Part shown: positions 1-49,906 of the stretch, one piece after another | Layout of the letters: each line of letters opens with the position of its first letter | Position numbering within the stretch: position 1 is the stretch's first letter | Assembly: GCA_964534375.1 (NCBI GenBank) | Contig: CAZHPN010000019.1 | Span: 1-49,906 of the forward strand | DNA from: an uncultured bacterium | GTDB lineage: Bacteria > Lernaellota > Lernaellaia > Lernaellales > Lernaellaceae | Direction of reading: 5' to 3' | Length of the DNA: 49,906 bases | Program-made: the position numbers and the translations under genes | Notes under the pieces: model-generated | What the model saw: only the letters and a program-made list of their open reading frames with translations | The model's database searches: none | Told to the model about the DNA's origin: nothing

Positions 1-167
1 CCATTGCCAGCTTCGAATGGCTTGAATCCCGCCCGAACGCGCCGTTACAAGCCACACTGTCCGATTTTGCCGCTACTGTAGTCCGCGCTTCTGCGCCGGG
101 CTCCAGCGCGGCGCCCCGCGTTGTGCGGGACCGGCCGCGCGCCGCAATGCGGCGAGGAGGTCACGCG

Positions 168-1463
168 GTGAACGTTGGCAGTGCGGTTATGCGTCGGGCT
201 CGCCTGGGCCTGAGCGCGATCATGGTTCTGGCCGGTCTGTGCGTGGCGCTTGCCGGTTGCGAGAAGAAGGCGGAGCGCGCCGCGGGCGCGGGGAAGGAGG
301 CCGTGATCGGCTTCACCGCCTCGCAAACGGGCAAACTCAACGTCGAGTCTGCGCGCCAGATCAACGGCCTGAACTTGTGGATCGAGCAGGTCAACGCGGC
401 CGGCGGGGTGCAACTGGCCGACGGCTCGCGCGTGCGCTTTGCCGCCAAATATTACGACGACGAAAGCAACAAGGAGCGGGTGCAAGCGCTGTACACCAAG
501 CTCGTCACCGAGGACCAGGCGGCCTTCCTGATCAGCCCCTACAGCAGCGGCCTGACCGACGCGGCCGCGATGATCGCCGAGCAATACGGCAAGATTATCA
601 TCACCGCCGGGGCCGCGTCCGACTCGACGCACGGCAAGGGTTACGGGTCGGTTTATCAGATTTACACCCCGGCCAGCCGCTACCTGACCGGCGCGTTCGA
701 TCTGCTGGCCCGGCTCGACCCCAAGGCGCGCACGGCGGCGCTCGTCTGCGAAAAGGACAAATTCGCGGCCGAGGTTTGCGCCGCGGCCGAGAAATATGCT
801 AAAAACACGGGTCTAAAAATCGCGTTCAACGAGGGCTACGACTCCGGCGCCGCCGACTTCGCGCCGTTTATCAACAAAATTCCGCCGGGCGTCGCAGCGG
901 TCATGGGCGGCGGCCACTTCGCCGACGGCGCCACGTTCGCCAAGCAACTTTTCGAGAAACGCGTCGCCGCGAAGTTCATCTCTTTGCTGGTCGCGCCGCC
1001 GGAGCCGAAATTCGCCGAATTGGGCGATGCGGCGCGCGGCGTCGTCGGCCCGAGCCAATGGGAGCCGTTGGCCAAATACAGCGCCGACCTGGCCCGCGCC
1101 GCCGGGATCGAGTGGTTCGGGCCGAGCGTCGCGGAATTCGCCGCCGCGTATCGGACAAAGTTCGCGGAGGAGCCGTCGTATCACGCCGCGGGCGGCTACG
1201 CGGCCGGCCTCGCGCTACAGCAGGCGATTGCGGCGGCCGGCAGTCTGGACTCGTCGAAGGTGAAGGTCGCCCTGGATGCGCTGAACGTGATGACCTTTTT
1301 CGGCCGGCTCCACTTCGCGACGGGCGCCGCCGAGCACGGCCTGCAAACAGGCCACGAAATGGTTTACATCCAGTGGCAGACGGACGGCCAGGGGCAGCTT
1401 GCCAAGCAGGTTGTCTGGCCCGAAGAAGTCAAATCCGCGCCGGCCATGAGTCTGGCGCGATAA
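168..1463 (+). CDS. livK: Branched-chain amino acid (HAAT family) ABC transporter substrate-binding lipoprotein
   Basis: GGAGG at 156-160, 7 nt before GTG 168; lipobox LAGC; Peripla_BP_6-type motifs (GFTASQTG, QVNAAGGV, YYDDES, ISPYSS); first gene of an ABC operon. True substrate unknown. Confidence 0.85.
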   Translation: MNVGSAVMRRARLGLSAIMVLAGLCVALAGCEKKAERAAGAGKEAVIGFTASQTGKLNVESARQINGLNLWIEQVNAAGGVQLADGSRVRFAAKYYDDESNKERVQALYTKLVTEDQAAFLISPYSSGLTDAAAMIAEQYGKIIITAGAASDSTHGKGYGSVYQIYTPASRYLTGAFDLLARLDPKARTAALVCEKDKFAAEVCAAAEKYAKNTGLKIAFNEGYDSGAADFAPFINKIPPGVAAVMGGGHFADGATFAKQLFEKRVAAKFISLLVAPPEPKFAELGDAARGVVGPSQWEPLAKYSADLARAAGIEWFGPSVAEFAAAYRTKFAEEPSYHAAGGYAAGLALQQAIAAAGSLDSSKVKVALDALNVMTFFGRLHFATGAAEHGLQTGHEMVYIQWQTDGQGQLAKQVVWPEEVKSAPAMSLAR

Positions 1464-1523
1464 CCGGCAGGGGCGCCGCCGGCCGAGCCGGCGCCGCGCC
1501 CGAGCCGCCACGGCGAACGACCC

Positions 1524-2387
1524 ATGCTCCGGCAATGCGCGGCATCGTTGCTCGACGGTCTGCTCCTCGGCTGCGTCTACGGCGCGGCGGCGATGGGGCT
1601 CAACCTCATTTGGGGCGTGATGAAGGTTATCAACCTCAGCCACGGCGCGTTGATGACCGCGGGGATGTTCGTCGTTTACGGCCTCTTCGCCGCGGCGGGC
1701 CTCAATCCATATCTCGCGCTGCCGGTGGCGGCGCTCGCCGGCTGGCTGCTCGGCCTGGCGATTTATTGGGTCGCGGTCCATCGCGTGATCGACGCGCCGG
1801 AGTTGGCGAGTCTGCTGGCGACGTTCGCTGTGAATATGATTCTCGTCGGCCTGGGCACCTGGCTGCTCACGGGCACGCCGCGCAATATCGACTGCGATCT
1901 CGGCGCGTGGCGGCTCGGGCCGCTGGTCATCCAGGGCAACCGGCTGGCGGCGGCGGGCGCGGCGGTCGTGCTCGCCGGCGCGCTCTTCCTGTTTCTGCGG
2001 CGCACGACGCTCGGCAAGGCGATCCGCGCGACGGCCGACAACCGCGGCGCGGCCGAGTTGATGGGCATCGCGACGAGCCGGACGCTGGCGCTCAGCTTTG
2101 GGCTCGGCGCGATGCTGGCGTGCACGGCGGGCGCGCTGATCGCGACGATCTTCCCCTTTACGATCGCCAGCGGCGCGGCCTACGAACCGAAGTCATTTGT
2201 GATATGCGTGCTGGGCGGCCTGGGCAATCCGCTCGGCGCCTTGGCGGCCGGGTTGCTGCTGGGCGCGGCGGAGGGGCTGGCGCCGGTGTTTTTGCCGGTG
2301 GGTTGGACGCCGGCGCTGGAGTTCGGCCTGTTCGTGCTGGTGCTGGTGGTGCGGCCGACCGGGCTGTTCGGGAAGAGCGGGACGTGA
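1524..2387 (+). CDS. livH: HAAT ABC transporter permease LivH
   Basis: GLNLIWGVMKVINLSHG, LGKAIRATADNRGAAELMGI, VLGGLGN, RPTGLFG motifs; hydrophobic. Confidence 0.92.
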   Translation: MLRQCAASLLDGLLLGCVYGAAAMGLNLIWGVMKVINLSHGALMTAGMFVVYGLFAAAGLNPYLALPVAALAGWLLGLAIYWVAVHRVIDAPELASLLATFAVNMILVGLGTWLLTGTPRNIDCDLGAWRLGPLVIQGNRLAAAGAAVVLAGALFLFLRRTTLGKAIRATADNRGAAELMGIATSRTLALSFGLGAMLACTAGALIATIFPFTIASGAAYEPKSFVICVLGGLGNPLGALAAGLLLGAAEGLAPVFLPVGWTPALEFGLFVLVLVVRPTGLFGKSGT

Positions 2388-2393
2388 AAACCG

Positions 2394-2467
2394 GAATGTC
2401 GAATGGAGAATGGAAAATGGCGAAATTCACGCCGCATCGCCAGTTCTTCATTCGCCATTCGCCTTCG
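2394..2467. repeat. Heptamer tandem repeats (GAATGGN) facing inverted copies, between livH and livM
   Basis: GAATGTC GAATGGA GAATGGA AAATGGC at 2394-2421; reverse complement of 2440-2467 reads CGAAGGC GAATGGC GAATGAA GAACTGG. Confidence 0.7.
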
Positions 2468-2490
2468 CGGACCTTTGCCGGCAAAAAAGG

Positions 2491-3486
2491 ATGGCAATCT
2501 TGACCCCGCTGGGCGGTCATATACGGCGGATGCGCCCCGGCGCGTGGCTTCCGGCGGCGCTGACGCTTGCGGGCGGCCTGGCCGTCTTCGCGGCGCGCAG
2601 CGACAGCCTGCGCGAGACGGCTTTCACCATCCTGCTGTGCATTGCGCTGACCTCGAGCCTCAACATCTTTCTCGGCTTCACCGGCTACGTGAATTTCGGG
2701 AATATCGTCTTTTTCGGCCTCGGCGGCTACACGGGCATGTACTTTCTGACCGTGTACGACTGGCCGTTGTACGGCGGCGCGCTGGCCGGCGGCTTCGTCG
2801 CGGCGGCGCTGGCGGTGCTGCTGGGCCTGGCGATCCTGCGGCTGCGCGGCGCCTATTTCGCGCTGGCCACCATCGGCGTCAACGAGGCCGCGCGGGCGTT
2901 CGTCACCAACTTCACACCGTTCGGCGGCGCGACAGGCCTGAGCCTGAACTTCGCCGCTTATCAGAAATACGGCGGCGCGGCGCAGGCGCTATGGCTGGTT
3001 TACGGCGCGATGCTGGCGGTGGTCGTGGCGACGCTGCTGGCGGCGCTGGCGATCAAGCGCTCGCGGTTCGGCCTGGGCCTGCTGGCGATTCGCGAGGACG
3101 AAGACGCGGCGCTGACGCTCGGCGTCGACGCGACGCTGTACAAGACGCTCGCCTATGGCGCCTCCGCCTTTTTCCCCGGCGTCGCGGGCGCGCTCTTCTT
3201 TTTCAAGAACGGCAATATCGAACCGGGCGACGCCTTTCGCCTGCAGATGTCGATCGAGTCGCTGGTCATGCTCATGCTGGGCGGCTTGGGCACGGTGCTC
3301 GGCCCGGTCCTCGGCGCGTTCGGCTACGAACGCTTGCGCGGTCTGCTGCTGACGAGCGCCGCGCTCAAGAATTTGCACCTGGTCTTCGCCGGCTTTGCGC
3401 TCTTGCTGATCGTGCTGTTCGTGCCGCACGGGATCGTGGGCACGCTGCGCCGGCGCTATCCGAAAACGCGGCGGTATCTCGAATGA
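2491..3486 (+). CDS. livM: HAAT ABC transporter permease LivM
   Basis: NIFLGFTGYVNFG, LRLRGAYFALATI, AIREDEDAA, LGGLGT motifs. Start uncertain (ATG 2410 inside the repeat, ATG 2491 or TTG 2500). Confidence 0.9.
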   Translation: MAILTPLGGHIRRMRPGAWLPAALTLAGGLAVFAARSDSLRETAFTILLCIALTSSLNIFLGFTGYVNFGNIVFFGLGGYTGMYFLTVYDWPLYGGALAGGFVAAALAVLLGLAILRLRGAYFALATIGVNEAARAFVTNFTPFGGATGLSLNFAAYQKYGGAAQALWLVYGAMLAVVVATLLAALAIKRSRFGLGLLAIREDEDAALTLGVDATLYKTLAYGASAFFPGVAGALFFFKNGNIEPGDAFRLQMSIESLVMLMLGGLGTVLGPVLGAFGYERLRGLLLTSAALKNLHLVFAGFALLLIVLFVPHGIVGTLRRRYPKTRRYLE

Positions 3487-4223
3487 TGCTCAGCTTGACC
3501 GGCGTGTCGAAATCTTTCGGCGGCGTCCGCGCCGTGGCCGACGTCTCGTTCACCGTGCCCGAAGGCTCGATCACCGCCCTCATCGGCCCGAACGGCGCGG
3601 GCAAGACGACGCTGTTCAACCTCATCAACGGCGTCTGCCCGTCGGACCGCGGCCGCATCGTCTTTCGCGACCGCGACATTACCGGCCTGCCCGCGTTCGC
3701 CGTGGCGCGGCTGGGTCTGGCGCGGACGCACCAGGTCGTCAAGCCGCTCAGCGATTTGACCGCGCGCGAAAACGCGATGGTCGGCGCCTGTTTCGGGCGC
3801 GAGCGGCGAGGGCGCGCCGCCGCGGCCGCCGTGGCCGACGAGGCGCTGGCGACGGTCGGGTTGGCCGCGCGGGCCGAATTGCCGGCGGGCGCGCTGAACC
3901 TCTCGGAGAAAAAGCGGCTGGAGTTGGCGCGGGCGCTGGCCGCGCGGCCGCATCTGCTGCTGCTCGACGAAACGCTCGCCGGGCTGAATCCGACCGAGGT
4001 GGCGCACATGCTCGACATCATCCGCCGCGTGCGCGCCGGCGGCGTCACGATCCTGCTGATCGAGCACGTCATGCAGGCCGTGATGAACGTTTCGGACACG
4101 GTGGTCGTGCTCGACGCCGGCGCGGTGATCGCCGCCGGCGCGCCGCGCGAAGTCGTCGCCGATGCGCGCGTGATCGAGGCGTATCTCGGCGACCCGAGAG
4201 CGGCGTTGGAGTTGTTGACATGA
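3483..4223 (+). CDS. livG: HAAT ABC transporter ATP-binding protein LivG
   Basis: Walker A GPNGAGKT, Walker B LLLDE, IEH switch, C-terminal EAYLG; ATGA overlap with the livM stop. Confidence 0.93.
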   Translation: MMLSLTGVSKSFGGVRAVADVSFTVPEGSITALIGPNGAGKTTLFNLINGVCPSDRGRIVFRDRDITGLPAFAVARLGLARTHQVVKPLSDLTARENAMVGACFGRERRGRAAAAAVADEALATVGLAARAELPAGALNLSEKKRLELARALAARPHLLLLDETLAGLNPTEVAHMLDIIRRVRAGGVTILLIEHVMQAVMNVSDTVVVLDAGAVIAAGAPREVVADARVIEAYLGDPRAALELLT

Positions 4224-4236
4224 GGTGGATGGGAAG

Positions 4237-4350
4237 GATTTTTTCGACAGGATCAATAGGATCGATCGATCGTTACGATCATGAGGTGTTGTGATGGAAT
4301 TAACAAGATCTGTTGATCCGCACGATCCTGTTGATCCTGTCAAGAGAATC
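4237..4350. repeat. 114-bp GATC-rich element with 28-bp imperfect terminal inverted repeats built from 9-mers
   Basis: 4237-4264 GATTTTTTCGACAGGATCAATAGGATCG vs reverse complement of 4323-4350 GATTCTCTTGACAGGATCAACAGGATCG (24/28); nine GATC between 4251 and 4336; AT-richer than flanks. Confidence 0.8.
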
Positions 4351-5064
4351 GAAACCATCCCGATACTCGAACTACGGAACATCACCGCCGGTTACGGCGA
4401 GGCGGTCATCGTGCGCGACGTGAGCCTGTGCCTGGCGCCGGGCCGGCTGACCGCCTTGGTTGGCGCGAACGGCGCGGGCAAGACCACGCTGCTGCGGACT
4501 GTTATGGGGCAGATCCCGCCGCGCGAAGGGAAGGTCATCTTTCGCGGCGAGGACATCACGCGCCGCCCGGCGCACGCGCGGGCGCGCCTGGGCCTCGCGC
4601 TCGTGCCGGAGGGCCGACAGCTTTTCGCCAACTTGAGCGTCGCGGAGAACCTGGAGATGGGCGCTTTTGCCGCCCGCGAGCGCGATGTCGCGGCGGCGCG
4701 CGCCCGCGCGTTCGAGCTTTTTCCGCGCCTGCGCGAGCGGCTCCGGCAGCGGGCGGGCACGCTCAGCGGCGGCGAGCAGCAGATGCTGGCGGTGGCGCGC
4801 GGCCTGATGGCGTCGCCCCAGGTGCTGATCTTCGACGAACTGACGCTCGGCCTGTCGCCGGCGCTGTCGGTCGATCTGTTCCGCGCGCTGCGCCGCCTGA
4901 AAGACGCCGGGCAAACCATGCTGCTCGTCGAGCAGAATGTCCATTTGTCGCTGGCGATCAGCGATTACGGTTACGTGATGCGCGAAGGCCGCCTCTGGAT
5001 GGAAGGCGAGGCGCGGACCCTGGCCGCCCGCGCCGAATTTCGCGAGGCTTTTCTGGGAATGTGA
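4291..5064 (+). CDS. livF: HAAT ABC transporter ATP-binding protein LivF
   Basis: GANGAGKT, LVPEGR, LSGGEQQMLA, LVEQN; homology begins at ILELRNI (~4363); the available start lies inside the upstream repeat element. Confidence 0.92.
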   Translation: MMELTRSVDPHDPVDPVKRIETIPILELRNITAGYGEAVIVRDVSLCLAPGRLTALVGANGAGKTTLLRTVMGQIPPREGKVIFRGEDITRRPAHARARLGLALVPEGRQLFANLSVAENLEMGAFAARERDVAAARARAFELFPRLRERLRQRAGTLSGGEQQMLAVARGLMASPQVLIFDELTLGLSPALSVDLFRALRRLKDAGQTMLLVEQNVHLSLAISDYGYVMREGRLWMEGEARTLAARAEFREAFLGM

Positions 5065-5149
5065 GGCGGGAGGCGGTCCGCCCCACCTGTAAGAGCGCCC
5101 TTCTGGGCGCGATCCGACGGAGATCGCGCCTGGAAAGGCGCTCCTACAG
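5065..5149. repeat. REP-like cluster: inverted GTAG-type REP doublet (5087-5149) plus a GTGG-type hairpin (5065-5087)
   Basis: CTGTAAGAGCGCCCTTCTGGGCGCGATC vs reverse complement arm CTGTAGGAGCGCCTTTCCAGGCGCGATC (24/28), each with a 6-bp internal palindrome; lies between convergent genes. Confidence 0.8.
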
Positions 5150-5194
5150 ATGAAAAAGCGCCTGTGCAGGCGCGAATGATCGGGCAGGGCGTGT

Positions 5195-5908
5195 TCAGTG
5201 CTTGACGACGTATTCCGCGGCGTGCGGCCGTGGGCTTTCGGGCGGGCACGTTTTGCCTTTTTCGGCTCTGGCGCTGGCGGGTCTGCTCGCTTGGTAAGTC
5301 AACATCCAGCGGGAGCCGTCGCGGGTGAACTCGATGCACATGGTCGTACTTGTGGCCGTCACCAATTCCTGGATGATCCGCAGGCCGTCCAACGGCTTGC
5401 AAATTTCTTTCAAGTTCACGCTATGCATAACGTCGCCATCCCGGAAGCCGACGTTGTGGAGCAGGCCTTCTTCTTTGACGTGCGAGATCACCAATCCGTC
5501 GAATGTGCCATGTTCGAAATGCGGCACGAGTCGCGCCCCAAGCGGTTTAAGTGTCTGCCAGCCGGCGCAGACGAAGCCACCCATGGGATCCGGTTTCGTC
5601 CCCCCCGGCGCCCACTTGAACACCGATGCGTCCGCCGCGCGCGACGGGGCGCATCTGTCCGTGTCGAACGTTGCTTTCGCATTGACACCGGCGGAGTTGA
5701 ACAAGTTCCGCTGCAGGATCGCATCGTAATCGCTGAGCGGCTTGATTGGCGTCGCCGGCGCCGAATCGGCCGGAAGGTTCAACGCCGGCGGCGCGACCGA
5801 GCCGCGCACGGTGATCCAGACGGCGCGGGCCGTGAGATACGCGCACAACGCGACGACCAAGACGCGGCCGACCCCAACACATATCGTGCGAATTGCCACG
5901 AGCAACAT
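5195..5908 (-). CDS. gspC: Type II secretion GspC-like protein (TM + PDZ), apparently lacking the HR domain
   Basis: N-terminal TM, YDAILQRNLFNS motif, PDZ segment ARLVPHFEHGTFDG...VGFRDGDVMHSVN; start could be 5932. Confidence 0.65.
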   Translation of the reverse strand: MLLVAIRTICVGVGRVLVVALCAYLTARAVWITVRGSVAPPALNLPADSAPATPIKPLSDYDAILQRNLFNSAGVNAKATFDTDRCAPSRAADASVFKWAPGGTKPDPMGGFVCAGWQTLKPLGARLVPHFEHGTFDGLVISHVKEEGLLHNVGFRDGDVMHSVNLKEICKPLDGLRIIQELVTATSTTMCIEFTRDGSRWMLTYQASRPASARAEKGKTCPPESPRPHAAEYVVKH

Positions 5909-5947
5909 CCTTACCCGGTTGTTTGGACACAAACCAGGGGCCGCGGT

Positions 5948-7684
5948 TCAAAACCCGCCGGCATCCTCGCGCACCAGGTCTTCGAGCAGCCGCACGATGA
6001 GCGCGGTCCAGCCGGTCTGGTGGCTGGCTCCCAGGCCGCGGCCGGTGTCGCCGTCGAAGTATTCGTGAAAGAGCACGAGGTCCTTGCCGTGCGGGCCGAA
6101 GATCGCATCGGGCGCGCGCTTTTGGCAAGGTCGGACGCCGGTTTCGTCGGGCAGAAAGAGGCGGGCGATCCGCCGCGCGATCTCGACCGCGACCTGCCGC
6201 AGCCGCAGCAGCCGCCCGCTGCCGGTGGGGCATTCGACGCGCAAATCGTCGCCGTAGAAATGGTCGTAGCGCTCCAAGGCCTCGATGAGCAGGTAGTTCA
6301 TCGGCAGCCAGATCGGCCCGCGCCAGTTCGAGTTGCCGCCGAACATCCGCGAATCCGAGTCGCCCGGCACGTAGCGCACGACGCGCTCCTCGTCGCCGTC
6401 CTGAAACACGAACGGCTGGTCGAGGTACCGCCGCGAGAGCGACCGAACGCCGAACGGCGAGAGAAATTCGTTTTCGTCCAGCACGAAGCGCAGCACGCGC
6501 GTCAGCCGCTCGGCGGTCGTGATCGCGAGCAGGCGGTGGGTGTGCCCGTCGCCGCCGCGGGTGTCGGCGTTGTAAACGCTTTGGGCGAGGTCCGCGCGGT
6601 TGCGCAGGTACCACTGCAGGCGTTTGTGGAAGCCGGGCAGCTTCGCAAGCTGCTCCTCTTCCAGAACCTCGACGGCGAACAGCGGCACGATGCCGACCAG
6701 CGAGCGCAGCCGCAAGGGAATTCGCCCGGCGTCGAGGAGGATTTGATCGTATACACCGGCTCCTCGATCGCAAGTTCCAGCGCCATCGCGAGCATCACGC
6801 CGCAGTAAGAGGCCATCCACGCCGTGGCGTCGGCCTGCTCCGGCCGACCGGCGCCCGGGCCGGGGCGGGAAATGATAAGACTGCTTCGACTACAGCAGGC
6901 CGGCGTACGCTTGCCGCGCCACGCGTTGCGCCTGCGGGTTCATGTCCGCCGGAATCGCCGAATCGTAGAACTCGTTCGCCTCGGCAACGCGCGCGTCGAA
7001 CACACGGTCGAACGCCGCGCCGAACGGCTCCTCGGGCGCCTGGCGTTCGTCGAAGAGCCGAAAGCGGGATTTGCCGAGGGTCGCGTGCGCCAGGCGCAGG
7101 CCGCCCTGCGGATCGCGTTCGATCGACGGCCGCGGCCAATAACCTTCGCCGGTGCGGCCCCACGACCACGTGTTGCGGAACCAGACGTTCATCAGCACGT
7201 GCAACGGCGCCGGGTCGGGTCCGCGGTTCGTGCACGTGAGGCGGATGAGCACGTCGTCCGGCGCGGCTTTGGCGTATTCGGCGAACACGTCGAAGTAGCG
7301 GTTCTCGCCGAAGACGCCGGTGTCCTCGACCTCGAATTCCGGATCGAGCAAGCCGCGCCGGCGATTTTCCTCGCGCAGCCGTTCGTACGGAAACTCGGCC
7401 TGCGGGTATTTGCAGAGCGCCTTGCCGTATGAATGCGTGGGCGTCGCTTCGAGGTAGTAGTAATGCTCCTTCACGTCCTCGCCCCAGCGGTAGGCGCGGC
7501 TGCGCGCGGCATCGTGCGGCAGGCAACGCCACGGGTCGCCGTCCGCGGAATAATCCTCGCGGACCGTGCCCCATTGGCGCTCGGAAAGGTACGGCCCCCA
7601 GCGCTTCCAATCGGCGATGCGCCGCGCGTCCTCTTCGAGGCGCTGCCGCTCTGCTTCACGGCCGGCCGGGCGAGTTCCCTGCAT
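5948..7684 (-). pseudogene. MGH1-like / GH63 glucosidase pseudogene with internal deletions, a nonsense codon and frameshifts
   Basis: Family motifs [69 protein letters not shown] spread over three frames; TAG at 6890-6892 where the family has Trp (LLWSKQ); 1.74 kb, far shorter than the usual family member. Confidence 0.88.
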
Positions 7685-7807
7685 GAGTTAATACGAACCG
7701 CGAAAGCGCGCGAATGAACGCGAATGGTCGCGAATATGCGCGATTATGGCCGGGCTCGCGTGCGGTCGACGAGCGGGTATGAGAAAACTCCGGCTTCCGT
7801 CCTCCGG

Positions 7808-8266
7808 CTACAAGAAGAGCCGTTTGACGGCGCGTTTGACCGTCTCGAAATCGACTTCTTTTTGCAGCAGACCGCCCAAACCGGACCCGGCCGCGGCGCT
7901 CGCGGCGATGGCCGCGCGTTCGGTCTCGCGTTCGGTTTGCATCCGGCGCAGTTCGCTCTTGGCCTCCTCGTTGTATTTGTGTAACGGTAGGAAAGGGCGA
8001 ACATTCGACGCGCCTTCTCGCGCGAATCCCGTTGCTGCAGCAAGATCTTGCCGAGAAAGCAATCCGTCTTATCGCTCTTCGGGTTCAGACTCCGCGCGCG
8101 TTCGAGCGATTCTTTCACCAGCGCGCCGCGTTCGGCGGCCGGCCGACGCAGCTTGTTGCACCGCGCCCAGCCGAGAAAGGCGTGGAACTCTCCTTCTTCC
8201 GGAAACAGTGCCCGGCGACGTGTTAAAGCGCAGCAGGGTCCTCAGGTTTCGCATGATTTTTTTCAT
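7808..8266 (-). pseudogene. Fragmented TPR-containing gene (resembles the C-terminus of DnaJ/TPR-type proteins)
   Basis: AGGAG RBS and ATG 8266 (MKKIMRNLRTLLRFN); frame change near 8220 into ALFPEEGEFHAFLGWA...ARSLNPK...FLGKI; second frameshift near 7980 into KYNEEAKSELRRM...KRLFL stop. Confidence 0.6.
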
Positions 8267-8343
8267 GACACGTAGCTCCTTATAATCTGGTGTACTGATA
8301 TCGTCTTTTCGGCCGGGCTCGCCGAGCGATGCCCGGGGATTTG

Positions 8344-8466
8344 TCAGCCGTGCGAGGTTCGTTTGCGCCGGTGCTGGCCGGCTTCCGCATCGTGAAAACG
8401 GCGCACGACCAGCAATCCCGCGAGCAAGAGCGAAACCATCCCCATATTCACCGCCAATTCCCACAT
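8344..8466 (-). CDS. 40-aa small single-TM protein
   Basis: AAGGAG 7 nt before ATG; MWELAVNMGMVSLLLAGLLVVRRF... hydrophobic helix followed by a basic tail. Confidence 0.5.
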   Translation of the reverse strand: MWELAVNMGMVSLLLAGLLVVRRFHDAEAGQHRRKRTSHG

Positions 8467-9182
8467 TTTCGTCTCCTTTTTTGAACGGCTTCTTTTTTCC
8501 AACCGCATTTTTTGATATTTCAAGTTCGGCGCCAGGAAGCGCGGTTCCTGAATGCCGCATAATTTCAAATGCTTATCGGACTACAACAACGCCGTTGCCG
8601 CGCGCAGGCAGGTAAATTCAGCCTGCGCTGTTACATTTCGTGGACGCGCTCGGCTGCCGGTTGCGCATCTCTTCGTTCACGCGCGCGACCGTCGCCGCGC
8701 ACCCCGGCGCTTCACGGCGACGTTCGGCCGACGGCGCAGTCTTCCGGTCGCTCGGCTCACGTTCGCCTTGACGCACGTTTCACGTACTTTGTGCGCACCC
8801 TCCTTTTCGCCGTCGCCGCATTACGCTGGGCCGTATTCCGCGGCAGCCATCGGGACCAACGACGCCGACATCGTTCCCAGCTTCAACGCGATCTCGCCCT
8901 TGGGGGCCGACCTCCTTTCTTTGGGTCCGTCAGAACACAACGCAAACGCGGCGCCAGTTCGCGAAAATCGACAAATACTTGCGATTTCATCCGCTTCGGG
9001 GAATCCGAGGGGGTTACGTGGAAGTTGCTCTCTTGGAATGATTGAAATTGGCACTTACGAATCGTAAGATGCGGAAGCGGGCGCGCATCAATGAGGCCAT
9101 CAGCCGTCGTTTGGAGCGTCCCACCTCATTCGCGTCACGGTCCGATCCGGGTTCGCTCATGACGCACGGGAGGCTTGGCGAG

Positions 9183-9545
9183 ATGAAACTGCTTTTGCTT
9201 ATCGGAATTCCGGCCGTCGTTGCGTTGAGCATCGCGTTGTCGAGCGCCTGCGGCCTTACGCTCGGCGCCAGCGGCGATGACGACGGGTCGCCGGACGACG
9301 ACAGTTCGTCGGACGACGACGACGACGACAGGTACGCCTGCCAGGAAACCTACGACCTGGCGTACGTGAAATGCGAACTCTGGATCGCCGACTCCGCCGG
9401 CAGCGAAATCCCGGAGGACTCGATCATTGCGGCGTGTGCAGCCGGCGTCGCGCCGTACGCTTTGACCGACGCCTGTGCCCAGTGTGTTATCGACAACTCC
9501 GATGATTGCGCGACGATGAGGAATTGCCTGGACCAGGATTGCTAG
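9183..9545 (+). CDS. Small lipoprotein with Asp-rich linker and 8-Cys C-terminal domain
   Basis: GGAGG RBS, signal peptide with lipobox SSAC, DDDGSPDDDSSSDDDDDD linker, eight further Cys. Confidence 0.75.
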   Translation: MKLLLLIGIPAVVALSIALSSACGLTLGASGDDDGSPDDDSSSDDDDDDRYACQETYDLAYVKCELWIADSAGSEIPEDSIIAACAAGVAPYALTDACAQCVIDNSDDCATMRNCLDQDC

Positions 9546-9650
9546 TCCGGCGGCTGATCGCCTTGGGCCGCGGCGGCGATGGATCGCCCGAGAACGGATT
9601 CACGGTATGCCGCTTACGCCCACCGCCTAAGGGGCGTCCACGATCCGGCC

Positions 9651-12011
9651 TCAGCCGCGAATCTTCTTGCGCAGAAAACCGCGGCGGCGCTGATCGGGAT
9701 ACGCGATGCGCTCGTGGTGCATGCCCAGAATGACCTGGGCCAGCGCAATCTCGATGCGGTGGAAATCCGCCGTGGTCAGCGGGCATTCGTCGAATTGTCC
9801 TTCGTCGCCAATATTGGCGATCACCTGATGAATCATCTGTTGCAGCGCCCGCGGATCGCGGTGGTCGATGGTGCGGCTGCGCGCCTCCACCGAGTCGGAA
9901 ATCATGATGATCGCCGTTTCCTTGTTCTGCGGTTTCGGGCCCGGGTAACGAAACGCCGTCTCGTCGACGGCGACGCCGGTTTCGCGCGCTAGCGTCCGCG
10001 CCTTGTCGAGAAAATACGTCACGTACCGCGTGCCGTGGTGCTGCTCGATGAAATCGATTACATCCTGCGGCAATCCGTGCTCGCGGGCGAGTCGCACGCC
10101 GTCGGGCACGTGCGCGATGATCAGGCGCGCCGATTCCGAGGGCGAGGGGATGGCGTCGTGCGGGTTTTCGTCCTTCCGGTTTTCGACAAAATAACGCGGG
10201 TTCATCGTCTTGCCGATGTCGTGGAACATGGCGCCCACCCGCGTCAACAGCGCGTTCGCGCCTGTCGCCTCGGCCGCCGCTTCGGCCAGCAGCCCCAACG
10301 CGATCGAGTGGTGAAATGTCCCCGGCGCCAGACGCGCCAGCGACTTGAGCAACGGGCTTTCGTAATTCGCCAATTCCAGCAGCGAGATGTCGGTCATGTA
10401 GCCGAAAGCCCACTCGAAAACCGGCGCCAGGCCGATCGTCAACAGCGCAGACAGCAGGCCGCCGACGAGGCCCGCGAGCGGCAAGACGACCAGGGCGCCG
10501 AAAGAAAAATCGTCGCCCATCACGCCGAGGATGGACGCCAGGGCCGCAGCGGTCAGGCCGACCAGCAGGCCGCCGCGCCAGAGGTGTCCGCGGGAGCCGG
10601 CGTCGCCCGCTGCGTAGGCGCCGACGATCATGATCAGGAAGATCGTGGCCATGACGGGCAGGGGAGCGTCGGCGGCCAGCGCGACGAGAATCGTCAGCGC
10701 GATGGAAAAGACGAGGCTGATTTCAAAACGCGTCAGCAGCCGTACGAGCATCGTGGGCGCCGCCAGCGGCAACACGAAGAGGAAGAACTGCTCTGGTTTG
10801 AGCGGAAAGACGTCGGCCAGTTGCCGGTCGAACCAACCGGCGAGGCGGACGGCGAAAATGGCGCCGAGCAACAGCAAGCCCATCATGAGCACGTCGCGGT
10901 CGCTGACGGAAACGTGCGGAAAATCGACGCCCGTCAGGCGGAACGAGAGGGCGATGATCGCGAAGATCAACGCCGCCGTGCCGAAAAGGGTCGAGACCCA
11001 GCCGGCGGCGGCCGCGCGCTGGCGAATGGCGTCGAGAACGAGAATCGTCTGCCGCGTAACTGGTTGCCCGTCGCCAATGACGAGTTGGTTCTTTTCGAAT
11101 GCGTACGTGACGGGGACGACCGCGGCCGCGGCCCGGCGTCCGGCGGCGGCCGACGCCGCTGGGCTGAAAACCAAGTTTGGCTTGATCTGAGCGGCGGCGA
11201 TACGGCGCAACGGCTCGCGCACGTCGGGCGGCACATCGACCAACAGCCGCGCCGACAGCGACCGCAGGCGTTCCAGCGCTTCTTGCGGCGTCAGCGCTTG
11301 TTCGGCGGCGATCGTGACGATTTCCGTCCGGCCCGCGGTGCGCAACTCGAGGCGCGCGGGGAAGCGGCGGCCTTCGGCGTCGAGCGCGTGCAAGCGGGCC
11401 TCGAAATCGTAGCTGATGTAATGGGAATAAACGTCGGCGAGCAATTGGGCGGCCAGGTCGGTCAATTTTGCATCGAAGCGCGCGCTCGCCAGCGCCTCGA
11501 AATCTCCGGCCCGGAGGTCGGTTTGCAATTCGGCGACGAACTCCGAGCGGGCGGCGTCAATTCCGGCGCGGGGGTTTTCGGCGGTTTCGCGGCGGCGCGG
11601 CGCCCCATCGGTCGCGCGCGGCGTCGGCGAAGCCTCGCCGGCCGCCGCCGTATGCGCGCGCGCCGCGGCGAACGCGCGCCGAATTCGTTCCGCGGCCGTG
11701 CGGCCGAGGTCGGGGTCGTAATCGAAGATCGGCGGCGTCTCGGCGATCGCCTTGTCCCGGGATTCCGCCGTGGCGCGTTCGTCGACGACGGTGATCGCGA
11801 ACGGGGCGCGGTAGGTCCCGACATGGTAGGCCCCGACGGTGAGCCGCGGCACGCTGCCCAGCAAGCCGGGCGACAGCACGCCGGCGATCAGCAACGCCGC
11901 CAAGCCGGTCCAGGCCCAGCGCCGGCGATGCCGTCGCGCGACCGCACTCTCGGCCCGCCAAAACTCCCGCACCACCGCGAGGAACCGGCCTGTTTGCTTC
12001 GTTTCCGGCAC
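9651..12011 (-). CDS. pgpH: 7TM-HD phosphohydrolase (7TMR-HDED + 7TM + HD), PgpH-type cyclic-dinucleotide phosphodiesterase
   Basis: LLELAN, APGTFHHS, FHDIGK, YFVEN, QHHGT, FRYPGPKP, DSVEA, HERIAYP; extracellular domain and multi-TM region. Confidence 0.9.
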   Translation of the reverse strand: MPETKQTGRFLAVVREFWRAESAVARRHRRRWAWTGLAALLIAGVLSPGLLGSVPRLTVGAYHVGTYRAPFAITVVDERATAESRDKAIAETPPIFDYDPDLGRTAAERIRRAFAAARAHTAAAGEASPTPRATDGAPRRRETAENPRAGIDAARSEFVAELQTDLRAGDFEALASARFDAKLTDLAAQLLADVYSHYISYDFEARLHALDAEGRRFPARLELRTAGRTEIVTIAAEQALTPQEALERLRSLSARLLVDVPPDVREPLRRIAAAQIKPNLVFSPAASAAAGRRAAAAVVPVTYAFEKNQLVIGDGQPVTRQTILVLDAIRQRAAAAGWVSTLFGTAALIFAIIALSFRLTGVDFPHVSVSDRDVLMMGLLLLGAIFAVRLAGWFDRQLADVFPLKPEQFFLFVLPLAAPTMLVRLLTRFEISLVFSIALTILVALAADAPLPVMATIFLIMIVGAYAAGDAGSRGHLWRGGLLVGLTAAALASILGVMGDDFSFGALVVLPLAGLVGGLLSALLTIGLAPVFEWAFGYMTDISLLELANYESPLLKSLARLAPGTFHHSIALGLLAEAAAEATGANALLTRVGAMFHDIGKTMNPRYFVENRKDENPHDAIPSPSESARLIIAHVPDGVRLAREHGLPQDVIDFIEQHHGTRYVTYFLDKARTLARETGVAVDETAFRYPGPKPQNKETAIIMISDSVEARSRTIDHRDPRALQQMIHQVIANIGDEGQFDECPLTTADFHRIEIALAQVILGMHHERIAYPDQRRRGFLRKKIRG

Positions 12012-12307
12012 GCGAACCGCTCCGTATGATCAATTTCTAACCTCAAACGTAATCCGCCGGACCATTCGAGGCCAGAGGCGCCAGTTATTTATATTATGCG
12101 GACCACTCGGATCGCGACCTGGCGCAGAGTGCGAACCACGCCCAAGAAACGAACAGGACGGTGGCGATCCTACGATCGTACGCCGCCCCGCCAAAGTTGC
12201 CCGCCAATCTTGACAGGCAGGACCGGCGAGCGTAGCTATGAAATCGACAATCGCCTTTCCGGTGGCTTTCGGCAGAGTTCGGGGCCGGCTTGAATTTCCA
12301 GCTCGCG

Positions 12308-14395
12308 ATGAAAAAAAATATCGGCGCCTATTTCGCCGGCCGTTGGGGGCGGTCGAAATCCATCGTCGTCTGGGCCGTGTTGACCGCGGTCGGTTTCTTT
12401 TTTTTCATTTTTCGGTTTTTTTCGCCGCCGGCGTTGATCGGCGACCAAACCGCGACGGGCAACGTCGCCGCGGGCTTGGCGGACGGATGGGCGGCTTCGC
12501 CGTGGTCCTACCAATACGTTCACCTTTCGGGAACCGTGTTGTTCGGCGTGTTGCTGTATCCGCTGTACGCCCTGTGCGGCTCATCGTTTTTCTGGGTCAG
12601 CCTGCTCAGCGGTCTGTTTGTCGCCGGCGGCGTGGCCCTGTGGACGTTGGCCGTTCGCCGCGGCTGGGGACCGCGGGCGGCTTTGATATTTTTTCTGTGG
12701 ATTGTGTTCCCGCCGCCGTTTCTGGAGCCGAATTATCATGTGGCGTACGCAGGACACATCGAGAGTTTGTTTTTTTCCGGCTTGCTATTGTTCCTCTTCG
12801 CCCGCCTCGACAAGGATCGACCTGGTGTCGGGGAGACCGCGGCCTTCGGCGCGATCGCCGGTCTGGGTGTTTTTTTCTCGCAGGAAAATCTGACCATTGC
12901 CGCCGCCGCCGCCGTCGCCGCGGTGTGGCGTTGGCGCGGTCGAGGCGCCCGTCGGCTGGTCTGGCCGGGCGCGCTGGCTTTTCTGCTCGGCTACGCGCCC
13001 GGTCTGCTTTCCTACGCCATGCCGTTGCGCTTCTCCGCGGTATATCAGCCCAGCTTGGCGATGAACTGCTGGGCCAAATGGCGCGAACTGTTTGCCTTTT
13101 TTCTTCCCGGTTTCGCCGGTTATTCCGGTCGCGCCGGGGCCGCATTGTCGCTGAGTCTGCCGCTGGTCGCGGCGCTCGGCGCGGTCGCCGCGTGGCGCAA
13201 ACCTACAGGCGGCGAATCGTCGCGCGGCGACAAGATTTGGCTGGCGCGCATCCTGCTGCTGCATTTTGTTTTTTTCGTTCTCGCGTACGGTTTCACCGGC
13301 TGGTCGACGTCGGAAGGAAGACCGTCGCTGGATGCCGGCATGACGCGCTATCTGGCGCCGGTCTACTTCCTGCTTTTTGCGTACGCGACGTTTTTTCTCC
13401 TGCGGCTGGGACGATACGGCCAATGGTTGCTGCTGGCCCCGTTTCTGATCGCGGGTTTGGTCAATCTCGTCTCGGGTACGGACTTCACCGGCGCGGCCGT
13501 CGCCCGCGGATATCGCTATTATCAAGCCCGGCGCGGCGACGATTACCTGGAATATGTGTATTCCGGTCTGCCCCGCGCGTGGACCGATCGCCGCTCCGCG
13601 CTGCGGACCATCGGCCGTCTGCCGCGGCGTTGGCGCGACGACGGCTGCATCAGTCTGGGCGAGCGCCTGACCGACGAAGAATTTCGCGCGGCCATGAGCG
13701 ACGACACATTGCCGGTCGCGGCGCGGCAAGATATCGCCCTCGGCGCCGGGGTCGCGTTTGCGGCGCGGGCCGGTGTGGGCTTTGCGGATCACAACTGGGG
13801 TTCGTTGTTGACCACGCGCTGGTTGCCGCCCGATCGGCCGCCGATCGCCGTTTCGTCGCTGCGCGGGCTGGACGTTGACGTTGCCGGGGCGTTTGTCGCC
13901 GGTTTTGGCCGCGGGCTGGGCGAGCGGAAGACTCGGATGTTCGTCGACGTCTATCTCGGCAAAGAACCGCTGGCGGAACTTCAGGCCGACTTCCGGGCCA
14001 ACGCCGATCTCATCCGCGCTGACTTACCGCAACTGCGCGACGAAGAGTTCCAGTCGTTGCTGCGGCGCGGGACGTCATTCTGGATGGGGCGCGGACTGGG
14101 TCGGGAACTGTTCCTCGGCCGGAACCTCGACCTCAACGAGGCGTTGATCGCCCAAATCGATCGCCTGGGCGAGCGGCTGTGGGCGACGCAAGCGGTCGGC
14201 TCGACGCGCGACGAAATTCGAGAAAATGTGGCCGCGGGCGTCGCCGCCTGGCTGCGGAACGATTACAACCGTTTCCCTTTCGCGGCGCTCGGCGCGGAAT
14301 CCCCGCTGGTCCGCGAGGCGTTGCTCGCGCAAGGAGTCGGCGTGAAACAAACTGCGAATGACGCGGGCGAAGACGAGTTGGAGCCGCTGCCGTGA
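12308..14395 (+). CDS. Polytopic membrane protein, GT-C (ArnT/PMT-like) fold probable, with soluble C-terminal domain
   Basis: About 11-13 hydrophobic segments, loop motif PWSYQY, HIESLFF, RYLAP; paralog of 46416-48494. Confidence 0.65.
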   Translation: MKKNIGAYFAGRWGRSKSIVVWAVLTAVGFFFFIFRFFSPPALIGDQTATGNVAAGLADGWAASPWSYQYVHLSGTVLFGVLLYPLYALCGSSFFWVSLLSGLFVAGGVALWTLAVRRGWGPRAALIFFLWIVFPPPFLEPNYHVAYAGHIESLFFSGLLLFLFARLDKDRPGVGETAAFGAIAGLGVFFSQENLTIAAAAAVAAVWRWRGRGARRLVWPGALAFLLGYAPGLLSYAMPLRFSAVYQPSLAMNCWAKWRELFAFFLPGFAGYSGRAGAALSLSLPLVAALGAVAAWRKPTGGESSRGDKIWLARILLLHFVFFVLAYGFTGWSTSEGRPSLDAGMTRYLAPVYFLLFAYATFFLLRLGRYGQWLLLAPFLIAGLVNLVSGTDFTGAAVARGYRYYQARRGDDYLEYVYSGLPRAWTDRRSALRTIGRLPRRWRDDGCISLGERLTDEEFRAAMSDDTLPVAARQDIALGAGVAFAARAGVGFADHNWGSLLTTRWLPPDRPPIAVSSLRGLDVDVAGAFVAGFGRGLGERKTRMFVDVYLGKEPLAELQADFRANADLIRADLPQLRDEEFQSLLRRGTSFWMGRGLGRELFLGRNLDLNEALIAQIDRLGERLWATQAVGSTRDEIRENVAAGVAAWLRNDYNRFPFAALGAESPLVREALLAQGVGVKQTANDAGEDELEPLP

Positions 14396-14507
14396 CGGGA
14401 AGAACTGCGCCCCGCGGCCCTCAATCCCATAGCGGCGGCGTCATTCGCGCGCTGACGTAGTCCTAGCGAGCGCAAACTCACCGTCGCAAACGTGCAACGG
14501 ACCGTCG

Positions 14508-15473
14508 TTACGCGCCGACGGCAAGCGGTTCTTCGCAGGCCAGCGGACCGAGCGCCAAGTGCGACAAGTAGCGGCAGAACGACTCGTCGATCGCGGGCGG
14601 CCGGCCGAACAACTCGGCCTGCGCCGTCGTATCGGCGACGAACTGGCCCGAGAAAACGTGTTCGAGGGTGGTCCTCAGGTCGTTGACCGACGCGCTGACG
14701 AGGCCGGCGATTTTCGCGCCGCCGTTCAGCAGCGGCCAGGGCAATTTCCGCAGACGGACGAAGCGGCCGAGCGCCCGCGAAAATTCGCCGGCGGCTTCCT
14801 CGGCTGAAAACGGGCGATCCATGCCGATGTCGATCCGCCGGCCCACCGCGCGCGGCTCGTCGATCGCCAGCGCCAGAATGCGCGCCGCGTCCTCGACCAG
14901 AATGCGCGACCACCGAACGTTCGCCGGACCGATTGCGGTCAGCCGACCCTTTCGCAGATCGCGCGCCCACATCTCGACCGGCTTCTCTCCGCCCAAGAGC
15001 CCGCCGGGGCGAATCGAGACAAACGGCACGCCGCTCGCCTCCAGGTAGTCCTCGATGAGTTTTTTCTGCCAGACCCGCGGCGCGTTCGGAGCTTTCTCGC
15101 ACGCGAGAATGCTCGTAAAGACGAACTTCTCAATTTTCGCGTTGCGCGCGGCGTCGGCCAAATGATGATTGCCCAGGTCGTCGACGAGCCCGCTCGGATC
15201 GGCCCCGGGTCGGCGGGAGTAGCCGCTGGCCGTGGTCACGACGGTCCCCACGCCGTCGATCGCGCGGTCGAGCGAACCGCGGTCGAGCAGATCGCCGCGC
15301 GCGATTTCCACGCCTTTCGCCGCCAGCCGGGCGGGGTCCGTGCCCTCGCGGACAAGGGTGCGCACCTTGCGGCCGCGCGCGAGCAACTGTTTGACGACCT
15401 CGCCGCCGAGGTTGCCGGTGGCGCCGACGACCAACACCGGCGCGTCGGCGGATATCATATTTTTCTGCGTCAT
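14508..15473 (-). CDS. NmrA-like / atypical SDR NAD(P)-binding oxidoreductase
   Basis: AAGGAGG RBS; VLVVGATGNLGG Rossmann motif, GDLLD, FVFTS, SIRPG. Confidence 0.88.
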   Translation of the reverse strand: MTQKNMISADAPVLVVGATGNLGGEVVKQLLARGRKVRTLVREGTDPARLAAKGVEIARGDLLDRGSLDRAIDGVGTVVTTASGYSRRPGADPSGLVDDLGNHHLADAARNAKIEKFVFTSILACEKAPNAPRVWQKKLIEDYLEASGVPFVSIRPGGLLGGEKPVEMWARDLRKGRLTAIGPANVRWSRILVEDAARILALAIDEPRAVGRRIDIGMDRPFSAEEAAGEFSRALGRFVRLRKLPWPLLNGGAKIAGLVSASVNDLRTTLEHVFSGQFVADTTAQAELFGRPPAIDESFCRYLSHLALGPLACEEPLAVGA

Positions 15474-15658
15474 CGGAATGCCTCCTTCGCGTCCCATTAC
15501 GCGTCGGCCGGCGGCGACGGTCATCCATCGTTCCGGCCGCCCAGACACTCAAGTTAATGGTTCTTTGCAGGGGATCAACCAGTCCATTTTGCTGGGCCGT
15601 GCACGACGGCCGCGCCTTGGCGCGCCGGCGTGAATTTGTTGTTTCTTTTGACAACTCC

Positions 15659-16780
15659 CTACGGGCACGGGGCCGCGGGCAAAAACACGGCGAAACGGGC
15701 GCCGCCGCCGGCGCGGTTGGCTGCTTCGATGAACCCCTGATGTTGATCGAGGATACGGGCGGTGATCGCCAGGCCCAGGCCGAGGCTGCCCTCTTTGCCG
15801 CTGACAAACGGATCGAAGATTTTTTCGAGCAGCGTCTCGGGGATGCCCGGGCCGCTGTCCTCCACGACGATGCGCGCCATCGGCCGCCGCAGGCGGTCGC
15901 TGCGCGCGCACGACAGGCGCACCTCGCCCCCGGCCGGCATCGCTTGCACCGCGTTGAGGATCAGGTTGACCAGCACCTGGCGAAGTTGGTCTTTGTCCGT
16001 CAGCGCGGCCACGTCTTCGCCGGGCGGCGTCACCACGATTTCGACGCCGCGCTGCCGCGCCTGCGCCGCCATGAGTTCCTTGACCTCGACCAGTTGGCGG
16101 CCGACGGAAACCGGCGCCACGCTGTATTCGCGCGGCCGGGCGAAGTTCAAAAAACGGTCCAGCGTCGTTTCCAGGCGGCCGATTTCGCGCAGCAGCACGT
16201 CGGCCATGCGTCGTTTGGGCGAGTCCGGCGCGATCTCTTCGGCGACGGTCTCGGCCGACCCGCGAATCGACGCCAGCGGGTTCTTGATTTCGTGCGCCAG
16301 ACCGGCGGTGAGTTCGCCCAACGATTTCAGGCGCTCGGACCGCAGCAGCATCTTTTCCATTTGGTCTTTTTCGGCCAGCGTGCGGCGCAACTGCTCGGCG
16401 GCCGCCTGCTGCTTGGCGCGTTCGGCGAATTCGCGATTCGCCAGCACCCCGGAGACGCCGGCGAAGACGAAGTACAGGAGGATCTCCAGAACCTTTTCGA
16501 GAGTGTCGGCGGGATCCTGGTGATGGACGTGCAGGAAGGCGTGCGGCGTGTACAGCGCCGTCGCGAGCGCCGCAGCGCCCAACGAGCCGCGCAGGCCGTA
16601 GGCGAAGGCGCCCAGGATGATCGGCAGGTAATACAGCCGCCGCAGCACATCGTGCAGCCACGCGAGATCGGCGCTCGCCGCGTAGTGCACGGCGCTGATT
16701 GCGGCGATGGGCGCCCAGATCAAGACAAACGCCCGCGCGGAAACCAGATCGCGGGGCGTGGCGCGGCGTTCGCGAAGCAT
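15659..16780 (-). CDS. Membrane sensor histidine kinase (His-rich TM input, HisKA + HATPase)
   Basis: H-box LAHEIKNPL, N-box NLILNA, G boxes DSGPGI and GLGLAI; N-terminal TM bundle. Confidence 0.92.
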   Translation of the reverse strand: MLRERRATPRDLVSARAFVLIWAPIAAISAVHYAASADLAWLHDVLRRLYYLPIILGAFAYGLRGSLGAAALATALYTPHAFLHVHHQDPADTLEKVLEILLYFVFAGVSGVLANREFAERAKQQAAAEQLRRTLAEKDQMEKMLLRSERLKSLGELTAGLAHEIKNPLASIRGSAETVAEEIAPDSPKRRMADVLLREIGRLETTLDRFLNFARPREYSVAPVSVGRQLVEVKELMAAQARQRGVEIVVTPPGEDVAALTDKDQLRQVLVNLILNAVQAMPAGGEVRLSCARSDRLRRPMARIVVEDSGPGIPETLLEKIFDPFVSGKEGSLGLGLAITARILDQHQGFIEAANRAGGGARFAVFLPAAPCP

Positions 16781-16794
16781 GCGGGTCCTACGCG

Positions 16795-16828
16795 AAAGTC
16801 CCCCAGCGCCCCAGCCGGGGCGCCGGGG
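16795..16828 (-). terminator. GC-rich hairpin after the YHS gene; probable leaky intrinsic terminator
   Basis: Minus strand CCCCGGCGCCCC-GGCT-GGGGCGCTGGGG (12-bp stem with one G-U pair) followed by GACUUU. Confidence 0.5.
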
Positions 16829-16836
16829 AGGCGACG

Positions 16837-17112
16837 CTATTTCTTGCCGAGATACTTAGCCGGATCTTTGTCGAACGAGGCTTTGCAGCCGGCGCAACAG
16901 AAGTAGTAATACCGGCCCTGGTATTGCGACGAGGGCGTTTTGTCGTCGATTGTGAAGGCGGAATTCATCACGGGGCAGGTTGCCTTGACGCCCGCCGCCT
17001 GGGGCTTGTCGAAACTCGTCGGCGGTTTCGCCGCGTCGTCGGTCGCGAAGGCGACGGCGGCGACGGCAAACGCGGTCGCGGCGATCAACATGACAATCAG
17101 TGTTTTCTTCAT
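16837..17112 (-). CDS. Exported YHS-domain protein (putative metal-binding)
   Basis: AGGAG RBS, signal peptide, CPVM...YQGRYYYFCCAGCKASFDKDPAKY. Confidence 0.9.
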   Translation of the reverse strand: MKKTLIVMLIAATAFAVAAVAFATDDAAKPPTSFDKPQAAGVKATCPVMNSAFTIDDKTPSSQYQGRYYYFCCAGCKASFDKDPAKYLGKK

Positions 17113-17172
17113 CGTTGGCTGTCTCCTGTGGTTGCGATGTTCAATCGCGCCAATCGTAGCGGGCTGAGAATA

Positions 17173-17188
17173 TGCAACCGGCGCGCCA
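17173..17188 (-). promoter_or_regulatory. Sigma54 (-24/-12) promoter for the YHS gene
   Basis: Minus strand TGGCGCGCCGGTTGCA = GG-N10-GC with TTGCA, about 60 nt upstream of ATG 17112. Confidence 0.7.
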
Positions 17189-17284
17189 AAGTCAAAAACG
17201 CTGGAAAATCGCGGCCGGGCCGGTTTGGGGCGAGAAACGGCGACGACTTGGCGGAGAATAGTCGACAACAATTGCGAGGATTCG

Positions 17285-18805
17285 TCAGCCGGCGAGGGCG
17301 TCGAAGGCCGGCTTGAGGGCCGGATAAAGATCGCGATAACGCCGCCACGCGCCGTCGTACAACGCCGCGCGGGCCGGGTCGGGCCCGGCGACGACCGTAG
17401 CTCGGATCGTCTGTTCGCAGGCCTCCGCGACCGACGGAAATGCGCCGGCGCCGACGCCGGCAAGCAACGCGGCGCCGTAGGCCGCGCCCTCGGCGACATC
17501 CGGCGCCACGAGCGGCAGGTTGAAGACGTCGGCGAGGATCGCGCGCCACAAGGGCGAGCGCGCGCCGCCGCCGGAGATCCGCATTTCGGCCGGCGCGAGC
17601 CCTTGCGCCCGCATCAGTTCGAGGCTGTCGCGCAGACCGAACGCCACACCCTCGAGCACCGCCCGCACCAGATGCGGCTTGCCGTGGCGCAACGTCAGGC
17701 CGACGAACGCGCCGCGGGCATGCGGGTCCGCGTGCGGCGTGCGTTCGCCGCAAAGATAGGGCAGGAACAGCAGGCCCTCGCAGCCGGGCGGGGCAAGCGC
17801 GGCTTGCTCCGTCAAGACCTCGTACGGATCGACGCCACGCCGCGCCGCCTCGGCCCTTTCGGCGTCGGCGAGGTTGTCGCGCAGCCAGCGCAGGCTGCCG
17901 CCGGCGGCGAGCATCACGCCCATCACGTGCCACATGCCCGGGACCGCGTGGCAGAACGAGTGCAGCCGGCCGCGCGGGTCGATCGCCGGCTGCGCAACCG
18001 GCGCGAACACGACGCCCGACGTGCCAAGCGTCGACGATGCCGAACCTTCGTGCGCCAGACCCGCGCCGAGCGCCTGCGCCGCCTGGTCGCCGCCGCCGGC
18101 GACCACCGGTGCGCCCGGCGCGAGACCCGTGAGCGCCGCGGCCGCGGCCGTCACGCGCCCGGCGATCTCCGGCGATTCGGCACAGCGCGGCGCCCACGCC
18201 TCGGGAATATCAAGCGCGGCGAACATCGCCAACGACCAGCGCCGATTTTTCACGTCGAAGAGCGACGTGCCCGAAGCGTCGGAAACGTCGGTGGCGAATT
18301 CACCCGTGAGGCAAAAGCGGACAAAGTCTTTCGGCAGCAGAAAGCGGCGCGCGCGACGATAAACGTCGGGTTCGTTCTCGCGCACCCAGACGATCTTCGG
18401 CGCCGTAAACCCCGGCAGCACCGGGTTGCCCGTCAGTTCGAGCAGCCGCGCCAGGCCGAGTACCTCGGTAATGTGTGCGCATTGCGCGGCGGTGCGTTGA
18501 TCGTTCCAGAGAATCGCCGGGCGCAACACGCGATCGGCCTCGTCGAGCAACGTCAGCCCGTGCATTTGGCCCGAGAGCCCAACCGCGGCGATCGCGTCGC
18601 CCCGCACGCCGGCGGCGGCGCAGACGCGGCGAATGGCCTCGATCGCGCCTTGCCACCAATCGTTGGGATCCTGCTCGGCCCACAGCGGATGCGGCGTGGA
18701 AAGGGGATATTCAGCCGTCGCGCCGGCGAGCGTTACGCCGCGCTCGTCGAGCAGCAGCGCCTTGGTTCCGGTAGTTCCGACGTCGAGCCCCAAAAACAAC
18801 GACAT
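17285..18805 (-). CDS. xylB: Xylulokinase (FGGY family)
   Basis: LGLDVGTTGTK, SGQMHG, ILWNDQR, SDASGT, GGGDQAA, GERTP, GGGARS; adjacent to the isomerase gene. Confidence 0.93.
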   Translation of the reverse strand: MSLFLGLDVGTTGTKALLLDERGVTLAGATAEYPLSTPHPLWAEQDPNDWWQGAIEAIRRVCAAAGVRGDAIAAVGLSGQMHGLTLLDEADRVLRPAILWNDQRTAAQCAHITEVLGLARLLELTGNPVLPGFTAPKIVWVRENEPDVYRRARRFLLPKDFVRFCLTGEFATDVSDASGTSLFDVKNRRWSLAMFAALDIPEAWAPRCAESPEIAGRVTAAAAALTGLAPGAPVVAGGGDQAAQALGAGLAHEGSASSTLGTSGVVFAPVAQPAIDPRGRLHSFCHAVPGMWHVMGVMLAAGGSLRWLRDNLADAERAEAARRGVDPYEVLTEQAALAPPGCEGLLFLPYLCGERTPHADPHARGAFVGLTLRHGKPHLVRAVLEGVAFGLRDSLELMRAQGLAPAEMRISGGGARSPLWRAILADVFNLPLVAPDVAEGAAYGAALLAGVGAGAFPSVAEACEQTIRATVVAGPDPARAALYDGAWRRYRDLYPALKPAFDALAG

Positions 18806-18818
18806 GCGGTCGCCCCGG

Positions 18819-19970
18819 TCACGTCATGTCGAGAGGCGACAGTGGCGGCAGCTTCTCGGGGCGGGTTGCCCGCGCACGAATCAGATAGCTTTCCAGCCAG
18901 CCGCGTTCGCGATCCGGATGATTCGCCGCCCAGATCACCTTTTCGTGATCCAGGCCGTTGATGCGGTCGTTCGCGGCGCGCACCGCGTCGATCGAGTTGC
19001 GCACCGCGCGCTCGACCGGCATGCGTTCCGGATTGATGTCGATCCCGAACCAGCCGCCGTAGCCGTGCATTTTCATCACATATAGCGCCGCTTCGAGTTG
19101 TTCGGGCGAGATGGCGCCGCAGTTGAGGTCTTGATCGTAGTTGCCGAGCGGCTGGCTGTTCAGGTGAATGTGCGCCAGGCGGCCGGCTTCCAGCGCGAGG
19201 CTGAGCGCGTACGGCAGGTCTTCATACGCCATCAACATGTGGCCGACTTCCGGGTTCAGCGCGACCAGGGCGTGGCCGTCGGCCAGCGCGCGGCGGTTGG
19301 CGTCGGCTGCGAGGCGCCCCTCGACCTTCGCCGCGAGCAGCAGCGCCTCGGCCGTCGTGCCAAAATAATGGTGGCCGCGCGGCTCGTAGGGCTTGGGTTC
19401 GAAGGCGATCCGGCCGCCCGGCGCGGTGTCGAGCGCCTCCGCCAGGGCATCGGCGAAGCGGTCGCGCGCCGCCGCGAAATCGAGGCCGAACGCATTTTCG
19501 TAACCGTCGATGCCGCTCCAGACCACCATGAAATCCGTGTCGAGTTCGCCATTGAGCCGCAGCGCCTCGACCGTGCGGCGAATCGCCGTCGCGCGCACGG
19601 CCGGCAGGGGCGACGACAGCGCGCCGAACTCGAATTGCGGATCGTAGAAGAGCAGGGGCACGACGGTGACGATCCGCAGGCCGGTGTCGCGGCGGAACTG
19701 CTTCCACAGGTCGAGATTGTCATAGTTGATTTCGTTGGGGTAATGGGCCTCGATTCCGCCCAGCCCGGAGCCGACGAGCGTCGCGGCGATTTCGAGCCGC
19801 CGGGGGATGTCGAGGTCGGGGCCGTACTTGGCGTGAAAACGGTTCGCCCCCGGCGAGAAGAACCAGATGCCGGCCGAGAATTTCAGATCGAGTTCGAAAC
19901 GCCGCAAATGCGCGACGAGTTCCTCAGGCGTTCGCCGCCGCGCCTGCGGCCGCAGATCGGGAAGTCCCAT
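18819..19970 (-). CDS. xylA: Xylose isomerase-like TIM-barrel sugar isomerase
   Basis: KFSAGIW, FEPKPYEPR, NPEVGH, HIHLN, YDQD metal-ligand motifs; upstream of xylB. Confidence 0.8.
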   Translation of the reverse strand: MGLPDLRPQARRRTPEELVAHLRRFELDLKFSAGIWFFSPGANRFHAKYGPDLDIPRRLEIAATLVGSGLGGIEAHYPNEINYDNLDLWKQFRRDTGLRIVTVVPLLFYDPQFEFGALSSPLPAVRATAIRRTVEALRLNGELDTDFMVVWSGIDGYENAFGLDFAAARDRFADALAEALDTAPGGRIAFEPKPYEPRGHHYFGTTAEALLLAAKVEGRLAADANRRALADGHALVALNPEVGHMLMAYEDLPYALSLALEAGRLAHIHLNSQPLGNYDQDLNCGAISPEQLEAALYVMKMHGYGGWFGIDINPERMPVERAVRNSIDAVRAANDRINGLDHEKVIWAANHPDRERGWLESYLIRARATRPEKLPPLSPLDMT

Positions 19971-19990
19971 CGATCCCCCCCCATGAAAGC

Positions 19991-20033
19991 CCCTGTGCTC
20001 TCCGTGTCTTCCTCTGCGCCCTCTGTGTTTAAA
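19991..20033. repeat. CTCTGTG-like short repeat cluster upstream of xylA
   Basis: CCCTGTG, CTCCGTG, CTCTGCG, CTCTGTG followed by TTTAAA. Confidence 0.55.
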
Positions 20034-20039
20034 TTTCCC

Positions 20040-20495
20040 TCAAACCACCGTCACGCGCGTGACGGTCCCGCAGCCGCGGCAGCGGCAGGGCACGGCGTCG
20101 CCGGGGCTGGCGAAGTTCTCCAGCACCCGATGAACAATGGTCTCGCCGCATTCCGGGCAATCGACGGCGAAGGAATCGTCGCCCTTGGGCTCGAGCAGCA
20201 CGGCGACGATTCCGCCGGCGAAACCGCCGAAAAGAATGATGCCGCACGCCGCGCCCCACGTGCCGGCCGCCAGGACGCCGATCAGCGCGCCAAACGCCGC
20301 CCCGAGGGTCGCCGCGCCGAAGGCGACGGCGACGACAAACCGCCGGTTCTTCGGCGGGCGAACGCGGGTGACCTCGTCGCTCGGCAATTCGGCCACCGCG
20401 TGGTAGTCGAGCGCGTTGCGGCAATGCGGGCAGACGGTCGCCAGACGGCCGACAACCTCGCCGCAGTAGACGCACGTTTTGGTCGCGTCGCCCAT
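20040..20495 (-). CDS. Small 2-TM membrane protein with N- and C-terminal zinc ribbons
   Basis: CVYC...CPHC, two hydrophobic helices, CPEC...CRCRGC; start may be 20510. Confidence 0.7.
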   Translation of the reverse strand: MGDATKTCVYCGEVVGRLATVCPHCRNALDYHAVAELPSDEVTRVRPPKNRRFVVAVAFGAATLGAAFGALIGVLAAGTWGAACGIILFGGFAGGIVAVLLEPKGDDSFAVDCPECGETIVHRVLENFASPGDAVPCRCRGCGTVTRVTVV

Positions 20496-20631
20496 CGTTC
20501 GCCTTCGCATAATTTTCCGGAGCCTGGGCGTGTACGTAACAACTTCGGCGGTTCGCCGTCAAGCGCGGCGCGAGTTTTTCACGCAGTCGTGCTAAAATGC
20601 GCCCGCTTTTGCCGGAGGGGCGACGGGAGCA

Positions 20632-21528
20632 ATGAGCAGATTACACACGAAACCGGTGACGCGGCTATTCCACGTGGTGGAGCCGCCCGAGGCGTCGGCG
20701 TTCCATCTGACGCAGGGCGACGTCGACGAGCAACTGCGCGGCGACAAGCTCAGCTCCCTGTTTCTCGGCCAGTTCGAAAAGGAACAAATCGCCGATGCGC
20801 TCGGTCGGTTCGGCATTCTCGGGCAATTGCAGACGCTCGGCTATCATCACGTGAATATCGAGTTCCACGCGCGAGAATTGTTTGAGCATTATTTGCGCAT
20901 CTTCGATGTCGAGGGCGCGGAAGCGGCGCTGATCGCCGAAATGGTGCTGAAGCTGGGCCGCTACGCGCCGCCGCGGCACCCGTTGCCGGCGCATCCGCTG
21001 CCGCCGCTCGACGTGATCTCAATCGAATGGCTGCTGATGCAGCACGTGCGCGGCGAGTTTTCGCCGAACCGCCGCCGCTTGCCGGGGCAGAATCACCCGG
21101 GGCTCGGCCTGGGCCACAAGGTGATGGACCTGCTGCTGTGGGTCGCGTCGTTGCTCGAGAAAGACGCGATGCTCAACATGCCGGGGTATTTCCACAACGC
21201 CATTTTCTACGACAAGTGGTTCAAATTCGCCGATCCGCTCAAGCAAGCGGAGATGGAAGCGATCGTGCGCGATTTGACGGCGCAGAATTGCGACCTGACC
21301 GATATGTCGTACGCCGTCTATTTCAAGTGTCTGACCGAGAAAAGCAGCGGCCCGTATCATTGGGAGCCGCGCGAGCAAATCCTGCCGCTCGCCGAAAAAG
21401 CCAAGTACTATTTCGAATTGCCCGACTACGCGCGGCTGGCCGACCAGCGCCGCGCCGAACTTTCGTTCACGCTGGACCGCGCGGCGTTCGCCGAGAAAAT
21501 GGCGACGGCCGACGGCATCGATTGGTGA
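20632..21528 (+). CDS. Conserved hypothetical protein (IEWLLMQ / LPGQxHPGLG / FHNA motifs)
   Basis: GGGAG RBS, GC-biased third codon positions, ends 4 nt before the radical SAM gene. Confidence 0.75.
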   Translation: MSRLHTKPVTRLFHVVEPPEASAFHLTQGDVDEQLRGDKLSSLFLGQFEKEQIADALGRFGILGQLQTLGYHHVNIEFHARELFEHYLRIFDVEGAEAALIAEMVLKLGRYAPPRHPLPAHPLPPLDVISIEWLLMQHVRGEFSPNRRRLPGQNHPGLGLGHKVMDLLLWVASLLEKDAMLNMPGYFHNAIFYDKWFKFADPLKQAEMEAIVRDLTAQNCDLTDMSYAVYFKCLTEKSSGPYHWEPREQILPLAEKAKYYFELPDYARLADQRRAELSFTLDRAAFAEKMATADGIDW

Positions 21529-21532
21529 GGAA

Positions 21533-22402
21533 ATGGAATACGAGGGGATTGTCATCCGTCCGCCGAGCGAAGCCCGCTCGCTGATTTTGCAGGCCACGTT
21601 CGGCTGCAGCCACAACAAGTGCACGTTTTGTCCGACCTACAAAGGCACGCCGTTTCGCATCAAGGACGAAGCGCGCCTGTTCGCCGAGATCGACGAAACG
21701 GCCGCGCTGCGTCCGTGGCGGCGCGTGTTCCTCGCCGACGGCGACGCGTTGATCGTGCCGCAGGCGCGCCTGCTGCGGATTCTCGACAAGCTGCGCGCCA
21801 CGGTCCGCGGCCTGGAGCGCGTCGGCATCTACGGCAACGCCAAGGCCGTGCTGAAAAAGACGCCGGCGGAACTCGCGGAGTTGCACGGTCGCGGCCTGGG
21901 CATCGTCTACTTCGGGTTGGAATCGGGCGACGATGAAACACTCGCGTTTCTTCGGAAAGGGAAAACGGCCGACGACATGATCGCCGCGGGCCGGCGCGTC
22001 AAGGATTCGGGCATCGAATTGTCGATCACCGTGCTGCTCGGCGTCGCCGGCGCGCGATGGCGCGAACACGCCGTGAACACCGGCCGCGTGCTGACGGCGA
22101 TCGACCCCGATTACGTCGGCGCGCTGACGGTGATGGTGGTGCCCGGCACGCCGCTCTGGGATTCGCAGCGATCGGGCGCGTGGACGCTGCCCGACGAATT
22201 TCAGATGCTCGAAGAACTGGCGATCATCCTGGCCAACACGACGATGACGCACGGGCTGTTCATGAGCAACCACGCAAGCAATTACCTGCCGCTGAAGGTC
22301 GCCATGCCGGACGCCAAACCCCGCGCTTTGGCCGAATTGCGCCAAGTGCTCGAACGCCGCGACCGGTCGGACCTGAAACCCGAGGAATGGCGGGCGCTGT
22401 AG
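21533..22402 (+). CDS. Radical SAM protein
   Basis: RPPSEA, CxxxCxxC (CSHNKCTFC), FLADGD, GLESG, SNHASNY; GAGG upstream. Confidence 0.92.
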   Translation: MEYEGIVIRPPSEARSLILQATFGCSHNKCTFCPTYKGTPFRIKDEARLFAEIDETAALRPWRRVFLADGDALIVPQARLLRILDKLRATVRGLERVGIYGNAKAVLKKTPAELAELHGRGLGIVYFGLESGDDETLAFLRKGKTADDMIAAGRRVKDSGIELSITVLLGVAGARWREHAVNTGRVLTAIDPDYVGALTVMVVPGTPLWDSQRSGAWTLPDEFQMLEELAIILANTTMTHGLFMSNHASNYLPLKVAMPDAKPRALAELRQVLERRDRSDLKPEEWRAL

Positions 22403-22434
22403 CGGCGCGGTGCGCCGGCAATTGGCGCCGTCGA

Positions 22435-23433
22435 TCATTGCGATATCGCAAAACCGTTCGCGGTGACCTGCGGCGCGGACTTCTCGGGCACGGCGCACTC
22501 GAGATACCCGGGCGAGCCGCCGGTTGCCGCCGCCTCGTCGGGCAGGGGCGTCTTGGTCTCGCGCGCACGGAACGCGGTGGAGATCATCGCCTCGCCGGGC
22601 GACGCTGACGGGGGCGTCGCCGCGTCATCCCCGACGCCGTCGCGCGCACAGCGAAATCCGACCGTGTCGAGGCGCGCTTCCGCCGCAACCCGGAACCGGG
22701 CCGAGCCGCGCACGCCCCACGGGCCGTTGCTCCAGGACCCGCCGCGCAGCATCGGTTTCGCGCTCGACGACCACCCCTCCGGGTCGTTGGCGGACGATGG
22801 CGCGAAGTATTCGTCGCCATGCCAGTCCGCGCACCACTGCTCGACGTTGCCGAGCATGTCGTACAGGCCGTATGCGTTCGGTTGTTTCCGGCCCACGGGA
22901 TGGGTCCGACCGGCGGAATTGCTTTCGTACCACGCGATTTCGTCCAAGCCGCCGTATCGCGGTCCGTTGGTGCCGCCGCGCGCCGCGAATTCCCACTCCG
23001 CTTCCGTGGGCAGGCGCTTGCCGACTTTCGCGCAGTAAGTTCGGGCCTCGGCCCAGGTGACCCTTTCGACCGGGCAATCCGGACAACCGGAAAAACGGCT
23101 CGGATTCTCGCCCATCGCGGCCCGGAATTCCGCCTGGGTCACGACTGTCGCGTCCATCCAGAAACTCTTTACGGCGACTTCGCGCGCCGGCCCCTCTTCG
23201 CGGAAACAGCCGTAATCCCCCGGCGAACAGCCCATCATGAAGATCCCGCCGGGAATGGCGGCCATCCCCGGCGGCGCCTCGCCGGCGGCAACCAGCGCGG
23301 CGGTCAGCCAGGACGCGACGAGGAACGATGCGAACGCCCATTTGCTCGCCGCGCTTGCGTGCGCAGCACGGCGGCCGGCGCCGAGGCGCGAAGCGCCGGG
23401 CGATATGTTCCGGACGAGTCTCGAGGCGAACAT
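22435..23433 (-). CDS. Exported FGE-sulfatase (SUMF1-like) domain protein
   Basis: FMMG, PVERVTW, RLPTEAEWEFAARGG, NAYGLYDMLGNV, RGGSW, GFRC; hydrophobic N-terminal segment. Confidence 0.9.
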   Translation of the reverse strand: MFASRLVRNISPGASRLGAGRRAAHASAASKWAFASFLVASWLTAALVAAGEAPPGMAAIPGGIFMMGCSPGDYGCFREEGPAREVAVKSFWMDATVVTQAEFRAAMGENPSRFSGCPDCPVERVTWAEARTYCAKVGKRLPTEAEWEFAARGGTNGPRYGGLDEIAWYESNSAGRTHPVGRKQPNAYGLYDMLGNVEQWCADWHGDEYFAPSSANDPEGWSSSAKPMLRGGSWSNGPWGVRGSARFRVAAEARLDTVGFRCARDGVGDDAATPPSASPGEAMISTAFRARETKTPLPDEAAATGGSPGYLECAVPEKSAPQVTANGFAISQ

Positions 23434-23443
23434 CCAATGCCCC

Positions 23444-24106
23444 TCAATCCCGGCAATCGTTCCCTTCGTAGCGCGAGCTGTTCAGGCGGTCGCTCGCCGG
23501 CGCCGCCGCCATTTTTTCGGCGGCGTAGGGCCGCAGCAATGAGCGCAACGCGCCGCTGTCGCCGGGTTCGGCCGCGAGCCATTGCTTGCACGCGGGCGGA
23601 TCGAAAATCACCGGCATGCGGTCGTGAAACGGGGCCAGCAATTCGTTGGCCGCGGTCGTGATGATGGTGCACGTTTCGACGGTCCCGCCGCCCGCATCCG
23701 TCCAACTCTCCCACAAGCCAGCCAACGCGAACGGCGTGCGATCGACCAAGCCGAATTCGTACGGGTGTTTTCGGCCGTCGACGGTTTTCCACTCATAGAA
23801 GCCGTCGGCTGGGAGCAAACAGCGCCGGTGTTTGAAGGCCGCGCGAAAAGATGGTTTATCGCCAATGGTCTCCGCGCGGGCGTTGATCAGCCGCGATCCG
23901 ATCTTGGGGTCTTTTGCCCAGGACGGAATCAGGCCCCAACGGAGGAGAGCGAAATGCGCCGCTTCGTCGCCCGGCGCGCGCCGCACGGCCAGCACCTGTT
24001 GGGTGGGCGCGATGTTGCACCGCGGCGCGAATTCCGGCGGCGCCGTCGCGCCGACCAGTTGCGCCCAGGCGGCCAGCGGTCCAAACAGAATGTAGCGCCC
24101 GCACAT
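23444..24106 (-). CDS. SOS response-associated peptidase (SRAP / YedK / HMCES family)
   Basis: N-terminal MCGRY, NIAPTQ, WGLIPSW, INARAET, GFYEW, HDRMPV. Confidence 0.95.
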   Translation of the reverse strand: MCGRYILFGPLAAWAQLVGATAPPEFAPRCNIAPTQQVLAVRRAPGDEAAHFALLRWGLIPSWAKDPKIGSRLINARAETIGDKPSFRAAFKHRRCLLPADGFYEWKTVDGRKHPYEFGLVDRTPFALAGLWESWTDAGGGTVETCTIITTAANELLAPFHDRMPVIFDPPACKQWLAAEPGDSGALRSLLRPYAAEKMAAAPASDRLNSSRYEGNDCRD

Positions 24107-24289
24107 GCCAACTCCGATTCACCAACGACCTGAACACAGTATAACGCGCCTGTATTCGGCGCGCTATTCCGGCCCGGCGGTTCGGCCCATTTTTGCATTT
24201 CCCAGGCGGCTGTTGCATTCGACATCGGCGCCGCAATCGGTTAATGTCCGCCGCGAAATCAACCGGCGCTCGCGAATCGCGGAGCAAGA

Positions 24290-26380
24290 ATGACCGAGTT
24301 TGCCGCGAAAACATTGTTGCGCGAACACGGCGTTGCCGCGCCGGCCGGCCGCGAGGTCGGCTCGCCCGACGAAGCGGCGGACGCCGCCGCCGAGTTGGGT
24401 TTCCCGATCGCGCTGAAGGTTTCGCATCCCGACCTCGCGCACAAGTCGGACGTCGGCGGCGTCGCCCTGGGCGTCGCGAACGCCGCGGCGGCCCGCGAGG
24501 CGGCGGCGCGTCTGCTGGCGCTGCGGGCGGGCGCGCGCGTGCTGGTCGAGGAACTGGCCCCCGACGGCGGCCTCGATCTGCTGGTCGGCTTCCGGCGCGA
24601 TCCCGTCTTCGGCCCGGTGTTTCTCGCCGGCCTCGGCGGCGTGTACGCCGAAATCTTCGCCGACGCCAGCCTGCACGTCGGCCCGCCGACCGCCGACGAG
24701 GCCCGCGCGATGCTGACCCGCCTGCGCGGCTACGGCCTGCTCGCCGGCGCCCGGGGCGGGGCGGCGCTCGACGTTGCCGCGGCCGTCCGCGCCTTGCTGG
24801 CGCTCGCCGAAATTGCCCGGCGGCGGCCGGAAATCTGCGAGTTCGACATCAACCCGTTGCGCGTCTACCGCCGCGGGGCGCTGGCTCTCGACGCGCTGGC
24901 GGTTCGCGGCGCGGCCGCGCCGGCGGCGGACGAGCGCGAGGCTTTCCCTGGCGACGATCGGCGCGGCATCCCGCACGCCGTCGACGCCGAACGCGCGCGG
25001 CTGAACTCGTTGTTCCGCCCGGCGGCGGTGGCCGTGGCCGGCGCGTCGACGACCGCCGAGAAGGCCGGAAATATCATCATCAAAAACCTGCGCACGTTCG
25101 GCTACGCGGGCGCGGTGTACCCGGTCAACCCGGCCGGCGGCGCGATCGAAGGGCTGCCGGCGTACACTTCGGTCGCGGCTTGCCCGCGGCCCGTCGAACT
25201 GGTCGTCGCCGCCGTGCCGCACCGGCAGGTCGAAGCGGTGATCGAAGACGCCGCCGCGGCCGGCGCGCGATATGCGATCGTGGTCTCCGGCGGGTTCGGC
25301 GGCGCCGGCCGCGAAGGCCGCCGCCGCGAGGCGCGGCTGGTCGAACTTTGCGCGCGGCGCGGCATCCGGCTGATGGGCCCGAACAGCATCGGGACGATCG
25401 ACGCGGTCTTCGGCTTCTGCGTGTCGATCGGCAAGCTGCCGCCGATGCCGCCGACCGGCGTCTCGCTGCTCGGCCAGACCGGCACCTTTTCGACGGGCTT
25501 TTCGCTCGAAGAAATCACCCGGCGCCGGCGCGGCTTCTCGAAAGTCGCCTGCCTCGGCAACAAGGCCGACGCCGACGAATCCGATTTCCTGGCCTACTAC
25601 GGCGACGATCCCGACACGCGGTGCATCGGCATGTACCTCGAAGGCGTCAACGACGGCCGCCGCTTCCTGCGGGCCGCGCGGCGGGCGGCGGGGCGCAAGC
25701 CGGTGGTCGCGCTCAAATCGGGCCGCACGGAACTGGGCGCCCGGGCGGCGGCCTCGCACACCGGCGCGCTGGCCGGGTCGGATGCGGTTTACGACGCCGT
25801 CTTTCGGCAAACGGGCATCCATCGCGTCGACGATTTCGGCGACTTTTTCGCCGTGCTGCGCGCCTTCGATCTGTGCCCCCTGCCGCGCGGCTGGCGCGTC
25901 GGCGTCGTGTCGATCACCGGCGTCGGTTGCGTGCTGGCCGCCGACGCGTGCGGCGAGTTCGGTCTCGAATTGGCGGCGATCGGCCCGGCGACGCAGGCGC
26001 GCTTTCGCGAACTTGCGCCGGATTGGGCGACGGTCGGCAACCCGGCCGACATCTGGTCGACGATTGAGCGCCTCGGGCCGCTGGACGCGTACGGCAAGAT
26101 GTGCGCCGCGATGATCGCCGACGACGCGGTGGACATCCTGCTGGTCGTCGCCGTGTTGCTCGAAGAAGGCCGCTTCGACGCCGCCGCGGCGATCGCCCCG
26201 GCGTTGGCCGCGCATCCCGGCAAACCGGTGCTCGCCTGCGCGCTCGGCGGTCGCGACGAACTGCTCGCGGAATTTCAGCTCGGCCTGGAATTGTCCGGCG
26301 CCCCGGTGTTTTCCGGTCCGCGCCAGGCGCTGCTCGCCGCCTCGCACCTTTGCCGCCGCGCCGAGACGGCGAAGCGGTGA
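24290..26380 (+). CDS. ADP-forming acyl-CoA ligase, ATP-grasp (beta) domain fused N-terminal to the CoA-binding (alpha) domains
   Basis: GFPIALK, HKSDVGGV, DPVFGP, DINPL followed by VAGAS, YPVNP, GPNS, GNKAD, ASHTGALAG, NPAD. Confidence 0.9.
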   Translation: MTEFAAKTLLREHGVAAPAGREVGSPDEAADAAAELGFPIALKVSHPDLAHKSDVGGVALGVANAAAAREAAARLLALRAGARVLVEELAPDGGLDLLVGFRRDPVFGPVFLAGLGGVYAEIFADASLHVGPPTADEARAMLTRLRGYGLLAGARGGAALDVAAAVRALLALAEIARRRPEICEFDINPLRVYRRGALALDALAVRGAAAPAADEREAFPGDDRRGIPHAVDAERARLNSLFRPAAVAVAGASTTAEKAGNIIIKNLRTFGYAGAVYPVNPAGGAIEGLPAYTSVAACPRPVELVVAAVPHRQVEAVIEDAAAAGARYAIVVSGGFGGAGREGRRREARLVELCARRGIRLMGPNSIGTIDAVFGFCVSIGKLPPMPPTGVSLLGQTGTFSTGFSLEEITRRRRGFSKVACLGNKADADESDFLAYYGDDPDTRCIGMYLEGVNDGRRFLRAARRAAGRKPVVALKSGRTELGARAAASHTGALAGSDAVYDAVFRQTGIHRVDDFGDFFAVLRAFDLCPLPRGWRVGVVSITGVGCVLAADACGEFGLELAAIGPATQARFRELAPDWATVGNPADIWSTIERLGPLDAYGKMCAAMIADDAVDILLVVAVLLEEGRFDAAAAIAPALAAHPGKPVLACALGGRDELLAEFQLGLELSGAPVFSGPRQALLAASHLCRRAETAKR

Positions 26381-26393
26381 ATAGAGGACGCCG

Positions 26394-27647
26394 TTGAACG
26401 TGACTGTCCGATCGTTGGCCCTGGGCGCGGCGCTCGTCGGCGTGCTGCTTGCGGCCGGCGCGTGCGCTTCCACCGCCGCGGTTCGCCCCGGCTCCCCGTA
26501 CGGGCCGCCGTACAGCTCCACCGACCAACGGCCCTGCCAATGCGACGAAAACGGCCCGCGAGGCGTCGGGCAATTTCAGGACGAGCCGGGCTGGCACGAG
26601 ATCGTGATCGACGGCACGCTCGTCGAATATTATCTGCCGCAGCCGGCGCCGGGCCGGCCGGCGGCGCCGCCCGAGTTGCTCGCGCTCATTCACGGCGCCG
26701 GCTTCTGCCATTTCGACGGCGCGGTCGAAGGCATTCACGATTGGCGCGATTGGGCCGACGCCCATAACTTCCTGCTCGTGGCGCCGGCGTTCGAGCGGCG
26801 CTACGGGCCGCTGTACATCGAAGACAATTATCCGTACGGCCGCCGCGGCTCGGCCGTCGCCAAACGCTACGCCGACAGCCCGTGCGCCTGCGCCATGGAA
26901 GGGCAATGCGAACAGTTCGCGCGCTATCGCGAGCACCACTGGTTTCCGTGGGGCTATCGCGCGCCGCGCGACTATCTGTGGAACTACATCTTTCTCGTCA
27001 CGCCGCACGGTCAACGCACCGACCGTGAGCTGAATCGCGTCATCCGCCAGTTTCGCGCCCATTACAACCTGGGCGAAGAACGGTTCAGCATTTTCGGCTA
27101 TTCCGGCGGCGGCCAGTACATCGCCCGCTACATGATGTTGCATCCGAACAACCTGAAACGCGTGGCGCTGGGCGGCAGCGGCAGCTTTCTCTTCCCGACG
27201 GCGGATCGAAAATACCCCTTTGGGATGGCCGGCGACGTCGGCGAAGAACGCTTCACCGCGGCCGAATGGGACGCCAAGCTCGCCGCGATGCTCGGCCTGC
27301 CGGTGCTGATTTTCGCGGGCGGAGCGGATTTCGTCGGCGCCGGCGAACATCCGGAGTCCGCCTGGCAGGGGACCGGCCAACTGGCGATCGCGCAGAATTT
27401 CGTCCAGGCGCTCGAACGGGCCGACGGCCGGCTGCGCGCGGCCGGAAAACGGCCGCTGGACGCGTCGTTCAATTGCCGCTTGATTCCGTTCCCCGCCAGC
27501 GACCACGGCGGCGCCTACCACGATGCGGTGGTCTGGCTGCAAGAACATTGGCTGCCGGCCAAAACACCGCCGGCCGAGGCGCCGGCAGGGAATCTGCTCG
27601 AGCGCACGCCGGAACCGGCGAACGCCGGCGGGAATCCCGGGAAATAA
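26394..27647 (+). CDS. Exported (lipoprotein-like) alpha/beta hydrolase, esterase/depolymerase-like
   Basis: GAGGA RBS before TTG; AGAC lipobox-like; LIHG, GYSGG nucleophile elbow, candidate Asp (GGAD) and His (DHGG). Confidence 0.78.
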   Translation: MNVTVRSLALGAALVGVLLAAGACASTAAVRPGSPYGPPYSSTDQRPCQCDENGPRGVGQFQDEPGWHEIVIDGTLVEYYLPQPAPGRPAAPPELLALIHGAGFCHFDGAVEGIHDWRDWADAHNFLLVAPAFERRYGPLYIEDNYPYGRRGSAVAKRYADSPCACAMEGQCEQFARYREHHWFPWGYRAPRDYLWNYIFLVTPHGQRTDRELNRVIRQFRAHYNLGEERFSIFGYSGGGQYIARYMMLHPNNLKRVALGGSGSFLFPTADRKYPFGMAGDVGEERFTAAEWDAKLAAMLGLPVLIFAGGADFVGAGEHPESAWQGTGQLAIAQNFVQALERADGRLRAAGKRPLDASFNCRLIPFPASDHGGAYHDAVVWLQEHWLPAKTPPAEAPAGNLLERTPEPANAGGNPGK

Positions 27648-27704
27648 ACGTGATATGTTTCGCGCCCCGGCGGGCCTCTTGAAACGCGGCGGCGGGGCGC
27701 CGGG

Positions 27705-29657
27705 CTACTTTTCCCGCGGATCGCGATACGCGGCGTCGCGGCGCAACAAGAAACGGTTATACGCGAGGAGATCCTGGCCGAATTCGAAGAGGTCGTCGGT
27801 CGAGCCCGACGCCGGCAGCGGGGCGATCGCGTCGTCGTGGAACAAATCGCCCTCGGCGCGGAAGCAAAAGCGCGGACTCTTGCCGGCGGTCTTGGCGGCC
27901 GACAACTGAAACGCCGGCGGGACGTCGGAGTTGTGCGCGACTTCGTAACAGTAATCCGCGCCGCGCCGGATATTCCACTGATAATCGCGCGTCATGAACG
28001 TCGGCCGCGCTTCGCCAGGTTTGACGCGCAGCAGGCTGCGGCCGACGAAGGCGTTCGGCGCGGTCAGGCCCAGCAGATCCATGATGGTCGGCGCGATGTC
28101 GACGTGCGCGCCCTGCACGTGCAGGCGGCCGACCGGCGCCAGGCCGCTGGGCGTATGAATCAGGCACGGCACGCGGTAGAAAACATCCTCTTTCCGCTGC
28201 GCGCTCAGCGGCGGATCGTCCGGATAAAACCGCACCCCGTGGTCGCCGGTGATCACCAGCACGGTGTCTTGAAACCACGGCTTTTCGCGCAAGCCGGCGA
28301 GCAACCGGCCGACCGCGTAATCGGTGTAATAAATGCCGCGGCGGTAGTTGCCGTAATCGCCTAAATATCGCCGGCCGGGCAGTTCGTCGTCGGTCGGGTA
28401 TTTCTGCGTGAACGGATAATGGTTCGACAACGACAGGACCTCGGCGTAGAACGGCTTCGGCGAACGGTCGAGCGTATCGACGGCCATGCGGAACAGGTCT
28501 TCGTCGGCGGGGCCCCAACCGATTTTCGTGTAACCGATTTTCTCGAGATCGGCGATGTCGTGGAACTGCTGGATGCCATGGCGTTCCAGAAATCCGCGGG
28601 CGTGCGCGAATTCACGGCTGTAAGAATTGATCCACATCGTCGTGTAGCCGCGTTCGCCGAGAATGCTCGGCAGGCATGGCAAATGATTTCTTGCGAAATC
28701 GTTGAAGATCGTGCCCGAATTCGCAAATTCGTAAACCGAGCAATTGATCGCGGACTCGGCGCGCACCGTCGTATGGGCGTTCGCGTAGTACGAATCGACC
28801 ACCAGCGATCGTTGGCCGAGTTCGTCGAGCACGGGCGTCAACGATTCGGCCGCGCCGTACAGGCCCGACTCGAAGGCCCGCACCGATTCCAGAATCAACA
28901 CGATGACGTTCATCTGCCGGAAATCCGGCGCCGGCGCCAGGGGGGCTTTGCGCAGCCGCGCGCGTTTGCCGCGGTCGAAGCGGTACAGATCGGCGTCCAG
29001 CGGATAGTAATGTTCGATGGCGCCGTCGACGCGGGCGATGCGGGCCTGGCGCGTCGGCAAATAAAAGCTGATCCGCTCCATCGCGGGCTCGCGCAGCAAG
29101 AAGAGCAGCGGCTGGTTCTGCGCGCGCAAATAGGGATAAACGGCCGTCGCTTCGAACACGAGTTCGGCGGTCAACGCGAGCGCTGCGAAAAAGATCACCG
29201 CCGAACGGCGGCGAAAGCCGTCGGCGGAGCGCAGCGCGAACGGCAGCAGCGCCAGCGGCACGGCCAGGCCGAACACGATGTCGCCGGCGTGCAGCAGATG
29301 CCCGAAGCTGCTGGCCAGGCCGCTGACGTCGCGCCACTGCGAGAAAATCGCCGGCGTCGGCCAGGTTTGATAAAAGCGATAGTAGAATTGGAAACCGATC
29401 TGGCAGGCGGCGAGCAGGGCGCCGCACGCGAACGCGAGCGGCCAGCGAATCCAGGCGACGCGCGGCAGCAGCAGGAAAACGAGGGCCGTTAAGGCCGCGA
29501 ACGTGAACAGGTCAACGAGTTGCAGCGCGTCGAACGGCTCGCCGAGGCCGATCCAACCGTACAGGCCGAGCGCGAGGCCGAAGCCGAACAGACCGAACGC
29601 GAGGCCGGCCCGGCCGGCAAAATCCTCCGTGGTTTTCGGCGTCGGCGCCGCCGCCAT
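27705..29657 (-). CDS. LTA synthase (LtaS/OpgB) family membrane sulfatase-fold phosphotransferase
   Basis: AAGGAG RBS; about 5 N-terminal TMs; NVIVLILES, HTT (Thr nucleophile), SNHYPF, YTD, TGDHG, DIAPT. Confidence 0.88.
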   Translation of the reverse strand: MAAAPTPKTTEDFAGRAGLAFGLFGFGLALGLYGWIGLGEPFDALQLVDLFTFAALTALVFLLLPRVAWIRWPLAFACGALLAACQIGFQFYYRFYQTWPTPAIFSQWRDVSGLASSFGHLLHAGDIVFGLAVPLALLPFALRSADGFRRRSAVIFFAALALTAELVFEATAVYPYLRAQNQPLLFLLREPAMERISFYLPTRQARIARVDGAIEHYYPLDADLYRFDRGKRARLRKAPLAPAPDFRQMNVIVLILESVRAFESGLYGAAESLTPVLDELGQRSLVVDSYYANAHTTVRAESAINCSVYEFANSGTIFNDFARNHLPCLPSILGERGYTTMWINSYSREFAHARGFLERHGIQQFHDIADLEKIGYTKIGWGPADEDLFRMAVDTLDRSPKPFYAEVLSLSNHYPFTQKYPTDDELPGRRYLGDYGNYRRGIYYTDYAVGRLLAGLREKPWFQDTVLVITGDHGVRFYPDDPPLSAQRKEDVFYRVPCLIHTPSGLAPVGRLHVQGAHVDIAPTIMDLLGLTAPNAFVGRSLLRVKPGEARPTFMTRDYQWNIRRGADYCYEVAHNSDVPPAFQLSAAKTAGKSPRFCFRAEGDLFHDDAIAPLPASGSTDDLFEFGQDLLAYNRFLLRRDAAYRDPREK

Positions 29658-29702
29658 GCACGCTCCTTCTGCGTGGGTCGGATCGCGGCCAAGAATCTCG
29701 AA

Positions 29703-30992
29703 TTACCGGCCGTCGAGCAAGCCGTCCTTTTCGAGATCGCGGACGATCGCCCGCGCCGCGAGCGCGTGGCCCGCCTCGTTCAGGTAGTAGTCGTCTTCCA
29801 GGGTCGTCGGATACTCGCCGCCGTCGCGGAAATCCGGCAGCAGCGAATGGATCGGAAACGCGACGGTCGCCGCCTGCCGCGCGAAGTAATCGAAGACTTC
29901 CCACAGGTGCTCGTCGCTTTCCGGAACCAGCATTTTCCGCGGATCTTTCGGCGATTCGCGGCGATTGTATTGCTGATAACACGGGAGGATAAACAGCGCG
30001 TACTTCGCGCCGAGGCTCGCCGCGACGGCCTGCGCGTCGCGGATCGCTTCCCAGGTCGCCGCGAAAAACGGCTCCGCTTGGCTCAGGGGCATCCACATGA
30101 AGAAGTACTCATTGCCGATATCGGAGTTGCGCGGCGTCGTCGTCGGCACGGCGCGGCCGCTCGGGATTTCCCCGGCCGCGATCTTCCAGGCGAAATTGTC
30201 GCGCAGAAAACCGAGGAAGTCGTCGACGCCCAGTGCGCGGCTCAACAGCGCCTCCGCGGCCCCCGGCAGCGATAGCCGTTCGGGATGCAACAGGCCGGCA
30301 TCCTGCAGTTTTTTCACGGCGACGACGTCATGGTAAAAATCCGGCATTTCGAATATTTGCACGACCAGCCGCGGATGATAGTTGGCGCCGATCTGCCGCA
30401 ACTGCCGCAATTCCAGCGCGGGGCTGGCCGCTTCCCAGGCGAAGTTCGCCACGCGCCAGGCGCGACGCGGCTCGCGTTCGCCCAGCAATTTTTCGACGAC
30501 GAACGGAAACGCGCTGCGATCGTCCCGCAGCCACACGCCCTGCGTGTAACCGTCGCCCAGAAATATGACATTGTCGCCGCCGGCGCGATACTGCCGCGCC
30601 GGGGCGTCTGGCGCGACGCCGTCGGCGTTGCGGTGACCGGCCAGCGCCGCCGGCCGGTGGTCGATCGGCAGATTGTAAAACGAGGCCGTAAGCCGCGGCA
30701 TGAGGATCGGCCGCGCGAAGTGCAACGCCAGCGCGGCCGCCGCTGCACCGGCCGCGAGCGCCAGGGCGAACCGCGGCCGTCCGAGCAGGAGACCGGCGCC
30801 GCGCAGGGCGACGAGCGGCAGCCAGACGACGAGCACCTGGCAGAGGCGCAGCAGAATTTCCTGGCGATTCGAATACAAGACGAGCGACAGCGCCAACGCA
30901 ACGAGAAACGGCGCGAAGAGCAGCAGCGTCAGCCCGGCCGGCGATCGCCGCCACGTTCGTTCCGTCGTCACTTCGCCGTTTTCCGCCGCCAT
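29703..30992 (-). CDS. Membrane-anchored SGNH-fold protein with substituted catalytic residues (GDG, DDYY)
   Basis: Colinear paralog of 31021-32337 (shared YNL..DHR, AFPF, YHP.LVVQ.F, FFMW.PL.QAEPFF, YQQYNRRESPKD); block I FLGDGYTQG, block V EDDYYLNEAGH. Confidence 0.85.
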   Translation of the reverse strand: MAAENGEVTTERTWRRSPAGLTLLLFAPFLVALALSLVLYSNRQEILLRLCQVLVVWLPLVALRGAGLLLGRPRFALALAAGAAAAALALHFARPILMPRLTASFYNLPIDHRPAALAGHRNADGVAPDAPARQYRAGGDNVIFLGDGYTQGVWLRDDRSAFPFVVEKLLGEREPRRAWRVANFAWEAASPALELRQLRQIGANYHPRLVVQIFEMPDFYHDVVAVKKLQDAGLLHPERLSLPGAAEALLSRALGVDDFLGFLRDNFAWKIAAGEIPSGRAVPTTTPRNSDIGNEYFFMWMPLSQAEPFFAATWEAIRDAQAVAASLGAKYALFILPCYQQYNRRESPKDPRKMLVPESDEHLWEVFDYFARQAATVAFPIHSLLPDFRDGGEYPTTLEDDYYLNEAGHALAARAIVRDLEKDGLLDGR

Positions 30993-31020
30993 CGATCCGC
31001 CTCGCGCCGCGGCCCGACCG

Positions 31021-32337
31021 TCACTTGAGCGGGTCGAGCAAGCCGTCGGCCGTCAAATCACGGAGCATCGCCCGCGCCGCGATTTTGTGGCCGGTTTCGT
31101 TGATATGAAAGTCATCCTCGAACGTCGTTGGGAATTCGCCGCAAGTCTGGTAGTCGCGCAGTAAGTGATGCACGGGAAATTTCGCTCCGACGGCCTGCCG
31201 CTCGAAATAACGAAAGACGCCGAACAGGTAGTCGTCGTTCGGCGGAATCTGCCCCTTTTTCTTGTCTTTCGGGCTCTCCCGGCGATTGTATTGCTGATAC
31301 CGCGGCAAAACGAAAAAGGCGAACTTCGCGCCCTGGCTCTTGGCGGTTTCGTAGGTCTCGTTAATCGCCTGCCACGAGTATTTGAAAAACGGCTCGGCCT
31401 GTTCGAGAGGGATCCACATGAAGAAAAACTGGCCTTCGAACCCCGAAAGATGGTGCGCCGGTTTGGGCGTCACGATCTCGCCCGACAGGTCGAGAGCGGT
31501 TTGCAGCGCCGGGAGCGCCATTTTTTCCTTGAGGTATTGCACAAAGTCGTTGGTCCCCAAGAATAGGCTGAACCGGACCAGCATCGCCCGGGAAATCGAC
31601 AGCTCGGTCGGATGTTCCAGATCCGCGCGGCGCAGCCGGTTCGTGTAGTCGACGTCGTCCTGGAAATCGGTCATGTCGAAGACCTGGACGACCAGCTTCG
31701 GGTGGTACTTCCAGCCGATCTGCTTCAATTGCCGGTTTTCCAGCACGGGACTGGACGAACTCCAGCCGAAATCGGCGACGCGAATGTGTTTGTCCGGATG
31801 CTGGGCGCGCAACTGCTGCTCGATCAGGAAGGGAAACGCCTGCTTTTCCGGGTGGTCGAGGCCCAGACCCTCGGTCATGGAATCGCCGAGAAATATGATG
31901 TTGAAATCCTCAGGCCGGTAGGCGCTGGGCGGCACGTCGGGCTTGATCCCGTCTTCGTTGAGAAATCCGGGCAGCGGCTTGTTGCGATGATCGACGTCGA
32001 GGTTGTAGAGCGGCAAGACCAATTTGTGCAGCACCACCGGCCCGACCAGGTGCAACGCCAGCGCCGATAGCGCGGCCGAGCCGAGAAAAACCAATGTCTG
32101 CTTCCAGTGTTTGCGCAACACCGGCAGTTTCCAAAGAACATACACCGGCGCCCAGACCACGGCGATCTGAAAAAATTGCCGGGCGACTTCCTTGCGATTC
32201 TTGAAAACGATCAGCGAAATCACGAGAGCCGCTACGAACGGCCCGCCCGCGCGCAAAGCCAGCGCCAAGCGCGGATTTCGCAGGCGTCGGAGTCCAAACG
32301 GGCGGGATCTTTCGCTGTTCACGATTCCTCGCGGCAA
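31021..32337 (-). CDS. Membrane-anchored SGNH/GDSL hydrolase or O-acyltransferase
   Basis: Three N-terminal TMs; FLGDSMTEG and EDDFHINETGH intact; start uncertain. Confidence 0.85.
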   Translation of the reverse strand: MPRGIVNSERSRPFGLRRLRNPRLALALRAGGPFVAALVISLIVFKNRKEVARQFFQIAVVWAPVYVLWKLPVLRKHWKQTLVFLGSAALSALALHLVGPVVLHKLVLPLYNLDVDHRNKPLPGFLNEDGIKPDVPPSAYRPEDFNIIFLGDSMTEGLGLDHPEKQAFPFLIEQQLRAQHPDKHIRVADFGWSSSSPVLENRQLKQIGWKYHPKLVVQVFDMTDFQDDVDYTNRLRRADLEHPTELSISRAMLVRFSLFLGTNDFVQYLKEKMALPALQTALDLSGEIVTPKPAHHLSGFEGQFFFMWIPLEQAEPFFKYSWQAINETYETAKSQGAKFAFFVLPRYQQYNRRESPKDKKKGQIPPNDDYLFGVFRYFERQAVGAKFPVHHLLRDYQTCGEFPTTFEDDFHINETGHKIAARAMLRDLTADGLLDPLK

Positions 32338-32359
32338 GCCGCTTCGGCGCCGGGTTTCG

Positions 32360-33910
32360 TCATCCGGGTTCGTCCGTCGCCGTCGTCATTTTCGACGGGC
32401 ATTCCCACACACCCATTTGCGGATGCGCCGGCGGGTATTCCGGCCCCTCCGCCCAATTGACGCGCAGCAAGCTGCGGTCGTGGTAGATCGTCGCCGTGCA
32501 GCCTTCGACGAAGCGGCCGTACGTGTCAAGCGCGTGGTTGTCGAAATCCACCTGGTTGAGCACGACGGCGTACGAACTGACGGGCGGCTCGCGCATCGTG
32601 TAGTAGTCGTCGTAAACCCGGTTCGGACCGAGGACGTAGATCACCTGCCATTTGTTGCCAGAACTGATCAACACGCGTCGATAACGATCGGCGACCGAGC
32701 GCAGCGTCGCCATCGCCAGCTTCTCCGGATCGGGTTGCGGCAGATGGCGATAGTAGCGAAATTGCCGCGCGAAACTCTGCACGATATCCCGTTGGGCGTG
32801 CAGTCCCGGCAGCAGCCCGACCAGCACCACCAGCGGCGCCGCCGCCCACGCCCGCCAGCGGGTCAGCAGGGCCAGGCCGCGCGCCGCGACGAGCGCGCCG
32901 AGGGGCAGCATGTGCATGATGTAACGCCGGTTGAAGCCCGACCCCGGCGCAAAAATTTTCTCCGGCACGATTGCGACCAGGGCCAGCGAAACCAACGCGA
33001 CGGCGGCCGGAAAATAGGATCGCTCCGCGAGCGACAAGGGAATCGCGCCGAGCAAGAACAAATACGGGAAATAGACCCAGCAGTCGCGCAGGCCGATTTG
33101 CCAGTGCCAGGCGACGGCGGCGAGGCTATACGGCAGATCCGCCGTCATCGAGCGGCCGATGCTGAAAAACACGACCCACGGACCGATCAGCACGAGGCAG
33201 CCGAGCAGGATTTTCGGCCACGGCGGCGAGAGAATCGCCGGCCGGCCGCGATGCTTCGCCCAGACCCACGGGACGACATCGACAAGCGCCAAGCTGGCGA
33301 ACAGAATGCCGCAAATGAACTGCGATGAGTGGAAAAGCAGCAGTGCGGCGACGCTGAGCGTCGCCCAATGCGCCCGACCGCGTTTGATCAATTGATGCAA
33401 CCAAAGGGTTCCGGCCGTGAACAACAACACCAACGCGTAGTAGCGTGTCTGGCGGCAATACTGCAAGAACGCCGGATTGACGGTCAGCAGCAGCCCCGCC
33501 AGCAAGCCGACGGCGCGCCCGTACAGCAGCCGCCCCGCGAAAATCAGCGCCACCATCGCCAGGCCGCCGGCGATCGTGAACGGCAGGCGCGCGGCGAGTT
33601 GGCTTTCGCCGAATAGCCGAAAACTGGCCGCGCAAATGTAGAATGACAGCCAGCCGTGCGCCGCCTCCACGCCGAGCGCGTTCTTTGAATAGAAAAAATC
33701 TTCGATCGAATGCTTGCCATACATGGCCAGCGGCAGGCCGGTGTGAAGAACGTTTTGCGCCAGCAGCGTATGACCGGCCTCATCGTTCCAGTAGGCGATC
33801 TCGCCGAGGCCTGGCAGCACGAGGTAGAAAAACAGGCCGACGAGCGCCGCGACGCCGGAATAGAACAAAGCGTCGGGCAGAACGGCCGATTGGCGGTCAG
33901 AATCCTCCAT
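32360..33910 (-). CDS. GT-C glycosyltransferase (ArnT / PMT_2 family)
   Basis: WNDE in first loop, FGESQLAARLP, RQTRYYAL, RRY; multiple TMs; start may be 33967. Confidence 0.85.
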   Translation of the reverse strand: MEDSDRQSAVLPDALFYSGVAALVGLFFYLVLPGLGEIAYWNDEAGHTLLAQNVLHTGLPLAMYGKHSIEDFFYSKNALGVEAAHGWLSFYICAASFRLFGESQLAARLPFTIAGGLAMVALIFAGRLLYGRAVGLLAGLLLTVNPAFLQYCRQTRYYALVLLFTAGTLWLHQLIKRGRAHWATLSVAALLLFHSSQFICGILFASLALVDVVPWVWAKHRGRPAILSPPWPKILLGCLVLIGPWVVFFSIGRSMTADLPYSLAAVAWHWQIGLRDCWVYFPYLFLLGAIPLSLAERSYFPAAVALVSLALVAIVPEKIFAPGSGFNRRYIMHMLPLGALVAARGLALLTRWRAWAAAPLVVLVGLLPGLHAQRDIVQSFARQFRYYRHLPQPDPEKLAMATLRSVADRYRRVLISSGNKWQVIYVLGPNRVYDDYYTMREPPVSSYAVVLNQVDFDNHALDTYGRFVEGCTATIYHDRSLLRVNWAEGPEYPPAHPQMGVWECPSKMTTATDEPG

Positions 33911-34217
33911 TGAGACTATTTCGCACAGTCGCTTCGGCGACGCAACGTCGGCGGCAGGGCATTCCATGCAGTTGCCGCCGGCACGCGCACCCCGTTGCCA
34001 TTGCTGAATTCAGCGGCCGAGCGGAAAATGCGCCCGCGCTTTTCGGCCCCGATTTCCTCTTGCGGGCGAATCGAGATTTCGTGCGCCGACGCATTCCCAG
34101 AGCTCCGCGAACGATCGACCCTGGACGCGCGCCCCGTTCTGGGTATTTTATAGGAAGTTGGATTTCGCCGCCGGTCGGCGTCTATCGCGTCGCGCCGGCG
34201 AAAATTGGGGCGTGTTG

Positions 34218-36257
34218 GTGAAACCGGAAATCGCCGCCGCGTTGTTCGCACCGCTGGCGGAACAACTCAAAGAGTGCGGCATCTCCGCCGACCGCTGGCT
34301 GGAGCCGGACCCGCACGGCAAACCGATCGCGCTGACCGACCGCCAGTGGATCGACGAAAACGTGTTTCGCGAAATCATCGCCGTGCTGATCGAAACCGGC
34401 AACGAAGAGCGGCTGGCGACGGCCGGCGCGCGGATGCTGGCGGACGAATCGGCCGGCCTGGGCGGCCTCTTGCTGCCGTTCGTCGAAACGCCCCTGGATT
34501 TGTTGGCGGCGCTGGTCGAACACGTCAATTTCAACGCGCGCACGTTGCGGCTCGCCGTGCAGCAGGGCGCGAAGAAACACACCGCCGTGCTGACGTTGAC
34601 CTCGGCGCTGAAGCGGCCGGCGCCGCCGGTGTTGTGCCGGTGGCTCGACGGCCTGCTGGCCGCGGCGCAACAAGCGGCGGGCGGGTTCGAGGTCGTGCAG
34701 CAGGAGTGCATGTTCGGCCTGGTCGAAAAGCGAGGCGCGCCGGCGGCCGGCGCGAAGGGCGAGGGCGAGAACCGCGCGTGCGTGTACGCGGTGCGGTGGA
34801 ACGCGGGGAGTTTGACGAAATGGTTTTCGTCGCCGCGCCGGCTGCGCGCCGCGCGCGAAAATCTGGCCAAGGTGCGCAAAGTGCTGGCGCAGCAAAAGCA
34901 CAGTCTGAATGAGGCGCAGGGCGCGATTCGGCAACAGGAAGCGTTGGTCCAGGGCATCGTTTCGGTGTCCGAGGCGGCGAAGACCGCGCGCACCTATCGC
35001 GATTTGATTCACATGACCGCGAACCGGATTTGCGCGGATTTCGGCTTCGACCGCAGCCAGATTTACCTGGCGCGCGAGGGGCAGTTGGAAATCGTTTCCG
35101 TGATCGATCCGAGCGACACCAACTGGGCGCAGACCGTCTTTGCGGTCTGCCAGGCGAACCCGATCGCGCTCGACGATCGCACGGAAGAGGCGCGCTCGTT
35201 CGCGTCCGGCAAGCCGGCGATCGTCAACAATCCGTGGAACAACATCGCCGTGCCGCCGGCGCAGCAGGAAGCGTGGAAGTCGCGGGGCTACGTGATCGTG
35301 CCGATCCGCGGCGCGGACCGCTTCATCGGGCTGATGCTGGCCGACCATTACTACAAACGCCGGGCGATCGAAACCGACGACGTCGACAAGCTGCAGGCGC
35401 TGGCGAACATCAGCGGCATGGGCATCGAGAAATTGCGGTTGATCGACAAACTCGAGGCGAAGGTGTCGGACCGCACGGCCGAATTGGAACGGGCCAACAA
35501 AAAATTGCTGGCGCTCTACGAACGGGCGCGCGAATCCGATCGCACCAAGAGCGCCTTTCTGGCGAACATGAGCCACGAACTGCGCACCCCGCTCAACGCG
35601 ATCCTCGGTTTTTCGAAGTTGCTGCTGCGCGGCTTCGACGGCCCGGTCAACGAGCGGCAGCAGACGGACATCAACGCCATTCTCAATTCCGGCACGCATT
35701 TGCTGGGCCTGATCAACGATATCCTCGATCTGTCGAAGATCGAATCGGGCCGCATGGATTTGAAGATGGAGAACTTCGCGCTGCACGAGGTCGTCGCCGA
35801 GGTGAAAACGTCGGGCCAGGTGCTGCTCAAGGACAAGCCGATCGCCATGCAGACGCAACTCGACCCGGACCTGAAAACCGTCTACGGCGACCGGACGCGC
35901 GTGCGGCAGGTGCTGCTCAACCTGGTGAGCAACGCGATCAAATTTACGGCGAAGGGGCAGATCACGATCACCACGAAGGCCGGCCGCGACGAATACTACA
36001 TCGCCGTCGCCGACACCGGCGTCGGGATCGCGGCGGACAAGATCGACATGGCGTTCGAACGCTTCCGGCAAATCGACTCGGGCCCGAGCCGCATGCAGGG
36101 CGGCAGCGGACTTGGATTGACGATCAGCAAGAAGTTTGTTGAGATGCACGGGGGACGGATTTGGGTGGCCAGCGCGGAAGGCGTCGGCTCCACCTTCCAT
36201 ATCGCCATGCCGTACCGGAAGACAACCGACAAGGCGGGTCCATCCGACGGAGCCTAG
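34218..36257 (+). CDS. Cytoplasmic sensor histidine kinase: V4R/H-NOX-like N-domain, coiled coil, GAF, HisKA, HATPase
   Basis: FLANMSHELRTPL, NLVSNAIKFT, DTGVGI, GSGLGL; GAF (IVPIRG...GLMLAD); N-terminal LCRWLDGLL...EC...CVYAVRW; start may be 34158. Confidence 0.9.
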   Translation: MKPEIAAALFAPLAEQLKECGISADRWLEPDPHGKPIALTDRQWIDENVFREIIAVLIETGNEERLATAGARMLADESAGLGGLLLPFVETPLDLLAALVEHVNFNARTLRLAVQQGAKKHTAVLTLTSALKRPAPPVLCRWLDGLLAAAQQAAGGFEVVQQECMFGLVEKRGAPAAGAKGEGENRACVYAVRWNAGSLTKWFSSPRRLRAARENLAKVRKVLAQQKHSLNEAQGAIRQQEALVQGIVSVSEAAKTARTYRDLIHMTANRICADFGFDRSQIYLAREGQLEIVSVIDPSDTNWAQTVFAVCQANPIALDDRTEEARSFASGKPAIVNNPWNNIAVPPAQQEAWKSRGYVIVPIRGADRFIGLMLADHYYKRRAIETDDVDKLQALANISGMGIEKLRLIDKLEAKVSDRTAELERANKKLLALYERARESDRTKSAFLANMSHELRTPLNAILGFSKLLLRGFDGPVNERQQTDINAILNSGTHLLGLINDILDLSKIESGRMDLKMENFALHEVVAEVKTSGQVLLKDKPIAMQTQLDPDLKTVYGDRTRVRQVLLNLVSNAIKFTAKGQITITTKAGRDEYYIAVADTGVGIAADKIDMAFERFRQIDSGPSRMQGGSGLGLTISKKFVEMHGGRIWVASAEGVGSTFHIAMPYRKTTDKAGPSDGA

Positions 36258-36272
36258 CGGAAGCGACGGGCA

Positions 36273-37376
36273 ATGAAGAGCATCTTGTACATCGAAGACA
36301 ACGTGGAAAACAAACTGCTGGTGCGGCGGCTGTTGCAAGGCTCCGGGTACCAGGTCATCGAGGCCAACGACGGCCTCGACGGCATCGAGGTGGCGATCAA
36401 GCGCCGGCCGGATTTGATCATCATGGACATCAACTTGCCCGGCATGGACGGCTACGAAGCGACGACCAAAATCAAGGCGGTCGATGAACTGGCCAAGGTC
36501 CCCGTCGTCGCGCTTACCGCCTACGCGATGAAAGGCGACCGCGAGCGCTGCCTCGCGGCCGGCTGCGACGGCTATCTGCACAAGCCGATCGACCCCGACA
36601 CCTTTGTCGCCACGATCGAAGAGTTCCTGTACGGCCGCCGCGAGACCATCGCGCCGGACGAACAACTGCACTACCTGAAGAAATACAGCCAGCAGCTCGT
36701 CTCCCGCCTGGAAGAAAAGATTCGCGAACTGCTGCGCAAGAACGAAGAACTGGAGACCAAGAGCCGCGAGACCGAAGAGATCTACATCGGCATCATCGCC
36801 TCGCTGACCGTGGCGATCGAAGAGAAGCATCCGTCGACGGCCGGTCATTCGCAGCGCGTCACGCAATATGCCCTGGCGATCGGCGAAGCGATGGGACTCT
36901 CGAAGCGCGAACTCAAGGCGCTGCGGCGGGCGGCGATGCTGCACGACGTGGGCAAACTCGCCGTCGAGCTGTCGGCCATCGACAAGCCCGGCCGGCTGGG
37001 AGACGACGAGTGGACGACGATGCGCCGGCACCCGGACATCGGCGCGAAGATCCTCGAGCCCCTCAGTTTCCTGCAGCGCGAGATCGAGATCATCCGCAAC
37101 CACCACGAACGGCCGGACGGGCAGGGCTATCCGCGCGGCCTGTCGCAGGAACACCTCGATTTGCTCACGGGCATCCTCACCGTCGCCGACGCCTTCGACG
37201 CCATGACCAGCGCGCGGGCCTACAAACCGGCGATGGACGTCGAACAGGCCGTCGAGCATCTGCGGCGCGGCCGCAGCACGCAATTTCAGGCCGAAGTAGT
37301 CGACGCCTTCGTGAAGCTCCTGCGCAGCGGCGCGCTCGACGTCACGTTGAGCGCCGCCGGGCAGGCGGGCCATTGA
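36273..37376 (+). CDS. Response regulator with HD-GYP c-di-GMP phosphodiesterase domain
   Basis: REC (YIEDN, IMDINLPGMDG, LTA, KP); HSQRV, LHDVGK, HHERPDGQGYP, VADAFDAMTS. Confidence 0.93.
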   Translation: MKSILYIEDNVENKLLVRRLLQGSGYQVIEANDGLDGIEVAIKRRPDLIIMDINLPGMDGYEATTKIKAVDELAKVPVVALTAYAMKGDRERCLAAGCDGYLHKPIDPDTFVATIEEFLYGRRETIAPDEQLHYLKKYSQQLVSRLEEKIRELLRKNEELETKSRETEEIYIGIIASLTVAIEEKHPSTAGHSQRVTQYALAIGEAMGLSKRELKALRRAAMLHDVGKLAVELSAIDKPGRLGDDEWTTMRRHPDIGAKILEPLSFLQREIEIIRNHHERPDGQGYPRGLSQEHLDLLTGILTVADAFDAMTSARAYKPAMDVEQAVEHLRRGRSTQFQAEVVDAFVKLLRSGALDVTLSAAGQAGH

Positions 37377-37556
37377 CCGGTTTCGGAAGACTTCTACTGC
37401 AACAGGGCGTAGCCACCGGCGAATGATTGGCGGATCGGCTCCGCCTGCGGTCGGGCTCCGCCAGCGGTTTGACGTGCAACTTCGGCATCGGCACTGGGCC
37501 GGAAGCGCAACACTCGGATGCTGGTCGCGTTGTCCACACAGACGCGGCGAATTTTC

Positions 37557-37580
37557 TTGCAAATTCAGCTTGATTTGCAA
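37557..37580. promoter_or_regulatory. Palindromic operator-like site upstream of ftsB
   Basis: TTGCAAAT-N8-ATTTGCAA perfect inverted repeat in an AT-rich intergenic patch. Confidence 0.45.
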
Positions 37581-37633
37581 ACATAATTCAGGTAAAGAAT
37601 GAGGCAATTTTCAACGGGCGCCGGGTTGTTCGT

Positions 37634-37927
37634 ATGGTGCGCAAAGCGGTGATCTTCCTGACCGTTTTTGTGATCGGGGCCGCGGCTTATCTCGTCCTGA
37701 GCGAAAACGGTCTGTATCACGTGCAGCGGTTGCAGCGCGAGAAGGCTGCTTTGGAGCACCGCATTGCGCTGTTGCACCAGCAAAAATCGGATTACGAGGC
37801 CAAGATCGTCCATCTCACCAATGACGCGACCATCGTCGAACGCGAAATCCGCTCGCAACTCAAATACGTACGCGACGACGAAACCGTCTTTGTCGTTTCC
37901 GAGACTACGCCGACCGGGGCCCCTTAG
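37634..37927 (+). CDS. ftsB: Septum formation initiator FtsB/DivIC
   Basis: Short N-terminal TM, ENGL, leucine-zipper coiled coil, IVEREIRSQLKYVRDDETVF. Confidence 0.85.
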   Translation: MVRKAVIFLTVFVIGAAAYLVLSENGLYHVQRLQREKAALEHRIALLHQQKSDYEAKIVHLTNDATIVEREIRSQLKYVRDDETVFVVSETTPTGAP

Positions 37928-40059
37928 TGGGCCGGCTTGCCCTTCGCCTGCTTGCGGAACTCGCCCGCTTTTACACCACGATCATTTGCCTGGCGTATCT
38001 CGCGTTGGCCGCGCTCGGCCTGTTTTCCGCCGACCGCGTAATTCTGCGCGGCCCGACGCCGGGGATGATTGCGCTGTTCGGCTTGCTGCTCTTCCTGCTT
38101 GCCTGGCGGATCGCCGTGCTCGCGCTGGCCCCGCCGGGGAAGTCCCGCGCCGCCGACCGCGTCGAACTCGCGGTCGTGATCCAGGTCATCGTGATGATCG
38201 TGCTGCAGGTCACCGGCGGGCTCGACAGTCCCATTTTTCCGCTATTCTACCTCGGTTCCGCGATGATGGTGTACTTCCTCGATTTCTTGCCGAGCCTGGC
38301 GATTGCGCTCGCGGCGCTGATCGTCTTCGCCGTCAACGTCGGCTTGGAAGCGCGCTGGGCCGACCATTGGGCCCAGCTCTCCGCGGCCGTCGGTTTCGCC
38401 GTGGTGTTCAACCTGGCCATCGCCGCCTTCATCAAGGGTCCGCGGGAGCGCGCGCAACGGACGCAGACGACGCTCGACCGCCTGACCGCCGAGGCCGAAC
38501 GGGCCGCCCGCGAGCGCTCCACCGGCGCCTCGGCCCTCTCGCGCGACCGGCTGGCGCGCTCGGATCTGGGCGCGCTGCTGCAAGTCGATCGCGTGCTCGG
38601 CGATCTGGCCGATCTCGCGAAGCGCGCGTTGTCGGCCAGCGCGAGCGTGATCGCGATGGTCGGCGACGAGCCGGATTCGCTGGTCGTGCGCGCGGTCGCC
38701 GCCGACGAACAACCGCCGGCGAACTATCTCGGGGCCGAAGTCGGACAAACGGTGCTCGCCGAGGCGCTGGCCGCCGGCGGGACGATCCGCCTGGCGAAAC
38801 TCGACGGCGAATTGCGCGGCCGGCGCCGGCATCGCGATTGGGGGCAAAAGCCGAAGTCGCTGGCGGCGTCGCCGCTGGTCGAGGCCGACCGCATCATCGG
38901 CGTCATCGCGGCGGACAGCCAATACGAGGACCATTTCGGCCGCGAGGAGGAGCGGTTTCTGGCGATGATGGCCCGGCAGGCGGCGGCGGCGATCGCGCGG
39001 GAGCGCCTGTACCGCGACGTCTCGACCGAGCGGGCGGAGTTTGCGGCGTTTTACGACCTGATCAAGAAAATGGGCGCCTCGATCGAACTGGATACGGTCA
39101 GCCGGGTGATTCTGGAATCGGTGCAGGACGTGGTGGGCTACGATTACGGCGTGCTGGTGCGGGTCGATCTGGAATTGCGGCAGGGCGCGATCGAAGCGGT
39201 CGCCGGGCTGCCCGAGGAGACGTGGCGCGGCGCGACGATTTCGCTGCCGGACAGCCTCGTCGGCTGGGTGATCGGCTCGAAGACCTATCTGCATTACCCG
39301 GATTTGCGCGACCGCGCGCATCCGACCGAGCGCCGCCGGCCGGTGTTCAGCCGCGAACTCTCGATCAAGGATCTGGGCAGCCTGCTGTGCCTGCCGCTGG
39401 TTCGCCAGAATTTTGTGACGGGCCTGCTGGTGTTCGGCGCGACCGAGGCCAACGCGTTCACGAATTACGAGATCAAGATTCTCGAAGTGGTCGCCGTGCA
39501 GGCGGGGGTGAGTCTCGAAAATGCGCGCGTTCACGCCGAAATGGAGAAGCTGGCCGTATCCGACGGCCTGACCGGCTGCTTTAACCACCGCTACTTTCAG
39601 GATTGGCTCGAATCGGAAATTCAGCGCGCGGTGCGCATGCCGATCGCCATCAGCATGGTGCTGTGCGACATCGACCACTTCAAGAAATTCAACGACACGT
39701 ACGGCCATCCGCTCGGCGACCAGGTGCTGAAGACCGTCACCGGCGTATTTCGCGCCAACGTGCGCAAGAACGACCTCGCGGCGCGGTACGGCGGCGAGGA
39801 GTTCGCCCTGGTGCTGCTCAACAGCGATCGCCGCAGCGCGGTCAAATTCGCCGACCGCGTGCGGCAGGCCGTCGCCAAGACGAAAATCGACTTCGCCGGC
39901 GAAAAACTCGGCGTGACCGTAAGCATGGGCGTCGCGACGTTCCCCGACGACGCCCGGGAAAAGGCCGCGCTGATCGAACTTGCCGACAAGGCGCTGTACG
40001 CGGCGAAGCAAGGCGGCCGCAACCGGGTGGTGCATGCGCAGGAGTTGACGAGCGGGTGA
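37927..40059 (+). CDS. dmxA: Membrane diguanylate cyclase TM-GAF-GAF-GGDEF (DmxA-like architecture)
   Basis: N-terminal TMs (TGGLDSP), two GAFs, DGLTG, DIDHFK, I-site RKND, A-site GGEEF; GTG overlaps the ftsB stop by 1 nt. Orthology to dmxA is inferred. Confidence 0.85.
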   Translation: MGRLALRLLAELARFYTTIICLAYLALAALGLFSADRVILRGPTPGMIALFGLLLFLLAWRIAVLALAPPGKSRAADRVELAVVIQVIVMIVLQVTGGLDSPIFPLFYLGSAMMVYFLDFLPSLAIALAALIVFAVNVGLEARWADHWAQLSAAVGFAVVFNLAIAAFIKGPRERAQRTQTTLDRLTAEAERAARERSTGASALSRDRLARSDLGALLQVDRVLGDLADLAKRALSASASVIAMVGDEPDSLVVRAVAADEQPPANYLGAEVGQTVLAEALAAGGTIRLAKLDGELRGRRRHRDWGQKPKSLAASPLVEADRIIGVIAADSQYEDHFGREEERFLAMMARQAAAAIARERLYRDVSTERAEFAAFYDLIKKMGASIELDTVSRVILESVQDVVGYDYGVLVRVDLELRQGAIEAVAGLPEETWRGATISLPDSLVGWVIGSKTYLHYPDLRDRAHPTERRRPVFSRELSIKDLGSLLCLPLVRQNFVTGLLVFGATEANAFTNYEIKILEVVAVQAGVSLENARVHAEMEKLAVSDGLTGCFNHRYFQDWLESEIQRAVRMPIAISMVLCDIDHFKKFNDTYGHPLGDQVLKTVTGVFRANVRKNDLAARYGGEEFALVLLNSDRRSAVKFADRVRQAVAKTKIDFAGEKLGVTVSMGVATFPDDAREKAALIELADKALYAAKQGGRNRVVHAQELTSG

Positions 40060-40156
40060 TGCGGTTGCGGTTTTTCGGGTGCAAAAGCTTTCTTTACAAG
40101 ACCGGACGAGGATGTTAGCATCCGGCCGCTAACGGCGCTCCCTTTCGTAGGAGTTT

Positions 40157-41500
40157 GTGATGCCGAAAACTATTTGTTTTTCGCTGGCGCTCGGTTTGGC
40201 CTTGCTGGCCGCGGTGGCCGCCTACGCCAACCAACTCGATGAATTCGGTTTCAATGCGCGTTCGGTCGGCCTGGCCAACGCCTATTCGGCTTTGACCGAC
40301 GGGCCGGAGGCGACCTATTACAACCCGGGCGCGCTGATCGAATCGCGCGACGTCCGCGCCCTGGCGGGGTATTCGTTTTCCGTGCCCGCGCTGTCGTTGA
40401 ATCAGAGCGGGAACGCCAACGGCACGTCGCCCGAAGTGAAGGAAGCGCGCACGCCGCCGCCGGGGCAGTGGATCTCGACCGGCGTGTCGGGCGGCATTTT
40501 CGATCGCGTCTTTTTCGGCCTTGGCATGCAAATTCCGATCGACGGCAACAACCGCCGGAAAATCTTCACCCCGGACCAACCGTATTTTTTGAATTACGAC
40601 ACCGGCATCTTCGGCATGACGATTCTGCCGTCCGTGGCCGTGCAATTGGCGCCCAATTTCGGTCTGGGCGCCTCCGCCCGCATAACGCTCGACGGACTGG
40701 GCACGTTGAACACCGAGTTGTCGTCGGCGACGGGCGACTCGCACGCCGAGACGATGTCGCAGAGCCAGATCACGGGGCAGGCGGCGCCGATCTTCGGCTT
40801 CTACGCGCGCGCCTTCGAGTTCTTGCGATTTGCGCTGACCTATAAAGGCGCCAGCTACTCGTACTTTCACAAGACCGAAACGCAGCAAGTCGTGCCCGGC
40901 AATCCGAGCGGCTACGTCGACGTCACGTACGCGGCCCGTTACAATTACATCCCGCGCGAGGTGACCTTCGGCGTCGTCGGCGAGCCCGACGAACACGTGT
41001 TGTTGACCGCCGAGCTGGACTGGGTCGGCTGGTCGAGCTATCGGCCGCCGTTCGCCAACGTGCAAATGAACTTCTCGCGCTTGGCCGCGGCGAAAATCCC
41101 CTACACGGCGCCGACCATCTACGAGCCGCAAAACGCCAATTTCAAGGACACGATCGTGCTGCGATTCGGCGTCGAACCTCGCGTCAACAAGTATCTGGTC
41201 TTCCGCGTCGGCTACGCCTTCGAGCCGTCGCCGGCCCCGACGCAGGACGGCACAACGACCATCATCGCGCCGCCGGCCAGCGACATCTCGCTGGGCGTGG
41301 GCGCGAACTTCGCCGGCCCGAAAGGCGATCTGGTCAACATCGACATCGGCATCACCGATCAAATCGGCAGCAGCATGACGATCGGCAAAAACCCGGCCAA
41401 GATGGTCGACGTCAACCCGACGCTGAACCCGGCGTATCAAAGCCTGTCCGTGCAGGCGCAGTACATTTATTCGTCGCTGACCGCCACGTTCCATTTCTAA
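40157..41500 (+). CDS. fadL: FadL/TodX-family outer-membrane transporter
   Basis: AGGAG RBS, signal peptide, ARSVGLANA...ATYYNPG plug motif, beta-strand pattern, RVGYAF, terminal Phe. Confidence 0.82.
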   Translation: MMPKTICFSLALGLALLAAVAAYANQLDEFGFNARSVGLANAYSALTDGPEATYYNPGALIESRDVRALAGYSFSVPALSLNQSGNANGTSPEVKEARTPPPGQWISTGVSGGIFDRVFFGLGMQIPIDGNNRRKIFTPDQPYFLNYDTGIFGMTILPSVAVQLAPNFGLGASARITLDGLGTLNTELSSATGDSHAETMSQSQITGQAAPIFGFYARAFEFLRFALTYKGASYSYFHKTETQQVVPGNPSGYVDVTYAARYNYIPREVTFGVVGEPDEHVLLTAELDWVGWSSYRPPFANVQMNFSRLAAAKIPYTAPTIYEPQNANFKDTIVLRFGVEPRVNKYLVFRVGYAFEPSPAPTQDGTTTIIAPPASDISLGVGANFAGPKGDLVNIDIGITDQIGSSMTIGKNPAKMVDVNPTLNPAYQSLSVQAQYIYSSLTATFHF

Positions 41501-41508
41501 GCGCGCGA

Positions 41509-42342
41509 ATGCTGCCTTCGCTCGACCCGGCCTGGCTGTTGCTGGCCGGCCACCTGATTCATGCCGAAGACAACCCGCTCCGGAAAAAACTGCTCTATTT
41601 GCTGGCGCGCCGGCTCGAAATGCCGTTTCTGCGCTTCAGCTACCGCGCCCTGCGCGGCCGGCTGCGCTTTCTCACGAGAAACCGCGTCTCGCGCGAACTG
41701 CTGCGCCGTCTGGCGGTGCTGCCGTTGGCCCGCTACGGCGACACGGCGCACCCGATGATCACCGCCGATGCGCTGCGGCTCGTCGCCGCTCAGGACACGG
41801 CCATCGCCATTGGGCCGTGCCGCTGCCGCCTGGCGCACGACGGCTGCGCGCATCGCCTCGAAACCGACATGGTGATTCGCACGGGCACGGGCGCGTTCAC
41901 CGCCGCCTTCCCGCAGGATTACCGAGTCATCGGCAAGGGCGAGGCCGCGAAGCTGCTGCGCGCGTTCGCCGACGAAGGTCTCTGGCACATGGTGTTTCTG
42001 CATTGCCCCGACGCCGCGGGCTACAACGAATATGCCATCTGCAATTGCTGCACCTGCGGCTGCGTGCCGTTCATGCTCAACAAGTTCTTCGGCCAGAACG
42101 GCTTTCCGCTCGTGCGCGGCGAACACGTCGCTGCGACGGTCGCCGAAAACTGCCGCGGCTGCGGCGGTTGCCTCGAGGTCTGCCCCTGGCAGGCGCGCGC
42201 GTTGCGCAACGGGAAGGTCGCCGTCGATCCGGAACTCTGCTTCGGGTGCGGCCTGTGCGCGCGTTTTTGCCGGAACGGGGGCGTCGTCTTGAACCGCTCG
42301 CGCCCGCGGCCGGCGCTGCGTTCGGATCGGCAGACCGCGTGA
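41509..42342 (+). CDS. 4Fe-4S dicluster ferredoxin-domain protein with extra Cys-rich domain
   Basis: CRGCGGCLEVCP and CFGCGLCARFC; also CRCR and ICNCCTCGC. Confidence 0.88.
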   Translation: MLPSLDPAWLLLAGHLIHAEDNPLRKKLLYLLARRLEMPFLRFSYRALRGRLRFLTRNRVSRELLRRLAVLPLARYGDTAHPMITADALRLVAAQDTAIAIGPCRCRLAHDGCAHRLETDMVIRTGTGAFTAAFPQDYRVIGKGEAAKLLRAFADEGLWHMVFLHCPDAAGYNEYAICNCCTCGCVPFMLNKFFGQNGFPLVRGEHVAATVAENCRGCGGCLEVCPWQARALRNGKVAVDPELCFGCGLCARFCRNGGVVLNRSRPRPALRSDRQTA

Positions 42343-43295
42343 TGCGTCCGCCCAATTTGCCGAATCCGGGCCGGCCATTCGACGCCGTGAGCTTCGGTTA
42401 CAACTCCGTCGACTATCTCTGCCTGCTCGCGGCCCATCCGCCGGCCGACGCCAAGGTTCCCATGGAGGCGTTCGCCCGGCAGGGCGGCGGCCAGGCGGCG
42501 ACCGCCGCCGCGACGCTCGCGCGACTGGGCTGGAAAACGCGCTACCTCGGCAAATTCGGCGACGGCGACGAAGGGCGGTTCGCCCGCGAAAGCCTCGTCG
42601 CGGAAGGCGTGGACGTCGCCGCCTGCCGGATCGCGTCCGGCGTGCGGAATCAGACGGCGGTGATCTGGGCGGCGCGGCGCGAAGCCGCGCGGACGGTCGC
42701 GTATCTGCGCGAGCCGGGGCTTGAAATCGCGCCCGGCGAGATCGCCGTCGAGCACGCCGTCGCCGGCGCCGTGTTGTTGCTCGACGGCCACCATCTGCCG
42801 ATTTCGGTGGAATTCGCGCACGCGGCGCGGCAAGCGGGCATCCCCGTGCTGTTGGACGCGGGCAAGCCGGCGCCGGGCATGGCCGAGCTTTTGGAGCTCA
42901 CGGACTACGTCTTGTGCGACGAGCGATTCGCGCCGGCGTACACCGGCGAAAGCGACCAGCGGCGGGCGCTGGCGGCGATCGCGGCGCGCCATCGGACGCC
43001 GTTTGTGGCCGCGACGCTGGGCCCGCGCGGATCGCTGGCGCTGGTCGGCGGGCGCTTTGTCGAAACGCCGGCCTTCGCCGTCGACGTGACGGACACGACC
43101 GGCGCGGGCGACGTCTGGCACGGCGCGTTCGCCGCGGGCCTGCTGCGCGGCTTCGACGGCGAAGAAATCCTGCGCTATGCGGCGGGCGCGGCGGCGCTGA
43201 AATGCCGCTCGCTCGGCGGCCGCGCCGGCATCCCGACGCCGGCCGAGCTCGAAGATTTCCTGCGCCACGCGGTCCCGCACGTCGAGGCGAATTGA
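42342..43295 (+). CDS. PfkB/ribokinase-family carbohydrate kinase
   Basis: GGGQAATAA, TLGPRG, DTTGAGD signature; TGATG overlap with the upstream gene. Confidence 0.9.
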   Translation: MRPPNLPNPGRPFDAVSFGYNSVDYLCLLAAHPPADAKVPMEAFARQGGGQAATAAATLARLGWKTRYLGKFGDGDEGRFARESLVAEGVDVAACRIASGVRNQTAVIWAARREAARTVAYLREPGLEIAPGEIAVEHAVAGAVLLLDGHHLPISVEFAHAARQAGIPVLLDAGKPAPGMAELLELTDYVLCDERFAPAYTGESDQRRALAAIAARHRTPFVAATLGPRGSLALVGGRFVETPAFAVDVTDTTGAGDVWHGAFAAGLLRGFDGEEILRYAAGAAALKCRSLGGRAGIPTPAELEDFLRHAVPHVEAN

Positions 43296-43297
43296 CC

Positions 43298-44626
43298 ATG
43301 CCCGACATCTGCTTCGCCACGCTCGGCTGCAAGGTCAACCAGGTCGATACGGCCTGGCTGGCGGAGTCGTTCGCCGCCGGCGGCTGGCGCGTCGTCGCCT
43401 GGCCGGGGCCGGCCGACGCCTGCGTGATCAACACCTGCGCCGTCACGGCGCGGGCCGACCGGCAATCGCGGCAAATGGTCAAGCGCGCGCGGCGGCTCAA
43501 TCCGCGCGCCCGGGTCGTCGTCGCCGGCTGCGGCCCGCTGCTCGCCGGCGCGACGCCGTTCGCCGAGGCCGACCTCGTCGTCGGCAACCTGGAAAAAGAC
43601 GAACTGTTGCGCCTGCTCGCGGCAATCGCGCCGGACCGCCCGCGGGCGCGCATCGGCGACATGGCCGAAAGCCGCGTCGTGCAGGCGGGCGGCGGGTACG
43701 AGCGGCAGGGGCGGACGCGCGCGTTTCTCAAAGTGCAGGACGGTTGCCCCGCGGCGTGCACGTATTGCATCGTGCCGCGGGTGCGCGGGCCGAGCCGCAG
43801 CGTGCCGTTCGAGGTCGCGGTGGCGGCGGCGCGGCGGCTGGCCGAACTTGACCATCGGGAGATCGTGCTGACCGGCATCCACCTCGGGATGTACGGCCGC
43901 GACCTGACGCCGCCGGGAAGCCTCGCGTCGCTGGGCGCGGCGATCTTGGCCGAGACGCCGTTGCCGCGCCTGCGGCTGTCGTCCATCGAGCCGAACGAGG
44001 CGACGCCGCCGTTGATCGACCTGCTGGCCGCCAACGACCGCTTCTGCCGCCATCTGCACCTGCCGTTGCAAAGCGGCAGCGATCGCATCTTGCGCGCGAT
44101 GAATCGCCCCTACGATGTCGCGTATTACGAGCGCGCGGCCGGCGAATTGCGCGCGCGGCTGCCCGACCTCACGTTGGGCGCCGACGTCATCGTCGGCTTT
44201 CCGGGAGAGGACGCCGCCGCGTTCGCCGAGACGCTGGCGACGCTCGAACGCCTGCGTTTGCCGCATCTGCACGTGTTTCCTTACTCGGATCGGCCGGGCG
44301 CGCCGGCGACGCGGCTGCCGGGGAAGATCGCGCGGGGCGAGGCGCTGGCTCGCGCGGCGACGGTGCGCGAACTCGGCCGGCGGCATCGGCTCGAACATTT
44401 GCGCCGGCAGGTCGGCGGGCGGCTGCGCGTGCTGATCGAACGCGTCGACGGCGAGCGCGGCTTCGGCCTCAGCCGCAATTATCTGCCCGTGCGCGTCGCC
44501 GGCGCCGCCGCCGTCGGCGTCGAAGTCGTCGCGGAGATTTCCGCCGTTGAGGAAGACGAACCGGCGTTGCTCGGCCGCGCGCTGGAGCACGAAGATAGCC
44601 TTGCCGGCGGTTTCCATCGCCGGTAA
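43298..44626 (+). CDS. mtaB: tRNA t6A37 methylthiotransferase MtaB (MiaB-like radical SAM)
   Basis: TLGCKVNQ, INTCAVT, KVQDGCxxxCxYC, LTGIHLG, SSIEP, LQSG, HVFPYS. Confidence 0.9.
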   Translation: MPDICFATLGCKVNQVDTAWLAESFAAGGWRVVAWPGPADACVINTCAVTARADRQSRQMVKRARRLNPRARVVVAGCGPLLAGATPFAEADLVVGNLEKDELLRLLAAIAPDRPRARIGDMAESRVVQAGGGYERQGRTRAFLKVQDGCPAACTYCIVPRVRGPSRSVPFEVAVAAARRLAELDHREIVLTGIHLGMYGRDLTPPGSLASLGAAILAETPLPRLRLSSIEPNEATPPLIDLLAANDRFCRHLHLPLQSGSDRILRAMNRPYDVAYYERAAGELRARLPDLTLGADVIVGFPGEDAAAFAETLATLERLRLPHLHVFPYSDRPGAPATRLPGKIARGEALARAATVRELGRRHRLEHLRRQVGGRLRVLIERVDGERGFGLSRNYLPVRVAGAAAVGVEVVAEISAVEEDEPALLGRALEHEDSLAGGFHRR

Positions 44627-44643
44627 CAAAACCGTTCGGCCCG

Positions 44644-46248
44644 TTACCTGCCTTCGGTCGCGATTTCGGCAAGCCAACCCGCCAGCCGATCCGTCATTTC
44701 GCGCGGGACCGGCACGGCTGCGAGCACCTTTGCCGCCGAGCCGTCGGCGAGCGCCAAGGCCTGTCGCAGCGGCGGTTTCGGATCGTCGCCGCGCGCGGCC
44801 CTGGCGAGAGCGACCGTCGCCCAGGCGCCGCTGAACGGCCCGCCGGTCATGGCGGTCAGCGCCCATTTTTCCGCTTGTTCGGCATAGGCGGCATTCATCG
44901 TCAGCAGCAGGCAGGCGGAGTTGACGTAGCCGCTCCAATTGATGGCAGGGTGCTCGGCGAGCACCGCGTCGAACGACGGCGCCGCGCCCGTCCACGAATT
45001 GTTGACGTGCAGCGCGCCGTGACGCACGAGCGCCTCGAACATCGTGGCGCCGGCGAGGTACTGGCCGCGGATCGTCGGGTGGCAACTGTCGACAAAGAGA
45101 TTGAAGCCGACGAAGCGGTTGGGATCCTGCCGCTCGAACAGGTCGACCAGGTCGAGCAGCAGCGCGCCGTGCTCGCGGGCGATCTGGCGAACATCGTCAT
45201 TGAACGTCGGCCGGGCTCGCACCGCGTCGAAATCGTTCTCGGCGGCCTCGTGGTACAGCGCATAGGCCCGCGCCGGCGATCCGCAAACCTGCTCGTATTT
45301 GCCGCTCAGGAAGGCGAACTGGGCGTGGCCGACGAAGTCGCCGCGATAGGCGTCGAGGATGCGCGCCGCGCCGGGGCAATCGCCTTGGCGCAGGGCCCGG
45401 CGCAACGGGTCGACATCGGCGTCCCATTGCCGCAGGAAAGGCGCCGGCGCGCTGTTGCCGGGGACCGAACTCAGCGGCTCCCAATCGGCGTAATTCGCCG
45501 GCACGGTGCACAGCACCAGCGTCACGCCGCGCTGGCGCGCCAGGTCGGCGAGTTGCGTCAGCCGGTTCCGATAGTTGTCGCGCGCGGCGGGCAGGACGTC
45601 GCGCAATCGCAACGGCGCATCGCCGGGCCCCGGTCCGCGGTACGGTGCGAGACGTTCGTCGAGCCAGGCGAAGAGCGGCGAGCGGCGGCGAAGGAAGTCG
45701 GCCGCGATCCGCCGACGCGGTTGTTTGTCGCGCGGCCGGATGACTTCGTTGTTGCTGGCCAGAAATTCGTTGTTCCCGGAATAGACGATCCAGATATCGG
45801 GCTCATAGGCCAGCGACGCCTCGGCCTTGCGCACGACATCGTTCACCGGTTGCGCCGGGGCGCCCGTGTTCAAGATTTCCACCCGATCCGCAAGGCGGCG
45901 TTCGGCCAACTCCGCGAACCAGCGCGAGAAGGAGCCGCCGAAGGCAAAGGGCACGCCGTACGTCGCCGAGCCGCCGAAGGTGAAGACGCGGATTGTTCCG
46001 GAAGGCTTGCGGCGGGGAGCGCGCGAGGGTGCGCCGGCGCGGTTGACGGCCAGCGAAAAGCAGCGCGCGCGGGGCCCGCCGCCGGCGTCGGTCAGCAGGG
46101 CCAGCGGGTTGCCGAAATCGAGCCGCCAGGCGATCGCGCGGTCGGCGAGAAACACGAGCGCGCCTGCGAGGCAGAGCGCGGCGAGGGAGAAGGCGAGCCG
46201 CCGGGACGGCGGCAAGGGCATCGAGAACCGCTGCGAGCCGCCGCGCAT
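44644..46248 (-). CDS. Membrane-anchored SGNH hydrolase with helical (TPR-like) insertion and C-terminus
   Basis: GGAGG RBS; N-terminal TM; FGGSATYG, YSGNNEF, DSCHPT. Confidence 0.82.
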   Translation of the reverse strand: MRGGSQRFSMPLPPSRRLAFSLAALCLAGALVFLADRAIAWRLDFGNPLALLTDAGGGPRARCFSLAVNRAGAPSRAPRRKPSGTIRVFTFGGSATYGVPFAFGGSFSRWFAELAERRLADRVEILNTGAPAQPVNDVVRKAEASLAYEPDIWIVYSGNNEFLASNNEVIRPRDKQPRRRIAADFLRRRSPLFAWLDERLAPYRGPGPGDAPLRLRDVLPAARDNYRNRLTQLADLARQRGVTLVLCTVPANYADWEPLSSVPGNSAPAPFLRQWDADVDPLRRALRQGDCPGAARILDAYRGDFVGHAQFAFLSGKYEQVCGSPARAYALYHEAAENDFDAVRARPTFNDDVRQIAREHGALLLDLVDLFERQDPNRFVGFNLFVDSCHPTIRGQYLAGATMFEALVRHGALHVNNSWTGAAPSFDAVLAEHPAINWSGYVNSACLLLTMNAAYAEQAEKWALTAMTGGPFSGAWATVALARAARGDDPKPPLRQALALADGSAAKVLAAVPVPREMTDRLAGWLAEIATEGR

Positions 46249-46415
46249 TGAGTCGCCTCCAGAATAGCCTCGTCCGCCGAACCGCGGCGCCCAAGACGAT
46301 AGCCGGATTCGCTGGCGTCGGCAATCGACCGTTTGTTTTCGCGCCGCGTCGATGATATTTTCGCCGACACCGCATTTTCAGGCGCCGTTTTTCGGCGAAC
46401 GGAAACAGGCAAGCC

Positions 46416-48494
46416 ATGGCCGCAGAGGACAACGGAGTCGACGCCGCCGGATGGCGCGCCGGATGGCTCGTCCGCCATGAAAAACAACTCGGCTGGGCGC
46501 TGGCCGGTTTTTGGCTGCTCGTTTTTGCGTTCCGCATTTTCTATGCCACCGACTTTCCGGAGAACCGCGAACAACTGACCAGCGGCGCGCTGGCCGCCGG
46601 CGTTTTGCACGGCCTGGCGATGTCGCCGTGGTGCTATCAATACATGGGGCACACCCACGGGCCGCTAATTTTTTCGCTGTTGCTGCTGCCGTTTTATTGG
46701 CTCGATGCGCCGCGAATGCTGTGGATCAAACTGGTCGGCGGCTGTTTTGCGGCGGCGGGCGTCTTCGTCTGGGTGCGGGTCGCGCGCCGCGCCTGGGGGC
46801 CGGCGGCGGCGTTGGCGCTCCTCGTGCTGCTGCTTTTTCCGCCGCCCGTGCTCGAACACCACTTTCATCTCGGCTACGCCAACCACATGGAGAGCATTTT
46901 CTTCACGGGTGCGCTGCTGTTGCTGTTTCTGCAACTGGAGGACGCGTATTTCGGCTTTGGCGCGACGGCCTTTCTGGGGTTTTTCGCGGGTTTTGCCCTC
47001 TTTTTCTCGTGGGACAATCTGCCGATCGTCGCAACCGTCGCCGCGGCGTTTTGCTGGCGCTGGGGCAGACGCGGCCTGATGTTGCTGCTGTGGCCCGCGG
47101 GCCCCGCTTTTCTGCTGGGGTTTTTTCCGCATTGGCTCTCGCCGTGGCGATCCGACGTGGTCACGATGAAGTCGGCGCTGGCGTCGCACCCGGTCCTCTT
47201 CGTCAAGAACCTGCTGCTTTATTCGTTCCCGGAAGGCTTCGGCGGCCGGCATTCGTGGATGGCCAAAGCGGCGACGGCGTGCATGCTCGCGGGCCTGGCG
47301 ATCTCAATCGTCGCCCAACGGCGGAAGCGGCTGTGGCGGCTGCCATGGACGCCGGACAAAGATTGGCTGAGCCGCGCGCTGTGGCTCTTCGCCGCGATCT
47401 TCGTCGGCGGCGCGAGCCTCACCAATTTTTATTCCGCGCCCGACGCCATCCATCCGATCCGCCATCTGCTGCCGCTGCTCGTCGCCGGCCTGGCGTTTGT
47501 CGCATTTTTCGTCTCGCGTTGGCCCGGAATGTGGAAATGGTTGCTGTGGCTGCCGCTCGCGGCCCCCGGCGTGGCCAACATCTTCGCCGGCTTCCCGCCG
47601 GCTGCCGCATACTTTGCCGACGGCTGGCGCGACCTGACGCAAATCCGCGGCGAGGCGCCGGACGTGGCGATCGATCACCTGCAATTGGATTTCTGCGGCG
47701 GAGCGAACCCCGGCGATTCCTGGGCGGCCGTCCAAAAAATGCCGCCGTCGTGGCGCGACGAAGGCGCCTGCATGATGGCGGTGCATTTCGGCCCGGCGGC
47801 CGTCGCGTCATGGCTCGCGCAGGACGCCCCGTGGCTGGCGGGCCGGCGGGAAATTTTTGTGCGCTGTGCGGCATCCGCCACCGATTGCGGCAGCCGCGGC
47901 GGCGCAGCGGGCCTCGGCGAATATTCAGCGGCGAGCTGCGTGCAGTGGCTCGACCAGTTCGGCGCGGCGGATCCGAAATTGGCGGCGGCGTTCGTCGAGG
48001 GTTATGCGTTCGGGACGATGGGCGTGCTTTCCGCGCGACTCTCGCGCAGCGACGATCTGGCGCGCGACCTGGAAAATTTCCGCCGCGGCGCCGCCCCGGC
48101 GACGACCGGCCTGCGGGAGACGATTCGCGTCCTGTTCGACCAAGCGGCGGGCAGGGGGGCCGAGCCGTTCGCCGCGTTCCTGCACGGCATCGGCCGCTGG
48201 CGCGCGGTGCACTACGACTATCCGGCCGATAAGGAAGCGCTGCGGCAGTATTGGGCGTCGTTGCTGGCCGGCGCGCCCGGCGCCGATTCGCCCGACGCGT
48301 TTGCGCGCGGTTACGCCGAGGGCCAGGCGTGGCTCCTGGCGTTCTATTTTCGCTCGTTCACGCTCGCGCCGCAGCCGATGGGCCTGACCTTCGCGAACCT
48401 GCCGGGGATTCGCGACGAGCTCGCGAAACAAGGATTTGCGTTGCGCGAGGGCGGCGGCAATCCAACGGAATATTTTCTCGAACGCGCCAGATAA
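46416..48494 (+). CDS. Polytopic GT-C-like membrane protein, paralog of 12308-14395
   Basis: SPWCYQY, RRAWGP, FPPPVLE, HMESIFF, RHLLP; multi-TM N-half, soluble C-half. Confidence 0.68.
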   Translation: MAAEDNGVDAAGWRAGWLVRHEKQLGWALAGFWLLVFAFRIFYATDFPENREQLTSGALAAGVLHGLAMSPWCYQYMGHTHGPLIFSLLLLPFYWLDAPRMLWIKLVGGCFAAAGVFVWVRVARRAWGPAAALALLVLLLFPPPVLEHHFHLGYANHMESIFFTGALLLLFLQLEDAYFGFGATAFLGFFAGFALFFSWDNLPIVATVAAAFCWRWGRRGLMLLLWPAGPAFLLGFFPHWLSPWRSDVVTMKSALASHPVLFVKNLLLYSFPEGFGGRHSWMAKAATACMLAGLAISIVAQRRKRLWRLPWTPDKDWLSRALWLFAAIFVGGASLTNFYSAPDAIHPIRHLLPLLVAGLAFVAFFVSRWPGMWKWLLWLPLAAPGVANIFAGFPPAAAYFADGWRDLTQIRGEAPDVAIDHLQLDFCGGANPGDSWAAVQKMPPSWRDEGACMMAVHFGPAAVASWLAQDAPWLAGRREIFVRCAASATDCGSRGGAAGLGEYSAASCVQWLDQFGAADPKLAAAFVEGYAFGTMGVLSARLSRSDDLARDLENFRRGAAPATTGLRETIRVLFDQAAGRGAEPFAAFLHGIGRWRAVHYDYPADKEALRQYWASLLAGAPGADSPDAFARGYAEGQAWLLAFYFRSFTLAPQPMGLTFANLPGIRDELAKQGFALREGGGNPTEYFLERAR

Positions 48495-48693
48495 ACGTTC
48501 GCCGCGAAAATCAAGAATCTGCGGAAACTCCGGTGGCAATTCGGATCGCTCCCGAGAAAAAGAGGGCAAAACGTTTTGCCGGTTGCGTTCTGTCTTGACG
48601 CCGATCGACGGACCGAGTAGTCATAAACTCAACCATTGCCCTTCCGGAACCGATCGTGGGACTGGGAAGAGGCTCATGCTCGGAGGCGCTGCG

Positions 48694-49515
48694 GTGAAAC
48701 ACGGCAAATGCTTCTTTCTCTGTCTGCTGACGATGGCATTGCTTGCCGGCGCGATCGCCTGCGGCAGTTCCGGCGGCAGCGGCGGTCACGCTTCGAACGT
48801 GACCGACGATGACGACAACGACGACCAGTCGCCGGTCGACGACGACGACGATAACGACGACGACGATAACGACGACGACGATAACGACGACGACAACGAT
48901 AACGACGACGACGACAACGACAACGACAATAATGACGACGACAACGACGACAACGATGACAACGATGACAACGATGATAACGACGACGATAACGACGACG
49001 ATAACGACGACGATAACGACGACGATAACGACGACGATGCCTTCAATTGCAGCGACGACGGAACGGTCTGCACGGACCCCGGCACAGGTCTGATGTGGCA
49101 GAACGGCGCGACCGTCGGTTCGGTCGCCAACGATTGGACGGATGCGGCGAACTACTGCGCCGGATTGAGTTGGGGCGGCTACAGCGACTGGCAATTGCCC
49201 GACATCAACCAGCTTCGCAGCCTGATCCGCGGTTGCGGCGCCACGGAGCCAGGCGGTTCCTGCGAGGTGGCCGACGACTGTCTGAGTTACGGAACCTGTT
49301 GGAGCGATGCCTGCAACGGCTGCGCCTATTTTGAGGGTCCCGGGCCGGCGGGCGTCTATTGGCCGCCGGCGATGACGGGCAATGCGTATGCGTCGTATTG
49401 GTCGTCGTCCGGCGTCTCCGACGGCGACGCGCTGGCGTGGATCGTCGAATTCAACTACGGGGAAATCACCGATGGCGATGTGGACCTCGAGGCGTACGCG
49501 CGTTGCGTTCGGTAA
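48694..49515 (+). CDS. Lipoprotein with poly-Asp/Asn linker and DUF1566 (Lcl C-terminal-like) domain
   Basis: GGAGG 7 nt before GTG; lipobox AIAC; DPGTGLMWQ, GGYSDWQLPDINQLRSL, YWSSS, AWIVEF, ARCVR. Confidence 0.88.
   Translation: MKHGKCFFLCLLTMALLAGAIACGSSGGSGGHASNVTDDDDNDDQSPVDDDDDNDDDDNDDDDNDDDNDNDDDDNDNDNNDDDNDDNDDNDDNDDNDDDNDDDNDDDNDDDNDDDAFNCSDDGTVCTDPGTGLMWQNGATVGSVANDWTDAANYCAGLSWGGYSDWQLPDINQLRSLIRGCGATEPGGSCEVADDCLSYGTCWSDACNGCAYFEGPGPAGVYWPPAMTGNAYASYWSSSGVSDGDALAWIVEFNYGEITDGDVDLEAYARCVR
48805..49038 (+). repeat. Coding tandem repeat of GAC/GAT/AAC codons encoding a DDDN-type tract
   Basis: Runs of GACGACGACGATAAC (15-mer) and GACGACGATAAC (12-mer) units. Confidence 0.92.
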
Positions 49516-49518
49516 ACG

Positions 49519-49547
49519 TTGACACCGCGCCCGCGGCGCATTAACTT
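49519..49547 (+). promoter_or_regulatory. Sigma70-type promoter
   Basis: TTGACA (49519-49524), 17 nt, TAACTT (49542-49547), upstream of the ORF at 49645. Confidence 0.6.
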
Positions 49548-49644
49548 TTCGTTGGATATTTAACCGAGAAGATTTTTGCAGTCTGCCGGCGGGGGCGCGC
49601 GTTCGGCGCGAGCGGTTCGCAACACAGAAACGCGAGGAAGTAAA

Positions 49645-49906
49645 ATGAACGGATCGTGGGCGAAGCAAGTCGAGACCTTTCAGAAAGCGTTGGCGAGTCT
49701 GGAACAGGAATTTGTTGAACGGATTCGGACTTTGTTGGTCAAATTGGCGGACCTGTTGGGCGCGCCGATTGTGCCCGTGAAGGCCAAGCCGGGCCGCAAG
49801 CGCAAGGTCGCCGCGGCGGCGCCGGCGGCGCGTCCGGCCGCTCGCGGGCGTCGCGGCCGGAAGGCCAACGGCGGCCAAACGCTGCCGGAATTGATCGTGA
49901 AAGTTC
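49645..49906 (+). CDS. 5'-partial probable nucleoid-associated / DNA-binding protein
   Basis: GAGGA RBS; MNGSWAKQVETFQKALASLEQEFVERIRTLL coiled coil, K/R/A/P linker (KPGRKRK, RGRRGRK), then TLPELIVKV; runs off the window end and is absent from the ORF track. Confidence 0.65.
   Translation, partial: MNGSWAKQVETFQKALASLEQEFVERIRTLLVKLADLLGAPIVPVKAKPGRKRKVAAAAPAARPAARGRRGRKANGGQTLPELIVKV

Follow-up and report, generated by a model that had tools for sequence, protein, structure and literature searches.

A plant member of the GDSL/SGNH family, MVP1/ERMO3/GOLD36 (At1g54030), is described as a pseudoenzyme that is kept for a non-lipase role and is reported to be without lipase activity (PMC3498303, PMC4757993). 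A G59S variant of this protein was made to 'introduce the catalytic-centre residue' (PMC3498303, PMC4757993), and dead enzymes are given as 3 of the 116 A. thaliana GDSL sequences (PMC4757993). Among bacterial proteins, the SGNH-like paralogs AlgJ and AlgX are described as having distinct and non-redundant roles in one pathway (PMC9487903), and for the SGNH enzyme BcPatB1 the same source reports that an S337A substitution abolished activity and that an invariant Arg forms the oxyanion hole. A bacterial pair of one active and one dead SGNH protein was not found in the literature searched, which yielded plant pseudoenzymes and general reviews only.

The locus analyzed here, in a window of 49,906 nucleotides from an uncultured bacterium, holds a candidate for such a pair, genes A and B. 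As MVP1/ERMO3/GOLD36 is described, it resembles A in belonging to the GDSL/SGNH family and in having a Gly at the position of the catalytic Ser. Unlike A, the plant protein is eukaryotic, soluble, located in the secretory pathway and a member of another SGNH subfamily, and it has no tandem active partner in an operon; beyond the Ser-to-Gly change of MVP1/ERMO3/GOLD36, A has also lost the His, an invariant Arg and residues of blocks II and III. We put at roughly 60% the probability that A is a catalytically dead paralog of B that arose by a lineage-specific tandem duplication and was selected for a non-catalytic job.

Genes A and B and their neighbors

The two genes lie within a putative operon of four, in the order PMT_2-type glycosyltransferase, B, A and LtaS-like transferase:

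32360 to 33967, minus strand: first operon gene, 535-aa membrane glycosyltransferase of the PMT_2 (GT-C, ArnT-like) type (Pfam PF13231)
31021 to 32337, minus strand: gene B, paralog of 438 aa whose active site is intact (433 aa from the GTG at 32322)
29703 to 30992, minus strand: gene A, 429-aa membrane-anchored SGNH-fold paralog with catalytic residues replaced
27705 to 29657, minus strand: last operon gene, membrane protein of 650 aa, outer domain of the LtaS type (alkaline-phosphatase superfamily; Pfam Sulfatase)
27567 to 27588, minus strand: terminator-like hairpin after the last operon gene, 8 pairs of which 7 are G-C, with a T-rich tail (consensus match only)

The gaps among the four genes measure 22-45 nt (22 nt between the glycosyltransferase gene and B), and A and B are probably co-transcribed with the PMT_2-type glycosyltransferase and the LtaS-type phosphotransferase. 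Terminator-like matches are common in the region, with 19 found vs 9.5 expected from shuffles. The glycosyltransferase matches PF13231 with E = 7.8e-11 (42.9 bits vs a cut-off of 26.1). The 650-aa protein matches Pfam Sulfatase (E = 2.4e-39) and, in the PDB, LtaP 4uop (1.4e-25), with the LES, T-T and GDH positions aligned; its matches to the NCBIfam models LtaS (2.9e-30) and phosphoglycerol transferase I (9.3e-15) both lie far below the equivalog cut-offs. An AAGGAG precedes the ATG of the LtaS-like gene and a GAGG motif lies 7 nt upstream of the ATG of A. For B, the GTG at 32322, with GAGGA upstream, is the more likely start, in agreement with the 433-aa database form P0002. The GC content by codon position (0.71/0.46/0.82) is of the coding type. 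The window showed no MBOAT or acyltransferase-3 partner, and a GDSL-like gene at 44644-46248, considered as a third paralog, fell outside the A/B family.

In a BLASTP comparison, A (429 aa) and B (438 aa) are identical at 185 of 419 residues (44%) with 3 gapped positions (E = 2e-122), and the two proteins stay colinear all the way from the membrane region through the last helix to the C-terminus. This similarity is far above chance and reflects true paralogy. The segment YQQYNRRESPKD is the same in both proteins, and a block FFMW(I/M)PL(E/S)QAEPFF is common to them. The picture drawn by an earlier note on this DNA, of colinear duplicates with conserved neighboring blocks and an intact frame in A, thus agrees with these results; the frame of A is open over 429 codons.

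Both proteins have three N-terminal membrane helices, which in A fall within residues 16-97. The positive N-terminus and the odd number of helices indicate that the SGNH domains of A and B probably face the periplasm. The AF2 model of A (mean pLDDT 89.9, pTM 0.86) is as confident as that of B (mean pLDDT 89.8), and the best Foldseek matches of both in the PDB are the SGNH hydrolases CgnD, TesA, EstL5, DltD and Axe2, with a probability of 1.00 and TM-scores by target of 0.54-0.75 for TesA, EstL5 and CgnD. By these models, A and B have the three-layer alpha/beta/alpha SGNH fold. A sequence search with A and B gave no PDB match. In Pfam, B matches Lipase_GDSL (PF00657) above the cut-off (28.4 bits vs 23.6), and the sole match of A, to PF13472 (Lipase_GDSL_2), remains below it (18.2 bits vs 32.9).

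Active-site residues in A, B and their relatives

Three codons of A carry replacements at conserved family positions:

30549 to 30551, minus strand: GGT codon for Gly148 of A, at the block I nucleophile position (read directly)
29979 to 29981, minus strand: codon for Cys338 of A, at the family-invariant Arg after strand beta-4 (computed from the ORF start)
29784 to 29786, minus strand: TAC codon for Tyr403 of A, at the block V His position (read directly)

Direct reading confirmed the codons given by the earlier note. Block I of A reads GGC GAC GGT (GDG) and block V reads GAC GAC TAC TAC (29784-29795), vs GGC GAT TCC (GDS, with TCC at 31879-31881) and GAT GAC TTT CAT (with CAT at 31105-31107) in B. 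Relative to the family consensus, A has the changes Ser148Gly, Gly185Ala, Asp215Glu, Thr217Pro, Arg338Cys and His403Tyr, where B has Ser153, Gly191, Asp221, Thr223, Arg346, Asp409 and His411 intact; B differs from the family by Asn189Asp and Phe396Tyr. In the family, the acid conserved in block V stands two residues before the His (D-P-H-W consensus), not three, and A keeps it as Asp401 although Tyr403 replaces the His. From the lost residues we infer that A is without activity.

The positions of blocks II and III were assigned from strand ends in the B model. The block II Gly (Gly191 in B) is Ala185 in A, and on the alignment this Ala is not diagnostic of a dead state, because P0155, which keeps Ser and His, has Ala as well. 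In place of the block III Asn, Thr is the prevailing family residue (75-81%) and occurs in B (Thr223), vs Pro217 in A.

A profile built from A plus B found 1045 proteins at E <= 1e-3. Of the 150 best representatives, 142 have Ser and His, five are fragments without block I, P0080 ends before block V and P0126 combines Ala with His; Gly together with Tyr, that is, replacement of both Ser and His, occurs in A only. The Ser is present in 142 of the 145 sequences covering its column, the His in 148 of the 150 aligned sequences and the Arg at the Cys338 position in 98-99% of the family, and all three are kept in 18 of 18 further relatives. Judged by this alignment, A stands alone among the 150 best representatives in having replacements of the Ser, the His and the invariant Arg at once.

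In related loci, retrieved with a 7-row alignment, a single family gene with GDS and His was present in 21 of 21, and none of the 21 contained a tandem pair. The best match of A is B and that of B is A (48%), followed by relatives at 45-48%; the databases searched, for A with residues 140-429 as the protein query, held no relative above 50% identity to either. A profile search of genome contigs with the A+B alignment matched 93 stretches, with no relative among them. The pair is a singleton in current databases. The 90% cluster of B comprises three sequences, and A is carried by three contigs. Family records are labelled Planctomycetota, Myxococcales, Deltaproteobacteria, Holophagae, Pseudomonadales and Cellvibrionales. 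In the 26 loci of relatives, no clear counterpart of the PMT_2 or the LtaS-like protein was found; L010 and L018 gave two weak sulfatase-family matches, both on the opposite strand. Relatives do not share the operon context.

The family consensus (FLGDSFT, NFGWxSSSP, DDPHWN) runs in canonical order. Extra features of the family are a membrane anchor of three helices, a conserved D-x-D-H-R / N-x-D-G segment preceding the domain, a helical insert of ~75 residues and Thr in place of the block III Asn. TesA, EstL5, Axe2 and DltD have the same fold as A and B, at 9-16% sequence identity, and differ from the family in lacking the three-helix anchor, the D-x-D-H-R / N-x-D-G segment, the ~75-residue insert and the block III Thr. 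Like A and B, DltD is membrane-anchored, and it works beside the polymer made by LtaS.

AlgJ, AlgX and the DHHW proteins (PatB1) are described as envelope-facing, SGNH-like glycan O-acetyltransferases with a D-x-H followed by Trp in block V, like the D-P-H-W of the A/B family, which likewise has an invariant Arg as in the oxyanion hole of PatB1 (PMC9487903). As described, the block order of AlgX and the DHHW proteins is a circular permutation (H-S-G-N); A and B follow the canonical order S...H, with block I at 148/153 and block V at 403/411. The catalytic triad is intact in both AlgJ and AlgX, unlike in A, and B and the family share with AlgX only the D-x-H-W type of block V. Membership of A and B in the AlgX family (PF16822) was rejected on the canonical block order and on the lack of an ALGX match in Pfam at E <= 0.1, and membership in the DHHW family (PatB1) on the consensus motifs in canonical order. 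Several relatives match ALGX in Pfam, and in two cases the score exceeds the cut-off.

Age of the duplication and constraint on A

A and B form sister sequences in a careful tree of 32 rows (ultrafast bootstrap 99, SH-aLRT 98) and in a quick tree of 41 rows (SH-aLRT 97), and the duplication is therefore placed by the trees as lineage-specific. Their third codon positions are identical at 45%, and 102 of 182 codons are identical vs 85 expected from codon usage alone. Since synonymous sites are saturated, the duplication is judged to be old, and dN/dS between A and B was dropped as a measure of constraint. The longest exact nucleotide run between the two genes is only 20 nt, which argues against recent gene conversion.

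An alternative that we consider unlikely is that A is in early decay, having been active for nearly all of its history until this strain or species recently lost the Ser and His, so that the gene is functionless now. In favor of decay, conservation of the dead state is not seen in any ortholog, with nothing above 50% identity to A or B in the databases searched. The end branch of A is about twice as long as that of B (1.09 vs 0.53 in the 32-row tree), and 48 of 161 sites changed in A vs 25 of 138 in B; relative-rate tests were mixed, as 3 of 7 outgroups gave a significant result and 1 the reverse. A has also drifted towards Gly/Ala/Arg/Pro, amino acids with GC-rich codons (19 gains, 8 losses; content 37% vs 27% in B), which is what weaker constraint gives in a GC-rich genome. 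A long open frame is in addition easily obtained in a genome of ~65% GC, as illustrated by a 544-aa antisense ORF at 25914-27548.

However, A has neither a stop nor a frameshift, is colinear with B to the last helix and gives a model as confident as that of B. In neutral simulations (substitutions only), the frame stayed open in 3% of cases at 80% amino-acid identity and in 0.5% at 64%. A keeps 26 of 30 columns conserved at >=90%, and the four losses, Ser148, Asp215, Arg338 and His403, each map, by secondary-structure position in the B model, to the C-terminal end of a core strand or immediately behind it. Changes in the A lineage fall from 13 of 22 (59%) in the least conserved bin to 4 of 25 (16%) in the most conserved one (chi-square p = 0.009), and none of the other 21 reconstructable columns at >=90% changed, vs six conserved catalytic-block positions plus the invariant Arg. 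At columns conserved at >=70%, A-only losses number 8 of 23 in the catalytic blocks vs 2 of 49 elsewhere (Fisher p = 0.0012), with the blocks taken as windows of +-4 residues around the block I, II, III and V residues and chosen after the alignment had been viewed; the difference depends on the threshold and is not significant at >=50% (8 of 27 in blocks vs 14 of 92 outside, p = 0.099). B-only losses at >=70% columns number 1 of 23 in the blocks and 4 of 49 elsewhere. A uniform neutral decay that gave 8 of 23 changes in the blocks predicts far more than 2 of 49 outside them.

The several active-site changes thus make a recent inactivation after a long active life unlikely, and the pattern of losses in the alignment is better explained by a dead paralog that is maintained than by gene decay. 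The view of the earlier note that A is maintained and not decaying is in keeping with the old duplication, the intact 429-codon frame, the 59% to 16% gradient of change and the clustering of losses in the blocks.

Possible roles of A

It also seems improbable that A is maintained and non-catalytic but works apart from B, either jointly with one of the flanking enzymes (LtaS-like or PMT_2) or as a binding protein on its own. A lies directly upstream of the LtaS-like gene, the relative P0073 (1033 aa) fuses its SGNH domain to a Phosphodiest domain of the alkaline-phosphatase superfamily, and GT-C type membrane glycosyltransferases adjoin relatives in L009 (GT87, YfhO and a weak GtrII), L005 (GT87) and L001 (a weak PMT_2). 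Yet these fusion and neighbor links concern active family members and not A, and the PMT_2 and LtaS-like proteins have no clear counterparts in related loci, two weak sulfatase-family matches aside.

Very unlikely, finally, is that A is still an enzyme whose pocket was rebuilt by neofunctionalisation for another chemistry or nucleophile: it keeps the pocket-side residues Gly146, Asp147, Asn183, Ser190, Pro191, Asp218, Asp222 and Asp401 and the pre-domain D-x-D-H-R and N-x-D-G motifs, and divergence is greatest in the helical insert that separates blocks III and IV (20-27% identity), as a change of ligand would give, but no substitute nucleophile or base is evident, the Thr at +2 of block I is usual in the family and no gain, Ser, His, the invariant Arg and the block III Asp and Thr have become Gly, Tyr, Cys, Glu and Pro, and loss of the Ser alone is described to abolish activity in studied SGNH enzymes (PMC9487903).

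For A as a maintained, catalytically dead paralog of B, the following working model appears most likely. Both proteins would be anchored in the membrane by their three N-terminal helices, and B would remove or transfer an acyl group on a periplasmic glycan or lipid-linked intermediate, which the flanking glycosyltransferase and phosphotransferase would modify as well. A would retain the fold and much of the pocket and be unable to form an acyl-enzyme, and for this reason a role as a binding, holding or organising subunit is proposed, possibly paired with B by direct contact.

The structure prediction of the A+B complex gave a score of 0.40 (runs 0.40, 0.40 and 0.42) vs 0.00 for the best of three controls, with at least 67% of contacts agreeing between runs and a partner pLDDT of at least 80. 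In the calibration of this score, the threshold was reached by 116 of the 157 solved complexes and by 2 of the 215 mismatched pairs, and at scores <=0.60 only 18 of the 157 solved complexes did so, along with both passing mismatches; these counts hold roughly for A+B, for which custom alignments were used. The weak score is ambiguous because A and B are paralogs and self-association within the family would give the same result. Of the two parts of the earlier proposal, a maintained pseudoenzyme and a polymer-binding, scaffold or regulatory partner of the active copy, the second stays a conjecture, the pairing itself being weakly suggested by the prediction of the heterodimer.

A more far-reaching version, which we regard as doubtful, is an obligate hetero-oligomer of A and B, seated in the inner membrane, where A would hold the glycan or lipid-linked substrate or gate access for B. 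The pair would then be the acyl-editing module of an undescribed four-enzyme periplasmic machine for envelope modification, composed of the GT-C glycosyltransferase, the SGNH pair and the LtaS-type phosphotransferase, in a poorly sampled diderm lineage. Should this hold, it would be the first bacterial active/dead SGNH pair.

The scope of the finding is that of a database singleton in an operon context not conserved among relatives and in a family of uncharacterised members. This family comprises more than 1000 membrane-anchored SGNH proteins, with the D-x-D-H-R segment, the block III Thr, the invariant Arg and the D-P-H-W block V as its signature, and the comparison of a live with a dead copy points to the residues that its chemistry needs, namely the Ser, the His, the invariant Arg and the Asp and Thr of block III. 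A looks to have been selected for as a bacterial "dead enzyme" of the kind already known from plant GDSL relatives. Should A prove to be a maintained dead subunit, bacteria would have their own counterpart of the plant GDSL pseudoenzymes, and the gene would provide a natural handle on a widespread, uncharacterised family of membrane-anchored SGNH proteins.

Gene pair and operon context

The earlier note had described A and B as colinear duplicates, B with both catalytic residues of the SGNH fold (Ser and His) and A with neither. Both open reading frames are as described, and BLASTP aligns their products colinearly with 185/419 identical positions (44%, E = 2e-122, 3 gapped positions). The active-site codons were likewise borne out by direct reading: A has G-D-G (GGT, 30549-30551) and D-D-Y-Y (GAC GAC TAC TAC, 29784-29795), while B has G-D-S (TCC, 31879-31881) and D-D-F-H (CAT, 31105-31107). 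The alignment also shows that the blocks YQQYNRRESPKD and FFMW.PL.QAEPFF are common to both proteins.

Features of the operon and its surroundings
32360-33967, minus: PMT_2 (GT-C) glycosyltransferase (domain match)
31021-32337, minus: B, ORF of 438 aa
29703-30992, minus: A, ORF of 429 aa
27705-29657, minus: LtaS-type membrane enzyme (domain matches)
27588-27567, minus: terminator-like hairpin 3' of the LtaS-type gene
34158-36257, plus: GAF histidine kinase (domain match)
36273-37376, plus: response regulator with HD_5/HD domain (domain match)
37927-40059, plus: double-GAF GGDEF diguanylate cyclase (domain match)
44644-46248, minus: 534-aa GDSL-like protein, third in the window (Lipase_GDSL_2, E = 2e-8)
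26394-27647, plus: 417-aa ORF, convergent on the operon end
22435-23433, minus: FGE-sulfatase (formylglycine-generating enzyme-like) domain gene, ~4 kb from the LtaS-like "Sulfatase" gene

Four minus-strand genes follow one another in the order PMT_2 glycosyltransferase, B, A and LtaS-type, with gaps of 22, 28 and 45 nt, and are probably co-transcribed. GAGG lies upstream of A and AAGGAG upstream of the LtaS-like gene. B probably starts at GTG 32322, since GAGGA precedes this codon and the start agrees with the 433-aa database form (P0002). The LtaS-type protein aligns with the outer domains of lipoteichoic acid primase/synthase (4uop, 1.4e-25; 2w8d, 1.4e-24), with the Glu, Thr and Asp-His positions present; because these are Thr-nucleophile enzymes, a functional link to the FGE-sulfatase gene is doubtful.

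Three signalling genes lie directly upstream of the operon and diverge from it. Such cyclic-di-GMP-type genes beside an envelope-modification operon may hint at exopolysaccharide- or biofilm-linked control. The 417-aa ORF encodes a lipoprotein-like signal (…LLAAGAC…) and a G-Y-S-G-G motif, and matches a PHA depolymerase model only weakly (E = 0.003); its product may be an esterase of the alpha/beta-hydrolase type that is exported. The A/B family profile gave no match to the 534-aa GDSL-like protein, which was ruled out as a member.

Predicted fold and family

In both proteins the SGNH domain comes after three hydrophobic helices within the first ~100 residues, which are helical in the AF2 models too (pLDDT 89.9 and pTM 0.86 for A, 89.8 and 0.84 for B). 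The PDB structures matched by Foldseek are SGNH hydrolases (CgnD 8a2n, TesA, EstL5, Axe2 and DltD; probability 1.00, identity 9-16%), and sequence search of the PDB gave no match. The catalytic blocks of the B model come after core strands: E145-150 is followed by Asp152-Ser153, E185-189 by Phe-Gly191-Trp and E338-344 by Pro-Arg346, E213-221 ends in Asp221-Met-Thr223-Asp224, and E409-412 contains Asp409-Phe-His411.

B itself deviates from the family at residue 189 (31771-31773), with Asp instead of the Asn found in A and in 97% of the family (block II motif N-F-G-W), and at residue 396, which is Tyr in a column with 97% conserved Phe. Activity of the "live" copy is therefore assumed, not certain.

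A profile of A and B, run against 1.84 billion cluster representatives, retrieved 1045 proteins at E ≤ 1e-3, of which 165 reached E ≤ 1e-30. In an alignment of the best 150 of the 1045 matches, 142 have both Ser and His, five are fragments without block I, one (P0080) ends before block V, and one (P0126) carries Ala in place of the nucleophilic Ser and retains His. The combination of Gly and Tyr occurs only in A among these 150. All of 18 further relatives retain Ser, His and the invariant Arg.

The family signature begins with a D-x-D-H-R ... N-x-D-G segment ahead of the SGNH domain, placed family-wide after the third membrane helix (B residues 114-130, A 109-125; about 31948-31998 and 30618-30668). 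The segment is present in A and B, and conservation of its His, Asn and Asp reaches 97-98%. To our knowledge this segment has no described role; capping of the pocket and metal binding are both conceivable. Further elements are the blocks FLGDSFT, NFGWxSSSP and DMTDF, with Thr at the block III position in contrast to Asn in classical SGNH enzymes, L-P-R following strand 4, and D-D-P-H-W-N as block V. The H-W type block V and the invariant Arg recall the AlgX and DHHW acetyltransferase families, described with a D-x-H-W block V and an oxyanion-hole Arg (PMC9487903); unlike the A/B family, these are circularly permuted according to the same source.

Fusions occur: P0073 (1033 aa) joins the SGNH domain to a Phosphodiest domain, whereas in P0126 (1603 aa) the fused partners are DUF7133, HEAT and cytochrome c domains. 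Of the 150 best matches, about 30 carry an N-terminal extension of 200 residues, for a total length of ~600 aa.

Duplication and selection

Within a 5.8-billion-protein collection, A matches B best (48% across the domain), with the next relatives at 45%. The top matches of B are A (48%) and the family protein P0004 (48%). No ortholog of either was recovered; the source lineage is unsampled. A scan of genome contigs gave 26 related loci. Each of the 21 strongly matching ones has one family gene with GDS and His, and no second copy in its available flanks. Neighbouring genes vary, with GT-C type glycosyltransferases loosely recurrent (GT87, YfhO and a weak GtrII match at L009, GT87 at L005, a weak PMT_2 match at L001). 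At L013 (7659-9236), from a MAG labelled Deltaproteobacteria, the family gene is broken into four overlapping ORF fragments in separate reading frames, through either genuine decay of this copy or an indel in the assembly.

A and B group as sisters both in a careful 32-row tree (bootstrap 99, SH-aLRT 98) and in a quick one of 41 rows (SH-aLRT 97), next to a clade of P0004 and P0151; the duplication is therefore lineage-specific. It is also old. Third-position identity is 45%, identical residues share codons at 102 of 182 positions (85 expected from codon usage), and the longest exact nucleotide run is just 20 nt, so gene conversion has not occurred recently. A pairwise dN/dS would be meaningless at such divergence.

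A has evolved faster than B. Its end branch is 1.09 versus 0.53 in the 32-row tree, and 48/161 sites with a supported ancestral state have changed, versus 25/138 in B; in relative-rate tests the difference reached significance with 3 of 7 outgroups and had the opposite direction with 1 of 7. Gly/Ala/Arg/Pro content has drifted to 37% in A (19 gains, 8 losses) versus 27% in B.

Changes in A nevertheless avoid family-conserved columns: the changed fraction falls from 59% in the least conserved bin through 31%, 31% and 18% to 16% in the most conserved (p = 0.009). At ≥90% conservation 26 of 30 columns are kept, the losses being Ser148Gly, Asp215Glu, Arg338Cys and His403Tyr. Of columns with ≥70% conservation, A alone has lost 8/23 inside windows of ±4 residues around the block I, II, III and V residues versus 2/49 elsewhere (Fisher p = 0.0012; windows chosen post hoc with the alignment already seen), and B alone 1/23 versus 4/49. 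The contrast for A weakens at a 50% threshold (8/27 versus 14/92, p = 0.099). Under simulated neutral substitution alone, frames stayed open in 3% of runs at 80% identity, 0.5% at 64% and 0/400 at 53%. Taken together, the constraint gradient, the block-specific losses and the open frame point to a catalytic site that was relieved of constraint, or remodelled, at some time in the past, in a fold that stayed selected. The proposal of a maintained pseudoenzyme has within-family support, short of proof.

Putative role of A

Given the established SGNH mechanism, A is predicted to have no esterase or transferase activity; in BcPatB1, S337A abolishes activity and Arg359 variants disable the oxyanion hole (PMC9487903). 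The most economical reading is that A would be a non-catalytic part in the pathway served by its own operon.

As for the heterodimer suggested in the earlier note, complex prediction with author-built alignments scored 0.40 for A-B against 0.00 for the best control, with at least 67% of contacts agreeing between runs and partner pLDDT of at least 80. This score is weak, in the range of both mismatched pairs that passed (2/215), which, like 18/157 solved complexes, lay at ≤0.60. Family self-association shared by the paralogs would give the same score, and a specific A-B partnership is a tentative possibility.

Plants have documented GDSL pseudoenzymes: in MVP1/ERMO3/GOLD36, treated as one, Gly occupies the place of the catalytic Ser, as in A (PMC3498303), and dead enzymes make up 3 of 116 Arabidopsis GDSL sequences (PMC4757993). 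No active/dead SGNH pair from bacteria was found in the literature searched. A is thus a new case, a singleton so far, of a known phenomenon, and the uncharacterised bacterial SGNH subfamily to which A and B belong may itself merit study.
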